Assembly (NCBI GenBank): GCA_023247055.1 | Contig: JAHFHF010000013.1 | Span: forward strand, 1 to 56,567 | Length of the DNA: 56,567 nt | Direction: 5' to 3' | Origin: Candidatus Omnitrophota bacterium | GTDB taxonomy: Bacteria; Omnitrophota; Omnitrophia; Omnitrophales; Aquincolibacteriaceae | Shown: piece by piece, positions 1 to 56,567 of the stretch | Numbering within the stretch: the first letter of the stretch is position 1 | Layout of the letters: every line of letters starts with the position of its first letter | The notes under the pieces: model-generated | The model's database searches: none | Told to the model about the DNA's origin: nothing | What the model saw: the letters and a program-made list of their open reading frames with translations, nothing else | Program-made: the position numbers and the translations under genes

Positions 1-530
1 TGGCCGTCGAGACTGCGCGTGCCTTCCGGAAAAAAAAGCACGCTGACATTGCGCTTGAGCCAGCTGCGGGCCTCCAACAGCACGTTCTTGCCGCTTTCAT
101 GCGACGAACGGTCCAGGGCCATATACCCGGTGCAGGCCATGTGCCAGCCCAGAAAAGGAATGCGATAGAGTTCTTTTTTAGCCACAAACTTAAAATGCAG
201 CGGCAGTCCGCTCAGCACCGCCGCAATATCCGCGATGCTCTGATGGTTGGCCACAATCACATAGGCTTTGCCGTGCTGCACGTTCTCGCGGCCGCTGACC
301 TGCAGGCTCCAGGCCGGGTTGCAGATCACCATGCCTTTGGCCCACAACGAGGCAATCCGATGCATGGCGGAGAGGGTCCTGTCAAAAATAAAACTGAGCG
401 GACGCACGATTAAAACGCCGAGCGTGCTATAAAAAACCGTCAGGATTAGCACGATCAACCAAAGCACGACGGAGAGGCCGTCGCCGCGCAGAATCAGGGG
501 CTTATCCGTTATTGAAGCGATTTGTGACAT
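1..530 (-). CDS. plsC: 1-acyl-sn-glycerol-3-phosphate acyltransferase, partial (C-terminus lies beyond the window start)
   Basis: Missing from the ORF track because it is open at the window edge. Reverse-complement translation from ATG (530-528) gives MSQIASITDKPLILRGDGLSVVLWLIVLILTVF...YVIVANHQSIADIAAV...VLFFPEGTRSLDG. That shows a TM helix plus the HX4D (NHQSIAD) and FPEGTR acyltransferase motifs. Confidence 0.8.
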   Translation of the reverse strand, partial: MSQIASITDKPLILRGDGLSVVLWLIVLILTVFYSTLGVLIVRPLSFIFDRTLSAMHRIASLWAKGMVICNPAWSLQVSGRENVQHGKAYVIVANHQSIADIAAVLSGLPLHFKFVAKKELYRIPFLGWHMACTGYMALDRSSHESGKNVLLEARSWLKRNVSVLFFPEGTRSLDG

Positions 531-560
531 AGCCTTGAATTGTAACAAACGAATTTATGA

Positions 561-735
561 GTTGAAAGAAGGAAAAGGGGAGAAAAGGTGGAAGGTAGAA
601 GGTCGAAGGTGGAAGGAGGTGATAAAAATAAAAGGTGAAAAGAATAAAAATGGCATACCAGCCCTTTTTTCACGATCGTTTTTTTCTTTCCTTCCACCTT
701 CTACCTTCCACCTTCGACCTTATTCTTCCCCCTTC
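561..735. repeat. Imperfect palindrome built from heptad repeats: arm (GGTNGAA)x4 at 587-616 and arm (TTCNACC)x4 at 690-719
   Basis: Read directly: ggtggaaggtagaaggtcgaaggtggaagg versus ccttccaccttctaccttccaccttcgacc. The arms are 27/30 complementary, with mismatches only at the variable heptad position. The 73-nt A-rich spacer has further inner complementarity (gtgaaaag / cttttttcac). The element lies in the divergent plsC / DUF59 intergenic region. Confidence 0.85.
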
Positions 736-741
736 TATCTG

Positions 742-757
742 TGCTATAATCGGGGCA
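742..757 (+). promoter_or_regulatory. Extended -10 promoter (TGcTATAAT) ending 7 nt before the ATG; probable leaderless mRNA
   Basis: tgctataat at 742-750 and ATG at 757-759. There is no room for a properly spaced Shine-Dalgarno sequence. Confidence 0.45.
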
Positions 758-1080
758 TGCTGACCAAAGACGAAGCCATTGAGATTGCCAAGCAGGTTTT
801 TGACCCGGAAATTCCCGTCAATATTTGGGACCTCGGACTTATTTATGACATCACGCTGAATCCCGAGGATGAATCCCTCGACGTGCGCATGACGTTGACG
901 TCGCAACACTGTCCCGCGGCCCAATCCCTGCCCCAATCGCTACGAACGCACCTGCTGGCCAGCGGTAAAGTCAAAGAAGTGGACGTCGAAGTTGTTTTTG
1001 AACCCCTTTGGACGCCGGAACGCATCAGCGAAGAAGGCCGCAAAAAAATGGGCATTGGACAATCCGGCCCTGCGATCTGA
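757..1080 (+). CDS. DUF59/MIP18-family Fe-S cluster assembly protein (SufT/PaaD-like)
   Basis: ORF 535-1080 trimmed to the internal Met: MLTKDEAIEIAKQVFDPEIPVNIWDLGLIYDI...MTLTSQHCPAA. This is a typical DUF59 N-terminus with the conserved Cys. The upstream part of the ORF only translates the heptad repeat. Confidence 0.75.
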   Translation: MLTKDEAIEIAKQVFDPEIPVNIWDLGLIYDITLNPEDESLDVRMTLTSQHCPAAQSLPQSLRTHLLASGKVKEVDVEVVFEPLWTPERISEEGRKKMGIGQSGPAI

Positions 1081-1086
1081 AATTGC

Positions 1087-1770
1087 ATGACCGTCCTCTC
1101 TTCCCGCGAACTTTATGAGCAGGCCCTGATCGACCATCGCCAAGGCACCTTCGAGGCGGCTCGTGACAAACTCACGCAAGCTATTGAACTCTCGCCGTCC
1201 TTTCAGGATGCTTATGAAGCCCTTGCCGTTCTGCTTTTTAATTTAAAACAATACGACGACGCCATTGCCGTCATCCGCCGCTGGATTAAACTCAACCCCA
1301 ACGCCATTATGGCGCAGACCAATCTTTCGCGCTGTTACGTGGCCAAAGGCATGATTTTAGAAGCGGAAAATGCACAGGCTGAAGCGCGGCGGCTGGGTTG
1401 GAAAGCGGAACTGGAAGGCAAGAAAAAGGAAATGCCGGCCGCAGACTTTGAAGACCGCATCGCGCGTTATAAAAAAGTGATCGCCTACGATCCGGCGGAT
1501 GTGCTGGGCTATTTCAGTTTAGGCAGTGTTTATCTGGAAGCCGGGCGCTTTCGCGATGCCGCGGACGCATTTGAAAAAGGTGCTGCCGTTGATCCAGTTC
1601 ACTCCGCATCTTATCTGAATTGGGGCTTAGCGGTTCAAGGGTTAGGCGATAAGGTCAAAGCCGCAAAGATATGGCGGCAAGGGATTGAAGCCGCCAAAGC
1701 CCGGGGCGATATGCTCACCGAGAAAAAAATGTCGTCGCATCTGCGGGCACTTGAAAACAAACCAGCTTAG
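1087..1770 (+). CDS. Tetratricopeptide (TPR) repeat protein
   Basis: Repeated A/Y/L-patterned 34-aa units (AYEALAVLLFNLKQYDDAIAVIRRWIKLNPN; GYFSLGSVYLEAGRFRDAADAFEKGAAVDP). Confidence 0.7.
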   Translation: MTVLSSRELYEQALIDHRQGTFEAARDKLTQAIELSPSFQDAYEALAVLLFNLKQYDDAIAVIRRWIKLNPNAIMAQTNLSRCYVAKGMILEAENAQAEARRLGWKAELEGKKKEMPAADFEDRIARYKKVIAYDPADVLGYFSLGSVYLEAGRFRDAADAFEKGAAVDPVHSASYLNWGLAVQGLGDKVKAAKIWRQGIEAAKARGDMLTEKKMSSHLRALENKPA

Positions 1771-4700
1771 GCTGAGGCGGAGAAGGCCTGCAAAACCGCC
1801 AGCATGCTGACCACAAGCCCTAAAGCAGCTTGTTCATTGAGATGATACGTTCTTTCATCATCACGTGAGAGAAGATCGAGCAGCTTCTGATCGACTTCGG
1901 CCGGATCAATTCTTGAAAGCGCCGCCGCCAGCCAGGCGCCAAGCATGAGCACTTCCGCATAAAAGGCAATGCCTTTGTCCTTGGGAATCCGCGCATCTCC
2001 GGCTTGCAAAGTCTCTTGATGGATCATTCGTGCGTAAAAATCTTTCCAGGCGTCCGGTGTTGCACCACGGCCTTGTTCAGTGTAAAGAGCCCCGTGCTGC
2101 TCAACGTGATTATAGATCGAGCCTCGCTTTAAGTCCCCAACGCGCTGCATCAGCGTAATCATCAGGCGGAACACCTCGGAAGCATCCAGCCGTTCAGGAG
2201 CCAGAATATTGAAACGAATTCCGAGATTCGATTGTTCTATGGATTGAAATTCCGACTGGATGACTGCGACCCTTTGTTCATTCATACCCTCAGGCAAAAT
2301 CAGCGTGACATACTGTTTGGTATTTTCTTCCAAGAGCAGCTTAAGACGCGCAGACATGGCCTGAAGCTGTTTTTGCTGTTCCGCCGGATTCTCAGGCAGC
2401 GAGTTCAGGCGGAGGATAAGAGCGCCGGGCTCAACGCTTTTCTTCAGAATAAATTTCAAGAGAACACGGTGGGATTCAGGAATCGTCCCTTGATCAGCGA
2501 GTTTATCGACGATTCCCTCCAGCGTGACGGAGGGAGTATCCGAGGCTGTTAATTCCTGAATAAACCCCGCAAAGGACTCGGAATTCACACTGCCGGAAAG
2601 AGCCGTAACAACATCCTCGGCTGGGCGGCCTTTTTCAAGACGCGCGTCGGCCAGTTGAAGGCGCTTTGTAAAAGATGCATTCATGCCACGAATCGCGTCG
2701 GAAAGATTTCCCGGTGGTGATGCATGAAAAGCAGCACCGGACAGGTCGTCAAAACTTGGTATTTTTTCATCGTCTAAGCGGGAACCCGCGCGGCGGGCTT
2801 GAATCGAATAAGGAAGTTGACCGAGGGCGGCGCGCATTGCTCCGGCTTTACTCTGAATCGACGGGCCCATTTTTTCTGAAATCCGTGACGGCTCAGGGAC
2901 ATTGAAGGAGAGCGTCAGGGGCTCCTTTCTTCCCCGCGCGTCCTTTTTGTTATGCAGCGTTTCAAGAAACCCCGGCTCAACGGGATCAATGACTAGCGGC
3001 AAACTTCCTTTAAAATTTGGATTGACTAAAAAAATAAGCGGCTTACCGGCGCGATTGGTCAGAGGGCCTAACGTCACCGTGCCGGCCACCGATTGAACCG
3101 CGCGGTACCAGTAACGAGGATTCCCGTCTTCGGACGGCAGGCGTTGAAAGCCGGCACCTTCCCGGTTGAACTCGGTATGTTGATTATAAAAATCAATCAA
3201 CTCTGCAATTGCGTCTGTATCTTTAACCGCAATCCGGGGGCTGTGCGCAATCGCTTCTAAGCCGGATGCAAAAATATCCAGACGCAGCTTTACAGCCTCT
3301 CCCGGATCCGCACCCTGCTGAACTTGTTCCACAATGGACTGCAAGGCGTTGACCATTTCCAATTGAGCAAGATCAAAACGCGTGGGATGGAGTTCCATCA
3401 TCGATTGAATATAATCGGTTTTATCAAACTCCCCGCCGATCCGCGGCGTTAAGATGCCATAATTGATCTGCTTGCTGCGAAAAATCTCCGAAAGACCGTC
3501 CGTGTGAAACCCCCCGGTCACAAGAATAGCCCGGTCCGTTTTTTCAGACGTCATTTCTCTCTCAATGACATCGTAAAAGGCAAACTCACGCTGGCGCGCA
3601 AAATCATAAAATTGAAAAGCCGCATCAAAAACGGCCGGGACTTCCTTGAGCACTTCGAGCTGCTCGGTGACAAAACCGTTCAAACTCATTTTTTCAAGAC
3701 GTTCGACCAGCGATTTCGGTTTGATCCAATTCTTGCGGTAAGTCGCTTGATCCCATTCGCTGCGTGTCAACTCGAGAGACAGCAGTTTCTTAAGGAGCTC
3801 AAGGTCTTTATAGAGTTCCAGCAGGTTTTTTTCCTTTTCAGAAACGGTCAGACTGTCCAGAATGCGCGCAAAAAGCTTTTCGATCTCCTGAAAAAGGTCT
3901 TTAGAGTCAAGTTCGCTTTGTAAAATGAGATAGCCGGCATAAAGACTGAAATTCGGGTATTGATGAAATTGGAAGCCCATCGGCGCCGCTTCCCCAGCCA
4001 AACGTTCCAGCAGTTTACGCGGTTCAAACGGGTCTTCGCCTTTACCGTTGGCGAGACGCTGCAAATTGATCGTTTTCCCCTCAATCCCTTTGATTCCTTG
4101 AAGCAGGGTTTCACTGGCATGATTCTTTTGCAAAAATTCCAGAAGCTGATCGCGCTCCCTCAGAGCCTCATCATGTTTAAGATCTGCTTCCATGGACTGC
4201 AGCACAAGCAGGCGCGCGGTCTGCGGCCACTCGACTTGAGCAAACAGCGAGTTCAGGTCCAGATTCAGAAATTTCTGCGATTCCACGGCCAAATTTTTGA
4301 CAAAGGACAGGAATTCGCGTCGGCCCTGATGAAACTTCTGCCATTCGGAAAGAATGCGCCGCATGTCACGGGTCAAAAAGCGCGATGACAAAAGTTCCAG
4401 GCGCGAATCCAGCAGTTTCAAAAAAGAGTCCGTTTGGTTTTTGGCGCCATAGACCTGCCGGAAGGCGTCATAATTACCGCGATAAAGGTCCGTCTGTTCA
4501 ATACCCAAAGCACGGACATCCTCAGGCGCTTCCATCAGATAAAGTTCGGGCCCCGTCAACTGTCCTTTGCGGGCCATGTTATCTGCAAGTTCAAGATTGT
4601 CTTTTTTATCCGGAAAAAAGCTCAGGTATTTCGCATCCAGTTTTTCAGCGGCGCCTTCGACAAAAATCGTTTTAAATCCGTACTGTTTGTAAAAATAATC

Positions 4701-4958
4701 CAGCATTTTCTTAACCTGAACTTGGGCCTGATAGTTTCCATGAATATTTTGAATATGCAGGATGACTTTGGGGCTCAAGGCGGCCGGAGCTTCGTAGACC
4801 TCATCCACCGAAGCCAGGTCTTCAGGAATCTCGATTTGAAAAAAAGCAGGTGTCTCAGCGGCCGGACGGATATCGATTGCAGGTATGGGCGCAGCCCATA
4901 CGATCTGAGTGCCAATCAGCATCAAGCTGATATTTTGTTTGACGATGCGTCTTATCAT
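1767..4958 (-). CDS. Large (1063 aa) secreted protein of unknown function; N-terminal part may be a Tiki/TraB/ChaN-superfamily domain
   Basis: N-terminal signal-like segment (MIRRIVKQNISLMLIGTQIVWAAP). Possible GxxH / E / GxxH pattern: ILHIQNIHGN, IFVEGAAE, ILVTGGFHTDGL. Nothing else in the protein is recognisable. Confidence 0.6.
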   Translation of the reverse strand: MIRRIVKQNISLMLIGTQIVWAAPIPAIDIRPAAETPAFFQIEIPEDLASVDEVYEAPAALSPKVILHIQNIHGNYQAQVQVKKMLDYFYKQYGFKTIFVEGAAEKLDAKYLSFFPDKKDNLELADNMARKGQLTGPELYLMEAPEDVRALGIEQTDLYRGNYDAFRQVYGAKNQTDSFLKLLDSRLELLSSRFLTRDMRRILSEWQKFHQGRREFLSFVKNLAVESQKFLNLDLNSLFAQVEWPQTARLLVLQSMEADLKHDEALRERDQLLEFLQKNHASETLLQGIKGIEGKTINLQRLANGKGEDPFEPRKLLERLAGEAAPMGFQFHQYPNFSLYAGYLILQSELDSKDLFQEIEKLFARILDSLTVSEKEKNLLELYKDLELLKKLLSLELTRSEWDQATYRKNWIKPKSLVERLEKMSLNGFVTEQLEVLKEVPAVFDAAFQFYDFARQREFAFYDVIEREMTSEKTDRAILVTGGFHTDGLSEIFRSKQINYGILTPRIGGEFDKTDYIQSMMELHPTRFDLAQLEMVNALQSIVEQVQQGADPGEAVKLRLDIFASGLEAIAHSPRIAVKDTDAIAELIDFYNQHTEFNREGAGFQRLPSEDGNPRYWYRAVQSVAGTVTLGPLTNRAGKPLIFLVNPNFKGSLPLVIDPVEPGFLETLHNKKDARGRKEPLTLSFNVPEPSRISEKMGPSIQSKAGAMRAALGQLPYSIQARRAGSRLDDEKIPSFDDLSGAAFHASPPGNLSDAIRGMNASFTKRLQLADARLEKGRPAEDVVTALSGSVNSESFAGFIQELTASDTPSVTLEGIVDKLADQGTIPESHRVLLKFILKKSVEPGALILRLNSLPENPAEQQKQLQAMSARLKLLLEENTKQYVTLILPEGMNEQRVAVIQSEFQSIEQSNLGIRFNILAPERLDASEVFRLMITLMQRVGDLKRGSIYNHVEQHGALYTEQGRGATPDAWKDFYARMIHQETLQAGDARIPKDKGIAFYAEVLMLGAWLAAALSRIDPAEVDQKLLDLLSRDDERTYHLNEQAALGLVVSMLAVLQAFSASA

Positions 4959-5119
4959 AACGTGTTAAAGTTTTTAAAATAGTTTTATAAATAGTAACGC
5001 TTGTGCTAAGTATAACCGGTAGTTTGAGATAAGACAAATTAGACACGGAAGAACTTAGCAGGTGAAATTTTAAAGTTGCAGTTGCTAGCTTATGCTATAT
5101 CTAGCCTATACGCGGGAAC

Positions 5120-6499
5120 TTAGCAGGCATTGGGGATTGCCCGAAAATACGCGGTAATGTCGGCGGGACACACATAAACTTTCGCAGCATACCAATCGAG
5201 GAACTGCTCAGCGGGTGACTTTCCGGGCTGGATGATCTCCTGCCGGATGCGGTTGAGGAAAACACATTCGCTGCGATTTTCTGCGGCCGTAGTTTGACGC
5301 GAAAGACTGCTGCAGGATAGTTCTACAAGATCGGCGGCAATTTCGAGAATGGGGCGGTTCCCCAATTTTGCTTTGAGGCCAAGACGCGGTACATCGCGGT
5401 GAAGCTGCAGGCGCTCTTCCATCGTCGCGGATTTCACAAGTTTCCAGGCTTCGCGCTTTGCATCTTTTTGGTAAAACAGACCCTTCCAAAAAGCCGCCAC
5501 GGCGGGAATAAGCGCCGGACTTTGGCCGTCCACGCCGCGCACTTCCAAGTATTGTTTCAGACGCGCTTCGGGAAATGCTGCGCTGAGATGCAATTCAAAA
5601 TCTTCCAAAGCGGCCTGAAAACCCTCATACCCTGTCCGGATAAATTGCCGGAATGAGCGGTCATGGACCGGCAGCCAGCGGCCATCGCGCACGATAAACA
5701 GCATGGGCATATCCAGCACATAGTCGAGATAGTCCTGAAACGTACAGCCGGGACGCATAAATTGCGTCAGCAGCCCGGAACGGTCAGGGTCGGTATGGTT
5801 CCATATTTCGAGACGGTACGTGGCAAAACCATTGGGCCGGCCGCCTGAAAAAGCTGAGTTGGCAAACAGTGCGGTCACAATCGACGTAATCCCGAAAGCC
5901 ACGCGCAGGCTTTCCATAGCATCGGCTTCATCCAGATAATCGAAATTGACTTGGTTGGTGGCCGTCAATTTCATCATGGCATGCGAAAGCGTGCCCCGGC
6001 TTTTAAAATGGGCTTCCATAATGCCGTAACGTTTTTTGGGCACGCGCTCCATGGCTTCCGGACGGCTGTAAGGTTGAATACCGCAGGCCAGCCACTCAAT
6101 CCCATCAAACTCACGCCGCATCTGCGCCAGTTCGCTCAGAAAGCGCTGAACCTGTTCTTCAACCTGAAAAACGTTGTCCGCCGGCGGCGCGCTCAATTCA
6201 ATCTGGCCCCCCGGTTCAAGCGTGACCATGGCATCGGTGCGCTTCAGAGCAATAATCCGGCCGGCCTCTAAAAGGGGTTCGTAACCAAAGCGCTGAGCCA
6301 TGGTTTTCAGGATGGCTTCAATGCCTGAAGGGCCTGAATACGGCAGGGCTTGTCCGGTCATTTTGTTGACGCCCAAAAGCTCGGCTTCCATGCCGACAAA
6401 AATACACGTACGGCATTTGGCATGCTTGGAGAAATAATCTTTCAGCATGTCTTCGGAATCCAAAATCGTCTTCTGCGGATGGTCGATAAAAGTACTCAA
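5120..6499 (-). CDS. gshA: Glutamate--cysteine ligase, plant/proteobacterial GCS2-type
   Basis: 459 aa. Contains VGMEAELLGV, LEPGGQIELS, MMKLTATNQVNFDY and RLEIWNHTDPDRSG blocks typical of plant-type gamma-glutamylcysteine synthetase. Divergent from gshB. Confidence 0.75.
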   Translation of the reverse strand: MSTFIDHPQKTILDSEDMLKDYFSKHAKCRTCIFVGMEAELLGVNKMTGQALPYSGPSGIEAILKTMAQRFGYEPLLEAGRIIALKRTDAMVTLEPGGQIELSAPPADNVFQVEEQVQRFLSELAQMRREFDGIEWLACGIQPYSRPEAMERVPKKRYGIMEAHFKSRGTLSHAMMKLTATNQVNFDYLDEADAMESLRVAFGITSIVTALFANSAFSGGRPNGFATYRLEIWNHTDPDRSGLLTQFMRPGCTFQDYLDYVLDMPMLFIVRDGRWLPVHDRSFRQFIRTGYEGFQAALEDFELHLSAAFPEARLKQYLEVRGVDGQSPALIPAVAAFWKGLFYQKDAKREAWKLVKSATMEERLQLHRDVPRLGLKAKLGNRPILEIAADLVELSCSSLSRQTTAAENRSECVFLNRIRQEIIQPGKSPAEQFLDWYAAKVYVCPADITAYFRAIPNAC

Positions 6500-6539
6500 A
6501 AAAGGCTCCCTTCAGGATGGCTTTTCAGTAGAATAGCCC

Positions 6540-7505
6540 ATGCCGAAATCCAAGTCTTTAAAAAAAATTCTCTTCATCATGGACCCCCTCAGCAAGCTGG
6601 ATGTCCGCTGGGACAATTCGCTCGCTTTGGCACGGGAATTTGGCCGGCGCCGCGCTTCATGCTGGACCGCCGATGTTCCGGAAGTACGGCTGGAGCATGG
6701 CCGCGTCTGGACCACAGCCTGCCGCCTGAAAGCCGGCCGTGCCGGAAAATTCGCAACCGGCCCCTCCCAGCATTGGCGTCTGGATATTTTTGACCTGGTC
6801 TTGATCCGCAAAGAACCGCCTTTTGACTTCGGCTACTACGCTCTCACTTTAATTCTGGAGCACGCAGCGGTTCCGATCGCCAATCATCCGCGCGGCATCC
6901 GGAACGCCAATGAAAAAATGTGGGCGCTGCGCTACCGCGGACTGATGCCTGAAACGCTGATCAGTTCTTCCGCAGATACCATTCTGCGTTTCGGCCGGCG
7001 TTTCAAAAAAGGGTTCATCGTCAAACCGCTGAATGAAAAAGGCGGCCGAGGCATTTTTAAAGTTGAACGCATAACGCCGCTGGCCCGCCGCCTGATTAAA
7101 AATGCGACCCGCGGCGGTCTCGAAGCCGTGGTCTGCCAGCGCTATTTGACCCGTTCACACGGCATGGATAAACGCATTGTCCTGCTGAACGGCAAAGTTT
7201 TGTGCGCCTTTGAAAAGCATCCTTCTAAGAAAGATTTTCGCGCCAACTTGGGCCTGGGCGCTACGGCCCATCCGACGACGCTGACCGCGTCCGAACTTAA
7301 ACTCGTGCGGACCTTGGCTGTCCCTTTAAAACGCAGCGGACTTTATTTGGCAGGCTTGGATGTCATGACGGGTAAACTCCTGGAGGTCAATGTCACGTCC
7401 CCGGCCGGCATGACGGATGCAGAAAAACTTTATCCCGGAAAAAAATTTATTGCGGCTTGGGCGGATTGGCTGGAACTTTTCGCGGCCCGGGCGCGAGCCC
7501 GTTAA
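6540..7505 (+). CDS. gshB: Glutathione synthetase (ATP-grasp)
   Basis: ILFIMDPLSKLDVRWDNS N-terminus, RKEPPFD, NHPRGIRNANEK and VKPLNEKGGRGIF are characteristic of prokaryotic GshB. Confidence 0.75.
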   Translation: MPKSKSLKKILFIMDPLSKLDVRWDNSLALAREFGRRRASCWTADVPEVRLEHGRVWTTACRLKAGRAGKFATGPSQHWRLDIFDLVLIRKEPPFDFGYYALTLILEHAAVPIANHPRGIRNANEKMWALRYRGLMPETLISSSADTILRFGRRFKKGFIVKPLNEKGGRGIFKVERITPLARRLIKNATRGGLEAVVCQRYLTRSHGMDKRIVLLNGKVLCAFEKHPSKKDFRANLGLGATAHPTTLTASELKLVRTLAVPLKRSGLYLAGLDVMTGKLLEVNVTSPAGMTDAEKLYPGKKFIAAWADWLELFAARARAR

Positions 7506-9207
7506 AAAGACTGGCATTCTTGGGAACATAGCCCATGGTATAAAGGGCCGCTTCCACGGCTTCTTTGAATACCGGCGCGGCAACGGTGCCGCCATAATAA
7601 CTGGGCCGCGGATCATCCAACATGACGGCCATCACGATTTTGGGCGCGTCCGAGGGTGCAAAACCAATAAAGGATCCGATGAACGTATCATGCGAATAAC
7701 CGCGGCCTCCGGGTAAAACCTTTTGGGCCGTGCCGGTTTTACCGGCCACGGGAATGCCTTCAATGCGCGCGTTCGTGCCGGTTCCCCGTTCGACGACTTG
7801 GGTCATCATCTCGCGCATCGTCTTGGCCGTTTCCTCGCTGATCACGCGCTCCCTCATAACCGGTTTTTTTTCATAAAGAGTGACACCGGCCTCATCTTCA
7901 ATACGCGCAATGACGTAAGGCGTGACCAGTTCACCGCCATTGGCAATCACATCAAAAGCACCTGCCATTTGTAAAAGCGTGACAAGAGTTTCGTGGCCGA
8001 TGGGAATATTAAAGGGCGAGGTCTTGGACCATTGGGCCGGCGGACGGATAAAACCCGTGGCTTCTCCGGGCAGATCAATGCCGGTTTTGCGGGTAAACCC
8101 GAAGGCTTGGATATAGCGGTAAAAAACATCCTGATCCAGCAAAGCCGCCACTTTGACTGTCCCGATGTTGCTGGATTTAATCAAAATTTCCGGGAATGCC
8201 AAAGTGCCGTAGGGATGGACATCATGCAAAATACGGCCGCCGTAATAGCGGTAGTTGCCGTTTTCGCAAAAAAATTCGTCTTCAAGCGCGGCCTTGCCTT
8301 CTTGCAGCACGCCGCTGAAAGCCACGATCTTAAAAATCGAGCCCGGTTCATACATGTCTGTGACCACACGGTTACGGCGTGAGTCGGCATTGGACTCGCC
8401 CGGCTTGTTGGCGTCATACGTCGGACGGTTAGCCATAGCCAGAATGCGGCCCGTATCCGCTTCCATCATCACCGCCATCGCGCCTTTGGCCCGCCATGTC
8501 TTGTACGCCCGGTCAAGGGCCCGCTCGGTCACATACTGCAGGTACTGGTCGATCGTCAGATAAACACGTTTGCCGTTAATCGCAGGCACGGCCTTCATCT
8601 CAAACGCTTTAACTTCGCGGCCCAGCGCGTCGCGCTTGGTGTAACGCCGTCCGGGCTGGCCCATCAATTCGCGGTCCAGCGCTTTTTCAATACCTTCCAA
8701 GCCGTGGTTGTCCACATTGACAAAGCCCAAAATATGCGACAAAAGATCGCCCTGCGGATAAAACCGTTTATATTCCTCCAGAAGACCCACGGCAGGCTGG
8801 TTAAGATGCCGGATTTTTTCAGCCTCTTCAAAACTCACGCGGCGTTTGATCCAGACAAAAGACTTGTCTTTTTCCAAGCGTTTAAAAATTTCGGCCTCAT
8901 TCGCTCCCAGCGTTTTAGCCAAAACGGCCGCCAGCTTCTTTTTTTCAGAAGCATCGAGGATGCGAGGCACAGCATAAACGGACGGGACCTTCAGGCTCGT
9001 GGCGAGTTCTTTGCCGTCGCGGTCCAGGATCGGTCCGCGTACGGGAGGAATTTCGATTTTGAGGTTGTGTTGTTTTTCAGCCTGGGCCAGCAGGCTGGGA
9101 CGGCGGATCACGCAGAGTTGGAACAATTGATAAGCGACTAGTACAAAGAGAACTCCGACCAAACCATGCAAGACTCGAAAGCGCCAAACCGAAAGCTGGG
9201 AGGCCAT
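7447..9207 (-). CDS. ftsI: Peptidoglycan D,D-transpeptidase FtsI (class B PBP)
   Basis: N-terminal TM anchor, then SxxK (GSIFK), SxN (KSSN) and KTG (AGKTGTA) motifs. Follows ftsL in the dcw cluster. Confidence 0.85.
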   Translation of the reverse strand: MASQLSVWRFRVLHGLVGVLFVLVAYQLFQLCVIRRPSLLAQAEKQHNLKIEIPPVRGPILDRDGKELATSLKVPSVYAVPRILDASEKKKLAAVLAKTLGANEAEIFKRLEKDKSFVWIKRRVSFEEAEKIRHLNQPAVGLLEEYKRFYPQGDLLSHILGFVNVDNHGLEGIEKALDRELMGQPGRRYTKRDALGREVKAFEMKAVPAINGKRVYLTIDQYLQYVTERALDRAYKTWRAKGAMAVMMEADTGRILAMANRPTYDANKPGESNADSRRNRVVTDMYEPGSIFKIVAFSGVLQEGKAALEDEFFCENGNYRYYGGRILHDVHPYGTLAFPEILIKSSNIGTVKVAALLDQDVFYRYIQAFGFTRKTGIDLPGEATGFIRPPAQWSKTSPFNIPIGHETLVTLLQMAGAFDVIANGGELVTPYVIARIEDEAGVTLYEKKPVMRERVISEETAKTMREMMTQVVERGTGTNARIEGIPVAGKTGTAQKVLPGGRGYSHDTFIGSFIGFAPSDAPKIVMAVMLDDPRPSYYGGTVAAPVFKEAVEAALYTMGYVPKNASLFNGLAPGPRKVPANPPKPQ

Positions 9208-9329
9208 TGCTATCCGCGGCTCAAAAAAAATACGGGGGAAAAAGAAATCATGATGGCGGAATTATAACACTGCGGAGAATCAGAAGTCACTCGCCAAGAA
9301 GCCGGCGCACGCGCTTTTTGATTTAAGCA

Positions 9330-9719
9330 CTAGACGTCGGTTTTAGCTTGCGCAACTTTGACCCAGCGTTCCAAAAAGTTGGTCAGTTTTTCGGCAAAGG
9401 GACTGACAGGCACGGCCTCCATCGCGGAGGCATCGACACGCCAAGCCGTCGGACTGGCAATGCGGATAACGCGAATTTCTTCAGGCAAAGCCAGATTAAA
9501 CTTTAGCTGGCCCAATTTGTTTTCAAGCAGGCGCGGGGATTTCATCTGTTCCATTTCGTACTTGAGCTGGCGGTAATGCTCTTCCTTTTCATTCTTGAGC
9601 CGCGTCTTTTGGTCCAGAACGTAAGAAACGCGCACCAAGTCAATCTGCCCCTGCACATAATAGACAAGCAGGAACGCGGTCACCGCCATGCCTGCAATAA
9701 TTTTTCCGCAGCCCTTCAT
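9330..9719 (-). CDS. ftsL: Cell division protein FtsL-like (small bitopic coiled-coil protein)
   Basis: 129 aa with one TM helix followed by a coiled coil. Sits between rsmH and ftsI and overlaps the rsmH stop by 4 nt. Confidence 0.6.
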   Translation of the reverse strand: MKGCGKIIAGMAVTAFLLVYYVQGQIDLVRVSYVLDQKTRLKNEKEEHYRQLKYEMEQMKSPRLLENKLGQLKFNLALPEEIRVIRIASPTAWRVDASAMEAVPVSPFAEKLTNFLERWVKVAQAKTDV

Positions 9720-10624
9720 GATTTCTCCATCACCCGCAGTTTGGCGCTGCGCGCTCGCGGGTTCTCGTTCAATTCGGCCTCATCCGGCGTCACTGGTTTT
9801 TTTGTGACAACCGTTCCGGCGCCTTCGGCTTTCCAGCGCAAAAAAGTGCGTTTCACAATGCGGTCCTCTAACGAATGAAAACTGATCACGCCCAAGCGCC
9901 CGCCCCGGTTTAAGCAGGACCAGCTGCCTTCCAAGCCTTCACGCAGGGCTTCGAGTTCGTCATTGACGGCAATCCGGAGCGCCTGAAAAACGCGGGTGGC
10001 CGGATGACGTTTTCCTGGGAAATGCCGCTTCACCGATTTTTTTCTGACTGGCCCTCCATGCAGATTTTCGAGGGTCCCGGCCAAATCCTGCGTGGTTTCA
10101 AACCGCGCGGTCTGGCGGCGTTCACATAGCACGCGCGCAATCCGACGCGAACGGTGTTCTTCGCCATAGGTATAGATCAGATCCGCTAGTTCCTTTTCAG
10201 GCAGGCCATTGACTAAATCTGCCGCGGTTGTTTCTGAATCTGGATTCATGCGCATATCCAGCGGTCCCTCCCGGTCAAAACTAAAACCGCGCTGTGAATC
10301 TTCAAGTTGGTCGGATGAAAACCCTATGTCTAATAAAACGGCATCTACGCCCGGAATGTTGAGCCTGGAAAGCGCTTTCGGAAGATTTCTGAAGTTTTCA
10401 TGCACGAGATCCACACGGCAGGAAGCCGGATCAAAGCGGGGCCGCGACCGCTCGAGCGCCTGTGGATCCTGGTCGAGCCCGATTAAATGTCCCGCTGGTG
10501 ATATTTGTTTCATGATCTCCACCGCATGTCCCCCGCCGCCTAAGGTTGCGTCAACGGCCGTTATTCCCGGCCGGAGATTGAGAAGTTCAAGGACTTCTTT
10601 GAGAAGAACCGGCTTATGCGCCAA
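9716..10624 (-). CDS. rsmH: 16S rRNA (cytosine1402-N4)-methyltransferase
   Basis: MAHKPVLLKEVLELL...DATLGGGGHA...SFHSLEDRIVK, the canonical RsmH/MraW pattern. Confidence 0.9.
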   Translation of the reverse strand: MAHKPVLLKEVLELLNLRPGITAVDATLGGGGHAVEIMKQISPAGHLIGLDQDPQALERSRPRFDPASCRVDLVHENFRNLPKALSRLNIPGVDAVLLDIGFSSDQLEDSQRGFSFDREGPLDMRMNPDSETTAADLVNGLPEKELADLIYTYGEEHRSRRIARVLCERRQTARFETTQDLAGTLENLHGGPVRKKSVKRHFPGKRHPATRVFQALRIAVNDELEALREGLEGSWSCLNRGGRLGVISFHSLEDRIVKRTFLRWKAEGAGTVVTKKPVTPDEAELNENPRARSAKLRVMEKS

Positions 10625-10952
10625 AACTACGGAGGGCCTCTTCTTCGGTTGAAAAAGATTCGATCAGACCGGCCACGCCGACCATGCTGAGTGCGTTGCG
10701 CACTTCCGGACGGATATTGCAAAGCTTGATGTCGCCTTTTTGCGCACGAATGCTGCGCAGACGGTCGACTAACATGCCAAGGCCCGCGAGTTCCACATGC
10801 CGGGCATGCTTGAGATCGAAAAGAAGATGCTTATGGTTTTTGTTCATCAGGCGCGTAAGACGGTTCTTGATCTTGACCATTTCCCCTGCGCTCAGATCGC
10901 CTTCAAACCGCAAAACATCCACGCCGGCTTTCGTTCTTGAACGGTACGCCAT
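10614..10952 (-). CDS. STAS-domain protein (anti-sigma-factor-antagonist fold) lacking the phosphorylatable Ser
   Basis: 112 aa with SpoIIAA-like layout. The DSSGLG position reads VELAGLG. Inserted between mraZ and rsmH and overlaps the rsmH start by 11 nt. Confidence 0.7.
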   Translation of the reverse strand: MAYRSRTKAGVDVLRFEGDLSAGEMVKIKNRLTRLMNKNHKHLLFDLKHARHVELAGLGMLVDRLRSIRAQKGDIKLCNIRPEVRNALSMVGVAGLIESFSTEEEALRSFGA

Positions 10953-10977
10953 ACGGACCTCCCCTTTTGAATTGCTC

Positions 10978-11412
10978 TTAGTTAAAAAGTTTTTCCGCTA
11001 AATCTTCAAAATTACCTTTGTTCGTATCAAAAAATTCTTTCCACTTTGCTTTCGCCCAAATTTCGATGCGGTCCGAAACACCGATAATCATGACGTCTTG
11101 TTCGATCACGGCGAACGATTTCAGGTAATCGGGAATCAGCACCCGGCCCTGTTTGTCGCAGATCACTTCCGCGGCGCCCGAGAAAAATAAACGGTTGAAG
11201 CGGCGCGCTTCTCCTTTGGTGAAAGGCATCTCGCGGAATTTGCGTTCCTGGCTTTTCCAGACCTCTTCGGTAAAAACAAAAAGACATTGATCTAATCCCC
11301 GCGTCACGAAAAATTTTTCGGCGTAATGTTCTTTAAAAATCTCACGGAACTTGGCAGGAATAATCACCCGCCCTTTCGCGTCCAGTGTGTGTTCGTATTC
11401 TCCGTAGAACAT
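10978..11412 (-). CDS. mraZ: Transcriptional regulator MraZ
   Basis: Two SpoVT/AbrB-type repeats: DAKGRVIIPAKFR and DKQGRVLIPDYLK. First gene of the dcw cluster. Confidence 0.9.
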   Translation of the reverse strand: MFYGEYEHTLDAKGRVIIPAKFREIFKEHYAEKFFVTRGLDQCLFVFTEEVWKSQERKFREMPFTKGEARRFNRLFFSGAAEVICDKQGRVLIPDYLKSFAVIEQDVMIIGVSDRIEIWAKAKWKEFFDTNKGNFEDLAEKLFN

Positions 11413-11430
11413 TTTATTTTCGCGCCTTTC

Positions 11431-11462
11431 GATCTACCACTTCCCACCACTTTCTACCACTT
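11431..11462 (-). promoter_or_regulatory. Putative MraZ operator: three direct 10-bp-spaced boxes (GTGGTAGAAA GTGGTGGGAA GTGGTAGATC on the minus strand)
   Basis: Read directly. The boxes lie between the predicted -10 element and the mraZ ATG. MraZ proteins are known to bind 10-bp-periodic direct repeats containing GTGG/TGGG in their own promoter. Confidence 0.6.
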
Positions 11463-11475
11463 AATTATCGGGTGC

Positions 11476-11504
11476 AGTATAGGTTTAGTTAAGAAACGTG
11501 TCAA
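11476..11504 (-). promoter_or_regulatory. Sigma70-type promoter of the mraZ operon (TTGACA-17 nt-TATACT)
   Basis: Minus strand: -35 TTGACA (11504-11499), a 17-nt spacer, then -10 TATACT (11481-11476). Confidence 0.6.
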
Positions 11505-11648
11505 ATCTTTTTCAGCTAAGTGTAAGAAATTCAATAAGATACAAAATATTGTGGTTTTAATTATAGGCAGGCACAACTAATGGGATGTCTTAACAGGGTA
11601 GAAAGTGGGGCCCTTTACAGACTTTTTGAGCCAGAAGGGAACAATGAG

Positions 11649-11751
11649 GCCCAAGCTGGAAAAGCTTCTACGCCGCGAGTTCCGCAGGACGAAGGCTTTC
11701 CACTTCGTCCGAGGACTGTCTGAGCGCCGTAGAAACTTTTCCGGCTTGGGC
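11649..11751. repeat. Structured intergenic element, copy A (24-bp outer stem, conserved core, 8-bp inner hairpin)
   Basis: Arms 11649-11672 and 11728-11751 pair with 22 Watson-Crick pairs, 1 G-U and 1 mismatch. The core CCGCGAGTTCCGCAGGAC...GTCCGAGGACTGTCTGAGCGC is shared with copy B at 24192-24281. Confidence 0.8.
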
Positions 11752-11806
11752 AGAGAGATAGAGACTTGGGTTCGTTTACTTAAGGATTAGTAAAGAAAAT
11801 CTGACG

Positions 11807-12532
11807 CTAGTTTTGGATGTAGAGGATGCGGGAGCAGTTGTCGCAGAGAACGAGGAATTTACCGATCATCACTTCATTGATGGTTTGGGCGCGCAAACGG
11901 ATCTGACAGCCGGAGCAGACTTCCCCGCTGACGGTTGCAAGCGCAATGCCGTTTTTCTTTTCAACAATGCGATTATAAAGCTGCTTGGTTTCCGGGGAAA
12001 GTTGAGTGACGGACTGTTCTTTTTGGGTCTTCAGCTGCTGAACATGGCCTTGAAATTCTTTTTCCTGCTGGCTGACTTCCTGCTCTTTGGCTTGAAAGAC
12101 TTTTTCGCATTCTTTGACACGCGCTTGTTCTTTGGCCGCTTCTTCGCGGCAGGCTTCGACCTCGTCAAAGAGCCGGAGAATCTCCTCTTCCAGCAAGGAG
12201 TTGTCGGCCTTCAGGGAAGCAATTTCCTGCTGGAGGGCGCCATACTCTTTGTTGGTCTTTACCTGCGAGAGTTGGCCTTCCATCTTTTTAACATTGGCTT
12301 CCTTCTGCGCGAGAGTCCCTTCTTTTTCCCGCTGCAAAAGCTGGCGTTTTTTCAAGGCTTCTTCCAACTCTTTCAGGCGTCCGGTTTCGGCTTCAAGTTC
12401 TTTCTTAACGCGGGCGCGTTCGACCGGAATTTCTTCAAGAAGATTGAGGAGTTTGTAGAGTTCCGCATCAATGGCCTGCGCTTTTTTCAGGATCTCGATT
12501 TCGGACTGAATCTGGTCGTTCAAGAGTGCCAC
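11807..12532 (-). CDS. COG1579-type coiled-coil protein with C-terminal C4 zinc ribbon (HP0958-like)
   Basis: Long E/K/Q-rich coiled coil followed by CSGCQIRL...CDNCSRILY. Confidence 0.7.
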   Translation of the reverse strand: MALLNDQIQSEIEILKKAQAIDAELYKLLNLLEEIPVERARVKKELEAETGRLKELEEALKKRQLLQREKEGTLAQKEANVKKMEGQLSQVKTNKEYGALQQEIASLKADNSLLEEEILRLFDEVEACREEAAKEQARVKECEKVFQAKEQEVSQQEKEFQGHVQQLKTQKEQSVTQLSPETKQLYNRIVEKKNGIALATVSGEVCSGCQIRLRAQTINEVMIGKFLVLCDNCSRILYIQN

Positions 12533-12597
12533 CTGTGAACCTTCAAGAGTGGGAAATTAGACGAATTTGTGAATTATAGAGGAGTTTGAGGCCCGCT

Positions 12598-13233
12598 TCA
12601 AGCGTCAATGTCGCGGCCGTTCACGGGGCCTTCCCAGGGCAGGCCCCGCGAACGCAGTTCCAACCCGAGGGACAAGTCAATCAGAGCGTTCAATTCTTCG
12701 GGACTTAAGCGGGTATCGCGGCCAGAAGATGGCGGTATGGGAATTCCGCGCTGCAGCGGGACCGGCGGAGACACAATCTCTATTTTCTTGAGGGCGATTC
12801 CCTCATCGGTCTCCGATTGGAGCAGCATGTATTCAAAAAAAGACCAATGCGGCCCGCAGTCTCCAAGGGCTTTACGTAAGTCTTCAGGAATCTGCGCGGC
12901 AAAAACAGAAACCAAAAACTCACCGCGTTTGCGCTCCTGCTCCATACTGCTGCGAAACTCACGTGCACGAAATTCTGCTTCCGCCGCTCTTTTTAAAATC
13001 GGTCCAAGGGTCTCCGCTGATAAAGGTTCGGGAGAAATACAAACCCATATGCACTCGGTACGATCGGCACGGCTTATAAAAAAGCTGTCTTCCGCGCCAT
13101 AAAGCGGCGTCAGAGTCTCATCCAGCGAAGTCCCGGGATAAAGCGCGATCAAGGCCTGGTTGATCAGCGCCGTCAGTTCCAGTAAGGACAGGGCATCCCC
13201 CTGACGGACCTGATAAAATGGGGTTCCTTTCAA
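12598..13233 (-). CDS. Hypothetical protein (211 aa), third gene of the ParA-CBM48 operon
   Basis: Long ORF overlapping the upstream gene by 4 nt. No motif recognised. Confidence 0.6.
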   Translation of the reverse strand: MKGTPFYQVRQGDALSLLELTALINQALIALYPGTSLDETLTPLYGAEDSFFISRADRTECIWVCISPEPLSAETLGPILKRAAEAEFRAREFRSSMEQERKRGEFLVSVFAAQIPEDLRKALGDCGPHWSFFEYMLLQSETDEGIALKKIEIVSPPVPLQRGIPIPPSSGRDTRLSPEELNALIDLSLGLELRSRGLPWEGPVNGRDIDA

Positions 13234-14024
13234 ACGCCCTCCTCTGCGGGCGGCGCAGCGGCAAACCGTAGCAGTTGAATTTTTTCAGGAGCCAGGGCTT
13301 TTTCGACGGGCTTCAGCCAGAGATGCTCAAGCCGCAAATCACTGGCCAACCCCCCGTTTTTTTCATCGGTCCAGACCGAACCCAGCCACGTCAGGTTGAT
13401 CCCTAAATGCTGGGAGCACATACCCGCCAGTTTTTCAAAAACAAATTCGCCCTGGCTGTCACGCGGCGCGCCTTCATAAACCAGGTAACATTCGAGGGAC
13501 GGATTCAATCCGGCCGCGGATTTGATTAGTTTATAAATGGCGGATAAATTCTCAAAGGCAGGCTGGGCCCAAAAAAGGCACTTATCCAGAAGGGGCAGCA
13601 GCGCTTCTTCGGGAAATCCAATGCGCAGATCAAAGTCCAGGACCACATTCCGGCTCAAGTCCAGGGGTGCGGCCAGCCGGGAGGACTCCGTTGAGGCACA
13701 CAAACGTCGGAACGCGGTCCAGGATAAGGGACAGCGGTAAAGCCCGCCCTGGGGCTGCGGCGCAGCCGGAATAGAAACGCCATCGGTGATGGTCAGCAGC
13801 AGCGGCGCGCGCGGCCCGTCTTTTTCACACGGGAAAAGCATTCCGGCCAAAAGTGACGCGGCGCTGAAATTACTGCCATCGCCGCGGCCGATGGCAAGAA
13901 TCGTTCCGGCAGGTGCCAGCCAGGACTGCGGCCGCGCCTCTTCGAGGGTCTGCGGACGGGTGGCGGTCTGAAACAGTGGTGAGAGGTCTTCCAGTCCGCG
14001 TTTTAATTTTTTAGGGTAACTCAT
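13230..14024 (-). CDS. Degenerate ParA/MinD-like protein lacking the Walker A lysines
   Basis: ILAIGRGDGSNFSAASLLAGML occupies the KGGxGKT position. VVLDFDL...LLDKCLFWAQPAFENLSAIYKLIKS resembles the ParA switch II and following helix. Overlaps the ParA-CBM48 gene by 4 nt. Confidence 0.5.
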   Translation of the reverse strand: MSYPKKLKRGLEDLSPLFQTATRPQTLEEARPQSWLAPAGTILAIGRGDGSNFSAASLLAGMLFPCEKDGPRAPLLLTITDGVSIPAAPQPQGGLYRCPLSWTAFRRLCASTESSRLAAPLDLSRNVVLDFDLRIGFPEEALLPLLDKCLFWAQPAFENLSAIYKLIKSAAGLNPSLECYLVYEGAPRDSQGEFVFEKLAGMCSQHLGINLTWLGSVWTDEKNGGLASDLRLEHLWLKPVEKALAPEKIQLLRFAAAPPAEEGV

Positions 14025-15127
14025 GCGATACGGTTAAGTTCCACATAAGAGTCATAGCTGCCAAAATTATTTTTCATTTGAAAAGGATGTGACGGATCCA
14101 TCTGCCATTCGCCATCCACGATGAATTTATACCGGTAGTGTCCGCTCGTGATCGGAACCACGATCTGCCAAACGCCGTCGGTCGTCCGCTGAAACATGGG
14201 AGTCGGTATCCAGCCGCTGAAATCCCCCGCAATCTGAACCCGCGATGCCAAACGGTTGTAATATTGAAACATCATGCCGCCAATCACACGCTTGGGCCCA
14301 AAGCGCATGCGCACCTCTGATTCTGAACTGTGGCTGGCAGTCCGGACGGTGCCCTCAATGCGATCCAGCAATTCGACGGCCAATTCCAAATAATCCCTGC
14401 AGGGCGGCGAATCCGGCGCGTAGCGGACGATGCTCTGCCCTGCGGCACTGGCCTCTTTGAGCAGGCTGTGCGTATGAATGACGGTCTTGAACAGTTTCTG
14501 CTGAAAATTTTTATACACGTTATCGTGGACTTCTTTGGCAAAACCGTTGTCACCGTCAAAAAGCGTCATGAGCGCATGGACTTCAACCGGAAAAATACGG
14601 CGGATTTTGATCTGCTCCAGGGTCTCCGAAATCTTCGCAAGACCGTGCAGGGAAAAAAAGGAGGGCTCGATGGGGATCAAGACGTCACTGGCCGATTCAA
14701 AGGCACTATAGGTCAGCTTGCCGAGATTGGGCGGACAGTCGATCAGAATAAATTCAATACCCTGCTGCTCAAGCCAGGGCAGGTCCAACGAGCGCACAAG
14801 CACGCCCTCGAAATCCTGCGGACGCGCATACTCTGCTTCAATTTTGCTCAAGATGACGTAGGAGGGCAGCAAAGCCAGACAGGGATCCAGTTCCACGATA
14901 ACGTCAGACAGCAGAGGCCGCGGCCCTTCGCCGGCGCAGATCAAATCATAGAGTGTATAAGGAAGTTTTTCGGCAACAACGCCGAGGCCGCAAGTGGAAT
15001 GCCCTTGCGGATCAAAATCAATGAGGAGGGTTTTTCTTTGGAGATGCGAAAGGCAGGCCGCCAAATTAATACTGGTGGTTGTTTTACCGCATCCGCCTTT
15101 TTGATTGGCTATCGCGATAACGCGCAA
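14021..15127 (-). CDS. ParA/MinD-family ATPase fused to a C-terminal AMPK-beta-type glycogen-binding domain (CBM48)
   Basis: N-terminus (TTG start) RVIAIANQKGGCGKTTTSINLA...LIDFDPQGH...ILIDCPP. C-terminus VQIAGDFSGWIPTPMFQRTTDGVWQIVVPITSGHYRYKFIVDGEWQMDPSHP matches the AMPK1_CBM pattern (GSFNNW...G.H.YKF.VDG.W..DP). Confidence 0.8.
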   Translation of the reverse strand: MRVIAIANQKGGCGKTTTSINLAACLSHLQRKTLLIDFDPQGHSTCGLGVVAEKLPYTLYDLICAGEGPRPLLSDVIVELDPCLALLPSYVILSKIEAEYARPQDFEGVLVRSLDLPWLEQQGIEFILIDCPPNLGKLTYSAFESASDVLIPIEPSFFSLHGLAKISETLEQIKIRRIFPVEVHALMTLFDGDNGFAKEVHDNVYKNFQQKLFKTVIHTHSLLKEASAAGQSIVRYAPDSPPCRDYLELAVELLDRIEGTVRTASHSSESEVRMRFGPKRVIGGMMFQYYNRLASRVQIAGDFSGWIPTPMFQRTTDGVWQIVVPITSGHYRYKFIVDGEWQMDPSHPFQMKNNFGSYDSYVELNRIA

Positions 15128-15259
15128 ATGGCAACCCCGCTTGTAAAACTACAGTGATGGCTTAACCAGAGAGTATGCAAGTATTTACGGCGTCGCTTTC
15201 TAAACCTTTAAAGGAAGTGAAAAGATTATAGACCCTTTTGGAAGGGGGGGCAAGCAGCT

Positions 15260-15748
15260 TCAGGGCTGGTTTTGCGAGGAGCGCATGCGGGCTAACTCCA
15301 TCAGGATTTTGAAAAAGAGTGAGCGTTCGACTTCGTAATCTTCCGTACCCGGCTTCACATTTTTCCAACGCGCTTGGTGTTCGGGCGCACCAAAAGGCCG
15401 TTCCTGAAACTTGCCTTGGACCTGAATCTGCGTTCCGGTAGCAGTCTCGGTGAGTTGAAGAGTCATCCGGTAACGGCGCTTCAGGGTGCGTGGAATCGTG
15501 GTATCGATCCCCACGGCCGAAGGGAAAAGGCGTTTCTCCTTACGCACGGAATCTTCGATCCACTTGCTCTTGAGCGTATAAGCCGCCTTATTTTCACTGC
15601 GGATGCCTTGCGGCTCCATCACCGTTTTAGCGGCGGCCCAAACATCGTCAGCGGAAGTAAGAATTTCATCCAAGTAAGCATAGACGTGGAGTGGCCGCAG
15701 CAGCAGGACAAAAAAGAACACAAAAATAAACCGGAATGGAAAACTCAT
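15260..15748 (-). CDS. Hypothetical secreted protein
   Basis: 162 aa with a hydrophobic N-terminal signal (FIFVFFFVLLLRPLHVYA). No family recognised. Confidence 0.55.
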   Translation of the reverse strand: MSFPFRFIFVFFFVLLLRPLHVYAYLDEILTSADDVWAAAKTVMEPQGIRSENKAAYTLKSKWIEDSVRKEKRLFPSAVGIDTTIPRTLKRRYRMTLQLTETATGTQIQVQGKFQERPFGAPEHQARWKNVKPGTEDYEVERSLFFKILMELARMRSSQNQP

Positions 15749-15751
15749 CGT

Positions 15752-16339
15752 TTAAATTCCACTGCCATTGGCAGATTTTCCAGCGCGGTAAAGGCCATGA
15801 TCTTGAATATACGTGCGGACGGTTTCCGGAAGATACTCCGCAGCGTCTTCCGTACGCCGCAGGGTGGTTGAAGACGTGCCGCAAAGCGGCATGGCCAATG
15901 CAATCACATCTTCCGGCAAGGTCCGCGCATTTAAGCTTTGACGCGGCGCGACCGCCAGCCGCGCCAGGCGCCGGATTTCCTGAGGTTCTCGCCAGCGATC
16001 AAACCCGCCAAAGGTATCTTCCCCCATGAGCAGAAAAAGTTCTGCCTGGGGAAACTGCTGCTGGAAATGCCGCAGCGCATCCACGGTATAGGAAATCCCC
16101 GCTTTTTCAATTTCCCATGTTGAGATCTCAAATTCAGAACAATCTTGAATGGCCAGACGCAGCATGGCGAGGCGGTCCGCAGCCGGGGCACTCGGTTGAC
16201 CGGTTTTAAAGGGCGAACAGGCCGCAGGTAAAAAAAGAACGCGGTCGAGATTAAGCTGCCGGAGTGCGCAGGCGGCAAGGGTCAGATGCCCCTGATGAAT
16301 GGGGTCAAAGGTGCCTCCAAAAATGCCTAATTTGCGCAC
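15752..16339 (-). CDS. nadD: Nicotinate-nucleotide adenylyltransferase
   Basis: GIFGGTFDPIHQGH nucleotidyltransferase motif. Conserved position next to proA and obg. Confidence 0.85.
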   Translation of the reverse strand: MRKLGIFGGTFDPIHQGHLTLAACALRQLNLDRVLFLPAACSPFKTGQPSAPAADRLAMLRLAIQDCSEFEISTWEIEKAGISYTVDALRHFQQQFPQAELFLLMGEDTFGGFDRWREPQEIRRLARLAVAPRQSLNARTLPEDVIALAMPLCGTSSTTLRRTEDAAEYLPETVRTYIQDHGLYRAGKSANGSGI

Positions 16340-16363
16340 TGTCCCCCTCTTTCTCTCTCGGAG

Positions 16364-17659
16364 TCAAACGCGGATCTGTCCCTTGCCTTCGACAATGTAT
16401 TTATACGAGGTCAGGCCCTCAAGGCCCATGGGCCCCCGGGCATGAATTTTGTCGGTTGAAATCCCGATCTCCGCTCCAAAACCGTATTCAAAGCCGTCGG
16501 CAAACCGCGTTGAGGCATTGACCATGACGGATGAAGAATCAACTTCGTCCTTAAACGTCTGTGCGGCCCGTTTGTCTTCCGTCACAATCGCATCGGTGTG
16601 GGCGGAACCATAGGTCTGGATGTGGTCCATGGCCGCCTGCAATCCAGGCACCACTTTAACGGCCAGGATTTTTTCGAGAAACTCATGGCCAAAGTCTTCC
16701 GGTACTGCGCGGCGCACGCCCGGAACGCTCTTTAAATGACGCCAAGCGCTTTTATCCGCGCGGATTTCGCAGCCGGCCTCCTGGAGTTTGCGGCCAATCA
16801 CCGGCAAAAACTTCGCAGCGGCTTTTTCGTGGACCAAAAGAGTTTCCATGGCATTGCAAACACCGGGACGCTGGACTTTGGCATTGAAGACAATCGCTTC
16901 GGCTTTCTTGAAATTAGCTTTGCGGTCGACATAGACGTGGCAGATCCCCTGATAATGCTTGATAACCGGAATACGCGAAAGTTCGACGACTTTGCGAATC
17001 AAGGTTTCGCCGCCGCGAGGAATGACCAAATGGATATCACCGTCGCGCTTGAGTAAAAAATCGACCGCTTCCCGGTCGGTCGTCGAAACCAGGGTCATGG
17101 CGGCCTCAGGCAGTTTTTCTTTTTTCAAAGCCTGTTTTAGGACCTGCATTAAGGCCTGATTCGTATGGAACGATTCACGCCCCCCGCGCAAGATAGCGGC
17201 ATTGCCGCTCTTGAAGCACAGGGCCGCGCATTCCACGGTCACGTTGGGGCGGGATTCGTAGATGATTAAAATAACCCCGATGGGTACGCTGACTTTTGAA
17301 ATTTTAAGGCCGTTGGGTCTTTTCCAGGTTTCTTGGAGCCGGCCCACGGGATCGGCGAGGCCGGCGACCACGCGCACGCCGCCCGCCATGGCTTGGATAC
17401 GCGCAGAGTTCAAGGTGAGCCGGTCCAGCATGGCAGAGTTCAGATTTTCCTTGCGGGCGGCTTCCAGGTCTTGGCGGTTGGCTGTAAGAATGGCCGCCTG
17501 ATTTTTTTCCAGTTCATGCGCTGCGGTTTTAAGAAATTTATTTTTACGCGCAGCCGGCAGTTTGCGAACTTCATTCCAGGCATGCTTCGCGGCGCTTAAA
17601 TCTTCCAGAATTTCTTCCTGCCACACCGGTGTCATCATAAACGTCTCCTTTACCCCCAA
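16364..17659 (-). CDS. proA: Gamma-glutamyl phosphate reductase
   Basis: Aldehyde-dehydrogenase-like ProA sequence (VILIIYESRPNVT, CNAMETLLVH, HTDAIVTED). The start may be the downstream MMTPVW (17638). Confidence 0.85.
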   Translation of the reverse strand: MGVKETFMMTPVWQEEILEDLSAAKHAWNEVRKLPAARKNKFLKTAAHELEKNQAAILTANRQDLEAARKENLNSAMLDRLTLNSARIQAMAGGVRVVAGLADPVGRLQETWKRPNGLKISKVSVPIGVILIIYESRPNVTVECAALCFKSGNAAILRGGRESFHTNQALMQVLKQALKKEKLPEAAMTLVSTTDREAVDFLLKRDGDIHLVIPRGGETLIRKVVELSRIPVIKHYQGICHVYVDRKANFKKAEAIVFNAKVQRPGVCNAMETLLVHEKAAAKFLPVIGRKLQEAGCEIRADKSAWRHLKSVPGVRRAVPEDFGHEFLEKILAVKVVPGLQAAMDHIQTYGSAHTDAIVTEDKRAAQTFKDEVDSSSVMVNASTRFADGFEYGFGAEIGISTDKIHARGPMGLEGLTSYKYIVEGKGQIRV

Positions 17660-18768
17660 ACCACAAGATCATTGCGGTGCACGACGGCATTCGGTGCATC
17701 CGCGCCCAGCAGGGTTTCGATCTGCTTCGTATTCTTGCCCATGACCTGTTTCAGTTCTTGGTGAGAAAAACCCACCACGCCGCGGCCAAAAATGACCCCC
17801 TCTTCAGTTGCCAGTTCCACGACCGAACCCCGGGCGAATTCGCCCCTCAGACTGCGGACTCCGGAGGCCAGCAGGCTGCGCTGTTCGCCCTGTACCGCCT
17901 GATAAGCGCCTGAGTCGACGACGACGGTGCCCTGACGCCGGGCGGAAAAAGCAATCCATTTTTTGCGGGCGTTGCGCCGGCTGCGCACCGGAGCAAAAAG
18001 CGTCCCTACATCGTCATGGTTCATAACCTTTTCGAGAATACCGGGAGTGCTGCCATCAACAATCAGCATCGGGACGCCCAGACGCATCGCGGTTTTTGCC
18101 GCTTCCAGTTTCGCGCGCATGCCGCCCACATTCTTGGCCTTGCGCCGGTCGCGCAAATGTTTAACCAGTTCCTGCTCAATTTCATGAACCGAAGCCACGC
18201 TGCGGACCCGCGATCCGTCCTGCAGGTAAAAGCCATCGACATCCGACAAAAGAATCACCAGGTCGGCATGCACCAGGTGCGCCACCTGAACGGACAAAAC
18301 ATCATTATCCCCAAAACGGATTTCTTCGGTAGCGACCGTGTCATTCTCGTTCACCACCGGCAGCATTTTCATTTTGATCAGTTCGTGAAAGGTCTGACGC
18401 GCTTTCAAAAAACGATCGCGGTTTTCAAAGCCGTCGCGGGTCAAAAGAATCTGGGCCGTGTGAATGTCTTTGCGTGAAAAAAAATGCTCGTAATCATGAA
18501 TCAATTTGCCCTGTCCGATCGCGGCACAGGCTTGCAGCTGGGCCATCTCCCGGGGCCGTTTGGATAAATTCAGGACTTCCATGCCGCGCGCAATAGCACC
18601 GGAACTGACCAGAATGACTTCTTTGCGGCGGCTGCGCAGCGAAAGAATCTCTTCGCCAAGCCGCTCCAGCCGCTCGAACGAAAAATTTCCGTCCGCCGAG
18701 GTCAGCGTGGTGGTGCCGGCTTTGACCACGATACGCCGGCATGGGTTGAAATCACGGTTTTGCATCAA
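17650..18768 (-). CDS. proB: Glutamate 5-kinase with PUA domain
   Basis: RIVVKAGTTTLT, ILVSSGAIARG and FGDNDVLS motifs, with a C-terminal PUA-like region. Confidence 0.85.
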   Translation of the reverse strand: MMQNRDFNPCRRIVVKAGTTTLTSADGNFSFERLERLGEEILSLRSRRKEVILVSSGAIARGMEVLNLSKRPREMAQLQACAAIGQGKLIHDYEHFFSRKDIHTAQILLTRDGFENRDRFLKARQTFHELIKMKMLPVVNENDTVATEEIRFGDNDVLSVQVAHLVHADLVILLSDVDGFYLQDGSRVRSVASVHEIEQELVKHLRDRRKAKNVGGMRAKLEAAKTAMRLGVPMLIVDGSTPGILEKVMNHDDVGTLFAPVRSRRNARKKWIAFSARRQGTVVVDSGAYQAVQGEQRSLLASGVRSLRGEFARGSVVELATEEGVIFGRGVVGFSHQELKQVMGKNTKQIETLLGADAPNAVVHRNDLVVWG

Positions 18769-18769
18769 T

Positions 18770-19741
18770 TTAACGGGTCTTATGGGTTGATTGATAAAAA
18801 TCTTTGAGAAATGTTTCCAGCGCCCCGAGGCCTTCGCCGCTTTGGGCTGAAATTAAAAACAGCGGCACCCCCGGATCAAATTTTTCGCCGCCGGGTTTTT
18901 GCACGGCTTCGCCAAGGTCCATTTTATTGACAAGCACGGCTTGTGGCAACTGTTCCAGCGTGGGCACGGCCGCCGCCAGTTCTTCCTGAAGGATCTGCCA
19001 GCCCTCGGCCAGTGACGGAGCAAATAAGGAAACCGGATCCAGCATGAACAAAACCAGTTTGGCGGATTCCACGTGCCGCAGAAAATGATTCCCCAAGCCT
19101 TTGCCTTCGGACGAACCGCGCGCCACCGACGGCATTTCACAAAGCTTCAGGGATTCATAATCCGAGATTTTATAAACGCCAAAGCGCGGATCGCGGGTTG
19201 AAAACGGATAAATTTCAGCCGGAATGCGTGAACGCGTCAAACGGTTCATCAAGGTGGATTTGCCCGAATTCGGCAGGCCGGCCAGAAAAACGTCGGCCAA
19301 AATCCGCATACTGATCTCAAGGTCGATCTGGGCGCCTTTTTGCCCCGAGGTCGACTCTTTACCGACGCTATTGCCCTTGCCGCCGCGGCCGCCTTCAAGA
19401 AGGACAAACTCTTCACCCTTATGCATGGTTTCCCGGATCACCAGCGCGCGTCCGCGATCATAAAGCCGCGTGCCTTCCGGAACAAGCAGAACCAGGTCTA
19501 AACCATTCCGGCCGCGTTTATGATTCGGACCGCCGTTAGCGCCGTTTTCGGCGATCCAGTGCTGCTTAAACTGATACTCTTCTAAGGGCGGCGCATTTTC
19601 GGAAACGCGCACCACCACGCGCGCGCCGTTGCCGCCGTCGCCGCCGGAGGGGACAAATTTTTTGTCGGAACGGTTGTCGAAACTCGTCGTGCCGTTGCCG
19701 CCGTCGCCCGCCTGCACTAATACATGGACCCGGTCAATCAT
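18770..19741 (-). CDS. obg: GTPase Obg/CgtA (short form without C-terminal extension)
   Basis: Glycine-rich Obg fold (AGDGGNG, GGDGGNG, GGRGGKG) followed by the G domain AGLPNSGKSTL ... NKMD. Confidence 0.85.
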   Translation of the reverse strand: MIDRVHVLVQAGDGGNGTTSFDNRSDKKFVPSGGDGGNGARVVVRVSENAPPLEEYQFKQHWIAENGANGGPNHKRGRNGLDLVLLVPEGTRLYDRGRALVIRETMHKGEEFVLLEGGRGGKGNSVGKESTSGQKGAQIDLEISMRILADVFLAGLPNSGKSTLMNRLTRSRIPAEIYPFSTRDPRFGVYKISDYESLKLCEMPSVARGSSEGKGLGNHFLRHVESAKLVLFMLDPVSLFAPSLAEGWQILQEELAAAVPTLEQLPQAVLVNKMDLGEAVQKPGGEKFDPGVPLFLISAQSGEGLGALETFLKDFYQSTHKTR

Positions 19742-19784
19742 AAGTTGTTCTTTCGAGCGGCTGAAAACATCGACGCCCTATTTG

Positions 19785-19815
19785 AATAAAAAAGGCTTGG
19801 TCATTAGACCAAGCC
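19785..19815 (-). terminator. Rho-independent terminator after rpmA
   Basis: Minus strand: GGCTTGGTC-taat-GACCAAGCC followed by TTTTTTATT. Stem at 19794-19802 / 19807-19815. Confidence 0.7.
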
Positions 19816-19857
19816 TTTTGTGTTTTTGCCGCACCCAATAACCAGCCTGGAAAAGGC

Positions 19858-20115
19858 TTAAGATGCGGACGTATCAGACGGAATAATGTGAACCGTACGG
19901 TTTGTGCGAAACTCCACCACGCCGTGCCTCAGCGCATAAAGCGTAAAATCATTGCCCTGACCGACGAAATGGCCGGGACGAAAGCGGGAGCCGCGCTGAC
20001 GGACGATAATGCTGCCGGCAGTGACTTTCTGACCGCCGTAAGCCTTGACCCCTAGACGCTGGGAGTTGGAATCGCGTCCGTTAAGTGTACTGCCCTGTGC
20101 TTTGGTATGTGCCAT
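19858..20115 (-). CDS. rpmA: 50S ribosomal protein L27
   Basis: [29 protein letters not shown]...[13 protein letters not shown]. Confidence 0.95.
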
Positions 20116-20130
20116 GGTCTATTCTCCTGT

Positions 20131-20454
20131 TTAAGCCAGCGCGATTTCTTTGACTTCCAGCTTGAGATAATTCTGCCGGTGACCGCGCTTGGTCCTTGAA
20201 TTTTTACGGCGGCGAAAACGATAGGAAATTGTTTTTTTGCCGCGCACTTCCCCTAGAAAATCACAGACAACTTTGGCGCCGCGCACAAACGGAGTGCCGA
20301 CTTCCATGCGTTCGCCCTGCCGGCAAAAAAGCACGTTTTCTAAAACAATTTGCTTGGCATTCTCCGGAACATCCTGGAGTTCGATTTCAATGACACTTTT
20401 GGGTTCAATCCAATACTGCTTTGAACCGGCTTCAATGATGGCGTAATTCGACAT
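20131..20454 (-). CDS. rplU: 50S ribosomal protein L21
   Basis: ORF 20131-20547 trimmed to MSNYAIIEAGSKQYWIEPKSVIEIE, which is preceded by a GGGAG Shine-Dalgarno sequence. Confidence 0.9.
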   Translation of the reverse strand: MSNYAIIEAGSKQYWIEPKSVIEIELQDVPENAKQIVLENVLFCRQGERMEVGTPFVRGAKVVCDFLGEVRGKKTISYRFRRRKNSRTKRGHRQNYLKLEVKEIALA

Positions 20455-20484
20455 AAGGAACTCCCTAATTGTGAAAAGGAGGGT

Positions 20485-20513
20485 ATGATAAAGAAGGCGG
20501 ACGCTCGTGTCAA
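20485..20513 (-). promoter_or_regulatory. Sigma70-type promoter of rplU-rpmA (TTGACA-17 nt-TATCAT)
   Basis: Minus strand: -35 at 20513-20508 and -10 at 20490-20485. A 9-bp hairpin (20528-20556) lies just upstream, right after the preceding gene's stop. Confidence 0.55.
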
Positions 20514-20562
20514 CACCTATTTTAAGGCCTAACTCACGATTTAACAATGAGTTAGGTTCAGG

Positions 20563-21390
20563 CTAAGCCAGCCGGATATGCTGCAGGACGGGAAACCTGC
20601 GCCGCAGGCGGTCCTGAATGCCCCAGTCCAAATCAGCCCAAACGACTTCTTCCCGGCTCAAACTCCCCCGTGCCAGCACTTGACCCCAGGGGTCCACAAT
20701 CAGGCTATTCCCATAACTTGCGACTCCCGTCACCGGATGGGTTCCGGTCTGCGCCGGGGCAATCATAAAAACCTGATTCTCAATCGCACGCGCACGGATC
20801 AGCGTCTCCCAATGGGCCTGCCCCGTTTCACGGGTGAAATTAGCCGGCAAAAAAATCATGCGGCTTCCGGCATGCATGAGCTGCCGGAAAAGTTCGGGAA
20901 AACGCAGGTCATAACAAACCGCAAATCCGGCCCGCCGTCCGCGGATCAAAGCCGTCACGGCCGTTTTTCCGGCGCAGCAAGTCTCCGACTCACAGATGGA
21001 AACGCCCTGCGGCAAGGTCACATCAAAAAGATGAATTTTGCGGTAGCGGGTCTGAATTTTGCCCGAAGAAGCTATCAAGACCGAGGTATTGTAGAAGCGC
21101 CGTTTGTCCCGGGATGGTTCGATGATGCTGCCGAGAAGAAAAGCCGTGCGGCTTTTGCGGGCCAGCGCCGAGAAAGCGTCGAGCGCGGCCGGCGTGGCTT
21201 CAGCAGCCAGACGCGCAAGAGCTTGTTTGGGGCCGCGCCAATAAAAATTTTCCGGCAAGGCCACGATATCCGGCCTGTTCTGAAGCGCCCGCTCCGAGAG
21301 GGCCAGACTTTTTTTCAAATTGCGCGCGGCATCGCTTCCCGCGCTCATTTGAACGCAGGCCGCGCGAAAGCATTTAGAACTCTTAGTCAT
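20563..21390 (-). CDS. Carbon-nitrogen hydrolase (nitrilase superfamily)
   Basis: E-K-C triad contexts: IVALPENF, YRKIHLFD, FAVCYDLRFPE. Confidence 0.8.
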   Translation of the reverse strand: MTKSSKCFRAACVQMSAGSDAARNLKKSLALSERALQNRPDIVALPENFYWRGPKQALARLAAEATPAALDAFSALARKSRTAFLLGSIIEPSRDKRRFYNTSVLIASSGKIQTRYRKIHLFDVTLPQGVSICESETCCAGKTAVTALIRGRRAGFAVCYDLRFPELFRQLMHAGSRMIFLPANFTRETGQAHWETLIRARAIENQVFMIAPAQTGTHPVTGVASYGNSLIVDPWGQVLARGSLSREEVVWADLDWGIQDRLRRRFPVLQHIRLA

Positions 21391-22243
21391 GCTTGTGCCA
21401 TTCGGCCAGCGTCCAGTCGAAGGGCAGGTATTTGATTTTATAATTCAGACCTTCGAGAAAATCGATTTTCTCGGCATCCTGAGTGTAATGCCGCACAAAA
21501 GACAACACGGCCATGTCCGGCGGGGTAAATTTCACGTCGAGACTGCCGCCCTGCGTGCCGAAATCCAGAATAAAATCCTCGCCGTACCAGTAAAACAGGC
21601 GCGAAAGAAAAACTTTCTTTTTTTGCGGCACGACTTGGACAAAGCGTTCGTCCTGGACGCGCTGGGTCGTCATCAAGAAAAGCTGGCCTTCCACGCGCGG
21701 AGCCGTAAACGCTTCGCGCGGAAACGGCGGACAGCTTCGCGCGCTGCAGGCCAGCGCCAGATGGATTTTTTCGTCGCGGAAGGCGGCCAGCAATTCACGT
21801 GAACGGATGTCGTTCAGGCTAAAACTGCGGGCTCCGACCTGAAGCGAGGGCGCGGTCCACACTCCAGAGACATCATTAAGACTGTGAAGCGGGTAGTGCT
21901 GCACGACCTGCGAGACAATCACGGCATGGTAGACGTTCAGCCAGAAAGCCAGTTGCTCTTCGCGCCGCCAATCTTTCAACGGCCAGTGCAGGGGGTTGGG
22001 GTCAGTCCGGTCGGCTGCCGCTTGGACTTGGGCCAGGTATTCGTTTAAAAGCGCAGGGTCGGCCTTGACGGCGGCATAGTCCACCTCCCCGGCTTCATTG
22101 ACGTATTTTTTAAGAAACCGGTCCCAGGCGGCATGATTGAACGCAGGTTCCGCAGCCGCGGAAATGCCGACGAAGTCGATGAAGCCGGTGAAACTGCAAA
22201 TTAGAATCCCCGCGGCAAGCAGGGCTTTGGGACGCAGACGCAT
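21383..22243 (-). CDS. DUF547 domain protein with signal peptide
   Basis: EQLAFWLNVYHAVIV...HLALACSARSCPPF is typical of DUF547. Confidence 0.65.
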   Translation of the reverse strand: MRLRPKALLAAGILICSFTGFIDFVGISAAAEPAFNHAAWDRFLKKYVNEAGEVDYAAVKADPALLNEYLAQVQAAADRTDPNPLHWPLKDWRREEQLAFWLNVYHAVIVSQVVQHYPLHSLNDVSGVWTAPSLQVGARSFSLNDIRSRELLAAFRDEKIHLALACSARSCPPFPREAFTAPRVEGQLFLMTTQRVQDERFVQVVPQKKKVFLSRLFYWYGEDFILDFGTQGGSLDVKFTPPDMAVLSFVRHYTQDAEKIDFLEGLNYKIKYLPFDWTLAEWHKHD

Positions 22244-22285
22244 GCGGAAAAATCCTTTGCGACAAGTCCGGTACGGCTTTACGGA

Positions 22286-22582
22286 TTAGTACTGAATGCC
22301 GTGCCGGCGCAAAAAATCCAGGTCAGAAGCGTTCAGCTCCGTGTTGAGATCTTCGTCGTCATCGTCAGAGCCGTCGAGATCGTCGTAAATGGCCTCGAGT
22401 TCATCCAGCTCTTCGGGAGTCATGGGAAAGAAAGAAAAAAAACAAACATTCACGTTAATGCCTTGGGATTTTTGCGAAGAAAAAAGATCGGCTAACGGGC
22501 CATTCTTAAATTGAGATCCGAGAATTTTCCTGAGAAGCTGTAAAAGCTGGGTGAGGTTTTGATCATTACCTTCGGGTTTCAT
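22286..22582 (-). CDS. Small hypothetical protein with a highly acidic C-terminal half
   Basis: 98-aa ORF (ELDELEAIYDDLDGSDDDDEDLNTELNASDLDF). No family recognised. Confidence 0.4.
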   Translation of the reverse strand: MKPEGNDQNLTQLLQLLRKILGSQFKNGPLADLFSSQKSQGINVNVCFFSFFPMTPEELDELEAIYDDLDGSDDDDEDLNTELNASDLDFLRRHGIQY

Positions 22583-22618
22583 GAAGTTCCTCCTTCAAAT
22601 CGCCGCCAGGCGCTGAAA

Positions 22619-23146
22619 TCATGGCGCGTCCTGACTTTGGGTCAAGAGCAAGCGCTCCAGTTCCTGCGGCAAATGGAAGCCATAATAAAGAATTTTTCCG
22701 CCCTTGGCAAGCAGAACCACGGTGGGCAGACTGTCAACGCCGTAGAGTTCTGCGACCCGGCCGTCGCGGTCCATCACCGTGGCATATTCCATGGGAAAAC
22801 GGGTCTGGAGTTTGCGGATTTTTTCAGGCGAGTCTTCGATGCTGACGCCCAGGACTTTGACGCCGCGCGAACGGGTGCGCTTTTGCCATTGATTGATGTC
22901 CCGGATCTCAGCCACACAGGTTGGACACCACGTGGCCCAAAAAATGAGCAGCACGGGATTTTCACGCGAAACTTCCGAAAGAGTCAGTGTTTTTCCGGCC
23001 GGACTTCCGTAGAGTTCCAGGGTAAAGTCCGGGGCTGTTTTCAGCGCCGGCTTTTCAGCGGATGTACAACCGCCGCGGCCTGCAGAAAGCAAAAGGGCCA
23101 GTGCCAAAAAAATAGGAAGGCCTGTCCATCGAAAGCCGCGCATCAA
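22619..23146 (-). CDS. TlpA/ResA-like periplasmic thiol:disulfide oxidoreductase
   Basis: Signal peptide plus a thioredoxin fold with the FWATWCPTCVAE active site. Overlaps trxB by 4 nt. Confidence 0.8.
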   Translation of the reverse strand: MMRGFRWTGLPIFLALALLLSAGRGGCTSAEKPALKTAPDFTLELYGSPAGKTLTLSEVSRENPVLLIFWATWCPTCVAEIRDINQWQKRTRSRGVKVLGVSIEDSPEKIRKLQTRFPMEYATVMDRDGRVAELYGVDSLPTVVLLAKGGKILYYGFHLPQELERLLLTQSQDAP

Positions 23147-24060
23147 TGATCTTCCAAAAAGGCCTGAGCCGCCAGCGCCGCTTCACAGCCCTCCCCGGCG
23201 GCAGCCACAAGCTGCTTGACGGCTCCGGCGCGGATTTCGCCAGCCGCAAACACACCCGGCACCGAGGTTTTCAAAAAAGGGTCAGTGACCACATAGCCTT
23301 TTTCATCGACCGCGACGAAGCCCTTGAGAAAGGCCGTATTGGGATCATGTCCGATAAACACAAAGATACCGTCCGTTTTGAAATTTTCAACCGCGCCTGT
23401 TTTAAGATTTTTCAAGGCCACAGCTTCGACTTTTTTCTCGCCGATGACCTTTTCGACGACCGTATCCCAAATAAATTTGATCTTCTCATGGCTCTTGGCC
23501 CGGTCCTGAAGGATCGGGCTTGCGCGCAATTTGTCACGGCGGTGGATAACCGTCACCTTCGTAGCAAAACGCGTGAGAAACAAGCCTTCCTGCAGCGCGG
23601 AATCGCCGCCACCCACCACGACCACTTCTTTGCCTTTGAAAAAAGCACCGTCGCAGGTTGCGCAGTAAGACACGCCCTTGCCGGTCAGTTCGCGCTCCCC
23701 CGGCACGCCGATCATCCGGAATGAGGCGCCCGTGGCCAAAATAAGGGCGCCGGCTTTGTACGTATTCGACGAAGTCTGGACCGTAAAGCCTTTATCTAGT
23801 TTCGTAAGGGTTTTGACTTCTTCATAGACGACCTGAGTGCCGTATTTTTTTGCCTGTTCTTCCATTTTCATGGAAATTTCAGGGCCGGTAACGCCCTCGG
23901 GAAATCCCGGATAATTTTCAACCACATCGGTCAAAGCAATCTGCCCGCCGGGCGTCAATTTTTCGAAAAGAATCGTATTCAGGTTGGCGCGCGAAGTATA
24001 AAGGGCCGCCGTCAGGCCGGAACCGCCGCCGCCGATGATAATGACATCTGTGTCTGGCAT
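23143..24060 (-). CDS. trxB: Thioredoxin-disulfide reductase
   Basis: IIGGGGSGLTAA (FAD), CATCDG redox centre and VVGGGDSALQEG (NADPH). Confidence 0.9.
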   Translation of the reverse strand: MPDTDVIIIGGGGSGLTAALYTSRANLNTILFEKLTPGGQIALTDVVENYPGFPEGVTGPEISMKMEEQAKKYGTQVVYEEVKTLTKLDKGFTVQTSSNTYKAGALILATGASFRMIGVPGERELTGKGVSYCATCDGAFFKGKEVVVVGGGDSALQEGLFLTRFATKVTVIHRRDKLRASPILQDRAKSHEKIKFIWDTVVEKVIGEKKVEAVALKNLKTGAVENFKTDGIFVFIGHDPNTAFLKGFVAVDEKGYVVTDPFLKTSVPGVFAAGEIRAGAVKQLVAAAGEGCEAALAAQAFLEDH

Positions 24061-24191
24061 ACAAAAACTCCTTAAACGGGTGTAAAAAATTGAAAAAAGA
24101 CCAGGCGAAGAGGATACTCCACGGGGAAAAGCATCTCAAGCGGAAAATTAAAAATCAGGAACTAAGTAAAAGGTCAAAAACTTTATGAGAG

Positions 24192-24281
24192 TTCAACCAG
24201 TCGGAAAGTTCTCCGCCGCGAGTTCCGCAGGACATAGTCCGAGGATTGTTTGAGAGCCGGAGAACTTTCCGGCTGGTTGAA
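24192..24281. repeat. Structured intergenic element, copy B (24-bp outer stem, conserved core, 4-bp inner hairpin)
   Basis: Arms 24192-24215 and 24258-24281 pair with 23 Watson-Crick pairs plus 1 G-U. Core: CCGCGAGTTCCGCAGGAC-ATA-GTCCGAGGATTGTTTGAGAGC. Confidence 0.8.
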
Positions 24282-24313
24282 AGGGACCAAAACTTATGAA
24301 ATCTTACTTTATC

Positions 24314-24718
24314 TTAGATCTGGACGACGCCGGCCTGGCCCATGACCTCTTCGGAAACAAAAACCGGCACGCCCGAGCGCACGGCCAGGGCCGCGCTATC
24401 CGAGGGCCGCGCATCAACCTGCAGACGGCCGCCGCTGTCTTTGACCAGGTTGAGTTTGGCGTAGAAGGTGCTGTTTTCCAGTTTGTCGATGACGACCGAT
24501 TCCAGCTTGACTTTGAGTTGTGACAGGACTTGCAGGATCAAATCATGCGTCAAGGGCCGGGGCGGCGTGACTCCGCTCAGCTTCATTTTGATGGATTGTA
24601 CTTCCGGCAGGCCGATCACGACGGGCAGGTAGCGGGTTCCTTCCTTTTCACGGAAGATAATGATATTTTCGCTGCGCGTTTCATCGATCTTGATCTTGTT
24701 TAAAACCAGTTCGATCAT
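24314..24718 (-). CDS. Bifunctional nuclease (DUF151/BFN domain) protein
   Basis: FREKEGTRYLPVVIGLPEVQSI...PRPLTHDL...ARPSDSAALAVR is the characteristic BFN pattern. Confidence 0.75.
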   Translation of the reverse strand: MIELVLNKIKIDETRSENIIIFREKEGTRYLPVVIGLPEVQSIKMKLSGVTPPRPLTHDLILQVLSQLKVKLESVVIDKLENSTFYAKLNLVKDSGGRLQVDARPSDSAALAVRSGVPVFVSEEVMGQAGVVQI

Positions 24719-26883
24719 GCGGGCCGCGTCTCAGCGTCTGCTTCGGGAGTAGCTTCATGCTCTGAGGCCGTGCCCGGAGAAGCCGCGCTGCGGCCCGCAA
24801 GACCCGGCCGGCCCGTCTTCACAGCTGCTTTTTCGCGCTTTGCCTGTTCCAGGTGATGGCGCTGGGCCTGCTTGCTCTCGACGATTTCTTTTTCGATGTG
24901 CTCCTGTTCGGCGAGAATGGCGCGCATTTTTTCTTCTTTTTGGCGCATTTCCTGCTCAAGCTGCCCCTGCTCCTGAATCAGGTTTTTCAGCCGCTCTTCG
25001 CGCTGAGCCATTTGTTCGGTCAGTTGGGCGCGCCGGTGGATCAGGTCCCGCTGTTCGAGCTGGGAAACCAACTCGCGCACCTGGCGCCGTGAAGCTTCGA
25101 GTTCGCGTTCGCGGTCTTCAACCAAGCGTTCACGTTCACGCAAAGCCTGGGCCGCGGCTGAGAGTTTTTGTTCCAAATCCGCAGATGCATGTTCCAAATC
25201 TTTGGCCCTTAGTTTCCATTCATCTGTCTGACGGGCCGTATCTTCGGTTTCTTTGACCAGCCGCAGACGGCTTTTTTCAAGAGTTTCATTTTTTTCGCGC
25301 AACAGGGCTGCTTCACTGCGCAGTTCTTCCGTCAGTGTCTGTGCGCTCAGTCTTTCCCGTTCCCCTTGCGCACGCGCATTTTGAGATTCGCTTTGCAAGG
25401 CCTGAAAGCGGCTTTTGTTTTCACTCAGGCTATTTTGCAGCGTATTGCGCTCTTCTTCTACGCGGGTCAGCCGCTCTTCCAGTTTGTTTTTGAAAATTTT
25501 TTCATCGCCCAAAAGGAGCCGCAGTTTGTCGATTTCCAAAGAAAGGTTTTCGCTGTTTGCGCGCCAGCTGGCAAGCTCCTCTTCGCGCGCGGCGCGGTGC
25601 TTTTCAAGTTCAGAAGCTTTGCGCTCAAAGGCCCGCAGGGATTCTTCCGTGCTGGAGGTCTTGATATGCAGGGCGGCAATCTCACCATTCAGGCGTTCGG
25701 CCTCATCCAGGCGCAGTTCCTGTTCCCTCTCAAGGCGTTTTTGCCAGTCCGCAGACTCCTCGCGCACTTCCTGAAGCAGGACAGCCAATTCGCGGTTTTT
25801 GGATTCCGCGACCTGCATCTTTTCCGTCAGGTCGGAGAGCGCCGCGCTGCGGCTTTCCAGTGTCTTTTCCAATTCCTGGCAGCGCCGGCTGAAATCCACG
25901 GCATCGCGCCGGAAAAGCACATTTTCTTCATGGACGACGGCCCGGGCCGCTTCCGCCGATTTCAGTTTCTCGGCAGTTTCTTCAAGCGCCGCAGTCCGGC
26001 TTTGCAGCATCTGTTCGACTTCACGCAGACGCACGCGCAATTTCTCGGTTTCCTGCTGAAAAGATGTTTTCTCCTGCCCGCCATCCAGCAGGCGTTTTTC
26101 AAGCTTGAGATAATCTTCTTCCGCGCGGCGGGCCTTCTGGACCCCTTCGTCCAGTTTGGTTTTCCACTTGCGGGCTTCTTCCTGGGCCGTGGCGACTTTG
26201 TTTTCGTAAAGGCTGCGGGCCTGGCGGTATTCTTCCTGAATCGCGTCATGCTTTTGCTCGGCCGTCTTGGCCAGTGCCTTCAAGCGGGACGTTTCCTGTT
26301 CCAGAGCCTGGATTTTTCCGGTGTCGGCCGGCTGCGGCACCGGTTTGCGCGTGTATTCTTTTAACTGTGCGCGCAGGGCCGCGGTTTCGCGCTCAAGTTC
26401 TTCGAGTTTACGGCGATCGGTTTCCACCGCCTGCAGGGCGTTGTCTTTGGACTTTGCAGCAGGCGCGGGAGCATTTTTGCGCAATTCAATCAGGGCTTCA
26501 TCCGGATCGAGCAGATGGGATTCGGAAAACGCGCTGCTTCCGGAAGAGCGGACCGGCATGGTTTCCAGAAAGGAAAGGCTCGGCTGCTCGGGCCAGACTG
26601 TGCGGTAGCATTTTCTTTTCACATACACATCGTTGGTGAGGAAAAGTTCGGCCGGCATGGTTTCAAAGTAATCTTTGACGCGGTCGGCAATCGAACGGGT
26701 CAAATTGTCGAGCAGGATAATCGGGGTGTTGTTGACCAGATCGAGAGATTCATCGAGAGCCAACTTAAAGGCTTCTGAGATCTTACGGGCCAGTTTGTGT
26801 TTGTCGATTTCATTGGTGACGGGATTGAGGACCAGGCTCCAATTCTGTTCGCGCTCCTGATTTTTACGGTTGCCTAAAAGCAT
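24715..26883 (-). CDS. 722-aa coiled-coil protein with a small globular N-terminal domain (possibly ribosomal L7/L12-CTD-like)
   Basis: About 100 aa of globular sequence, then about 550 aa of E/R/K/L/Q heptad-rich sequence. Overlaps the downstream nuclease gene by 4 nt. Confidence 0.7.
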   Translation of the reverse strand: MLLGNRKNQEREQNWSLVLNPVTNEIDKHKLARKISEAFKLALDESLDLVNNTPIILLDNLTRSIADRVKDYFETMPAELFLTNDVYVKRKCYRTVWPEQPSLSFLETMPVRSSGSSAFSESHLLDPDEALIELRKNAPAPAAKSKDNALQAVETDRRKLEELERETAALRAQLKEYTRKPVPQPADTGKIQALEQETSRLKALAKTAEQKHDAIQEEYRQARSLYENKVATAQEEARKWKTKLDEGVQKARRAEEDYLKLEKRLLDGGQEKTSFQQETEKLRVRLREVEQMLQSRTAALEETAEKLKSAEAARAVVHEENVLFRRDAVDFSRRCQELEKTLESRSAALSDLTEKMQVAESKNRELAVLLQEVREESADWQKRLEREQELRLDEAERLNGEIAALHIKTSSTEESLRAFERKASELEKHRAAREEELASWRANSENLSLEIDKLRLLLGDEKIFKNKLEERLTRVEEERNTLQNSLSENKSRFQALQSESQNARAQGERERLSAQTLTEELRSEAALLREKNETLEKSRLRLVKETEDTARQTDEWKLRAKDLEHASADLEQKLSAAAQALRERERLVEDRERELEASRRQVRELVSQLEQRDLIHRRAQLTEQMAQREERLKNLIQEQGQLEQEMRQKEEKMRAILAEQEHIEKEIVESKQAQRHHLEQAKREKAAVKTGRPGLAGRSAASPGTASEHEATPEADAETRPA

Positions 26884-26937
26884 AAGGAAAGAGGCTCCTT
26901 CGGAATTGAATTTTTTCCCGGCCCGGCCGGGGGCGGA

Positions 26938-27282
26938 CTACAGCGTAATACGTTCGGCGATGTCGCCGACGATCGGCATTTCCCAGTATTCGCCGGTCAG
27001 GACTTTGAGAATGCCGACGAGCGAGAGGATGCCGAAGACCACAAACGCCACGGTAAAGACGAGGTCCCCAAGGGCTGGAACGGCTTTAATGATGCTCGCC
27101 GCGACTTCGAGAATGAAAAGAACCAGGCCCTGCTTGCCGTGAAACTGCGCGAAGCGGTTGTCTTTTTTTAAAAAAAGCGGGACAAAACAAAGAAGTGAAA
27201 TATAGCCGACAGCTGCAAAAAAACGCGCGTCCCGGATCTCGGGGTCTTGCGAGGCAGCCTGCGGGTCGCGGTCACTGGCCAT
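26938..27282 (-). CDS. Small membrane protein, DUF4870-like
   Basis: YISLLCFVPLFLKKDNRFAQFHGKQGLVLFIL plus two further TM helices. Confidence 0.5.
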   Translation of the reverse strand: MASDRDPQAASQDPEIRDARFFAAVGYISLLCFVPLFLKKDNRFAQFHGKQGLVLFILEVAASIIKAVPALGDLVFTVAFVVFGILSLVGILKVLTGEYWEMPIVGDIAERITL

Positions 27283-27438
27283 TAAAATTAAAACTCCTTA
27301 ACGGAAAAATTTTGGCAGAGCGGGCGTATTATATCAGCGCACTTTAGGCCGTCAAGGCGCTTTGTTTCACCCTTAAGCAAAGGGCTCGTAAGTCCTCGCA
27401 AAAGCATGCAATGTTAGTCTTTGTTTAACGCGAAAAGG

Positions 27439-27777
27439 TTATTGGGGACAAGCAGGCAGCGGGTAAAAACGAAAATCCTCGACCGGGATTCCCCCGTTCA
27501 GATGCTCGCAGATAATGCGTTCCATTTTTTCCGGCGTCACGTGGTGATACCAGACATTCTCCGGATAAACGACTGCCAACGGGCCGCCCTGACAGACACC
27601 GAAGCATTGGGATTGACTGCGCACAATTCTTTGCGCACCCGTATGCAGGTTTAATTCTTTAAGCCTTTCCTTCAGCTTCTGGTAAAGCGCGCCTGACACT
27701 TCCGGCGCGCACTTGCTGCCGGTGCAGACAAAAATATGCCGGCAAAAACCCTCGAGTTTAGGGACAGTTTCAGTCAT
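27439..27777 (-). CDS. Thioredoxin-like [2Fe-2S] ferredoxin
   Basis: [10 protein letters not shown] ... [20 protein letters not shown] is the typical Cys pattern. Confidence 0.75.
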
Positions 27778-27783
27778 GGACTT

Positions 27784-28131
27784 CTATAATTTTTCCGTGC
27801 AGACGCGCGGAATCGTTCTTTCCATGGGAATCACGAATGTGCCGACTTCGGTCACCCCGGCTAGAATTCGGCGCAGCATAAAAACAGTGCCTTTGCCAAA
27901 CCCCGTGAAAAAACCGGAGAGCGCGGAGGTCTCGCGCATGTCGGCCGCCATGGTGCAAGGAATCTCAGCCGGACTGGTGAGAATATTTTCAAGGCCACGG
28001 CCGAATTTGGTGCCGATTTCAGCCAAATAATCCCTGGCCGTGCCTTCTGCGGCATAAAGCGGCGCAGCCCCATGCAGGCATGCAAGCAAAAAAAATAAAG
28101 CGCCGGTCCGTTTCATGCTGTGCTTTCCCAT
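27784..28131 (-). CDS. Small secreted protein resembling the exosortase-system-associated TIGR04073 family
   Basis: Signal peptide, then KFGRGLENILTSPAEIP...GFGKGTVFMLRRILAGVTEVGTFVIP. This resembles the KLxRGxxNxxxGxxEIP ... GxGxYExxTFPxP pattern as I recall it. Confidence 0.55.
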   Translation of the reverse strand: MGKHSMKRTGALFFLLACLHGAAPLYAAEGTARDYLAEIGTKFGRGLENILTSPAEIPCTMAADMRETSALSGFFTGFGKGTVFMLRRILAGVTEVGTFVIPMERTIPRVCTEKL

Positions 28132-28133
28132 TT

Positions 28134-28832
28134 TTATTTTGCCGGTTCAAGCGCGCCAGCTGCAGCCGCATCCGGCTGCGCCGCGGGCACAACAGCCCTT
28201 TTCCCTGAAATCGTCTCAGCATACGGATTGATTTCAAAAGCATCAAACCCCGGAATAAAGGGCTCTTCGCGCGGGCCCTGCTGGCTGTTCAAACCGCTGG
28301 TCACATGCTGGCCGGCCTGCAGCCTCAAGGGTTTTTCATGGGAAAGTTCCTTTAGAACGGCTTCCCCGCGGAAGACATCCAGCCGCACATACGATTTTCC
28401 CAAGAGCGCATAAATCCAGACGCTGAAAAAACTTTTCTGGATTGTGACTTCCCCGGCGGGCGTACGCAAATTCAAAGCTGTTTCGGCACTTCCGGCCCAA
28501 TCCGCTTTGAACTGGCCGGAGGAAAGTTCCAGCGTCAGCGCGCCTGCCGCCTGCCCGGACGGCAGCGCTTTGACCATGAATTCCGTACTTTCGCCGCCTA
28601 ATTCCAAAACTCCGGCATGCGTTGCAAGCTGAAGCACGGCGCCTTCACCGGTCGCCACCCGGTCGCCCAGCTTCAAAATATCGCCGGCTTGAAGCGCCTG
28701 CCAGCTTGTCTCGCCAGCGCGCAGAAAAATACCTTGCCCTTCGATTAGGCGGACCTCAACGCTGGCTCCTGCCGCAGGCAGCAGCCAAACTCCAAAAACG
28801 GCGGTGAGACAAAACAATTTAATTGCAGACAT
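28134..28832 (-). CDS. FecR-domain-like secreted protein
   Basis: ORF trimmed to MSAIKLFCLTAVFGVWLLPAAGA, which removes the overlap with the upstream gene. AGDILKLGDRVATGEGAVLQL is FecR-like. Such proteins commonly sit next to CHASE2 sensors. Confidence 0.55.
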   Translation of the reverse strand: MSAIKLFCLTAVFGVWLLPAAGASVEVRLIEGQGIFLRAGETSWQALQAGDILKLGDRVATGEGAVLQLATHAGVLELGGESTEFMVKALPSGQAAGALTLELSSGQFKADWAGSAETALNLRTPAGEVTIQKSFFSVWIYALLGKSYVRLDVFRGEAVLKELSHEKPLRLQAGQHVTSGLNSQQGPREEPFIPGFDAFEINPYAETISGKRAVVPAAQPDAAAAGALEPAK

Positions 28833-28848
28833 TTTCAAAGGCCTTTCA

Positions 28849-30732
28849 TCAGGATTTTTCCGCAACCGGCGGAAACCGGACACAAATCACCGTATAATCG
28901 TCATGCGCCGGCGTGCCGTTTTGAAAACTCGACCAGGCCTGACGCAGACGCTCAATCGTCTCGGCGGCACTGCGGCGTTCCCGCCCGCAGATTTCAGCCA
29001 GCCGGCAAAGGCGTTCCATGCCGAACTCCTCGCCTTTGGGGTTGCGCATTTCGCGCAAGCCGTCGGTAATCAGCATAAAAAAATCGCCCGGGGCGAAGGG
29101 AATTTCCTGCAGGGCATAGTCGGCGTCTTCAAAAAGGCCCAGGGGCGGGCCGCCCTCTTTAGCGGCCAAAAACGCGGTCCGCGACGATGCCTGATAATAA
29201 ATCATTGCCTCATGCCCCGCAACGGCAAAAGCGATCTTCTGCTGCAAGGGGTCCAGGACCGCATAAATCAAAGTCAAAAAAAGACCGGTGGCTCCTCCGG
29301 CCAGACAGGCCTGGTTGAGCGCGCGGCAAACCTCGGCCGGCGACCGGTTCTGCTTGTTTTCGCGGCGGAATTCGCTGATCGCCTTAGCCATATAGAGCGC
29401 CGCAGGCATGCCCTTACCGGAGACATCCCCGATAACCACACCCCGGCGCGGCCCCTCGAATTTGACCCAGTCAAAGAGGTCGCCGCCGACGCTTTTGAGA
29501 AAACGGTGATCCCAGGCCATGTCCAGAACTCCGTCTTCGGCAATGTGGCCGGGTAAAAAAGTTTCCTGGATTTTGGAAGCCATTTCAAGTTCTCGCGATA
29601 AAAGTTCCCCCTGCATCCGGATGCTCAAAAATTTAAAGAGCAGCGCCATGAAAACCGTCGCCGCGAGTCCGGCCACGGGCACGCCCACGGGTAAAGCCCA
29701 GCCGGTCCGCGTAAACATCCAAAAATTCAGGGCCAGATAACCCGCCACCGCAGCCGCAAAAACCGTCAGCCCGACGCGCAAACTTCGCTGCATCACAATC
29801 CACGCTAACGGCAGGCACAGAAGCTGCAAAAGCAGAAAGCCGGCCCAAGGCGGCAAAGCGTGCATATAACGCCCGGAAAGCAGCGTATGAACGCAGGCGG
29901 CCTGGACGGAAAGCCCCACATCCGCTGGCGAAAAAGGTGTCGGCCTGAGATCCGTCGTGCCCGTGGCCGTATGCCCCACAATGACGATACGATTGCGAAA
30001 AAGTTCTTCCAATTCTGCCTGACGCCCGGTTTCAGCCAGCTGCAAGACGGCTTGAAAGGAAAGGCGGCGGTAGGCACTGACCGGGCCCGGATAATTGATG
30101 CGGATTTTAGTTTGCTGGTCCCGGGGCAGACGCTCGATCATCCTCTCGGGATAAGTCTCGCGATAGCGGAAGCCGAGAATTAAAAATGCCGGGCTGTAAT
30201 AGGCCTTGCCGTCACCGTCAATGGAAATACGCAGGCTGCGGGTGACGCCGTCGCTGTCAGGATCCACATTGACAAAACCCGTCGCGCCGGCCGCCTGCGC
30301 AAAAATCGGAAGGGGGAAAAAAGCCTCGAAAGGATCGAGTGAGGCGTAATAAAAAGGCAAAACCACATTGCCCAGTTTTCGGGTTGCGTCCGCCAAAGCC
30401 TGGTCCTGGCCGGGATTTGCACTGGCTTCGGTGAACAGAATGTCGAAAAAAACTGCCGCCGGTTTATGCTCCGCAAGAATGTCCAGCAAGCGCGCGTAGA
30501 GGCCGCGCGGCCAAGGCCACTGTCCCAAAGCTTTGAGGCTGCCGTCGTCAATTTCAACCAGAAGAATATCGGGATGGGCCGGCTGGGCACCGCGCAGGCG
30601 AAACCTGAAATCAATGGCGTTTTTCTCGCGAAAATCAACCGCCTGAAAAAAATCCAACAGAAAGAGGGCGGAAAGAAAAATGAAGATCCACACAAAGGGT
30701 TGGAGATTCTGCGCTTTGAAGGGGACGCGCAT
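28849..30732 (-). CDS. CHASE2 sensor domain / PP2C (SpoIIE-type) serine phosphatase
   Basis: N-terminus: ILLVEIDDGSLKALGQWPWPRGLYARLLDIL (CHASE2), followed by TM helices. C-terminus: GGDLFDW, GDVSGKGMPAALYMA, ITDGLRE (SpoIIE/PP2C). Confidence 0.8.
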   Translation of the reverse strand: MRVPFKAQNLQPFVWIFIFLSALFLLDFFQAVDFREKNAIDFRFRLRGAQPAHPDILLVEIDDGSLKALGQWPWPRGLYARLLDILAEHKPAAVFFDILFTEASANPGQDQALADATRKLGNVVLPFYYASLDPFEAFFPLPIFAQAAGATGFVNVDPDSDGVTRSLRISIDGDGKAYYSPAFLILGFRYRETYPERMIERLPRDQQTKIRINYPGPVSAYRRLSFQAVLQLAETGRQAELEELFRNRIVIVGHTATGTTDLRPTPFSPADVGLSVQAACVHTLLSGRYMHALPPWAGFLLLQLLCLPLAWIVMQRSLRVGLTVFAAAVAGYLALNFWMFTRTGWALPVGVPVAGLAATVFMALLFKFLSIRMQGELLSRELEMASKIQETFLPGHIAEDGVLDMAWDHRFLKSVGGDLFDWVKFEGPRRGVVIGDVSGKGMPAALYMAKAISEFRRENKQNRSPAEVCRALNQACLAGGATGLFLTLIYAVLDPLQQKIAFAVAGHEAMIYYQASSRTAFLAAKEGGPPLGLFEDADYALQEIPFAPGDFFMLITDGLREMRNPKGEEFGMERLCRLAEICGRERRSAAETIERLRQAWSSFQNGTPAHDDYTVICVRFPPVAEKS

Positions 30733-30740
30733 CGCGGCAG

Positions 30741-31361
30741 CTAATCTTTGCGGACGAGGCGCCAGGGACGGAATTTGAGATCGTGCGTCATGTCGCGGAT
30801 ATTGGCGGAAGTTTGATCCAGATTGCCCAGGATGCGCGCAATTTCTTCCTTATGTTCCACCATCAAGCCGTTCATTTCCTCCATCAACGGATTAAGCGAT
30901 TGGGTCAGTTCCTCCATGCGGTCGGCCATCAGATTCATTTTCTGGACCAGGAGATACATCGGAATCGGGTCCGTGCCGGTCAGGATTTTCCCGGCACCCA
31001 GGACCGGCTTTCCAGGGTCCCCGGGTTTGATCTCCACATATTTCTCGCCCATCATGCCCAGCGTATCGATAAAAGCCTCGCTGCCCTCTTTTAAATCCAA
31101 ATCGGCTTTCATTTCAACCGTCACGAGAATGGGATACGCATCCAGGGGACGCACTTCAATCGACTGGACCTTGCCGACTTCATGGCCGCCGTAACGCACG
31201 GGAGCATTTTTTTCAAGCCCGCTGATATAGCCGAACTCAATTGGCCAGGTGCGGGTTTCCGCCGTGGTATAGCGGCCGACAATCACCGTCAGTCCCAAAA
31301 GCAGCGCCAATGCGATAGTGACGAAAATGCCCGATTTAACTTCGGCGCCCGAATAAGCCAT
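30741..31361 (-). CDS. mlaD: MCE-domain protein MlaD
   Basis: N-terminal TM helix plus an MCE domain (VRYGGHEVGKVQSIEV). Follows mlaF and mlaE. Confidence 0.75.
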   Translation of the reverse strand: MAYSGAEVKSGIFVTIALALLLGLTVIVGRYTTAETRTWPIEFGYISGLEKNAPVRYGGHEVGKVQSIEVRPLDAYPILVTVEMKADLDLKEGSEAFIDTLGMMGEKYVEIKPGDPGKPVLGAGKILTGTDPIPMYLLVQKMNLMADRMEELTQSLNPLMEEMNGLMVEHKEEIARILGNLDQTSANIRDMTHDLKFRPWRLVRKD

Positions 31362-31389
31362 GTTCCCTCCCTAGGCTGAATAATCGATT

Positions 31390-32193
31390 CTAATTCTGTA
31401 AAAGACCTTTGAGATACGCGTCGCTGGTTTGAATAAACGGAATCGCCCCTTCCGGCTCGCCATTGATAAACTGCCGGATATAAGGATTTTTAGTATTTTG
31501 AATCTGCGGGCCCGTCCCGACTTCAAGCACCTTGCCGCGGTGCAAAACAATCATTTGGTCCGCAATCCGGAAGGCGCTTTTCATTTCGTGCGAAACCACT
31601 ACGGACGTAATTTTAAGTTTGCGGCTCAGATCCAAAATAAGCTGGTCGATCATGCTGGCTGTAATCGGGTCCAAGCCGGCGCCGGGCTCGTCATAAAAAA
31701 CAATTTTGGGATCAAGCGCGATCGCGCGCGCCAGCGCCACGCGCTTTTTCATCCCCCCCGAAATCTGATGCGGCATAAAGTTTTCAAAGCCGGTCAGTCC
31801 GACAAGTTCCAGTTTGACTTTCACGATGATCTTAATAATTTCATCCGAAAGGTCGGTGTGTTCACGAATGGGCAAAGCGACATTTTCTGCCACGGTCAGG
31901 GAGTTAAAAAGCGCCGCGCCTTGAAAGAGCATGCCGAATTTGCGTTTCACCGCATTCATGGGTCTCTCAGCCAACCCTACAATATTTTGCCCGTCGATTA
32001 AAATCTCGCCTTCATCCGGCTGATACAGGCCGATCAGGTGGCGCAGGAATGTGCTTTTGCCGCAGCCGGAGCCGCCCATGATCACCGAAATTTTTCCTTC
32101 CGGGATCTCGAGCGTAATGCCCTCCAAAACAACCCGGTTGCCAAAGCGTTTGACCAAGTTCCGCACGGAGATAATACTTTTTTCCTGCATCAT
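31390..32193 (-). CDS. mlaF: ABC transporter ATP-binding protein MlaF
   Basis: Walker A GGSGCGKST, signature ISGGMKKRVALARA and Walker B IVFYDEP. Confidence 0.85.
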   Translation of the reverse strand: MMQEKSIISVRNLVKRFGNRVVLEGITLEIPEGKISVIMGGSGCGKSTFLRHLIGLYQPDEGEILIDGQNIVGLAERPMNAVKRKFGMLFQGAALFNSLTVAENVALPIREHTDLSDEIIKIIVKVKLELVGLTGFENFMPHQISGGMKKRVALARAIALDPKIVFYDEPGAGLDPITASMIDQLILDLSRKLKITSVVVSHEMKSAFRIADQMIVLHRGKVLEVGTGPQIQNTKNPYIRQFINGEPEGAIPFIQTSDAYLKGLLQN

Positions 32194-32253
32194 CAGTCCT
32201 TCATCGTAAATCGTAGGAGGGACGGGTTCACAACCCGCCCCTACCGAATATTC

Positions 32254-33054
32254 TTAAGCCGGCAAAACGTAATACATGACGGCTGTGGAAAGGCAGTCCA
32301 TGACCAGAATCAGCACAATCGAAGTCACGACAGCCGAAGTCGTCGCGCGTCCCACCCCATCAGCGCCGCCTTCGACCGAAAGCCCCTGATGACAACTGAC
32401 CAGCGCGATCAAAACCGCAAAAAGGCCGCTTTTGATCAAGCCCGTGTAAATATCTTTGAGGACCAGCGCGTCAAAGGTTTTGGCAATGTAAAGATAGGGA
32501 TTCATGCTCAACCCGAGCGTTGAAATCAAAAAACCACCCACCATGCCCATGACATCCGCCACGACCGTCAAACATGGGAGAATCAGCAGAAACGCCAGAA
32601 AACGGGGCAGCACAAGATACTGCACCGGATTCAGGCCCATGGTGGAAAGGGCATCGACTTCTTCCTGGACCTTCATCGTGCCGAGTTCCGCGGCCAGACG
32701 GGCGCCCACACGGCCGGAAAGCACAATGGCGGCGACGAGCGGGCCGAGTTCCCGGGTCACGGACACACTGACGAGACTACCGGTATAAAGTTCAGCGCCA
32801 AACTGTTTCAACTGATAGGAAGCCTGAAGCGCCAGCACCATTCCGACGGACGCGCCGACCAGACAGATAATGGCGAAAGAATCTACGCCCATCAGCACGA
32901 CCTGATGGAAGAGATGGCGCAGTTGAATGGTTTTTTTTTGGAAAGGGGCCCTAAAAAGAAGACCGAAAACCTCAAAGAGAAGGCCGCTCAAGCGCCCCAT
33001 GCCGGCCATCATAAAGCCGGATGTTTCCCCGATTTTTCCGAAAAAATCACGCAT
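32254..33054 (-). CDS. mlaE: ABC transporter permease MlaE
   Basis: 266-aa polytopic membrane protein with MlaE/TTG2B-like blocks (GPLVAAIVLSGRVGA, LVLPR). Confidence 0.8.
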   Translation of the reverse strand: MRDFFGKIGETSGFMMAGMGRLSGLLFEVFGLLFRAPFQKKTIQLRHLFHQVVLMGVDSFAIICLVGASVGMVLALQASYQLKQFGAELYTGSLVSVSVTRELGPLVAAIVLSGRVGARLAAELGTMKVQEEVDALSTMGLNPVQYLVLPRFLAFLLILPCLTVVADVMGMVGGFLISTLGLSMNPYLYIAKTFDALVLKDIYTGLIKSGLFAVLIALVSCHQGLSVEGGADGVGRATTSAVVTSIVLILVMDCLSTAVMYYVLPA

Positions 33055-33055
33055 G

Positions 33056-33102
33056 GGCGCCTTTGCTAGCGCCTGCGCAGGTTTCCTTGGCCTGCGAAGC
33101 GC
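33056..33102. repeat. REP-like GC-rich hairpin pair (inverted copy of the 51394 motif)
   Basis: The reverse complement of 33065-33102 is GCGCTTCGCAGGCCAAGGAAACCTGCGCAGGCGCTAGC, about 33/38 identical to 51394-51431. Hairpins: GGCGC/GCGCC and CGCAGG/CCTGCG. Confidence 0.7.
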
Positions 33103-33135
33103 TGTGTTTAAGTAAGACTTAAAACCGGGACAGTT

Positions 33136-33474
33136 TTAACTCGCTGCTAATTCCAGCGCTTCGGCTTCAGTGGCGGCGAGAGTAAAAACCTTGTCCAGCT
33201 TGGCAATTTCAAAAACGCTGCGTACCGACGGCATGAGTTCGGTCAGCACCAGCTTGCCGCTGGAACGCTTAGCCTTTTGCAGAGCCTCCACAAACGTGGC
33301 CAGCCCCGAACTGTCGATGTAGTTGACTTTTTTAAGGTTGATAATGACTTTGTGGGATGATTTTTCCGTCACAGGCTGCAGTTTGCTGCGCAGGTCCGGA
33401 GACGTGTGAAAGTCGAGTTCGCCGGCCAACTCGAAAACATGCACATCGCCGGCCTGCCGCTGTTGAATTTTCAT
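33136..33474 (-). CDS. STAS-domain anti-sigma-factor antagonist (phosphorylatable; possible MlaB analogue)
   Basis: SpoIIAA/RsbV-like, with an intact NYIDSSGLATFVEAL motif. Overlaps the kinase gene by 4 nt and lies directly upstream of mlaE. Confidence 0.8.
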   Translation of the reverse strand: MKIQQRQAGDVHVFELAGELDFHTSPDLRSKLQPVTEKSSHKVIINLKKVNYIDSSGLATFVEALQKAKRSSGKLVLTELMPSVRSVFEIAKLDKVFTLAATEAEALELAAS

Positions 33475-33938
33475 AAAGGACCTCTTTTATCTTTGTATTT
33501 TTTTAAATGAAGAAGATTGCCGCTGCGAAACGATTCATCGTAAGTAACTTCGTCCATGAGTTTGCGCGTCAGAAAAATTCCAAGCCCCCCCGGATTTTCA
33601 GGCGGCAATTTTGGCGCGGGCTGGTTCAGCGGATTAAATTTAGCGCTGTAATCTTTGATTGAAATCTTAAGGCTTCCGTCTGAAAAACGGGCATCCAATT
33701 CAATTTTTCCGGGCCCGCCGCGGTAACCGTGCCGGATAATATTGGTCAAGCGTTCATCCACGGCCAAAACCACTTCGCCGGAACTTTTTTCGTCGAAACC
33801 AGCTTGCGCCAAAAATGCCCGCAGGTCCTCGCGAAAACCCGCCAGCCGGGCGGTGGCGGCATCGAGCGCAAATTGTTTATGAAGAAGACACATGCCTGTT
33901 TGAAGCGCCATTGTAGCCTGCGCCGCGGCGCTTGCCAA
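33471..33938 (-). CDS. RsbW/SpoIIAB-like anti-sigma serine kinase (HATPase_c)
   Basis: ERLTNIIRHGY (N-box) and PGGLGIFLTRKLMDEV (G2 box). Confidence 0.75.
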   Translation of the reverse strand: MASAAAQATMALQTGMCLLHKQFALDAATARLAGFREDLRAFLAQAGFDEKSSGEVVLAVDERLTNIIRHGYRGGPGKIELDARFSDGSLKISIKDYSAKFNPLNQPAPKLPPENPGGLGIFLTRKLMDEVTYDESFRSGNLLHLKKYKDKRGPL

Positions 33939-33962
33939 TGACTTCTGTAGGAACTGTCCCTG

Positions 33963-34592
33963 TTAAAACCCCTGGCGCTGCAAAAGTGCGATCCTGCGTT
34001 TCAAAGTCTTGGCTGTTTCGCGGGGAGCGGCCGCGGATAGCCGTTCCGTCTCAAGGTTGATTTGATCGCCGGGCTGCAGCGAACCGAGCTGCGTAATTTT
34101 GAGCGTATGCGGCACAAGCGCGACCTTGATCCCTGCGGCAGAAAGCCCTTGCACCGTCAAACTGACGCCATTGACCGTCACGGATCCTTTCAGCCGGCAG
34201 GCGCGCCGCAGGGCCAGAGGCACCTTAAGCCAAAGAATCCGCCCGTTGCCTTCCATGCTCGAGCGTAGGACTGTAGCGCGCCCTTCCACATGGCCGGACA
34301 CAAAATGTCCTCCCAGCCGCGCCCCCAGCTTCAAGGCGCGTTCCAGATGAACAGGGCGGCCTTCTTGAAAGCGGCCCAAAGTCGTGGTCTTTAATGTTTC
34401 AGGAACGACATCCGCTTCAAAGCCATGCGCGGAAATTTTTGCGGCCGTCAAGCAGACGCCGTCGACCGCAATGCTTTCGCCTTGTTTCAAGTGCCGGCCG
34501 CGCTGTTTGAAATGGATAGTCAGCCGCAAACCATTTGTTTTTTTGCGGACCGAAACCACAGTACCGCGTTCTTGAATGAGTCCGGTAAACAT
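33963..34592 (-). CDS. ribE: Riboflavin synthase alpha chain
   Basis: MFTGLIQERGTV start and a duplicated lumazine-binding repeat (VNGVSLTV). Confidence 0.9.
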   Translation of the reverse strand: MFTGLIQERGTVVSVRKKTNGLRLTIHFKQRGRHLKQGESIAVDGVCLTAAKISAHGFEADVVPETLKTTTLGRFQEGRPVHLERALKLGARLGGHFVSGHVEGRATVLRSSMEGNGRILWLKVPLALRRACRLKGSVTVNGVSLTVQGLSAAGIKVALVPHTLKITQLGSLQPGDQINLETERLSAAAPRETAKTLKRRIALLQRQGF

Positions 34593-35674
34593 TAGAAGCG
34601 TCCTTCCAAAATCATGTCGCTGCCGCAGGGAAAAACGGACCAGCTTTTAAGCTGCAGCGCTTGAGACGGCAAGGCGACGCCCTCTCCTTCAACCGATGTT
34701 TTGGCCGTGCGTCCGCCGAAAAATTTAGGCGCCGTGATCCAGATCACACGGTCAACCAGCCCGCCGGCTAAAAAGGACCAGGCGGTTTCACCGCCGCCTT
34801 CGACCAATAGTTTGGCTGCGCCGAGCGCACCCAGTTTTTGAAGCAGGCGTTTCAAATCAAGCCGTCCTTTGCGGCTGGAAACGGGCAGCAAGGTCACAGG
34901 TTTTGGCCAGGGCCTGCGGGCGGCATGGGCAAGTTTTTTTTCATCCAGGGCCAGCATCACGGTCTGAGGGCCGCGGAAAATTTTAGCCCGGGCGTTCATT
35001 TCAGCGCGAGGGTCCAGCACCACGCGCCAGGGTTTTTCAGCTTTAAGCGAACGCACCGTCAAACGCGGATTATCCCACAGAAGCGTGTTTGTGCCGACGA
35101 GCACGGCATCCTGACTGCGCCGCAAGTCTTGCACAAAGGCCCGCGATTCGGCCGATGAAATCCAGCGTGAGCGGCGCGTACGCGTGGCGATCTTGCCATC
35201 CAGCGTCTGGGCCATTTTCAAAGTCACAAAGGGCAGGCCGGTTTTGATCCATTTGAAAAAAGCTTCGTTTTGTTTTTCAGCTTCGCGCGCCAAAGGACCG
35301 GTGCGCACCTGGATGCCCGCTTTTTGAAGCAGGGCCGTAGCCCGGCCCGCATGCTGAGGATTGGGATCGCAGATGGCAAAGATCACTTCCTGCACGCCGC
35401 TGCGGATAATCGCATCCACGCAAGGCGGAGTTTTGCCCCACGACGAACAGGGTTCGAGCGTCACATAAAGGGCCGCACGCCGCGCACGCGGGCCGGCCTC
35501 ACGCAGCGCTTCGATTTCCGCATGGGGGCCTCCGAAACGGCGGTGCCAGCCTTTTCCCGCTAATTTTCCGCCGCGGACAACACAAGCGCCGACTATGGGG
35601 TTGGGACTGGTTTCAAAACGGCCTTGAGGCGCCAGGTCCAGCGCCACGCGCATCCATTTTTCATCAGAATTCAT
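34592..35674 (-). CDS. ribD: Bifunctional diaminohydroxyphosphoribosylaminopyrimidine deaminase / 5-amino-6-(5-phosphoribosylamino)uracil reductase
   Basis: HAEIEAL and PCSSWGKTPPC zinc-deaminase motifs plus the reductase half. Confidence 0.9.
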   Translation of the reverse strand: MNSDEKWMRVALDLAPQGRFETSPNPIVGACVVRGGKLAGKGWHRRFGGPHAEIEALREAGPRARRAALYVTLEPCSSWGKTPPCVDAIIRSGVQEVIFAICDPNPQHAGRATALLQKAGIQVRTGPLAREAEKQNEAFFKWIKTGLPFVTLKMAQTLDGKIATRTRRSRWISSAESRAFVQDLRRSQDAVLVGTNTLLWDNPRLTVRSLKAEKPWRVVLDPRAEMNARAKIFRGPQTVMLALDEKKLAHAARRPWPKPVTLLPVSSRKGRLDLKRLLQKLGALGAAKLLVEGGGETAWSFLAGGLVDRVIWITAPKFFGGRTAKTSVEGEGVALPSQALQLKSWSVFPCGSDMILEGRF

Positions 35675-35684
35675 AAGTATAGAA

Positions 35685-35758
35685 CTGGGACTGCCTCTGC
35701 GTCTAACGCAGAGACTGCCCAGGCGCCGGTTGATGACCGGCGTCCGGGGACTGTCCCC
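35685..35758. repeat. REP-like hairpin cluster between nusB and ribD
   Basis: CTGGG..CTCTGCG-tctaa-CGCAGAG..CCCAG (35685-35721); GCGCCGG-ttgatga-CCGGCG; GGGGAC-t-GTCCCC. CTCTGCGTCTAACGCAGAG (35695-35713) resembles 51432-51451. Confidence 0.65.
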
Positions 35759-35764
35759 GCTTCC

Positions 35765-36220
35765 TCAAGGGACTGGCCCTTTAGGTTTTTGGGTTTCGGT
35801 CCCATCCGGCTTTCGTTCAGTATGATTAATTTTATCGAGAATGCCGTTGACGAATTTGCCGGCTTCTTCCTGTGAAAACTTCTTAGCAATGTTGACGGCT
35901 TCGTTGATAGCGACCTTGGGCGGGATTTCTTCGGGCATGTAGAGCAGTTCATAGGCGGCAAAGCGCAGGATATTGCGGTCAATAACCGCCATGCGGTGCA
36001 ACTGCCAGTTTTCCGCATAGCGGGTGATGGTTTCGTCAAGCGGCTTGAGGTTTTCAACCGTTCCTTGCACCAGCCGTTCGGCGTAATCGCGCACTTCAGA
36101 CTCAGCTTCGGCGTTTTCTTCCCAAAAGCGCGCGAAAAGCCCCGGCAGGTCATTCTCGTTCATTTCGTATTGATACAAAAGCTGGAGCGCAAATTCGCGG
36201 GCCCGCGTCCTCTTTCTCAT
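35765..36220 (-). CDS. nusB: Transcription antitermination factor NusB
   Basis: RTRAREFALQLLYQYE... and AVIDRNILRFAAYELLY. Confidence 0.9.
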   Translation of the reverse strand: MRKRTRAREFALQLLYQYEMNENDLPGLFARFWEENAEAESEVRDYAERLVQGTVENLKPLDETITRYAENWQLHRMAVIDRNILRFAAYELLYMPEEIPPKVAINEAVNIAKKFSQEEAGKFVNGILDKINHTERKPDGTETQKPKGPVP

Positions 36221-36723
36221 GAAGGCCTCCGTCTCTTGCGCTTGCGCGGCAGCCGCCGCGGGCCAAGGCTTTGGTCCAAAGAAGCGATTTCAAGCGCAGC
36301 CTGGGCCGCATGCGCGCCCTTATTACCGGCCTTGAGACCGGCACGGTCAATCGCCTGTTCAAGTGTATCGGCCGTAATAATGCCGGAGGCTATCGGAACC
36401 TCATGGTTTAACGCCACTTCTGCAATACCGCGTGTAATTTCGTGGGACACGCATTCAAAGTGATAGGTACTGCCGCGCAAGACGCAGGCCAGTGCAATGA
36501 CCGCGTCATAGCGGCCGCGCCGCGCCGCCTTTTGGCAAAAAAAAGGCACCTCCAAAGCACCGGGAACCCAGATCACATCAATGTCTTTTTGCCGGACCCC
36601 GGCCTGCTGCAGCGTTTCCAGCGCGCTTTGAAGCAGGCGGCGCGTGATAAATTCGTTAAAGCGAGCGACAACAATGGCAAATTTTTTCCCCTTGCCGGAA
36701 AGTCGCGCGAGAATGGATGTCAC
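36217..36723 (-). CDS. ribH: 6,7-dimethyl-8-ribityllumazine synthase
   Basis: FAIVVARFNEFIT..., VPGALEVP, VLRGSTYHFE. Confidence 0.9.
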   Translation of the reverse strand: MTSILARLSGKGKKFAIVVARFNEFITRRLLQSALETLQQAGVRQKDIDVIWVPGALEVPFFCQKAARRGRYDAVIALACVLRGSTYHFECVSHEITRGIAEVALNHEVPIASGIITADTLEQAIDRAGLKAGNKGAHAAQAALEIASLDQSLGPRRLPRKRKRRRPS

Positions 36724-36747
36724 TAAGTTCGCCCCCCCACCTAAGCT

Positions 36748-36827
36748 GAGCCCGTTGGCTCAAGCACAGCGCCTCGGATGAATAGGTAACATCCGTAGGC
36801 GCTAGCCTCCCCGCTTCGCAGGGGAGG
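36748..36827. repeat. REP-like hairpin cluster between ribBA and ribH
   Basis: GAGCC-cgtt-GGCTC; GCGCC..CGGATG-aataggtaa-CATCCG..GGCGC; CCTCCCC-gcttcgca-GGGGAGG. Contains CCGTAGGCGCTAG, also seen as GCGTAGGCACTAG at 51418-51430. Confidence 0.65.
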
Positions 36828-36878
36828 AAAAAGAGGAAATGTTGATGAGATGAGAGTTTGAAAGAGACGTGGCATAGG

Positions 36879-38072
36879 TTAAAAGAGTAAATCATGGCCG
36901 AGTTTGTCTTTCTTGGCCTTGAGGTATTTGGCGTTGTAAATGTGGGGCGCGGACTGGATCGCAACGCGATCCACCACTTCGAGGCCGTAACCTTCGAGCC
37001 CCACGATCTTGCGCGGATTGTTGGTCATGATGCGGAGTTTAGCCAGCCCGAGGTCTTTTAAAATCTGAGCGCCTGTGCCATATTCACGCAGATCGGGTTT
37101 GAAGCCCAATTCCTCATTGGCCTGGACAGTATCCATGCCTTTTTCCTGCAGCGCATAAGCCTTGATTTTATTGGCCAGCCCGATGCCCCGGCCTTCCTGC
37201 CGCATATACAGCAGCACGCCGCTGCCGGCGCTGTCCATAGCCTCCATCGAAGCCATCAGCTGATCCTGGCAGTCGCAGCGCAGGGAGCCCAGCACATCCC
37301 CGGTGAAACATTCCGAATGAACACGCACCAGCGTGGGAGCCTCTGAAATTTGACCTTTTACAAGCGCCACATGCTCGCGTCCATCCACCAGCGAACGGTA
37401 AACATGCAGGGTCCATTCGCCGAACACGGTCGGAATTTTGGCCGTACTCATGCGTTCAATCAGCTTGTCAAACTGGCGCCGGTATTCAATCAAATCGCGG
37501 ATCGTCCCGATTTTCAAAGTATGTTTGAGGGCAAATTCTTTGAGGTCCGGCATGCGGGCCATAGAACCATCTTCGTTGACGATTTCACAAATCACTCCGG
37601 CGGGTTCAAGCCCAGCCAGGCGAGCAAGGTCAATGGCGGCTTCGGTGTGTCCGGCACGCACCAGCACGCCGCCCTTTTTGGCTTTCAGCGGGAAAATATG
37701 TCCGGGAGAAACAAAGTCCGCAGCGCCGGCGCCATTATCCGCCAGCAACTCGATGGTACGGGCGCGGTCATGCGCGGAAATACCGGTCGAAATGCCAAGC
37801 CGTGCATCCACCGAAAGCGTGAATGCAGTTTTCATAGAATCCTGCAAATGCGTGGTCATGGGTTTGAGACCCAAAGTTTCGACGCGCTCTTCGGTAAGCG
37901 GCGTGCAGATCAGGCCGCGGCCGTATTTCATCATGAAGTTGATTTTGTCCGGGGTCGCGTGAGCCGCGGCCAGAATTAAATCGCCTTCGTTTTCACGCGA
38001 CTCATCATCGGCCATAATAATCATCCGGCCTTCTTGGAGATCCTGCAAGATTTCGGGAATGGTATTGAGCAT
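36879..38072 (-). CDS. ribBA: Bifunctional 3,4-dihydroxy-2-butanone-4-phosphate synthase / GTP cyclohydrolase II
   Basis: ORF trimmed to MLNTIPEILQDLQEGRMIIMADDESRENEGDL, preceded by an AAAGGGG Shine-Dalgarno sequence. The cyclohydrolase II half has CFTGDVLGSLRCDC. Confidence 0.9.
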   Translation of the reverse strand: MLNTIPEILQDLQEGRMIIMADDESRENEGDLILAAAHATPDKINFMMKYGRGLICTPLTEERVETLGLKPMTTHLQDSMKTAFTLSVDARLGISTGISAHDRARTIELLADNGAGAADFVSPGHIFPLKAKKGGVLVRAGHTEAAIDLARLAGLEPAGVICEIVNEDGSMARMPDLKEFALKHTLKIGTIRDLIEYRRQFDKLIERMSTAKIPTVFGEWTLHVYRSLVDGREHVALVKGQISEAPTLVRVHSECFTGDVLGSLRCDCQDQLMASMEAMDSAGSGVLLYMRQEGRGIGLANKIKAYALQEKGMDTVQANEELGFKPDLREYGTGAQILKDLGLAKLRIMTNNPRKIVGLEGYGLEVVDRVAIQSAPHIYNAKYLKAKKDKLGHDLLF

Positions 38073-38208
38073 CGTAACCCCTTTATTGGCAAGAAAATAG
38101 AAACTTAGGGTATCATCAAATTTCAAGCTTGTCAATCAAAGCCCGGGACCTTTAAATCTCATAACTCTTTTGTTTTAAATAAGTTATGACAAATAAGCCC
38201 CCCTAAGT

Positions 38209-38236
38209 TTGACGCTCAACCAAACTGTGTTATCTT
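38209..38236 (+). promoter_or_regulatory. Candidate promoter for the riboswitch-controlled transcript (TTGACG-16 nt-TGtTATCTT)
   Basis: -35 at 38209-38214 and extended -10 at 38228-38236, about 35 nt upstream of aptamer 1. Confidence 0.45.
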
Positions 38237-38269
38237 TAACTTAAGACGTCATCGGACGCCTTGAGCATT

Positions 38270-38425
38270 TGAAAACGGCAAACCCGTCCGCCCAAAGACC
38301 GGCGGATCCGCCTCCAAATTGGGGGCGGAGAGTAATCCGGGGACGCAAAGCCAACAGGCCCTTTTTTAGGCTAGGCACAAGACCGCTGTGCAATAGCCTC
38401 ATCAAGGGTGGCTGGGTTGCCAAAT
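38270..38425 (+). promoter_or_regulatory. c-di-GMP-I (GEMM-I) riboswitch aptamer 1 (with an insertion in the first hairpin)
   Basis: GGCAAACC (38277-38284), GGACGCAAAGCC (38341-38352) and CAAGGGTGGCTGGGTTGCC (38403-38421). These are the conserved GEMM-I blocks, in the correct order. Confidence 0.7.
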
Positions 38426-38456
38426 CACAGTGTGGTGGACTTTTTCAAGGTTTACT

Positions 38457-38572
38457 GAAAAAGGCAAACCCGAAGTAATTCGGGGACGCAAAGCCGACGG
38501 GCCCTTTTCCGGGCTGTTACCCAACAAAGTTGGGGAATGGCCGCTTGGAACAAGGGTGGCTGGGTTGCCATA
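38457..38572 (+). promoter_or_regulatory. c-di-GMP-I (GEMM-I) riboswitch aptamer 2
   Basis: GGCAAACC (38463-38470), GNRA hairpin CCGAA-GUAA-UUCGG (38470-38483), GGACGCAAAGCC (38484-38495), P2-like stem CCGACGG/CCGCUUGG, and CAAGGGTGGCTGGGTTGCC (38551-38569). Confidence 0.8.
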
Positions 38573-38627
38573 AACCACAGAGGATTTGGCCGAATTTTAA
38601 CGCCTTCAAGGAGAGGCGCAATTCGGC

Positions 38628-39158
38628 ATGAAAAAGTTCACGCGCAATTTCTTTATTTCATTCGCCCTTTTGTTCATCGTCATGGCCCTTCCCTTGCGGG
38701 CGCAGGCTTCGCTAGCCGGCCTTCCTTCGTTTCAGCATCTCACGGCGGATCTTTCTTCACCCGATGCCATTGCCAAATTCATTTGGCGCCATTTTCAAGT
38801 CGAATCGGACCAAACGCAGTTCGGCACGGAAGACCGCTGGCAGTCACCCGAGGAATTACTCCAATCGGGCCGCGGAGATTGCGAAGATTTTGCCCTGTTC
38901 GCTTATGAGATTTTAAAGGCGCGCGGCACGCAGGCTTTTCTGCTCAATATTTACGGCCAAGGTTACGGCCATACGGTCTGTATTTTCCGGGAAGGTAAAA
39001 CTTATCAGGCAGTGGATGGAACACGGGTGGTGCGCGGCGGGAATTCGCTGGAACGCGTTATCGCCAAAATCTATCCGTTCTGGAAATCAGCGGCCATTGT
39101 CAAAGCCGTCAAAGGTTCCGGCCGCGGCATCGTCCTCAAAAAAATCACCCGTAAATAA
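38628..39158 (+). CDS. Secreted transglutaminase-like cysteine protease (BTLCP / LapG family, Peptidase C93)
   Basis: Signal peptide (ALPLRAQA). WQSPEELLQSGRGDCEDFALFAYEIL (Cys85), GYGHTVC (His115) and QAVDG (Asp130), with BTLCP-like spacing. Confidence 0.75.
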   Translation: MKKFTRNFFISFALLFIVMALPLRAQASLAGLPSFQHLTADLSSPDAIAKFIWRHFQVESDQTQFGTEDRWQSPEELLQSGRGDCEDFALFAYEILKARGTQAFLLNIYGQGYGHTVCIFREGKTYQAVDGTRVVRGGNSLERVIAKIYPFWKSAAIVKAVKGSGRGIVLKKITRK

Positions 39159-39264
39159 CTATTCCGTTCAACAAATTTGCATCTCGTTCTGGGATTCTTC
39201 GCGGAATTCACGTTGACCGGTTCCGCACCGAATGACAAACACCCAAGAATTTTCAAACAATTGT

Positions 39265-40674
39265 TTAGCCCGCTGACTTTGCAAAAAGCCGCTTCAGGAC
39301 CGTTGTTACGGTTTTAAGGACAATCGCCAAATCCAGGTTAAAACTCAGATGCTCGACGTAATAAAGATCGTAATCCATGTTCTCATGAATCAGAAGCCTT
39401 TTGCGGTCTTCGCTGACCTGCCAAAGGCCGGTAATCCCCGGCTTTAACTGCAGCCGTTCTTTTTCAAGGCTGCCATATTTTTCGACAATGAAAGGCATTT
39501 CCGGACGCGGCCCGATCAAACTCATTTCTCCGCGCAGAATGTTAAGGAGCTGCGGAATTTCATCCAGACCTGACTTTCTTAAAAAAGCGGCAAAGCGGCC
39601 GATCGGCATCGTTTCTTTTTTCAAGCTGATTTCCGGGGAAATCGCATCGGCCAACCCGGCTTTGAGCGTGCGGAATTTATAAACCCTAAATGGCTTCCCG
39701 CCCTGCCCCACCCGGATTTGCCGGAAAAGAACCGGCCCTCCGGAAGTCAGCACAATACCTAAAGCAATTAAACCATACACGGGGGCAAGCAGGACCGCCA
39801 AAATCAAGGCCGTTAAAAAATCCAGAATCCGTTTTACAAAAAAATACGCTTTCAGCCGGACTTCTTTGCGCAGGCCTACCAGCGGAATTCCGCCGATACT
39901 GTAAAAACTGATCCGTTCAATGTGCGGGTGAAAAACAGCCGGAATGGCCCAGCAGGTGATTTCCATTTCCTGACAGATCTGGAAAAAATCATAGATATCC
40001 ACGTCCTCAAATTTCCGGTTTGTAATAAAAAGGACCTGGATATTTTCGCGTTCCACCGTGGCCCTTAAATTTTCAAACCCTCCCAGAATCGCCAGCGACG
40101 CCGGCTGACGCACCAGCCTTTCGGTATGATCATCGAGAAAACCCACGACTTTAATCCCGAGTTTCGGCGATTGCTCAATCCAGCGCGCGAGCCGCTGGCC
40201 ATGATAACCTGCGCCATAGATCAGCGCCCGTTGGCCGAAAAGCCCCCTCGCATGCAGCCATGCATAAACCCGCCGCATCCCATGACGCTCAAGGCTGATC
40301 AGCAGAATGGAAATAAAGACCGAATAGAATGTGGCCAAGCGCGAAAAGTCGCTGCCGCGGTAAAAAAAAGAAACCACAAACGCGGCAGCATAAAGTAGCC
40401 AAAGGGCTTTAAAAATAAGGCTTTGCTCCGCGACACCCATGACCCCCATCTGGTGTTTATACAGGCCGACCCCATGAAAAACTAAAAGCCCCAAAGGCGG
40501 AACAATCCCCAAGATGACCGAGTAATTCGCAAAGGGCTGGTAATGACCATGCCAGGGATAAGTGATCCACAGCCAGTAGCCGAGCAGAAGTGCGGCGTTA
40601 AGGCAGCAAAAATCAAGCGCGGCGGTCACGGCCACTAAAAGAGGTCCGCCCCGTTGGACGGGCTTATTTTTCAT
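39265..40674 (-). CDS. Exopolysaccharide priming polyprenyl glycosylphosphotransferase (WbaP/EpsB-like)
   Basis: TM helices, a central Rossmann-like region, and a C-terminal Bac_transf domain (KFRTLK, GLDEIPQLLNILRGEMSLIGPRPE). Start trimmed to the ATG that forms an ATGA overlap with the upstream stop. Confidence 0.85.
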   Translation of the reverse strand: MKNKPVQRGGPLLVAVTAALDFCCLNAALLLGYWLWITYPWHGHYQPFANYSVILGIVPPLGLLVFHGVGLYKHQMGVMGVAEQSLIFKALWLLYAAAFVVSFFYRGSDFSRLATFYSVFISILLISLERHGMRRVYAWLHARGLFGQRALIYGAGYHGQRLARWIEQSPKLGIKVVGFLDDHTERLVRQPASLAILGGFENLRATVERENIQVLFITNRKFEDVDIYDFFQICQEMEITCWAIPAVFHPHIERISFYSIGGIPLVGLRKEVRLKAYFFVKRILDFLTALILAVLLAPVYGLIALGIVLTSGGPVLFRQIRVGQGGKPFRVYKFRTLKAGLADAISPEISLKKETMPIGRFAAFLRKSGLDEIPQLLNILRGEMSLIGPRPEMPFIVEKYGSLEKERLQLKPGITGLWQVSEDRKRLLIHENMDYDLYYVEHLSFNLDLAIVLKTVTTVLKRLFAKSAG

Positions 40675-41444
40675 TTGTTTTTTCCCTTGAAGACACGGTA
40701 AAAAAAATAGGGGTTTCCCAGAATATACCGGCCGAAAAGCCGCAGCGGGTCTTGAAAAAAGCGAAAGAGCCATTCCATCTGCAAACGGATCATCCACTCC
40801 GGGGCTTTCGCCAGCCGGCCGGAGGCATAATCAAAAGCCGCGCCGCCTTTTAAAAAAACATGGGCCCGCACCCGCTGCCAATTTTCTGCAATCCATTTTT
40901 CCTGGGCCGGCATGCCGAAACACGTCAGCAGGATATCCGGCCGGGCCTGATTGATCTGCGAAACCACGGCTTCATTTTCAGCACCGGCTTTCTGGAAATG
41001 CCCGTGGTGGATGCCCGCGATTTGCAGCGCCGGATAACGTTTTTTTAAATTTTCTGCCGCTTCGGCCGCAATGCCCGGCTGGGCGCCCAGAAAAAAAAGA
41101 CTAAATCCGTTTTGCACACAAAATTCCGCCAGCGGCCAAAGCCACTGATTATAAGTGATTTTAGGCGGCGGTGAATAGCCCCGCAATTTGAGCGCCCAGC
41201 GCACGCCGTCGCCGTCGCAAAAGACAAGCTGGGCCTGTTTAATGAATTCATAGAGCCAGGCATGCTTCAAAGCCAGATTGATGCAATGAACGTTTAAATT
41301 GAGCGCAATGGCTTTTTCGCCGCGCGTGATGACCTGCCGGATAAATGCGTGGACTTCCGTCAGGCCCGCGCGGTTCATCGGAAGCCCGAGAAGTTCCATG
41401 TCGGGAGTGGTTTTTGCAGCCGGCGCGTAAGAGGGATCCGTCAT
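40671..41444 (-). CDS. WecB/TagA/CpsF-family (GT26) glycosyltransferase
   Basis: VHCINLA...VFCDGDGVRWA...FFLGAQPG...ILLTCFGMPAQEKW is the family pattern. Confidence 0.75.
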   Translation of the reverse strand: MTDPSYAPAAKTTPDMELLGLPMNRAGLTEVHAFIRQVITRGEKAIALNLNVHCINLALKHAWLYEFIKQAQLVFCDGDGVRWALKLRGYSPPPKITYNQWLWPLAEFCVQNGFSLFFLGAQPGIAAEAAENLKKRYPALQIAGIHHGHFQKAGAENEAVVSQINQARPDILLTCFGMPAQEKWIAENWQRVRAHVFLKGGAAFDYASGRLAKAPEWMIRLQMEWLFRFFQDPLRLFGRYILGNPYFFYRVFKGKNK

Positions 41445-42136
41445 GGTTTAAAGCCTTCCACGATCATAAAGGATTTCACCAGGCCCAGCAACCGTTCCTC
41501 CCGGATAAATGCTCCGGGAAATAAGAGCTTCAGTTCCTTGCGGGTCAAGAGCCGCACGGAACGCGCTTCGCGCAGGGCCTCCTCGCGGTCTGGAATTTTT
41601 TTGCGCCACCCGAGGTCAAAATGCTGAATCAGAAAAGCCCGGCAGCCCGCCGGCAAAAACTGAAAAAAAGGAAATACGAAGTGCGGTTCCACGGGGAAAA
41701 ACCGGTTCGGGGTCTGGACAAATAAATTCTTTCCCACCCGCCTTAATTCATCGGCCATTCGCTTTTGGTCCTTAAAATCGCCCACGTGCTCGATCACCGA
41801 ATTCGAGAAAACGACGTCGAAACTTTTGTCCGCAAAACGCCCTAGGTCCCGGACATCCCCGGTCTGGCAGGAAAGGTTTTCAGCATCAGCGGCGGCGGGC
41901 TCGAGATTAAGCAGTGTGATCCTGTAATCCGGGTTTCCGGCCAAGCCCATCCGGATCCAGTAACCTTCCGTTCCCCCGGCATCTAAAAGGGTGACGGGTC
42001 TTGGAAATGAATTCAGAAGCGAACGAAAAAACTCCATCCGGCCCCGGCGGAACGACGCGGCCCAGGAATCTTTCCGGTGATGGTCATAAAGCCAGCGCAT
42101 GGTCTTGCTCCTGCTTCGTGTTTTTTTGCAGCACAT
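41441..42136 (-). CDS. Class I SAM-dependent methyltransferase
   Basis: LLDAGGTEGYW (motif I) and VVFSNSVIEHV. The true start may be MRWLYD (42100). Confidence 0.7.
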   Translation of the reverse strand: MCCKKTRSRSKTMRWLYDHHRKDSWAASFRRGRMEFFRSLLNSFPRPVTLLDAGGTEGYWIRMGLAGNPDYRITLLNLEPAAADAENLSCQTGDVRDLGRFADKSFDVVFSNSVIEHVGDFKDQKRMADELRRVGKNLFVQTPNRFFPVEPHFVFPFFQFLPAGCRAFLIQHFDLGWRKKIPDREEALREARSVRLLTRKELKLLFPGAFIREERLLGLVKSFMIVEGFKP

Positions 42137-43412
42137 AAAATAATTTAATTTCTTTTCCCAGATAAAGAATTACGCCGGCGACCAGAAAGTACATAAAAGC
42201 CGTAAGCGGAATCGAATCCAAACCGCTGGTCAACAGCACCGCATCCGCGGTCAGATGACTGATTCCAAGATACCTCCACAACGTGCGGTGCTCTTCGGTC
42301 AAAAGATATTTTTTTTGTGAAAACCACGAGAAGAGCATGAAAATCTGGAACGCAAGAAATGCGCCAAGCCCCAGGATTCCGGTCACAAGCAGTATTTCCA
42401 CATAGTGCGAATGCGACCCGACGATCATGGTCGAAAACTCATCCCTCGGCCGGGCGCCGAGCCCAAGCAGCGGGTTTTGCTCCATGACTTGTGAAAAAGC
42501 CTCTTTATAAATCCCCAGCCGGCCCCAGGTGCTGTCGGGACGGATGGAAAGCAGCCATTGAAATGCCAGATAAAGCCGGTCTACCAGCGGAAAAAAAACG
42601 CAAAAATAAAAGAAACACCAAAACGGCTTGATTCCGATCTCGATCAACTTGACGGCAAGCCAGGCTGCCAACAGCGCACACACGGCCGTCCGTGAGAGCG
42701 AAAAGAAAAAGGGAACGAGTAAAACCATAAAAATTCCGGCGCTGACCCACCGGCGGCTCTCTTTCAAGCGTTGAAACCCCATCGACAAGGGTAGAATCAT
42801 GGCCATAAAACCACCGGTGGCAATAGGCACCCCGCTGTAGACGCTGATCCGGGGCATATTGCCGATCTTCCAATCCAGCGTCACCCCCTGAATGACCCAT
42901 TGAATATAAAAAAAGGGATAATTTTTAAGCCCCGGCCACAAATGCGCCAGCAGCGGCTCCATCCGGAAGGTCCATTTCAGGACCCACCATGCGCCTAAAA
43001 AAAAGAGGGCGATGCCGGCCGTGATCAACGCTAAACGGTTCCCCGCTGCAAAAAACCTGCGGGGAAACCCGGGCGCCGCGGCATTATAGACGGTCAGCAT
43101 CAAGCAGAACCCCATGACAAACATAAGGTAATTATTCGCGGATGCAATGATTCTTTGCAGCGGATGGTTTCCGAAATTGAATAAAAGCGAGGTTAGATAA
43201 ATCACCATAAAGAAAAACAGCCCTAAAAGCGGCCGGGGAATGCTGAGCGGACTATCGGAATAGAAGCTCCAGACAAAGAGCTTGAGCAGCACCAGCAGTC
43301 CGATCACCTGATAAATCATTACGTTTAAGCCGAGCAGCCACCAAAGCGGGGTCAATCCTAGCGTCAGCAGCAGGTCGGTTTCGATTTTTGTTTCAAGAAA
43401 AGGTATTTTCAC
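42084..43412 (-). CDS. O-antigen ligase/polymerase-like (Wzy-type) membrane protein
   Basis: About 10 or more TM segments, with a central SLSRTAVCALLAAWL block typical of the Wzy_C region. Confidence 0.6.
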   Translation of the reverse strand: MKIPFLETKIETDLLLTLGLTPLWWLLGLNVMIYQVIGLLVLLKLFVWSFYSDSPLSIPRPLLGLFFFMVIYLTSLLFNFGNHPLQRIIASANNYLMFVMGFCLMLTVYNAAAPGFPRRFFAAGNRLALITAGIALFFLGAWWVLKWTFRMEPLLAHLWPGLKNYPFFYIQWVIQGVTLDWKIGNMPRISVYSGVPIATGGFMAMILPLSMGFQRLKESRRWVSAGIFMVLLVPFFFSLSRTAVCALLAAWLAVKLIEIGIKPFWCFFYFCVFFPLVDRLYLAFQWLLSIRPDSTWGRLGIYKEAFSQVMEQNPLLGLGARPRDEFSTMIVGSHSHYVEILLVTGILGLGAFLAFQIFMLFSWFSQKKYLLTEEHRTLWRYLGISHLTADAVLLTSGLDSIPLTAFMYFLVAGVILYLGKEIKLFYVLQKNTKQEQDHALAL

Positions 43413-44500
43413 TTTTCGACCCGGACGGAGATCCTAAGTTCTGTATAGAACTGCTCATACTGTTGAATCATGCCGGCAAAGGAATGCTTTTGGCCGGTCT
43501 GCCGGGCGGATGCTCCCCAGGATTTCAGTTTCTCAGGCTGATTTAAAACCTGTAAAAGCGCTTGGCCGAGATGCTGCGCCGAGCGTGGTGGAACCAGTAA
43601 CCCGTTCTCGCCGTCACGTACAATATCGCGCGTGCCTTCAATCGCGGTTGCAATCACCGGTTTACCCGCATAAAACGCCTCGATAACACTCCTCGGCATT
43701 CCCTCCCAAAGCGACGGCAGGATCAAAAAATCACAGACCTCAAGCCATTCTGGAACGGCATCCGTATATCCGGTGAAAATAAAATTGCCGCGGACTTCAA
43801 GAGTTTGCGCTTTTTTTTCCAGAGCAGCGCGCAGCTTTCCATCGCCCGCAAGGACAATCCGGAGACGCAATCGGTCTTGGGGAGGTAAACCCGCAACGGC
43901 CTCCATCAGATAAGCATGGCCTTTTTGTTCTTCAAACCGGCCGATACAAAGCCCGGTCAGCTGCCCGGGCGCGGCGGGATAATGTGTTTTCAAATCCTCC
44001 ACCTGCCGGGCGGATGCGAACCGCAGCTGAGCCGCATTGGGAATGGCCCGAACAAGGCTCTCTGGCACGCGGTAATAATCGATCAAATGGCGGCGCAGCG
44101 ACTCGGAAACCGTAGTCACTCGATGGCCATAACGGTAAAAAAAACGATGGTTTTTTTTAAGCACGCGTTCCGTATGCAGAATCCGGTTTCCCCGTTTAAA
44201 CAACAAATCCAGCAAAAACGTGGTGAACCGGTGATGCGAGTGGATGATATCCGGAGTAAAGTCCCGTAATATCCGGCGCAGCTGCCGGATCAGGCCGGGA
44301 ATCTGAAACTTGGAACGCGGGATTTCAAACACCCGAATATTTTCCTGACGCAGATGCTCGGCCAGCGGGCCGGCATTCACCGCAGCCCGGATTTCATACC
44401 GGTTTGTTTTTTTCAGGGCGGATGCAAGTTCAAATACGCCTTTGGCAGCTCCTCCCAAACCTCCGTCTGGATTGTAGAGGTGGACCAATAAAATTTTCAT
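43409..44500 (-). CDS. Glycosyltransferase family 4
   Basis: GGLGGAAKGVFELA N-terminus and the EGMPRSVIEAFYAGKPVIAT EX7E motif. Confidence 0.8.
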   Translation of the reverse strand: MKILLVHLYNPDGGLGGAAKGVFELASALKKTNRYEIRAAVNAGPLAEHLRQENIRVFEIPRSKFQIPGLIRQLRRILRDFTPDIIHSHHRFTTFLLDLLFKRGNRILHTERVLKKNHRFFYRYGHRVTTVSESLRRHLIDYYRVPESLVRAIPNAAQLRFASARQVEDLKTHYPAAPGQLTGLCIGRFEEQKGHAYLMEAVAGLPPQDRLRLRIVLAGDGKLRAALEKKAQTLEVRGNFIFTGYTDAVPEWLEVCDFLILPSLWEGMPRSVIEAFYAGKPVIATAIEGTRDIVRDGENGLLVPPRSAQHLGQALLQVLNQPEKLKSWGASARQTGQKHSFAGMIQQYEQFYTELRISVRVEK

Positions 44501-45186
44501 GTCCGGCGGCCTGCTACGGCGATAATTTCAAAATGCCGCCGGATTTTCCCAAGACAGTTTAAGGCAAACCCATAGGCCGCCGGCCCGCATAAACGGTAAA
44601 GAGGCAGAAAAAATTTTCTGCCGTTCAGCGCGTTAAAACGGACACGGACGTCACCGCAGCCGGCACTTTCCATCAGGTTGCGAAGAGTTCTAAGGTTCCA
44701 GGAATAAAGATGGTGATCCGTATCATCCGCCTTAGGTTTGAGGCCCGGCGATTCTGCAGGAACCACCACGATCAGCCGGCCTTGCGGCTTTAAATACGCC
44801 TGAAGCGTTTTCAGCAACGCATACGGCTCAGGGACATGCTCCAGAACATGCCGTAAAAGGATAAAATCAAAACGTCTTTGCGGCGTGATTTCCTCAAGCG
44901 CTGCGGCCGTCTGAAAGCCTAAACTTTGGATATACTCCCGCGCCGAACGGGCCGGCTCCAGGGCCAGGACCTCCGCCTCTTTTTGAATCCCAAGCAAATT
45001 ATTCCCAAAACCTGCGCCGACTTCTAAAACCGACTGTCCGGACTGGAGGCCTTTGAAATAGACCTGCCGGGCATAGCAGCCCCAGGCTTCTCTTAAAACC
45101 GCGTCTTCCCGCATACTCCTCAAATGACGGTGGCGCTGATGATGGTAGCTGTCGCCTTCGGCCGAAGCATAATCAAGGAGAGACAT
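44497..45186 (-). CDS. Class I SAM-dependent methyltransferase
   Basis: VLEVGAGFGNN motif I and FILLRHVLEHV. Confidence 0.7.
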   Translation of the reverse strand: MSLLDYASAEGDSYHHQRHRHLRSMREDAVLREAWGCYARQVYFKGLQSGQSVLEVGAGFGNNLLGIQKEAEVLALEPARSAREYIQSLGFQTAAALEEITPQRRFDFILLRHVLEHVPEPYALLKTLQAYLKPQGRLIVVVPAESPGLKPKADDTDHHLYSWNLRTLRNLMESAGCGDVRVRFNALNGRKFFLPLYRLCGPAAYGFALNCLGKIRRHFEIIAVAGRRT

Positions 45187-46468
45187 GCGGCACCTCTTTT
45201 TTCCAATGCTGCCGCAAATAACCGTAAAGCCCTGCGGCGGTTAAGCTCATGATGATCAGCGTTGCAATCGCAAGTCCGCGCACTCCGTAATGCTGCACCA
45301 GCAGCGCGTTCAGCACAATCTTTCCGCCCAATTGAAAACAGGCGGTCTTCAGATAGACGCTGTCCTTTTTGAGAATAAACAAAATACGAACATACAGGGT
45401 ATATAAAATCGCAGGGGCTAATCCAAGGCTCAAAAACCCGAAAAGGTCGGCTAACACCGTCAAGTTTTCCGCCAGCGCGCCCCGCTGGCCAAAACCTGCG
45501 GTCACAAGCGGCGTCCGGAAAATCCATAGCGCCGTGGAAAAAGAAACGGTTGCCATGAAAACAATGGCCGTGTCGCGGCGGATCCGTGTCCAAAATAAAG
45601 CCCGGGAATCGACAACGAAGCGTTCCGACCAAAAAGAATTGAAAACATTTAAAAACCCCGCTTGAAAAAATAAAAAAGGAATTTGATACATACGGTCGGC
45701 ATAATTCAGCAAGCTGGTACTGCCCGCGCCGAGGTGAAGGGCAAAGGATGTATCGACGAAAAAAATGATATTAATGACGGCTAAGGCGAGCATCTGCCGG
45801 CCGCTTCCTTTGAAAAAATCCCTCACTCCTTTTTCGATCGAAGGCCACGCAATCTGCAGACGCCAGGCCGAAAAGCGCTTGAGAACATAGAGACCGGCGG
45901 CCCAGCGCAGCGCTTCGCCGGCTGCATACCCTGTGGTCACGGCATAAATCCCCCAAGCTTTGCCCGTCAGAAATACAACCAGGATCACCACGACGGATCT
46001 TAAGAGCGGCGAAAGCGCGGGAAACCAAAAAATTTTATACGTGTAAAAAAGACCGTTGGATTGGGCCGCCCAAATGCTGAGAAAAAGAAAAGGGGTCAGC
46101 GCCCAGAATAAATGCGCGGCCAGCCGCGTATCTTCAGGCGAGCCGAATGAAACGAGTCCCGTCTGCAGGGCGGCGCCGGACCCAAGGCATAAGACCAAGA
46201 CTACGGGAAGGACGACGCACAAGACTGCGTTTGAAAAATCGGCGGCCGTGGCGGACCGCAGCTGTTGTTCGGCAAGATAGGGCACAAGCACGGACTCGAA
46301 GAAATAAATCATCATGCTGATCACAAACGTCATCAGGCTGAAAACCCAGAAAAAAACGTCCGTAAAGCGTTCGGCGCCGAAAACACGGGCAATGACAAAA
46401 GGAATCAACATCCCCAAGGATCTTCCCGCAATCGCCAAAAAAGGGGTGGTGATCAGTTCTTTTTTCAT
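45173..46468 (-). CDS. MOP-superfamily flippase (MurJ/MviN-like Wzx)
   Basis: Polytopic membrane protein. N-terminus AGRSLGMLIPFVIARVFGAERFTDVFF resembles the MurJ signature. Confidence 0.65.
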   Translation of the reverse strand: MKKELITTPFLAIAGRSLGMLIPFVIARVFGAERFTDVFFWVFSLMTFVISMMIYFFESVLVPYLAEQQLRSATAADFSNAVLCVVLPVVLVLCLGSGAALQTGLVSFGSPEDTRLAAHLFWALTPFLFLSIWAAQSNGLFYTYKIFWFPALSPLLRSVVVILVVFLTGKAWGIYAVTTGYAAGEALRWAAGLYVLKRFSAWRLQIAWPSIEKGVRDFFKGSGRQMLALAVINIIFFVDTSFALHLGAGSTSLLNYADRMYQIPFLFFQAGFLNVFNSFWSERFVVDSRALFWTRIRRDTAIVFMATVSFSTALWIFRTPLVTAGFGQRGALAENLTVLADLFGFLSLGLAPAILYTLYVRILFILKKDSVYLKTACFQLGGKIVLNALLVQHYGVRGLAIATLIIMSLTAAGLYGYLRQHWKKEVPHVSP

Positions 46469-48801
46469 GCGTAATGCACCCGGACTTCACCCAGTTCAAT
46501 CAAAGGGCCGCGTCGTCCTTTTCCGTTTCCAGGCATTCCGTTGATCAATTGAACCGACAATCGCTGGGGTCCTCCCGGAGTTGCAGTTTTCAAAACACGC
46601 GTTTGCCAGGAGGATCCGCCCCCATAAAGACTGCCGGCGGGCTGACCGTCCAAATAAACGACGGCATAGCCATTTTCTCCCTGCTGGGGAAAGCCGCGCC
46701 AGGTCACTGCAATCGAAACCGGTCCGGGTTTAAGATACAGCCCTAGTTTAGCGGCAGCGCGTCCCTGAAGAAGCCCTCCCAAACTCCGGCCGCCCCGCCA
46801 TTGTGTGCCGGAATACTCGAGGGGCAAGGGATGCTGCGCCTGAAAGGTTTCCCCGGGCAAGGATGCCGGCTGCGGGCTCTTTAATTTCCAATACGTCATA
46901 AAAACAGACTCACGCTGCGGCCAAAGCGCCCTAGAGTCTATAAAATTCAGCAGCTTTTTATAAGACGCTAAATCTTCAGGCGTGATTTGCTGAAGAAGCA
47001 TGGGATCGGAGAATTGGTCCCAAAGATCCTGAAGGACAAAACCAAGCAGCGGCGACGGTTTCTCCGCATAATGCCGCTCAAGCGCCGTACGGATCAGTGC
47101 CTTCGCCTTTTGTTTTTCAGCCGTGGACAAATCGGTTTGCAAAAGCAGGCTCCGGCCAGTTTGATAAGTGATCCAGGCATTGCCCGGATCATGCTCCCGG
47201 GCTTTTTCAAAATAAGCTTCGATCGTTTCCTTGCCGGAAATCTCCCGGCTGGAGAGCGCAAGATAGGCCCAAGCTTTCCCGTAATCCGGAAGACGATGGG
47301 TCACTTCTTGAAAGCAACCGGCCGCCTTTGCAACCAGCGCCTTATCCCCCGTTTTTTCAGCCCATCGGAAAAAACTAATCCCCAACCCGTAATCCCCATA
47401 GGGATTCCAAGAATTATACCGCTGTGCCGTCTGAAATTTTAGGACCGCTTGAGGGAAATCAGCCTTTTTTAGCGCCATCTGCCCCTGATCGAACAGCAGG
47501 CCGGCCCAGGCTCTTGGAATAGAAATTAGAAAAAAAAGCAGGGCCGCAAGCCGGACCATGCCCGAAATGAACTTATGCGGAATAAAATTACAGGAGGGTT
47601 TCAAAAATTTCATACTCAAACGAAAGGCCGCTGCCAGCAGCAGCAAAGCCAGAAAGGCATTGGCCGGAATCGCAAAATTAAAATCCAGCAAGGAGTGGAT
47701 CCCCAAAGAAGCAAGCGCTGTCAAAATCCCCCACCCCGGCCACAAATCTTCTTCGCCGGAGGACACCAGTGTTTTCACAAAAGAAACGAGGACGCCCGTA
47801 ACGAAAGCAGCCCAAGCACAAAACCCGGGGATTCCAAGTTCAGCCAGCAGCTCAAGATAATCCTGATGCGCATGCCCCCATCCTTTGAGGGACAAGGCCG
47901 ATTGGTAGCGCGGGAAAATAAGTTCAAATCCCCCCAGCCCCACGCCCCAGGGATTGTCACGGATCATGGTAAGAGTCCCCTTCCAGGTTTCAAACCGGCC
48001 GGCAGAACTCCAAAAAATATCTTTGGCGTGTAAAAAACGGTCTACGGCCGTGCCGCCCCAAAGCGCCACCCCGGCGCTGAAAAGAATCAGCACAACCGCG
48101 AAAAAAGCAAAACGTTTCTTGAAAAGAAAAATCATCCAGACAAAAGTGAAGCCGCAGGCTGCGGCAAAACTGAGAAGGCCCGCGCGGGATCCGGTTTTTA
48201 AAAATACTCCAAAGACGATCAGCCACAAAAATACAAGGACAGTAAAACGCAGCATGCGGCGTTTTTGAAAGGCCTGCATTAAAGCACCAAAATGGACGCC
48301 AAGGCAAAGTTCCAGCAGGCCGGCCAGATGATTGCGGTTGATATACGTTCCTGTGGCATAACCCAGGTACTGGCTTTTTTCCTGCCAAAGGACTTGCGCC
48401 GAGCCGGAAACAAGCTGCCATGCGCTATAGAGCGATTCTCCTAACCCGATAAAAACGAAAGCCCAGGCAAGATGCGACAGGCCTTCAGAATCAAGGCCCT
48501 GAACCAGCAAAAAGGCCGCTGCCAAAGCCAGCCACATTCCGAACCCTGCGGCGGCGCCATAGGGATTACGCGTGATTCCAAAAAACTGGATTCCCATCCA
48601 CAAAAAAAGAGCGGCTCCAGCCAGTTTGAGAAAAAAAGGAAACCGGCGAACTTCAAAAACAGCGGCGGGGTTTAAAAAAAGCAGGAAGAAAAGCAGGGCG
48701 CTCAGAAGGGACGCGGCCCATTCGGGAACACTGCCAAAAAAAACGGGGGCGGCGCAGGCGGCCGCAATCAATCCGGTTTCAAGGCCGCGGGAAACCTTCA
48801 T
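46465..48801 (-). CDS. O-antigen ligase-family membrane domain fused to TPR repeats and a C-terminal extracytoplasmic domain
   Basis: N-terminal ~400 aa polytopic with KTGSRAGLLSFAAA (Wzy_C-like), then TPR-like repeats, then about 150 aa of beta-rich sequence. Confidence 0.6.
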   Translation of the reverse strand: MKVSRGLETGLIAAACAAPVFFGSVPEWAASLLSALLFFLLFLNPAAVFEVRRFPFFLKLAGAALFLWMGIQFFGITRNPYGAAAGFGMWLALAAAFLLVQGLDSEGLSHLAWAFVFIGLGESLYSAWQLVSGSAQVLWQEKSQYLGYATGTYINRNHLAGLLELCLGVHFGALMQAFQKRRMLRFTVLVFLWLIVFGVFLKTGSRAGLLSFAAACGFTFVWMIFLFKKRFAFFAVVLILFSAGVALWGGTAVDRFLHAKDIFWSSAGRFETWKGTLTMIRDNPWGVGLGGFELIFPRYQSALSLKGWGHAHQDYLELLAELGIPGFCAWAAFVTGVLVSFVKTLVSSGEEDLWPGWGILTALASLGIHSLLDFNFAIPANAFLALLLLAAAFRLSMKFLKPSCNFIPHKFISGMVRLAALLFFLISIPRAWAGLLFDQGQMALKKADFPQAVLKFQTAQRYNSWNPYGDYGLGISFFRWAEKTGDKALVAKAAGCFQEVTHRLPDYGKAWAYLALSSREISGKETIEAYFEKAREHDPGNAWITYQTGRSLLLQTDLSTAEKQKAKALIRTALERHYAEKPSPLLGFVLQDLWDQFSDPMLLQQITPEDLASYKKLLNFIDSRALWPQRESVFMTYWKLKSPQPASLPGETFQAQHPLPLEYSGTQWRGGRSLGGLLQGRAAAKLGLYLKPGPVSIAVTWRGFPQQGENGYAVVYLDGQPAGSLYGGGSSWQTRVLKTATPGGPQRLSVQLINGMPGNGKGRRGPLIELGEVRVHYA

Positions 48802-50735
48802 CGGGAAGGGCCGGCATCTCCATACCCGTAATAGTAATACTGGTGATAGTACAGGTCTTTTTCACGGACACTGACCCGGTTAATCACCACGCCTAAAAGC
48901 CGTTCCGGCCCGAGTTCCGCAAAACGCTGCTTGAGTTTCCGGAGATGGCGCCGGTCGGTTTTACGGTAGGCCGCAACGATCACGATCGCATTGGCATGTT
49001 CGCTAAGCACGATCACGTCGGCCACGGCCAAGTAGGGGGGGCTGTCGATCAGAATGATGTCATATTCTTTTTTGAGCGACCCTAAAATGAGTTCCATTTT
49101 TTCAGAACCCAAAAGCTCCGTCGGATGATAGGAATGGACTCCGGAACTCAAAAAATCAAACCCAAGCCCCCCGACATTTTTACAGATGGCCTGCGCGGCC
49201 TCCAGCTCGCCCTCCAAGACTTCGGTCAAACCTTTATCCTCAGTAATATTGAGAACTTTATGAAGCCGCGGCTTTCTTAAATCCGCGTCGATCAGCAATA
49301 CACGCAGGTGGTTTTGTTGAAAGGCCATGGCCAGATTGGCAATAAGGGTTGTTTTGCCTTCCTGCGGATTAGGACTGGTCATGAGAATGACCCGGCAGCC
49401 CCGTAAGTGCCGGAACCGGAAAAGAAGAGCGGTTCTTAAAGCCCTTAAGGCTTCGGAGGCAGCGGAGGAGGTATCGGATTCAAAAAAAAGATCACCGCGG
49501 ACAGCGTCTGATTTCTTCTCAGCCTCAGGAATAATTCCGAACAGATCCAGGCCGGCGCCCCTTTCGATATCCTCCGGAATTTTGACCGTTGAATCCAGAT
49601 ACTCCAAGAAAAATGCCAGAAAGCACCCGCCGGCAAAACCCAGAACGAGGGCAAGGATCAGGTTCAGAACCGGACGCGGGCGTGCGGGCCGCGGCTCAGG
49701 CACCGCTTGATCCACAACCGTGATATTGCTGGCCTGGGCCTTGGCCTCGCTATGCGTCTGTTCCAGTCTGTCTAAAAGAGACTTATAAACTTTGCGGGCA
49801 CTGTCCGCTTCGCGTTCAAGTTCATCGTATTTAATGGCGACACCGCCGAGTTCGATGGTTTTGGTTTCTTCCCTTTTCATCTGTTCTTCCAATCCTTCGA
49901 TTTGAGAGCGCAGGTGAATGCGCTTAGGATGGGCCGGAAGATAACGTTTGGCCATACGGGATTCCTGGGACTGCAGCTTGACGAGAGCCAGTTTGGTATC
50001 CTGCAAAAACTGGTCCTTTTCGTGCAGGGACGGAATGGAAACAAGGGCATGTTTTTCTTTATAGGCCTGAAGTTTGCGCTCCGTTTCAGCCACCTTGGTT
50101 TTAAGGTCCCCCATCTGGCCGGAAATCAAATCCATGGCCTGCGTGGAAACCAGGTAACGGTTTTTCAGGTTTTGTTCAATGTAAAGTCTCGCCAGCGTAT
50201 TGGCAATGCCTGACGCCCGGCGGTTGTCCGGATGAAAGACCGTGATAGTCACAAGCTGGGAATTCCGCACCGGCCGGATTTGCAGCATCCGGGAGACAAA
50301 AATGTCTTCCGGTTTGCGGGAAGCCAAAAAAACGCCCAAAGAGTCTGAAATCCAGGGCTGTTTGCGCAAAAAACCGCGCAGCCGGCCATGCACCAATCCC
50401 TGCAAATACGGATCTTTATCCAGTTCCTCTTCGCGGATCAGTGCGCGGATCAGGCCGGCGCCTTTTAAAATCTGGTATTGCGTCTGATAGTAGTCCGTCG
50501 ACGAAGCATCAAAGGTCATCACTTCTTTAAAATCGAGCACATTGGGATTATCTTTTTCGATCAGCAGCGTGGTGCTGGCTTGATAAATCACCTTTTCCGT
50601 AACTGTGAAAAATCCCCCCAGAAAAAGCGCGACCAGCAAAACAGAAAGAATCAGTTTGCGGCGCTTCATCAGGATATAGTAATAATCGCGGAGATGAATT
50701 TCCTCCTCGACAAAAACATTACCGTTCGCGGCCAT
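48798..50735 (-). CDS. Polysaccharide co-polymerase / tyrosine autokinase (Wzc/GumC-like BY-kinase)
   Basis: Wzz-like N-terminus with a coiled coil. Walker A SPNPQEGKTT, A' LLIDADLRKP, B IILIDSPP, and a C-terminal Tyr cluster DLYYHQYYYYGYG. Start trimmed to the second Met. Confidence 0.85.
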   Translation of the reverse strand: MAANGNVFVEEEIHLRDYYYILMKRRKLILSVLLVALFLGGFFTVTEKVIYQASTTLLIEKDNPNVLDFKEVMTFDASSTDYYQTQYQILKGAGLIRALIREEELDKDPYLQGLVHGRLRGFLRKQPWISDSLGVFLASRKPEDIFVSRMLQIRPVRNSQLVTITVFHPDNRRASGIANTLARLYIEQNLKNRYLVSTQAMDLISGQMGDLKTKVAETERKLQAYKEKHALVSIPSLHEKDQFLQDTKLALVKLQSQESRMAKRYLPAHPKRIHLRSQIEGLEEQMKREETKTIELGGVAIKYDELEREADSARKVYKSLLDRLEQTHSEAKAQASNITVVDQAVPEPRPARPRPVLNLILALVLGFAGGCFLAFFLEYLDSTVKIPEDIERGAGLDLFGIIPEAEKKSDAVRGDLFFESDTSSAASEALRALRTALLFRFRHLRGCRVILMTSPNPQEGKTTLIANLAMAFQQNHLRVLLIDADLRKPRLHKVLNITEDKGLTEVLEGELEAAQAICKNVGGLGFDFLSSGVHSYHPTELLGSEKMELILGSLKKEYDIILIDSPPYLAVADVIVLSEHANAIVIVAAYRKTDRRHLRKLKQRFAELGPERLLGVVINRVSVREKDLYYHQYYYYGYGDAGPSR

Positions 50736-50736
50736 G

Positions 50737-51336
50737 CTAAAAGAAACTCCTCGGGACAATGACCCGGTCATTGGCGCGCAGGCCCGGATCGTTGTCCCCC
50801 TTGCCGTCTTTTTTGGTCAAGTTAGAAATATTGACTTCGAAACTGCTTTGCTGGTCCCCTTCCATGCGGATCACTTTCACCTTGGAAGGGTTCGCGACTT
50901 CCGTAAATCCGCCTGCATAGGTAATTGCCTCAAACACGGTCATTTTCCCGGTCAGGGGAAAAGACCCTGGATTTTTCACTTCGCCAAAAACAAAAATACT
51001 GCTGAATTCTTTGACAAAAACCGTTACTTGGGGATTGACCAGATATTTCTCGGCCAGAAGAGCGCTCACCTTTTCCTGAAGGCCCTGGACCGTCTCTCCC
51101 GCGGCCGTAATCTGGCCCAGCAGCGGCATGGAAATCTTTCCATCAGTCAAGACCCTCGCCTCTTTGGTCAAGTCCGGTTCATCATAAACCTCGATTTCAA
51201 GAAGGTCGCCTATACCGATATGATAGTCTTGCGCGGATTTCGCGCCGGATTCTGGCGATTGGGCAGACAGGTGGAACGGGCTTGAAAGAAAAATGAGCAG
51301 GCCGAGCGGCAGAGTGCGAAAAATAGCCATAGACAT
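50737..51336 (-). CDS. Polysaccharide export protein (Wza-like, Poly_export plus SLBB)
   Basis: Signal peptide, YHIGIGDLLEIEVY, FVFGEVKNPGSFPL. Confidence 0.8.
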   Translation of the reverse strand: MSMAIFRTLPLGLLIFLSSPFHLSAQSPESGAKSAQDYHIGIGDLLEIEVYDEPDLTKEARVLTDGKISMPLLGQITAAGETVQGLQEKVSALLAEKYLVNPQVTVFVKEFSSIFVFGEVKNPGSFPLTGKMTVFEAITYAGGFTEVANPSKVKVIRMEGDQQSSFEVNISNLTKKDGKGDNDPGLRANDRVIVPRSFF

Positions 51337-51393
51337 AAGTAGATTATCGGCTGACGGCGGTCAAAATTAAAGGGACTCCTAGAGCAAGACACT

Positions 51394-51488
51394 GCGCTTC
51401 GCAGGCCAAGGAAGCCCGCGTAGGCACTAGTCTCTGCCGTCTATCGCAGAGACAAGAACATCGAACGCCTAAGGGCGTTTGTATGTTC
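51394..51488. repeat. REP-like hairpin cluster between the OMP gene and wza
   Basis: GCGCTTCGCAGGCCAAGGAAGCCCGCGTAGGCACTAG (51394-51430); CTCTGCCGTCTATCGCAGAG (51432-51451); and a 14-bp bulged hairpin GAACATCGAACGCC-taa-GGCGTTTGTATGTTC (51455-51488) abutting the stop codon. Confidence 0.7.
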
Positions 51489-52726
51489 TAGTATGCCAGT
51501 ACGGACGACAAAGAAACACGGTGGTCGGTGTATTCCTGGGAGGCAAAGTTGGAATGGCGGTGCAGGTGCTGGTAAGCCAACTCTAGTTCCAGCCACTCGT
51601 TCATGAGATAGCGGATACCATAGCGGCCGCCAAAACTTTGATCGCGGCGAAAGCCGGTTTGGCCGCCTGAGGTTTCACGCTCGGCATAGCCTTGCCGGAT
51701 ATAGTCAAAACCCGAAAAAAGCGTCCATCGCAGCCACGGCGAATATTCAATTCCGAAGCCAAGGCGGTGTTCGAGATAATAATTGACGCTGCCGAAAGTC
51801 GCTTCGACCGGTTCGCGCCCGGCGGTTGCGACCAGGGTAAGATCGGGACGGATTTTATATTCGGCCCAAATGTCGGCCACAAACGAATTAAAATCGTTCT
51901 CCGCGGACGCGCCATAATTACGGAATTGCAAACCGCCGCGGACTTTGACGCGGAGATTCGGCATGATCTCGCCGTCAAGACCCGCCCTGACCTGCTGGAA
52001 AGTACCTGCACGCGCGTGATTGTCATCATAGTCGATCTGAGCGATTTGATACTCCAGGAGAGCCTTAAGACGCGCAAAAAGATCGTAATAAAGCACCCCG
52101 GTCCAGGCTCTTTCTTCAAAATCGAGATTGTCATTCACCTGACGGCGGAAATCACGGATAAAATACCGGAAAGCCCCTTCAAACGTGAAGCGTTTCCAGT
52201 GATAGCCAATCTTGGGATGGATGGACTGGTCGTAGCGCGGAATTCTGTCCGTAAACGTCGTGCCGGCACGGCTGGAAGTTTCACTGAAACGCTCTAGAAC
52301 ATTGACGTACCAGGATGGAAACCGGAAATCGGCCAGCGCAAAAAAATTCTGATTTTGGTCATTTTGGTTATGATGCCTGGATTTTGAAAAAATTTCGAAG
52401 TCGGCCTCATAACCGGCCACGATCTGGTGTTTATTGATGGGCAATTCCACGATCACGCCAGGCTGGATATTATAAATGACATCTTCGCGGGCATCCGTAT
52501 CTTCAAGCAGGATATTGCTGTCATACGTAGCAGAACTGCGCAGGCTGGGATGAATTCGCAGGGGGCCTGATTTGATCCGGCTGGGCTTTGTTTTCACAAA
52601 ACGTTTTTCGCCAAACTCCTCAATCGCGTCCAGGAGTTTAAAATCCGCATAGGCCGTAAACGTCCGGCCCAGGAATAGCGATAGAAACAACAGGGGAAAA
52701 ACCCGGAAAGTTCTTAAAAAACGCAT
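51488..52726 (-). CDS. Outer-membrane beta-barrel protein associated with the EPS locus
   Basis: Signal peptide, alternating amphipathic beta-strand pattern, and a C-terminal aromatic residue (SSVLAY). Confidence 0.65.
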   Translation of the reverse strand: MRFLRTFRVFPLLFLSLFLGRTFTAYADFKLLDAIEEFGEKRFVKTKPSRIKSGPLRIHPSLRSSATYDSNILLEDTDAREDVIYNIQPGVIVELPINKHQIVAGYEADFEIFSKSRHHNQNDQNQNFFALADFRFPSWYVNVLERFSETSSRAGTTFTDRIPRYDQSIHPKIGYHWKRFTFEGAFRYFIRDFRRQVNDNLDFEERAWTGVLYYDLFARLKALLEYQIAQIDYDDNHARAGTFQQVRAGLDGEIMPNLRVKVRGGLQFRNYGASAENDFNSFVADIWAEYKIRPDLTLVATAGREPVEATFGSVNYYLEHRLGFGIEYSPWLRWTLFSGFDYIRQGYAERETSGGQTGFRRDQSFGGRYGIRYLMNEWLELELAYQHLHRHSNFASQEYTDHRVSLSSVLAY

Positions 52727-53193
52727 TAGCTGATCGTGCTGGCTTGGATGCTGCGTGAATCGGGGTCGGGGTCTTGGTCGGAGGGAACACCGGTCGGGTC
52801 GGCATCGGCCGTAGGCTCAGCCGCAGCTGCCGGAGCACCGGAAATCGGATATTCTTTTCCGTCGATCGTCAGCAGGCCGGAAGTCTCGCCGCAACTCAGC
52901 GTTGCCGAACTTCCGCCGCCGACAGACTGACCGCTTCCAAAACAGCCCATTTGAACGTTGTCACCGGATCCGGTTTGAACTTTAATGCTGCCGTTAAACA
53001 CTTCAAGGGTAGCTCCCTGAGGGATCTCGGGAATAGGGTCTCCGTTTTCAAGCAAGGTCACATCGCCATCCGGAAGCGTGATGATCAAAGTGCCGGTAAA
53101 GCTGGGAGCAATCGTCACTTGGGCCCGAAGCACAGGCAGACTGCCCGTCATCAATACCGCGACGAGCAGGATTTTTTGGATCAACTTCATCAT
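52726..53193 (-). CDS. Small secreted protein with an acidic Pro/Asp-rich tail
   Basis: Signal peptide (LPVLRAQV), a Gly/Ser-rich beta region and a PTADADPTGVPSDQDPDPD tail. Confidence 0.55.
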   Translation of the reverse strand: MMKLIQKILLVAVLMTGSLPVLRAQVTIAPSFTGTLIITLPDGDVTLLENGDPIPEIPQGATLEVFNGSIKVQTGSGDNVQMGCFGSGQSVGGGSSATLSCGETSGLLTIDGKEYPISGAPAAAAEPTADADPTGVPSDQDPDPDSRSIQASTIS

Positions 53194-53259
53194 TCCCCTC
53201 CGAAATAAAAGGCTTATAACCTTATCGGCTCATTTCAAACGGTCTAAAGCTGGCCTCAT

Positions 53260-56200
53260 TTACGGGAATTGTAGTCCATTGACTTCAAACTGTAAACTGC
53301 CGATCTCATCACCGGCATTGACCGAGGTCTGATCGACTACAAAGTTAATCCGTTTTACTTTGGTAAGATCGACGCTTGAGGCCAGGAGAGATGCCAAGAA
53401 TTGGTAATACCGCGCTGTCGAGTCTATGCCTGTGGCATAGAGAATAGCGCGCTTGCCGTCAGCATCGTCAATTTCAATTTTGACCTTCTTGACCTTGGCG
53501 GAACTCAGACCAAAGGTAAGGTTGCTCAGCCCCGAAAGATCGGTTCCATCCGCATTGGTATTATCGGGATCAAAATTGATACTGAACCCGGCAAAACCAT
53601 TTCCAGTAATGTCATAATCAAGCTTTGTCACCGAGGGTGAGACGCGCGTGACATCCCCAGGAGTGCCCGAACTAAAAAACTGGGCTTCAGGATTTTCGGG
53701 CAGCGTGGAGAGGTCTCCGGAATCCAGGCTGGCATCCGGCGTCAGATTCTGCGAAGAGGGAAAATGCCGCAGGTTGATTGCCTGAATCAGAAAATCACCG
53801 CTCGTATCGCCTGTCGCGTTTTGATCAATAATAACGAAAACCTTTTGAACATTTTGCATGCGCGTTTCATTCGGCAAGCTGAGGACAACTTGTTTCGTGT
53901 CATCGCTCACGCTGAGATTGACCGTGCCGCTGTAGAGCAGCTGGTCGGTCGAGTCCTTCAGTTCGACTTTGAGCGAAACCGGCGAATCCACGGCGGTGTA
54001 AAGGATCGCCAGCTGGTTCGCGCGCGCATCATAGACCTGGTCCAGGTTCCAGAATTGGCCGCCAAAACCGCCGTTTAAGGCCTGGTAGTCAAACTGGACG
54101 CCGGTAATCTGGGTCTGCGAATTCGAGAAACTGTTAATCGAACCCTCGGACGTAAAGTTCTGCAGCACAGCCAGCGACCGGTCCGGAAATTCCGGCGGGG
54201 CGATGATGCTTGAAGCTGTTTTTGCGATGCTGATGTTCACGCTGTCATAAAGCGAATTGTAAGCCTGTTCAAAACCGCGATTCTGGAGATAGTGTTCAAA
54301 ATAATCCGGACTATTGCCTGCGAGCGCAATCACGGTCGAACCAATATCAATCCCGAAATAAAGATCGTTTGTTTCACCGTTCGAACGGGCCGAATCCAGG
54401 AAACCCCGGACGCCTAGCAAATCAGGAAGCTGGTTCTCAATCGCATCCATCCATTTCAAGACTGAAAGCGGGTCCAGCAAAAAGGCGCTAGCCAGCGCAT
54501 ACGTGGAACCTACATCCCCTACGACATCCAGATTGGTTTCAGCCACATCCCGAATACCGATGCGGCCAAAATAGTGTCCTTCCGGCGTGTCGCTAGCCGA
54601 CAAAATACCAGGGATCTGAAACTTCGCGGCATAATCCGTCTGTGTTGCAAGGTGGTTATAAAGCGCGTTACGGAACTGGATAAAATTGCGTTCGTCATTG
54701 CGCAGCAACGGCCAAAAAGTCTGAAAAGCGCCGCCTTCGAACGTGGCCAGATTGCGGACAGAGTTTCCGTTGATATCGGTGTAATCTACAAGCGGAATCT
54801 CCATATTCGTCCAAACTGTTGCGGGCAGGCTGGGATAACGGACCAGCAGAAACGCGATGGCGCCGCGAAATTCCGTCGCAAGGCGGTCGATATGGGCCTG
54901 GAAATGATTAATATTCTTTTCATAAGAGCCGTAAAAAAGTCCAAGATTTGTATCGACAAGCGCTTGGTAACCCGGTGCCTGATTATCAAGAAACGTATTC
55001 ACGTTGGCAATAATGCCAGCGCGGACGGTTTGCTGCGCCGTGGTCAGGGACGCATTTTCAAGAGCCCCGATCATCACCGCAAGACTCTGCGCCAAAGCGG
55101 CATTATCCCCAAGACCGAATGACTCCTCCGGGTCAAGCACCGGGTCAAGATCAAACCATGGAAGAAGCCCATTCCAACCATGCTGAGTCTGGACGTTGAG
55201 AAGGCTGTTGGCAACGGCATTGGCTTCAGCCAACGCTTGGTCGACCGTGAGCCCCATGTCCACCTGACCGTTGACCGCTTCACCCAAAATCTGGGCATAG
55301 AAACCAATGAGCGTCGGCTGGGTAAATTTCTGGCCATTGTCGGTGGTGCCATTTGAGTTCATGCGGTCATACGGAAAATGCGTCACAGGATCGATCCCCG
55401 CGCCTGGTCCAAAGTAACTTGCACCCCGGTCCAGCAGCAAGTCTTTCACATCCAAAAGCGCCTGCGGAGCGACGACGGGATTAAAATCGAGCCCCTTGAC
55501 TTGAATTTGAAGAAGCCCTTGCGGCATCCCCGGCGAAAATTCTTGATCTTCAACAAATGTCACCTTAGCAATGTGCTGGCGGTCAAATCCGGCAGGAATA
55601 TTTTCGCCCGACAATGTTAAAGTGTAATTCTGATAAACATTTTGCAAGTTAAGGACAAAGAAAGCTTCTTCTCCGCTTTCATCGACTAAAACAACCCCGG
55701 CCTGTGATCCGGCGTGTCCCCGCGCAGCAATCACAAAACTTTCAGGCAAGTTGGCGCGAGTCCCTGTTGAATTGGCAAGCGTCATGAAAGTAAAGCTTTC
55801 GGGTCCGGCAGAAAGATCATACTCCATCTCAATTTCATTGCCGCTCAACAGCTTAAGATAAACGGCCGCCGGTTGCCCTAAAGGATCCACATTGCCGGAT
55901 CCACCGCTTAACCCCGGATCATTATCAAAGGTTGAAAGCTGGGCTTGATTAAAAACAGACCCGTTGAGCACCGGCGTAAAATCAAGACCCCTGGTCTCAA
56001 TCACCACGGTCTGGGCCGTCGTACCCATATTCGCACTATCCGCCACAAATACAATCCGCGTCAACGCGTTCGTCAAAAAGCCCGAAGGAATGTTCTCGCC
56101 TGAAAGATCCAGTGTATAGTTCTGTTTCGCGCCCGTTCCAATCAGATAGAAATTCGCTTTACGATCGTTCTTGTCCTGCACTTCGACTTTGAGTCTCTTC

Positions 56201-56567
56201 CCGTTTGCAATCGTCGCCGCAAGGACAAGCGTCGTCAAGGTCTGGAACCCATTAAAGCCTGCCGTCACGTATTCAAAATCAACGGCATCCGGCGTCGTGC
56301 TCGTAAAGGAAAAGTTTTTCGTATCCGCCTGCGTCAGGCTGATCGTCGCGTCATTGTCCGTATCATCCGGACCTTCGCCCGTTGCAAGCACCGGAGTGCC
56401 GGGCAAGTCTGTCAGGTTCGCCTGCATAAACGACGTGCCGGTTACCGCAGGAATAAAATCAAGGCCCTTGGTCTCAATCACAACAGTCTCAGCCGCAGCA
56501 CCTATATTCGCATTGTCCGCCACAAAGACGATCTGCGATAAAGCGTTCGTCAAAAAGCCCACGGGAA
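53260..56567 (-). CDS. Giant secreted protein, partial (N-terminus beyond window end): repeated beta-sandwich-like modules flanking a putative (alpha/alpha)6 glycoside-hydrolase-like domain
   Basis: The reading frame is open to the window end. At least five modules end in a motif like VFVADxANxG...VVIETxGLDFxP. The central region has GWNGLLPWFDL and GFLDSARSNGETNDLYFGIDIGSTVIAL, reminiscent of the glucoamylase-like/GH144 family (YGF.D..N...IDQGP). Confidence 0.65.
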   Translation of the reverse strand, partial: PVGFLTNALSQIVFVADNANIGAAAETVVIETKGLDFIPAVTGTSFMQANLTDLPGTPVLATGEGPDDTDNDATISLTQADTKNFSFTSTTPDAVDFEYVTAGFNGFQTLTTLVLAATIANGKRLKVEVQDKNDRKANFYLIGTGAKQNYTLDLSGENIPSGFLTNALTRIVFVADSANMGTTAQTVVIETRGLDFTPVLNGSVFNQAQLSTFDNDPGLSGGSGNVDPLGQPAAVYLKLLSGNEIEMEYDLSAGPESFTFMTLANSTGTRANLPESFVIAARGHAGSQAGVVLVDESGEEAFFVLNLQNVYQNYTLTLSGENIPAGFDRQHIAKVTFVEDQEFSPGMPQGLLQIQVKGLDFNPVVAPQALLDVKDLLLDRGASYFGPGAGIDPVTHFPYDRMNSNGTTDNGQKFTQPTLIGFYAQILGEAVNGQVDMGLTVDQALAEANAVANSLLNVQTQHGWNGLLPWFDLDPVLDPEESFGLGDNAALAQSLAVMIGALENASLTTAQQTVRAGIIANVNTFLDNQAPGYQALVDTNLGLFYGSYEKNINHFQAHIDRLATEFRGAIAFLLVRYPSLPATVWTNMEIPLVDYTDINGNSVRNLATFEGGAFQTFWPLLRNDERNFIQFRNALYNHLATQTDYAAKFQIPGILSASDTPEGHYFGRIGIRDVAETNLDVVGDVGSTYALASAFLLDPLSVLKWMDAIENQLPDLLGVRGFLDSARSNGETNDLYFGIDIGSTVIALAGNSPDYFEHYLQNRGFEQAYNSLYDSVNISIAKTASSIIAPPEFPDRSLAVLQNFTSEGSINSFSNSQTQITGVQFDYQALNGGFGGQFWNLDQVYDARANQLAILYTAVDSPVSLKVELKDSTDQLLYSGTVNLSVSDDTKQVVLSLPNETRMQNVQKVFVIIDQNATGDTSGDFLIQAINLRHFPSSQNLTPDASLDSGDLSTLPENPEAQFFSSGTPGDVTRVSPSVTKLDYDITGNGFAGFSINFDPDNTNADGTDLSGLSNLTFGLSSAKVKKVKIEIDDADGKRAILYATGIDSTARYYQFLASLLASSVDLTKVKRINFVVDQTSVNAGDEIGSLQFEVNGLQFP

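Follow-up and report, generated by a model that had tools for sequence, protein, structure and literature searches.

The locus described here raises the question of what a kinase-STAS-phosphatase switch controls when it is wrapped around the genes of a lipid transporter. The window, that is, the whole 56.6-kb stretch of DNA analysed, which comes from an uncultured Omnitrophota bacterium, carries on its minus strand, in order, genes for an RsbW-like kinase, a STAS protein, MlaE, MlaF, MlaD, and a CHASE2-PP2C phosphatase (Table 1). The ORF listing and domain searches (Pfam, NCBIfam) confirmed the coordinates, strand, and domain composition given for these genes in the initial annotation, as well as the 4-nt overlap of the kinase and STAS genes. 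We propose, with a probability of roughly 0.55, that the STAS protein is a phospho-switchable, functional analogue of MlaB that gates the Mla transporter, a reading built on sequence comparison and on analogy with characterised systems. The idea that the transporter is the output of the switch, already put forward at annotation, draws support from the linkage to mla across phyla, the lack of sigma factors in the neighbourhoods scanned, and the alignment of the predicted phospho-acceptor, Ser55, with MlaB Thr52.

Table 1. Features of the switch-transporter cluster and its immediate surroundings
Feature	Positions	Strand	Basis
RsbW/SpoIIAB-type serine protein kinase (longest ORF)	33471..33938	-	HATPase_c_2 PF13581, E 3.9e-27
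Promoter-like site, TTGGCA-17 nt-TACAAT, in the ribE-kinase spacer	33910..33938	-	Consensus scan, 10/12 matches; pattern match only
STAS protein, SpoIIAA/RsbV type, 112 aa	33136..33474	-	Pfam STAS, E 3.2e-25
D54-S55-S56-G57 motif	33304..33315	-	Translation reads DSSG
MlaE-family permease	32254..33054	-	PF02405, E 1.4e-78
MlaF-type ABC ATPase with C-terminal extension	31390..32193	-	Best NCBIfam match MlaF PRK11831
YLKGLL motif, MlaF C-terminal extension	31399..31416	-	Translation; comparison across 66 MlaF tails
MlaD, MCE domain, 206 aa, N-terminal membrane anchor	30741..31361	-	PF02470, E 3.3e-17
Membrane sensor phosphatase, CHASE2 + PP2C/SpoIIE	28849..30732	-	PF05226 E 2.9e-52; PF07228 E 1.5e-44
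Secreted protein of unknown family (earlier "FecR-like")	28134..28883	-	No Pfam match
TIGR04073-family secreted protein	27784..28131	-	TIGR04073 53.5 bits, cutoff 50

All three switch components are present and, judged by their motifs, look active. The kinase has SpoIIAB (1l0o) as its best solved relative (E 1.4e-8), and at least 95% of the 68 family members compared keep the N-box Glu/Asn, G1 Asp, and G2 GxG. Its RsbW-like identity therefore stood, but the start at 33938 did not: homologues are 132-148 aa long, against 155 aa for the ORF opened by TTG 33938, and the promoter-like site overlaps that TTG, so that ATG 33893, giving about 140 aa, is probably the true start. As read from its sequence, the phosphatase has hydrophobic segments flanking an extracytoplasmic CHASE2 domain and, after these, a PP2C/SpoIIE domain in the cytoplasm; 33 homologues conserve the GGD, DVSGKG, TDG, and DD motifs of the latter.

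Two genes for secreted proteins follow. The first, with a likely start at ATG 28832, had been called FecR-like, a label that we withdraw, as only its 25%-identical homologue in locus L001 has a weak FecR match. Further homologues (23-41% identity) occur in L003, L004, L007, L008, and L009, and because the protein is confined to the closest relatives, its membership in the system is uncertain. The second passes the TIGR04073 model, as had been suspected. Its gene was found in 29 related loci, keeps its place in Omnitrophota either immediately downstream of mlaD or downstream of the PP2C gene, and lies immediately after mlaD in 2/2 independently seeded loci; the product is possibly a periplasmic accessory of the transporter. 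Elsewhere, the window also contains an EPS cluster and a second STAS gene (10614-10952), which is non-phosphorylatable.

The STAS protein of the cluster passes the TIGR00377 anti-sigma-factor antagonist model (88 bits, cutoff 53), and its AlphaFold2 model (pLDDT 93) has five strands and four helices. Foldseek placed this model close to 4hyl, RsbV, and SpoIIAA, its top matches (TM 0.83-0.89), whereas E. coli MlaB came only 30th (TMq 0.63). This rank, the five-stranded fold, and a score of 24 bits against the mlaB_1 profile (cutoff 90 bits) rule out membership in the MlaB family. By sequence and modelled fold, it is a full SpoIIAA/RsbV-type protein outside that family, for which "analogue" of MlaB, the term originally chosen, is the right word. 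The DSSG phosphorylation motif is intact, as first described, and the predicted acceptor can be refined to its first Ser, whose aligned counterparts are SpoIIAA Ser58 (DASG in the S58A mutant chain 1tid_B) and, in hhalign, MlaB Thr52. In E. coli, Thr52 is at the centre of the MlaF-MlaB interface, T52E weakens MlaF binding, and phospho-regulation of MlaB was explicitly proposed (Kolich et al. 2020, PMC7367683). A simple phospho-switch is harder to reconcile with the T52A mutant from the same study, which does not function although it continues to bind MlaF.

Among the transporter proteins, MlaE passes TIGR00056 (239 bits, cutoff 212), while MlaF, with 255 bits, is below the 441-bit equivalog cutoff of PRK11831, and MlaD, with 67.6 bits, is below that of TIGR04430. 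MlaF aligns end to end with the chains from A. baumannii, P. aeruginosa, and E. coli, all structurally characterised MlaB binders, and its YLKGLL motif corresponds to E. coli MlaF Y261/L265/L266 (Y-x3-L-L), which pack in the MlaB-MlaF groove (Kolich 2020, PMC7367683). The extension that bears this motif is not diagnostic of MlaB, because Veillonella MlaF has a short one despite having no MlaB (PMC10665443). The cluster had been described as free of mlaC and canonical mlaB, and this extends to the whole window, in which tblastn with E. coli MlaC gave no match and no canonical mlaB was found; Pfam scans of its ORFs revealed no MlaA domain.

We compared 80 species-level loci of the window's STAS subfamily and found that the synteny of the switch with mla holds in related genomes. 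Of the loci that could be assessed, 71/76 have mlaE following STAS, 60/63 have mlaF, and 52/54 have mlaD; given this recurrence (71/76), the arrangement is far beyond chance. In three subfamily loci, mlaE stands without an adjacent mlaF or mlaD. Among the 74 Mla-linked loci, 66 include the kinase, whose gene immediately precedes STAS in 63. A PP2C gene is in the cluster in only 30/74 (19/40 among loci with ample flanks); it comes after mlaD in 25 and precedes the kinase gene in 5. In three of the 25, all from MAGs whose gene content is of the Verrucomicrobiota type, GAF, PP2C, and kinase domains are joined in one polypeptide. A search seeded with this fusion, and hence independent of the STAS seed, returned more than 100 protein clusters, and the divergent loci examined (3/3) were STAS-mlaE-mlaF-mlaD-fusion cassettes with unrelated flanks. 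In these cassettes, no local target other than the transporter is possible.

These data bear on whether the adjacency has any meaning, as it could be the inherited synteny of a conserved chromosomal region that happens to hold a switch unrelated to Mla. Omnitrophota share synteny across the entire region, which spans the rib operon, DUF4870, a coiled-coil protein, trxB, L21/L27, and obg, so that conservation within the phylum alone is weak evidence and the rib linkage is equally "conserved". Across phyla, however, the switch genes are permuted or fused and still attached to mla, and the cassette recurs with unrelated flanks (L001 within Omnitrophota, Verrucomicrobiota, UBP3/Auribacterota, and Planctomycetota-labelled MAGs). 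Inherited synteny is already disfavoured by these cross-phylum observations, and we consider it very improbable.

A target encoded elsewhere is a different matter. Here the switch would act on a sigma factor, either of SigB/SigF type or the housekeeping one (the latter has been suggested for Chlamydia RsbW), on a diguanylate cyclase, or on an EPS/exosortase function, and mla would merely be co-transcribed or co-regulated envelope-stress genes. Indeed, the STAS and kinase sequences are closest to sigma-controlling systems, the window has EPS genes and a TIGR04073 ("exosortase-associated") gene, and five subfamily members (L045, L060, L066, L074, and L080) are orphans lacking adjacent mla genes. 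Yet Pfam scans of nearly all ORFs found no sigma factor in the window, and E. coli RpoS, FliA, and RpoE, used as tblastn queries, had no match at E<=0.01. Further, a cognate sigma factor beside the kinase and STAS genes of relatives had been named at the outset as the finding that would speak against a transporter output, and the ~10-kb neighbourhoods scanned in 82 loci, which span several phyla, contain none. Known sigma-controlling modules usually carry the sigma factor in the same operon. EPS genes are not conserved neighbours of the cassette, and the Verrucomicrobiota cassettes retain only STAS, mlaEFD, and the phosphatase-kinase while every flank differs. A distant target thus seems to us quite unlikely.

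If the transporter is the output, the component acting on it could still be the kinase, which would inhibit MlaF or another Mla component until unphosphorylated STAS, made by the PP2C, sequestered it and relieved the inhibition; the STAS protein would then never contact the transporter. The size and type of the kinase (SpoIIAB/RsbW), its position directly upstream of STAS, the overlap of the two genes in the window, and a STAS protein that is structurally a typical antagonist all suit this arrangement. So does the mirror-tree test, in which STAS-kinase gave the sole detectable co-evolution signal (partial correlation 0.43) and STAS-MlaF none of its own (about 0, -0.08). The STAS protein has diverged more slowly than the kinase (median identity to the window 55% vs 39%), which is compatible with an additional conserved partner. 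In known Mla biology, however, MlaF binding belongs to a STAS protein, the STAS gene is the component most constantly adjoining mlaE, and at least six Mla-linked loci with upstream sequence have it with no kinase nearby. Moreover, Verrucomicrobiota join the kinase, the phosphatase that opposes it, and a GAF domain in one protein, which suits a SypE-like enzyme rather than a stoichiometric inhibitor; as the fusion enzyme only sets the STAS phospho-state, it suggests, by analogy with SypE/SypA, that STAS is the effector. We therefore hold the kinase to be an unlikely effector.

In the model that we infer, from STAS-MlaF binding and the sign of regulation to the signal and the lipid substrate, the cluster would encode an MCE/Mla-type lipid ABC transporter (MlaE, MlaF, MlaD) with the phosphorylatable STAS protein as its cytoplasmic accessory subunit. 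The helical face of unphosphorylated STAS would bind the helical subdomain and C-terminal extension of MlaF, like E. coli MlaB, and let MlaF assemble on the complex and hydrolyse ATP. The RsbW-like kinase would bind the same face and phosphorylate Ser55, ejecting STAS from MlaF and turning transport off, while the CHASE2-PP2C would sense a periplasmic or envelope cue and dephosphorylate STAS-P, turning transport on. The STAS protein, moving between MlaF and the kinase, would be the partner switcher, not the kinase, and the output would be transporter activity, not transcription. Bacteria with this pairing of switch and transporter probably start and stop lipid transport through phosphorylation of a small protein that binds the transporter.

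The Bacillus SpoIIE-SpoIIAA-SpoIIAB and RsbU-RsbV-RsbW modules share with the window the same three families, DSSG, catalytic motifs, and fold. Window-type loci (n=82) differ in having no sigma factor in the operon or within ~10 kb, in having transporter genes as conserved neighbours, and in their sensor, a membrane CHASE2 or, in Verrucomicrobiota, a GAF domain. From a PVC-related lineage, Chlamydia RsbU-RsbV1/V2-RsbW (PMC4552016, PMC11619594) is likewise a complete set, has a membrane sensor phosphatase, and lacks a cognate or dedicated alternative sigma factor, but its genes are dispersed, its proposed target is sigma-66, and no mla linkage is reported.

Closer to our proposal are V. fischeri SypE/SypA, P. 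aeruginosa SiaABCD, Bordetella BtrUVW, and Anabaena HenR-STAS, in which a PP2C and an RsbW-like kinase set the phospho-state of a STAS-like protein and through it control an effector other than transcription; the GAF-PP2C-kinase fusion has a parallel in SypE, which is bifunctional too. The outputs in this group are a diguanylate cyclase, a secretion system, a biofilm function, and, for HenR-STAS, a glycosyltransferase (PMC13555669), and the searchable literature links no such module to an ABC transporter or lipid transport. Finally, E. coli MlaFEDB (Thong 2016; Kolich 2020, PMC7367683), like the window, encodes a single-domain STAS protein with a Mla-type ABC transporter, has Ser/Thr at the Thr52 position, and has an MlaF C-terminal extension with Tyr/Leu-Leu. 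Its MlaB is a minimal STAS protein (four strands, three helices, 97 aa) that ends mlaFEDCB and has no known kinase or phosphatase, whereas the window, in which no mlaC was found, encodes a full SpoIIAA-type STAS before mlaE and a dedicated kinase and PP2C, and so offers a natural test case for the published hypothesis of MlaB phosphoregulation.

Annotation with Pfam and NCBIfam resolved a compact run of minus-strand ORFs from 27.8 to 33.9 kb, in which the ORF coordinates and domains together establish the gene content that the initial annotation had read as kinase-STAS-mlaE-mlaF-mlaD-CHASE2/PP2C (see table). Between the kinase and STAS genes there is a 4-nt overlap, and a riboflavin operon (ribBA, ribH, nusB, ribD, ribE) lies upstream of the module. 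Inside the 24-nt spacer between ribE and the kinase gene there is a promoter-like, near-consensus sigma-70 site, TTGGCA-17-TACAAT, which overlaps the TTG that opens the longest kinase ORF. Because this site covers the TTG, and because kinase homologues are 132-148 aa long, the kinase probably starts at the ATG at 33893 and not at the TTG at 33938; the family first assigned to it can be kept. This arrangement suggests that the cluster has a promoter of its own, independent of the rib operon, and that the kinase is shorter, at about 140 aa. Of the two flanking genes first reported to encode secreted proteins, that for the TIGR04073 protein was recovered as such, whereas the label “FecR-like” had as its only basis a weak match in a 25%-identical homologue.

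Coordinates of the module and of other features, in the window unless a related locus is named
Feature	Position	Strand	Basis or description
RsbW/SpoIIAB-type kinase (longest ORF)	33471-33938	-	HATPase_c_2 PF13581, E 3.9e-27
Promoter-like sigma-70 site	33910-33938	-	TTGGCA-17-TACAAT
STAS protein	33136-33474	-	STAS E 3.2e-25; TIGR00377 anti-sigma-factor antagonist 88 bits, cutoff 53
MlaE	32254-33054	-	TIGR00056 239.4 bits, cutoff 212.2
ABC ATPase	31390-32193	-	top family match MlaF PRK11831, 255 bits; equivalog cutoff 441
MCE-domain MlaD	30741-31361	-	PF02470 62.9 bits, cutoff 25.1
CHASE2 + SpoIIE/PP2C protein	28849-30732	-	PF07228 E 1.5e-44 + CHASE2
Secreted protein, first called “FecR-like”	28134-28883	-	249 aa; no Pfam match
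TIGR04073 protein	27784-28131	-	NCBIfam
2Fe-2S ferredoxin	27439-27777	-	Pfam/NCBIfam
Coiled-coil protein and BFN_dom gene	24314-26883	-	coiled-coil protein of 722 aa
Second STAS gene	10614-10952	-	112 aa; Pfam STAS E 2.5e-15
mraZ	10978-11412		
rsmH	9716-10624		
Very large ORF	1767-4958	-	1063 aa; no Pfam match, E ≤ 0.001
Very large ORF	53260-56562	-	1100 aa; no Pfam match, E ≤ 0.001
Polysaccharide export/assembly cluster	39265-52726	-	
HD_5-kinase fusion, locus L045	1228-2660		
GAF-PP2C-HATPase_c_2 fusion, locus L059	12813-14507		
Fusion genes, fusion-seeded loci L087-L089	6001-7700		
TIGR04073 gene, TIGR04073-seeded locus L091	7001-7348		
TIGR04073 gene, TIGR04073-seeded locus L092	7001-7360		

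Elsewhere in the window, a polysaccharide cluster encodes a sugar transferase, two Wzy_C O-antigen-ligase-like proteins, a GT4 glycosyltransferase, two methyltransferases, a MurJ-like flippase, a Wzz/GNVR tyrosine-kinase-type co-polymerase and a BBP2_2 beta-barrel; in the other loci this cluster is not retained beside the mla cassette. The longer of two very large ORFs reaches the window end beside this EPS cluster. One gene, whose product is nearly all charged coiled coil, shares 4 nt with the beginning of a gene that has a bifunctional-nuclease domain (BFN_dom), and this pair, a DUF4870/MamF_MmsF-like membrane protein and trxB are syntenic in three Omnitrophota loci (L090-L092). A second single-domain STAS gene is flanked by mraZ and rsmH in a division and cell-wall cluster, with no adjoining kinase gene; its motif is E-L-A-G, not D-S-S-G, so phosphorylation at the canonical site is impossible.

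Motif integrity in the module was established for each of its three regulatory proteins. Specifically, the aligned kinases of related loci (n = 68) show at least 95% conservation of the N-box Glu/Asn, of the G1 Asp and of the G2 GxG; the G1 box has the sequence D-Y-S-A-K-F in place of DxGxG and resembles the DEGDSF of RsbW. The GGD, DVSGKG, TDG and DD metal-binding motifs of the phosphatase are conserved (n = 33), and, since CHASE2 lies between hydrophobic segments, it is predicted to face the periplasm, with PP2C in the cytoplasm. The DSSG motif of the STAS protein is intact, as had been claimed, and alignment to SpoIIAA Ser58, where the S58A chain 1tid_B shows DASG, specifies the acceptor as Ser55, not the second Ser. 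Across 35 STAS homologues, Y52, D54-S-S-G-L-A-T-F-V62 and a large part of helix 3 do not vary, marking an unusually constrained family. DSSG conservation across the fetched loci is partly circular, DSSGLATFV having been one of two search patterns, and was not counted as evidence. The elements of partner switching are all present, namely a HATPase_c_2 kinase, a single-domain DS(S/T)G STAS protein and a PP2C/SpoIIE phosphatase with a sensor domain, and the kinase would phosphorylate the STAS protein, with the phosphatase reversing this. A profile search with the STAS alignment against 1.84 billion representative proteins returned 54,752 STAS proteins at a threshold of E ≤ 1e-3, of which 14 reached E ≤ 1e-30, a set that lacks gene context and so contributed nothing further; in the protein searches, in which a cultured host of the cassette was sought, only MAGs and metagenome records turned up.

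That the cluster holds no sigma factor was likewise established, both for the window and for the 82 related loci searched. With RpoS, FliA and RpoE as queries, tblastn found no match (E ≤ 0.01) in either the window or these loci (up to 20 kb each), although ECF sigma factors very remote from RpoE could evade tblastn. The sigma factors of partner switches belong to group 3, which the RpoS and FliA queries would detect. Pfam gave no Sigma70-family match among nearly all window ORFs, nor was a Sigma70 family among those matched by at least two members in 125 flanking ORFs of 26 diverse loci. No cognate sigma factor or other kinase-sequestered protein was found encoded with the module, which, for want of a sequestered sigma factor, falls somewhat short of the classical partner-switching type. 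Its target, a sigma factor for example, might instead be encoded elsewhere in the genome, an explanation that we consider unlikely.

Linkage to mla was established with a set of 80 species-level loci from GTDB genomes, which were retrieved with an alignment of 35 STAS homologues and whose genes were counted by tblastn and locally built HMMs; taxon names were taken from MAG record titles, and some MAGs are probably mis-binned. The proposed synteny of the kinase/STAS pair with mla extends to these genomes, mlaE directly following the STAS gene in 71 of the 76 assessable loci, with mlaF next in order in 60/63 and mlaD in 52/54. Among the 74 Mla-linked loci, 66 have the kinase (directly upstream in 63) and 30 have a PP2C in the cluster (25 after mlaD, 5 before the kinase), so that over half are without a clustered phosphatase. 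Three Phycisphaerae-type MAGs (L062, L067, L076) show kinase-STAS-mlaE with no adjacent mlaF or mlaD; hence, the STAS-kinase pair tracks mlaE even where the ATPase lies elsewhere. The next genes there have sugar-nucleotide and glycosyltransferase functions, or are nusB and ftsY. In three UBP3/Auribacterota MAGs (L075, L079, L081), the order is CHASE2-protein, PP2C, kinase, STAS, mlaE, mlaF, with a HisKA/HATPase_c histidine kinase gene after mlaF, in the place of mlaD; their STAS motif is S-S-A-G, the acceptor Ser being retained and the Asp lost.

Five loci are exceptions without adjacent mla genes, comprising one HD_5-kinase fusion with a STAS gene and four orphan STAS genes. In the former (L045, Candidatus Omnitrophus fodinae), an N-terminal HD_5 (HD-GYP-like) domain is fused to the kinase domain, the STAS gene follows with no mla genes after it, and the downstream region has, on the opposite strand, a pyruvate:ferredoxin oxidoreductase gene. 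The orphans, from Verrucomicrobiae MAGs (L060, L066, L074, L080), sit amid housekeeping genes (infC, rplI, dnaB; HAD hydrolase and glycosyltransferase genes), and within 10 kb of them there is neither a kinase nor a PP2C gene nor any mla gene; among the locus proteins, the STAS protein of L066 is the nearest to E. coli MlaB (tblastn E 1.4e-5).

Such linkage could be meaningless synteny, as might be thought from Omnitrophota, where gene order is conserved all the way from the rib operon to obg and where conservation within the phylum alone is, for that reason, weak evidence. Between 15 and 35 kb, the window shares with L090-L092 the order rib operon, kinase-STAS-mlaEFD, TIGR04073, DUF4870, coiled-coil protein, BFN nuclease, trxB, DUF547, rplU, rpmA, obg and proB; the CHASE2-PP2C and 249-aa secreted-protein genes are lineage-variable at one and the same spot, between mlaD and TIGR04073. 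The linkage argument rests on permuted, fused and re-flanked versions of the cassette in other lineages, which make meaningless synteny very improbable. In three loci (L059, L064, L065), GAF, PP2C and HATPase_c_2 form one polypeptide encoded after mlaD; L064 and L065 are titled Verrucomicrobiota, and L059, labelled “Blastochloridaceae”, was probably mis-binned. When the fusion protein served as the query, independently of the STAS seed, over 100 protein clusters (41-86% identity) were recovered, with no names other than those of Verrucomicrobiota MAGs, and all three divergent fusion loci examined read STAS-mlaE-mlaF-mlaD-fusion amid completely different flanking genes. The sensor in the Verrucomicrobiota fusion is a cytoplasmic GAF domain, replacing the periplasmic CHASE2. 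Further, a 72%-identical Omnitrophota locus carries kinase-STAS-mlaEFD-CHASE2/PP2C behind two-component and fatty-acid genes, not the rib operon.

The STAS protein of this cassette was rejected as a member of the MlaB family. MlaB is a minimal STAS fold of 4 strands and 3 helices, without the fifth strand and last helix (Kolich et al. 2020, PMC7367683), whereas the AlphaFold2 model of the STAS protein (pLDDT 93) has the complete five-strand, four-helix fold, with strand 98-100 and helix 103-111, and its score on NCBIfam NF033618 mlaB_1 (lipid asymmetry maintenance protein MlaB) is 24.4 bits (E 2.8e-5) against a cutoff of 90 bits. Foldseek placed anti-sigma antagonists at the top (4hyl, RsbV 6m36 and SpoIIAA 1th8; TM 0.83-0.89) and E. 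coli MlaB (7ch7_E) 30th, with a TMq of 0.63, and the sequence matched SpoIIAA at E 1e-13 versus E 0.3-0.5 for E. coli MlaB chains (phmmer for MlaB). The statement that there is no canonical mlaB can stand, with a STAS protein for which both comparisons favour SpoIIAA over MlaB. Ser55 pairs with E. coli MlaB Thr52 (hhalign probability 67%, E 5e-5), and a shared operon with mlaF, mlaE and mlaD, one criterion for MlaB, is found in the window and in 71/76 assessable related loci. If the STAS protein takes the place of MlaB, it would be a functional analogue or a remote relative of it.

Judged by sequence, MlaF and MlaD belong to their families only at family level and do not qualify as equivalogs of their E. 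coli counterparts. The window MlaF is alignable end to end with three structurally characterised MlaB-binding MlaFs, its C-terminus reading ...SDAYLKGLLQN versus ...GDYHADLLPGS in E. coli, where Y261, L265 and L266 occupy the groove between MlaB and MlaF (PMC7367683). A Y-x3-[LI]-hydrophobic motif occurs in essentially all MlaFs of related loci, and alignment with M. smegmatis MceG, which has no STAS partner, stops at residue 258. Veillonella MlaF has a short C-terminal extension although MlaB is absent (PMC10665443), a counterexample for which we rejected the extension as a marker of a STAS partner and treat its motif as no more than indirect support for STAS-MlaF binding. The lack of mlaC noted in the initial annotation was corroborated: E. 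coli MlaC had no tblastn match in the window or the loci, and no MlaC or MlaA Pfam domain was detected among the scanned window ORFs (nearly all of them), consistent with MlaABC being mostly proteobacterial (PMC10665443).

A TIGR04073 “exosortase-associated” gene lies immediately after mlaD or PP2C in 29 related Omnitrophota loci, and the same placement is seen in 2/2 TIGR04073-seeded loci. Its product has a signal peptide, invariant Cys54 and Cys106, and a Gly-rich GFFTGFGKG stretch, and may be a periplasmic partner of the MlaC-less transporter. The lipobox-like LLAC of the window protein is not conserved in homologues, and the AlphaFold2 model of the protein was unreliable (pLDDT 57.8, too low for a fold search).

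How the STAS protein could act is suggested by work on E. coli, in which the helical face of MlaB binds the helical subdomain of MlaF, with Thr52 at the interface centre, and MlaF does not remain on the complex without MlaB (PMC7367683). The phosphomimetic T52E weakens MlaF binding, while T52A is inactive with binding retained (PMC7367683), so that this residue may have a role beyond the switching of binding. Kolich et al. 2020 regarded MlaB phosphoregulation at Thr52 as intriguing but untested, with no known kinase (PMC7367683). For the cassette, binding of the STAS protein to MlaF is an inference, as are the signal, the substrate and the direction in which phosphorylation regulates transport. 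Specifically, unphosphorylated STAS protein would dock on MlaF and license the transporter, the kinase would phosphorylate Ser55 and remove the STAS protein from MlaF, and CHASE2-PP2C would, on an envelope cue, reverse this phosphorylation.

Alternatively, the kinase could be the effector, as an inhibitor that binds MlaF. In a mirror-tree analysis of 50 loci, all five proteins co-diverge (r 0.86-0.96), and with MlaE controlled, the partial r is 0.43 for STAS-kinase, 0.43 for kinase-MlaD and -0.08 for STAS-MlaF. These values track evolutionary rate, and we regard them as uninformative rather than as speaking against a STAS-MlaF contact. The Verrucomicrobiota fusion enzyme, by analogy with SypE on SypA, can only be a device for setting the STAS phospho-state, which favours the STAS protein as effector over an MlaF-binding kinase, an alternative that we consider unlikely. 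The median identity to the window is 55% for STAS, 39% for the kinase and 74% for MlaF, and the slower divergence of STAS than of the kinase fits an extra conserved partner.

The proposed phospho-switch, which hinges on a predicted contact between the STAS protein and MlaF, has genomic-context evidence of the strongest kind in its favour. A bolder, tentative reading, to which we assign a probability of roughly 40%, is that reversible STAS Ser phosphorylation is a widespread, possibly ancestral Mla/MCE gate in Omnitrophota, Verrucomicrobiota and relatives; that it would represent the first partner switch with an ABC transporter as its output; and that proteobacterial MlaB, which has no kinase and whose essential Thr52 is unexplained, would be a stripped-down relative of such a switch. 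If true, an ABC transporter joins the outputs of partner switching. For the post-translational regulation of ABC transporters, and of Mla lipid trafficking especially, the cassette offers a natural system, conserved across phyla, that makes the hypothesis of Kolich et al. 2020 directly testable with recombinant proteins. The inputs, periplasmic CHASE2 in Omnitrophota and cytoplasmic GAF in Verrucomicrobiota, suggest signal-gated outer-membrane lipid homeostasis in these little-studied diderm phyla. The published view of the Mla STAS subunit as essentially proteobacterial would also be revised. The phylogenomic survey that found MlaB to be mostly proteobacterial was based on an MlaB-specific profile (PMC10665443), and since the STAS protein scores only 24 bits on mlaB_1, such a profile would probably miss this SpoIIAA-like family.

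No paper linking a kinase or phosphatase to Mla/MlaB was found in the literature searched. Partner switches whose output is not a sigma factor are already known (SypE/SypA, SiaABCD, BtrUVW and the Anabaena HenR system), as is a STAS subunit on an Mla transporter (PMC7367683), and these two known systems are combined here. E. coli MlaB has no known kinase or phosphatase, whereas the cassette STAS protein has its own kinase and sensor phosphatase. In the SypE-SypA system, the phospho-state is set by a bifunctional protein, a design paralleled by the GAF-PP2C-kinase fusion of Verrucomicrobiota.

Follow-up and report, generated by a model that had tools for sequence, protein, structure and literature searches.

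Class-I c-di-GMP riboswitches (RF01051, e.g. Vc2 of V. cholerae) pair with their ligand through the bases G20 and C92 (PMC5888326), and a G versus an A at position 20 distinguishes c-di-GMP from c-AMP-GMP (PMC9481103). Tandem arrangements of these riboswitches are already known and are common: 347 doublets and 12 triplets have been catalogued, and B. thuringiensis carries the triple tandem Bc3-5 (PMC9481103; PMC12452182). The units of the published tandems are described as complete, each with its own expression platform, usually a terminator. In Bacillota, tandem c-di-GMP-I riboswitches precede genes of COG1305 ('yebA'), which encode transglutaminase-like putative cysteine proteases (PMC12452182, table of enriched COGs).

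A second connection between c-di-GMP and a protease of this fold is provided by LapG, a c-di-GMP-controlled Cys-His-Asp protease that cleaves LapA; a Cys-His-Asp catalytic triad is characteristic of the BTLCP (Peptidase_C93) proteins (PMC3032545, the latter point citing Ginalski 2004). The control of LapG is exerted on the protein, through sequestration at LapD.

Here we analyze a locus from a bacterium of the phylum Omnitrophota, contained in a stretch of 56,567 nucleotides (the window), in which two c-di-GMP-I aptamers stand in a single leader upstream of a gene for an exported LapG/CPR-C4-like hydrolase. The gene is very probably subject to c-di-GMP-responsive cis-regulation, and we regard the explanation as a whole, a dual-aptamer leader that controls this hydrolase gene, as likely.

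The aptamer pair and its leader

A cmscan of the whole window returned exactly two Rfam matches above gathering score (GA), both to RF01051 (GA 35 bits) and both on the + strand. The parts of the leader are:

38209-38236, + strand: promoter-like site from a consensus scan, TTGACG, 16 nt, TG-n-TATCTT (extended -10)
38267-38424, + strand: c-di-GMP-I aptamer 1, RF01051 38.5 bits, E 4.9e-4, model positions 1-87, full length
38277, 38347 and 38420, + strand: putative ligand contacts of aptamer 1 in the inferred register, G20 (G38277), A47 (A38347) and C92 (C38420)
38287-38337, + strand: 51-nt insertion in P1b (the first hairpin) of aptamer 1, reported as an insert by cmscan
38425-38452, + strand: inter-aptamer linker of 28 nt, between aptamer 1 and aptamer 2
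38453-38572, + strand: c-di-GMP-I aptamer 2, RF01051 56.3 bits, E 2.2e-8, model positions 1-87, full length
38463, 38490 and 38568, + strand: putative ligand contacts of aptamer 2 in the inferred register, G20 (G38463), A47 (A38490) and C92 (C38568)
38582-38590, + strand: conserved platform strand GGAUUUGGC, immediately 5' of the SD hairpin, with a 2-nt overlap
38589-38627, + strand: SD-burying hairpin, whose last base is position -1 of the start codon
38608-38616, + strand: SD AAGGAGAGG, inside this hairpin

An earlier note on this DNA had read two tandem units of this class from the letters alone, and the Rfam scores bear this out, with aptamer 1 just above the gathering score. The identical 19-mer that it saw in both units, CAAGGGTGGCTGGGTTGCC, occurs exactly twice (at 38403 and 38551), as does GGACGCAAAGCC (at 38341 and 38484), and shuffled sequences lead one to expect no copy of either. 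The GNRA hairpin of unit 2 is likewise present (CCCGAA-GUAA-UUCGGG), its GUAA tetraloop sitting on P1b; the P2 region of both aptamers is interrupted by inserts, and in aptamer 1 the GUAA loop is retained within GAGUAAUC on the 3' side of the P1b insertion. This insertion, too, had been recognized in the earlier note, at a size of roughly 45 nt; it measures 51 nt.

Both units possess the P1a, P1b and P2 helices, a G at model position 11, the motifs GACGCAAAG and UUGCC, and the ligand-contacting residues G20, A47 and C92. In L163 and L168, by contrast, aptamer 1 bears an A at position 20. Judged by the sequence features of the window units, they are canonical class-I c-di-GMP aptamers that are predicted to bind the ligand. 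Several orthologous aptamers are labelled RF03167 ('c-di-GMP-I-GGC') by Rfam, as are those of the window in E-value mode, and a variant with an unknown ligand was therefore considered and dismissed: the RF03167 consensus has a G at position 47 (GACGCGAAG), all the sequences studied here have an A, and the window aptamers score 56.2 and 39.9 bits, under the GA of 59 of that family. We treat the label as a scoring artefact.

In its end-to-end match to the covariance model (CM), its ligand-contacting residues, its helices and the covariation in relatives, the pair resembles RF01051 members such as Vc2; it differs from them by structured extensions, absent from the earlier note, of 40-45 nt in the P2 loop of both units (45 nt in aptamer 2, -30.4 kcal/mol, z -3.0) and by the P1b insertion of unit 1. 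The latter consists of a hairpin at 38287-38306, a second one at 38307-38329 and then GAGUAAUC; a folding energy of -36.2 kcal/mol (z -3.7) was calculated for the region. Because of these large clade-specific inserts, the Rfam scores of both aptamers are lowered; with our own CM (R1), aptamer 1 reaches 52.8 bits (E 3.6e-12) and aptamer 2 reaches 74.8 bits.

The insertion raises the question of whether aptamer 2 alone is functional, aptamer 1 being a decaying duplicate inactivated by its 51-nt insert, so that the leader would effectively be a single riboswitch. The low RF01051 score of aptamer 1 would suit such a reading, as would the copy number in close relatives (one in L170, L002 and L177; two in the window, L161 and L163), a difference from which we conclude that aptamers are frequently gained and lost. 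The reading is nevertheless quite improbable. G20, A47, C92 and the P1a/P2 cores of aptamer 1 are intact, and two-hairpin inserts with different, compensating sequences are present in L163, L169, L170, L081, L083 and L090, the insert-bearing aptamer being the only one in L170, L083 and L090. The insert hairpins remain paired although their sequences differ (window, UCCGCCUCC/GGGGGCGGA; L163, UCUGCCGGC/GCCGGCAGA), and the platform strand GGAUUUGGC pairs best with the tail of aptamer 1 (-20.0 kcal/mol), not with that of aptamer 2.

Within the linker, CUUUUUCA (38440-38447) shows complementarity to UGAAAAAG (38456-38463), a stretch that contains G20 of aptamer 2; GGUUUA (38447-38452) forms the 5' side of P1 in the same aptamer. 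The CUUUUUCA/UGAAAAAG hairpin (-6.6 kcal/mol, z -2.8) is the only fold of the linker; the complementarity recurs in L161, L163, L168, L169, L001 and L081. A terminator after aptamer 1 was considered and rejected: the conserved CUUUUUCA is reminiscent of a U-tract, but in the window there is no stable stem 5' of it. No + strand terminator was found between 38000 and 39400, linker included. With a terminator-free linker and a single SD hairpin, the pair departs from the tandems of independent (pseudo-cooperative) units; like the known tandems, it has two aptamers of the same class in one leader, for which a sharper dose-response is expected (PMC9481103; PMC12452182), but here only one obvious platform follows, after aptamer 2. 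The layout is closer to that of adjacent aptamers with one platform, at a spacing above the 20-nt criterion of PMC12452182.

A site of the form TTGAC-N14-16-TGTGyTATCTT is found at the equivalent place in L161, L163, L168, L169, L170, L001 and L002. This conservation is read directly from the sequences; from it we infer a promoter function for 38209-38236, and the transcript would start near 38243.

The exported hydrolase and the neighbouring polysaccharide locus

Downstream of the aptamers lie:

38628-39158, + strand: gene for an exported transglutaminase-fold (BTLCP-like) Cys-His-Asp protein of 176 aa (assigned by Pfam, homologues and AF2)
38880-38882, + strand: Cys85 of this protein, in the motif GDCEDFA
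38970-38972, + strand: His115, in the motif GHTVC
39015-39017, + strand: Asp130, in the motif AVDG
39265-51336, - strand: convergent Wzx/Wzy-type polysaccharide (EPS) locus (Pfam), context outside the switch
53260-56565, - strand: large repeat ORF (the giant ORF), 14 kb from the protease gene, at the far end of the EPS locus

The gene at 38628-39158 is monocistronic and the only one between the aptamers and a convergent gene; its description in the earlier note as the sole downstream gene, encoding a signal-peptide protein with the three catalytic motifs, stands. The signal peptide comprises approximately residues 1-27 and ends at AQA, followed by S. The anticipated match to PF06035 was obtained at 27.0 bits (E 4.5e-6), exactly at the curated cut-off of 27, and is partial, extending over residues 46-120 (of 176) and over positions 43-116 of the 162 in the profile; most homologues bear a precomputed PF06035 hit, and the nearest ones carry Omnitrophota labels. 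Among 34 homologues, GDCED, Cys85 and His115 are invariant, while residue 130 is an Asp in 30 of them and an Asn in the other four.

The AF2 model of the protein (pLDDT 88.7) and its sequence both point to LapG (4FGO, E 5.8e-9; 4U65) and CPR-C4 as the nearest solved relatives. With LapG the protein shares a signal peptide, the GDCED motif at the catalytic Cys, the His, the Asp and the transglutaminase fold; it differs in being about 45-70 aa shorter, in Foldseek TM-scores of only ~0.5, and in that its control, if any, is exerted on the mRNA and not by sequestration at LapD. The NCBIfam LapG equivalog NF045674 scores 29.9 bits against a cut-off of 320, over residues 46-106 only. The structural similarity to CPR-C4 of the Candidate Phyla Radiation (7OB6, 7OB7, 7PJO) and to the vasohibins is comparable to or above that to LapG (TMq 0.59-0.60), at a sequence identity of 14-17%; a CPR-C4 profile match is detectable (E 5.7e-5). 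We know of no riboswitch association of CPR-C4 or the vasohibins, and their substrates, where known, are unrelated. Hence, the assignment of the protein to the LapG family, made in the earlier note, holds at the superfamily level only. The tandems upstream of COG1305 'yebA' genes in Bacillota are alike in that a doublet or triplet precedes a putative protease of transglutaminase fold; the likeness is one of shared fold. The family is PF06035-like here, and the phylum and presumably the platform type differ as well.

The EPS locus comprises genes for a priming sugar transferase, a WecG-family GT, methyltransferases, Wzy-like proteins, a GT4, a MurJ-like flippase, a Wzc-like tyrosine kinase and a Wza-like exporter. 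The earlier note was correct in placing the gene next to an EPS locus; the giant repeat ORF, which it also counted as a neighbour, is at the other end of that locus. The N-terminus of the giant ORF lies beyond the window; with its CBM-like repeats and a match to PDB 8XUJ in one domain, it looks like a carbohydrate-active protein, not an RTX adhesin. No GGDEF, EAL, LapD or T1SS was found among the Pfam-assignable ORFs of at least 150 aa in the 56-kb window; those without a Pfam hit are at 1767-4958, 24715-26883, 12598-13233, 13230-14024, 15260-15748, 28134-28883 and 52726-53193, together with the giant ORF. Nor was a T1SS or an RTX/LapA-like adhesin found in the window, or a LapD, T1SS or LapA-type adhesin in the syntenic loci of about 16-20 kb of the relatives.

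These data bear on the possibility that the protein does the work of LapG, setting free a giant surface protein, and that in this lineage direct sensing of c-di-GMP by RNA has taken the place of LapD. No PDB entry matches the sequence better than LapG, which also ranks with the top structural matches; the motif around the catalytic Cys, GDCED, is invariant and in LapG includes calcium-binding residues. Furthermore, the riboswitch is limited to the protein's own subfamily and was not found at ~140 more distant BTLCP loci, the window has no GGDEF/EAL or LapD-like ORF (an absence judged over 56 kb only), and an OFF direction of control, if right, would reproduce the logic of the Lap system. We consider this possibility unlikely: the equivalog threshold is failed widely, PF06035 is matched just at its threshold, CPR-C4 and the vasohibins match the structure about equally well, the window and the examined 20-kb syntenic loci hold no T1SS, RTX or LapA-like adhesin, the giant ORF has no adhesin features, and what is conserved beside the gene is a Wzx/Wzy polysaccharide locus. 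Most likely, the protein would be a periplasmic or surface hydrolase that acts on a matrix or envelope protein tied to the neighbouring polysaccharide system.

The pairing of aptamer(s) and protease gene is conserved. One or two GEMM-I aptamers lie upstream of nearly every orthologue fetched, down to ~35% identity, in a set made up of Omnitrophota and some Planctomycetota MAGs (Rfam aptamers at L001, L002, L004-L008, L081-L086, L088, L090, L091, L161-L163 and L074). Of 173 sources, 29 contain matches to our CM, 40 in total; apart from L074 they all belong to the close subfamily, and none lies at the ~140 distant BTLCP loci. The P1a, P1b and P2 helices covary: in 13 aptamers from orthologous leaders, a sample from which the two copies of the window were excluded, 97% of the cells are paired and 11 of 18 pairs show changes on both sides; none of 500 shuffles reaches this score, and slid controls are 25-45% paired. 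The synteny, rib operon, then leader and gene, then Wzx/Wzy EPS locus, is conserved as well, and a neighbourhood like that of the window is found in L161, L163-168 and L172-178.

The convergent arrangement could also suggest that the main output is antisense, with read-through past 39158 into the priming sugar-transferase gene modulating the EPS operon. Between 39158 and 39400 no + strand terminator was found, the two stop codons are 106 nt apart, and antisense-acting riboswitches have been described (PMC9943018). We judge this highly improbable: in many orthologous loci (L163-168 and L172-176) the transferase gene runs in the same direction as the protease gene, and conservation of the leader and of the SD hairpin is no weaker there. 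Therefore, the conserved target is the protease gene.

The expression platform and the direction of control

The SD of the protease gene is buried in a hairpin with an outer stem (GCCGAAUU/AAUUCGGC) and an inner stem (CGCCUU/GAGGCG) of -17.2 kcal/mol (z -4.2), a stability attained by none of 200 shuffles. An equivalent hairpin (-14 to -24 kcal/mol) is found in 13 of 13 relatives. The putative platform, a further difference from RF01051 members such as Vc2, is a conserved SD/AUG hairpin common to the whole orthologue set. The inner stems vary in sequence among the relatives and always consist of a CU-rich strand that pairs with the SD; when the platforms were aligned with MAFFT, RNAalifold picked up the invariant outer stem alone, as the inner stems are out of register, and each sequence was therefore folded by itself.

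The platform strand GGAUUUGGC is complementary to the 3' tails of the aptamers (GCCAAAUC in aptamer 1, GCCAUAAACC in aptamer 2), which contain the P1 3' strand and C92. Its TTTGG/CCG columns are invariant in 13 leaders. The duplex with the 3' half of aptamer 1 amounts to -20.0 kcal/mol and that with the 3' half of aptamer 2 to -15.3 kcal/mol; tail-strand duplexes of -15 to -22 kcal/mol can form in every leader. Since the strand 5' of the SD hairpin complements the aptamer tails, control is probably translational, and we place a fair measure of confidence in a mechanism that operates via this hairpin. Against it speaks that the platform strand shares no more than 2 nt with the hairpin. L004, L005, L083 and L090 keep the SD hairpin and have, in addition, strong intrinsic terminators after the aptamer; the hairpin may consequently be constitutive, the riboswitch being read out elsewhere.

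In the mechanism that we propose, a leader of 385 nt (~38243-38627) would be transcribed from the conserved extended -10 promoter and would control one gene at the level of translation initiation, since the window shows no terminator in the linker or 3' of aptamer 2. In the unliganded state, an aptamer tail would pair with the strand adjoining or inside the 5' arm of the SD hairpin, which would thereby be loosened (ON); in several relatives, the 5' flank of P1 would likewise pair with the region of this arm when no ligand is bound. c-di-GMP would lock P1, so that the tail would be withdrawn and the SD hairpin could close completely (OFF). The presence of two aptamers would sharpen the response.

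Energetically, the two states are balanced in the single-aptamer leader of L002, where a fold with the flank on the anti-SD, the tail on GAUUUGGC and the SD free (-70.8 kcal/mol) is iso-energetic with one that combines P1 and the SD hairpin (-70.6 kcal/mol). For the window leader, equilibrium folding predicts no switch: the SD hairpin is closed in the unconstrained MFE structure, and its opening costs 11.6 kcal/mol. The unpaired probabilities of the SD and the AUG in 'free' and 'aptamer-locked' models of 13 leaders show no consistent change. An assignment of the direction from thermodynamics was thus abandoned: none of the measures used (MFE structures, forced-open folds, energies of the two states, ensemble accessibilities) differed consistently. 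We also discarded the idea that P1b of aptamer 2 (CCGAAGUAAUUCGG) exchanges strands with the SD outer stem (GCCGAAUU/AAUUCGGC); the similarity is missing in L161 and L001, and we regard it as a coincidence.

As to the direction, we lean slightly towards repression by c-di-GMP. The opposite sign, by which c-di-GMP would switch the gene on and the hydrolase, made alongside the matrix polysaccharide, would have a role in maturation or anchoring instead of release, is rather unlikely, and several observations speak for it all the same. EPS production is usually stimulated by c-di-GMP, and the protease gene is always the first to border the EPS locus. The SD is closed by default, which would make an activating signal sensible, GEMM-I ON switches exist (Vc1 and Bc2, for example), and the equilibrium modelling does not discriminate between ON and OFF. 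However, the aptamers and the SD hairpin have no nucleotides in common, and all aptamer-complementary strands are situated in the 5' arm of the hairpin or beside it, as they would be in an OFF switch whose anti-sequestor is made of aptamer strands; an element through which a ligand-locked aptamer would open the hairpin was not found in the leader. An argument for ON from co-transcription with the priming transferase is weakened as well: co-transcription with the EPS genes is not the rule, as the transferase has its own promoter-like TGCTATAAT and a terminator follows the protease gene in L163.

A direction other than OFF or ON has, in our view, a low probability. The most far-reaching form of the repression model has a low probability, too: a dual-aptamer, single-platform RNA substitute for LapD, employed by Omnitrophota and a number of Planctomycetota. 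The two P1 strands (5' flank and 3' tail) would be anti-sequestors of one conserved SD hairpin, and high c-di-GMP would repress a LapG-related, exported and matrix-releasing protease.

A probable new target of c-di-GMP riboswitches

The finding leaves our knowledge of riboswitch classes and of the Lap system as it was. It adds a new conserved target of c-di-GMP riboswitches, the gene of a small exported LapG/CPR-C4-like cysteine hydrolase, in Omnitrophota, an uncultured phylum about whose second-messenger signalling and matrix biology almost nothing is known. The approximately 25 orthologous leaders all have the same SD hairpin but differ in aptamer number (one or two) and in the presence of terminators; they offer a ready-made set in which the gain and loss of tandem aptamers, and their coupling to a single platform, can be followed. 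The strict linkage of aptamer(s), protease and polysaccharide genes leads us to the hypothesis that the hydrolase may carry out a c-di-GMP-controlled step in the remodelling of the matrix or the cell envelope of these bacteria.

Two c-di-GMP-I aptamers and their conservation

A scan of the whole 56.6-kb window with Rfam 15 returned exactly two matches at or above the gathering score, both to the c-di-GMP-I (GEMM-I) family RF01051 (gathering score 35), on the + strand and covering model positions 1-87. This bears out the earlier note, which had described two GEMM-I units in series upstream of the gene.

Features of the leader and of the gene that follows it
38209-38236, + strand: promoter-like site TTGACG-16-TG-n-TATCTT, conserved in relatives
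38267-38424, + strand: aptamer 1, RF01051, 38.5 bits, E 4.9e-4
38453-38572, + strand: aptamer 2, RF01051, 56.3 bits, E 2.2e-8
38589-38627, + strand: Shine-Dalgarno (SD) hairpin, the last 39 nt before the AUG; -17.2 kcal/mol, z -4.2, none of 200 shuffles as stable
38628-39158, + strand: protease-like gene, 176 aa, the next ORF after the aptamers; beyond it lies only a convergent gene

The motifs noticed earlier were found in both units: the identical 19-mer CAAGGGTGGCTGGGTTGCC occurs twice in the window (38403 and 38551), as does GGACGCAAAGCC (38341 and 38484), each with a shuffled expectation of 0. Unit 2 carries the hairpin CCCGAA-GUAA-UUCGGG, as had been reported; the equivalent P1b hairpin of unit 1 is indeed interrupted by an insert, which measures 51 nt rather than about 45, and the inserts of 40-45 nt in the P2 loops of both units had been left out of that account. 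The predicted fold of the 51-nt insert is a pair of hairpins (-36.2 kcal/mol, z -3.7). Two-hairpin inserts that differ in sequence and keep their complementarity are also present in L163, L169, L170, L081, L083 and L090 (L numbers denote fetched loci encoding homologues of the protease-like gene), and the inserted form is the sole aptamer of L170, L083 and L090. Aptamer 1 is therefore unlikely to be a decayed copy.

The ligand-contacting nucleotides point to c-di-GMP. Both units have an unpaired G ahead of the GC pair of P1a (G38277, G38463), and the junction GACGCAAAG together with the 3' end UUGCC reproduces the G20/A47/C92 constellation in each. The two guanines of c-di-GMP pair with G20 and C92 (PMC5888326), and an A at the first of these positions marks c-AMP-GMP-selective variants (PMC9481103). 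A different identity is suggested by Rfam itself, which labels several orthologous aptamers above its gathering score as RF03167, 'c-di-GMP-I-GGC' (L001:5602-5822, L002:1707-1804, L004:5685-5770, L005:5666-5745, L082:5721-5812, L084, L085, L091); the window (38268-38573) receives this label in E-value mode only, below that family's threshold. At position 47, which defines the variant, the consensus of RF03167 is G (GACGCGAAG), whereas every window and orthologous aptamer compared has A. Consequently, we discount the label, which we put down to the close similarity of the two models, and take these aptamers to be predicted canonical c-di-GMP sensors. Automatic annotation will mislabel canonical aptamers of this clade as the unknown-ligand variant.

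In L163 (3664-3802) and L168 (312-396) the first aptamer of the tandem has A at G20 (UAGCAAACC and AAGCAAACC), the c-AMP-GMP-selective GEMM-I signature, and the second keeps G. Judged from these bases, the two leaders may be two-ligand tandems. Omnitrophota are not known to use cGAMP.

The aptamer structure appears to be under selection. In a clean alignment of the P1a, P1b and P2 pairs of 13 aptamers from orthologous leaders, standard pairs occupy 97% of cells, 11 of the 18 pairs show both-sided changes, and not one of 500 column shuffles attained the covariation score of the real alignment; when the 3' partners are shifted by 1-3 columns, pairing falls to 25-45%. Furthermore, Rfam places GEMM-I aptamers directly upstream of the orthologue in L001, L002, L004-L008, L081-L086, L088, L090, L091 and L161-L163; in L074, a Kuenenia MAG, they precede a more distant homologue. 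A clade covariance model built on 13 of these aptamers and run over 173 sources (1.44 Mb) gave 40 matches in 29 sources, all belonging to the close subfamily or L074: two aptamers in 11, one in 15, and three cut by contig ends. It found none at about 140 loci of more distant BTLCP proteins (Proteobacteria, Acidobacteriota, others), and inside the subfamily the sole members without one are L089 and L003, the latter a paralogue from the MAG that also contains L001. The model was trained on this clade, yet it encodes the universal GEMM-I core, and an independent motif screen agrees with its distribution. The nearest protein homologues are labelled Omnitrophota (Omnitrophica), some of them Planctomycetia or Verrucomicrobiae; on these labels the source of the window is probably Omnitrophota.

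The predicted hydrolase and its genomic neighborhood

The 176-aa product begins with a typical signal peptide (MKKFTRNFFISFALLFIVMALPLRAQA|S). Its match to Pfam PF06035 (Peptidase_C93), which the earlier note had predicted, lies exactly at the cut-off (27.0 bits versus 27); PF01841 and PF04473 fall slightly under theirs, and the NCBIfam LapG equivalog scores 29.9 bits against a cut-off of 320. Profile searches of the PDB recover LapG (4FGO, E 5.8e-9; 4U65, E 2.1e-7) and CPR-C4 (7OB6, E 5.7e-5). Among 34 homologues (36-77% identity, all about 170-230 aa), GDCED (Cys85), His115 and Trp71-Gln72 are invariant, and at position 130 Asp is present in 30 and Asn in four. The AlphaFold2 model (pLDDT 88.7, pTM 0.78) resembles LapG, CPR-C4, a Cytophaga putative cysteine protease and vasohibins, with TM-scores of 0.45-0.60. 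We conclude that the product is a predicted exported transglutaminase-fold Cys-His-Asp hydrolase of the LapG/CPR-C4 neighborhood, though no LapG orthologue.

The gene is flanked by a divergent ribBA-ribH-nusB-ribD-ribE block and, as had been noted, by a polysaccharide locus. This convergent Wzx/Wzy-type locus encodes a priming sugar transferase, a WecG-family transferase, methyltransferases, Wzy-like proteins, a GT4, a MurJ-like flippase, a Wzc-like kinase, a Wza-like exporter and an EpsL-like porin. The order of rib block, gene and polysaccharide locus is kept in all longer orthologous contigs examined (L161, L163-168, L172-178). Where the priming transferase and the protease-like gene are co-oriented, as in some orthologous loci, a TGCTATAAT promoter-like site lies between them, and the gap in L163 also holds a clear terminator, which suggests that the protease-like gene is usually its own transcription unit.

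The giant repeat protein proposed as substrate or matrix partner corresponds to a large ORF (53260-56565, - strand; more than 1100 aa, N-terminus beyond the window end) that heads the polysaccharide locus with a 155-aa unknown ORF and the EpsL-like porin. No Pfam or NCBIfam family matched it. Its repeated modules of about 150 aa are β-sandwich-like (…NYTLDLSGENIPSGFLTNAL…VVIETRGLDF…), and a central region of about 400 aa (aa 380-776) matches the 'membrane protein' PDB 8XUJ (E 1.5e-23); from these features it looks carbohydrate-active rather than adhesin-like. The reported absence of LapD holds for those window ORFs of 150 aa or more with a Pfam assignment, none of which is a GGDEF, EAL, LapD-type or T1SS protein; several others of this length gave no Pfam family.

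Other features of the surroundings deserve mention. An FMN riboswitch (117.5 bits) precedes the divergent ribBA operon at L082:5374-5531 (- strand), in a region whose counterpart in the window is 38074-38266; none was detected anywhere in the window despite its rib operon. Upstream of the rib genes (28849-35674, - strand) lie genes for a CHASE2-SpoIIE phosphatase and a MlaD/ABC/MlaE-like transporter, a conserved partner-switching module adjoining the aptamer-protease locus, to which relatives add a STAS protein and an anti-sigma kinase (syntenic in L161, L172 and L174). Three further - strand ORFs are a 1063-aa protein with no Pfam family (1767-4958), a 722-aa protein with no Pfam family and only weak SMC-like coiled-coil matches in NCBIfam (24715-26883), and a ParA/MinD-type ATPase fused to a C-terminal CBM48/AMPK glycogen-binding module (14021-15127), an uncommon pairing of domains.

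Leader elements between aptamers and start codon

Most of the SD (AAGGAGAGG) is sequestered in the SD hairpin, which extends to position -1. An equivalent is present in 13 of 13 orthologous leaders tested (-14 to -24 kcal/mol); it has a constant outer stem, GCCGAAU/AUUCGGC, and variable inner stems (CGCCUU/GAGGCG, CUCCUUUU/AAAAGGAG, CCUCGU/ACGAGG, CUCAA/UUGAG and others), in which a CU-rich strand pairs with the SD in every case. Immediately before the hairpin, and sharing 2 nt with it, comes a conserved (G)AUUUGGCC, complementary to the 3' tail of the aptamer, GCCAAAUC, in which the 3' strand of P1 and C92 lie. This duplex amounts to -15 to -22 kcal/mol in every leader; of the two window tails, that of aptamer 1 pairs better with the platform strand than that of aptamer 2 (-20.0 versus -15.3 kcal/mol). 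In L002, L082, L001, L081, L177 and L161, the P1 5' flank GAGGAUUCUG also shows 8-10 bp of complementarity to the anti-SD arm. In the single-aptamer leader L002, the fold with flank:anti-SD plus tail:GAUUUGGC and a free SD is iso-energetic with P1 plus SD hairpin (-70.8 versus -70.6 kcal/mol). Within the inter-aptamer linker, CUUUUUCA can pair with UGAAAAAG of aptamer 2, which includes G20, in seven of eight tandem leaders.

There is no + strand terminator-like site in 38000-39400. The sole terminator-like site of the region in a consensus scan (38469-38484, - strand) consists of the aptamer 2 P1b hairpin in reverse complement and then the complement of the A-rich junction; it was rejected as a rib-operon terminator, being an aptamer artefact.

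Other leaders are built differently. In more distant, mostly Planctomycetia-labelled orthologues (L004:5770-5860, L005:5745-5830, L083:728-790, L090:3597-3670), the single aptamer is followed first by a strong intrinsic terminator and then by the same SD hairpin, so that the aptamer family mixes transcriptional and apparently translational read-outs. A third subclade (L006:5696-5890, L008:2004-2190, L091:5804-5947) has CCGGA…UCCGG around the SD/AUG instead of the SD hairpin; this element is preceded by a strand (GCGGUUUGCC or CAGUUUGCC) exactly complementary to the aptamer 5' core GGCAAACUG(C), with a co-varying extension, and MFE folds contain this long-range anti-aptamer helix.

Proposed regulation of the gene and its relation to the Lap system

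The c-di-GMP-I class controls a very wide range of genes and occurs in tandem more often than any other riboswitch class; 347 doublets and 12 triplets are on record (PMC9481103). In Bacillota, tandem c-di-GMP-I riboswitches precede genes for transglutaminase-like putative cysteine proteases of COG1305 (PMC12452182). There is thus precedent for both the tandem architecture and the general target type. Full-text literature searches (riboswitch with LapG; Omnitrophota with c-di-GMP) yielded no description of the aptamer/protease association. Nor did we find described the pairing of c-di-GMP-I aptamers with this PF06035-like subfamily in Omnitrophota and Planctomycetota, a strict linkage of such an aptamer-gene pair to polysaccharide genes, an SD hairpin shared among leaders together with its complementary strand, the P1b and P2 inserts, or a tandem in which both aptamers apparently have one platform.

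In the periplasm, the Cys-His-Asp protease LapG cleaves LapA, and c-di-GMP-bound LapD keeps it inactive (PMC3032545). The window protein is at most a distant cousin in working: of the features that define LapG, its score in the equivalog model falls short, and no LapD/T1SS/adhesin partnership was found in the window. The earlier note is right on the riboswitches, and on the protease at the superfamily level only.

In the mechanism that we propose, binding of c-di-GMP would lock P1 and thereby withdraw flank and tail, upon which the SD hairpin would close; the leader would then switch translation OFF, and the second aptamer would make the switch sharper. Against it stand equilibrium models in which the window SD hairpin is always closed (opening costs 11.6 kcal/mol), ensemble accessibilities without a consistent difference between states, and the pairing of the same hairpin with strong terminators in L004, L005, L083 and L090. 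Weighing the leader evidence against these equilibrium folds and terminators, we favor a translational mechanism through the SD hairpin with some reserve, and lean slightly towards OFF as the direction of regulation; an ON switch appears rather unlikely, and any other outcome a little more so.

The observation of tandem riboswitches before a protease-like gene is correct and is strengthened by the comparative evidence; its interpretation as a rewired Lap system is speculative. That an RNA has taken the place of LapD here, in the form of an OFF switch with two aptamers and one platform, strikes us as improbable; that c-di-GMP regulates the protease-like gene in cis is, in our view, very probable.
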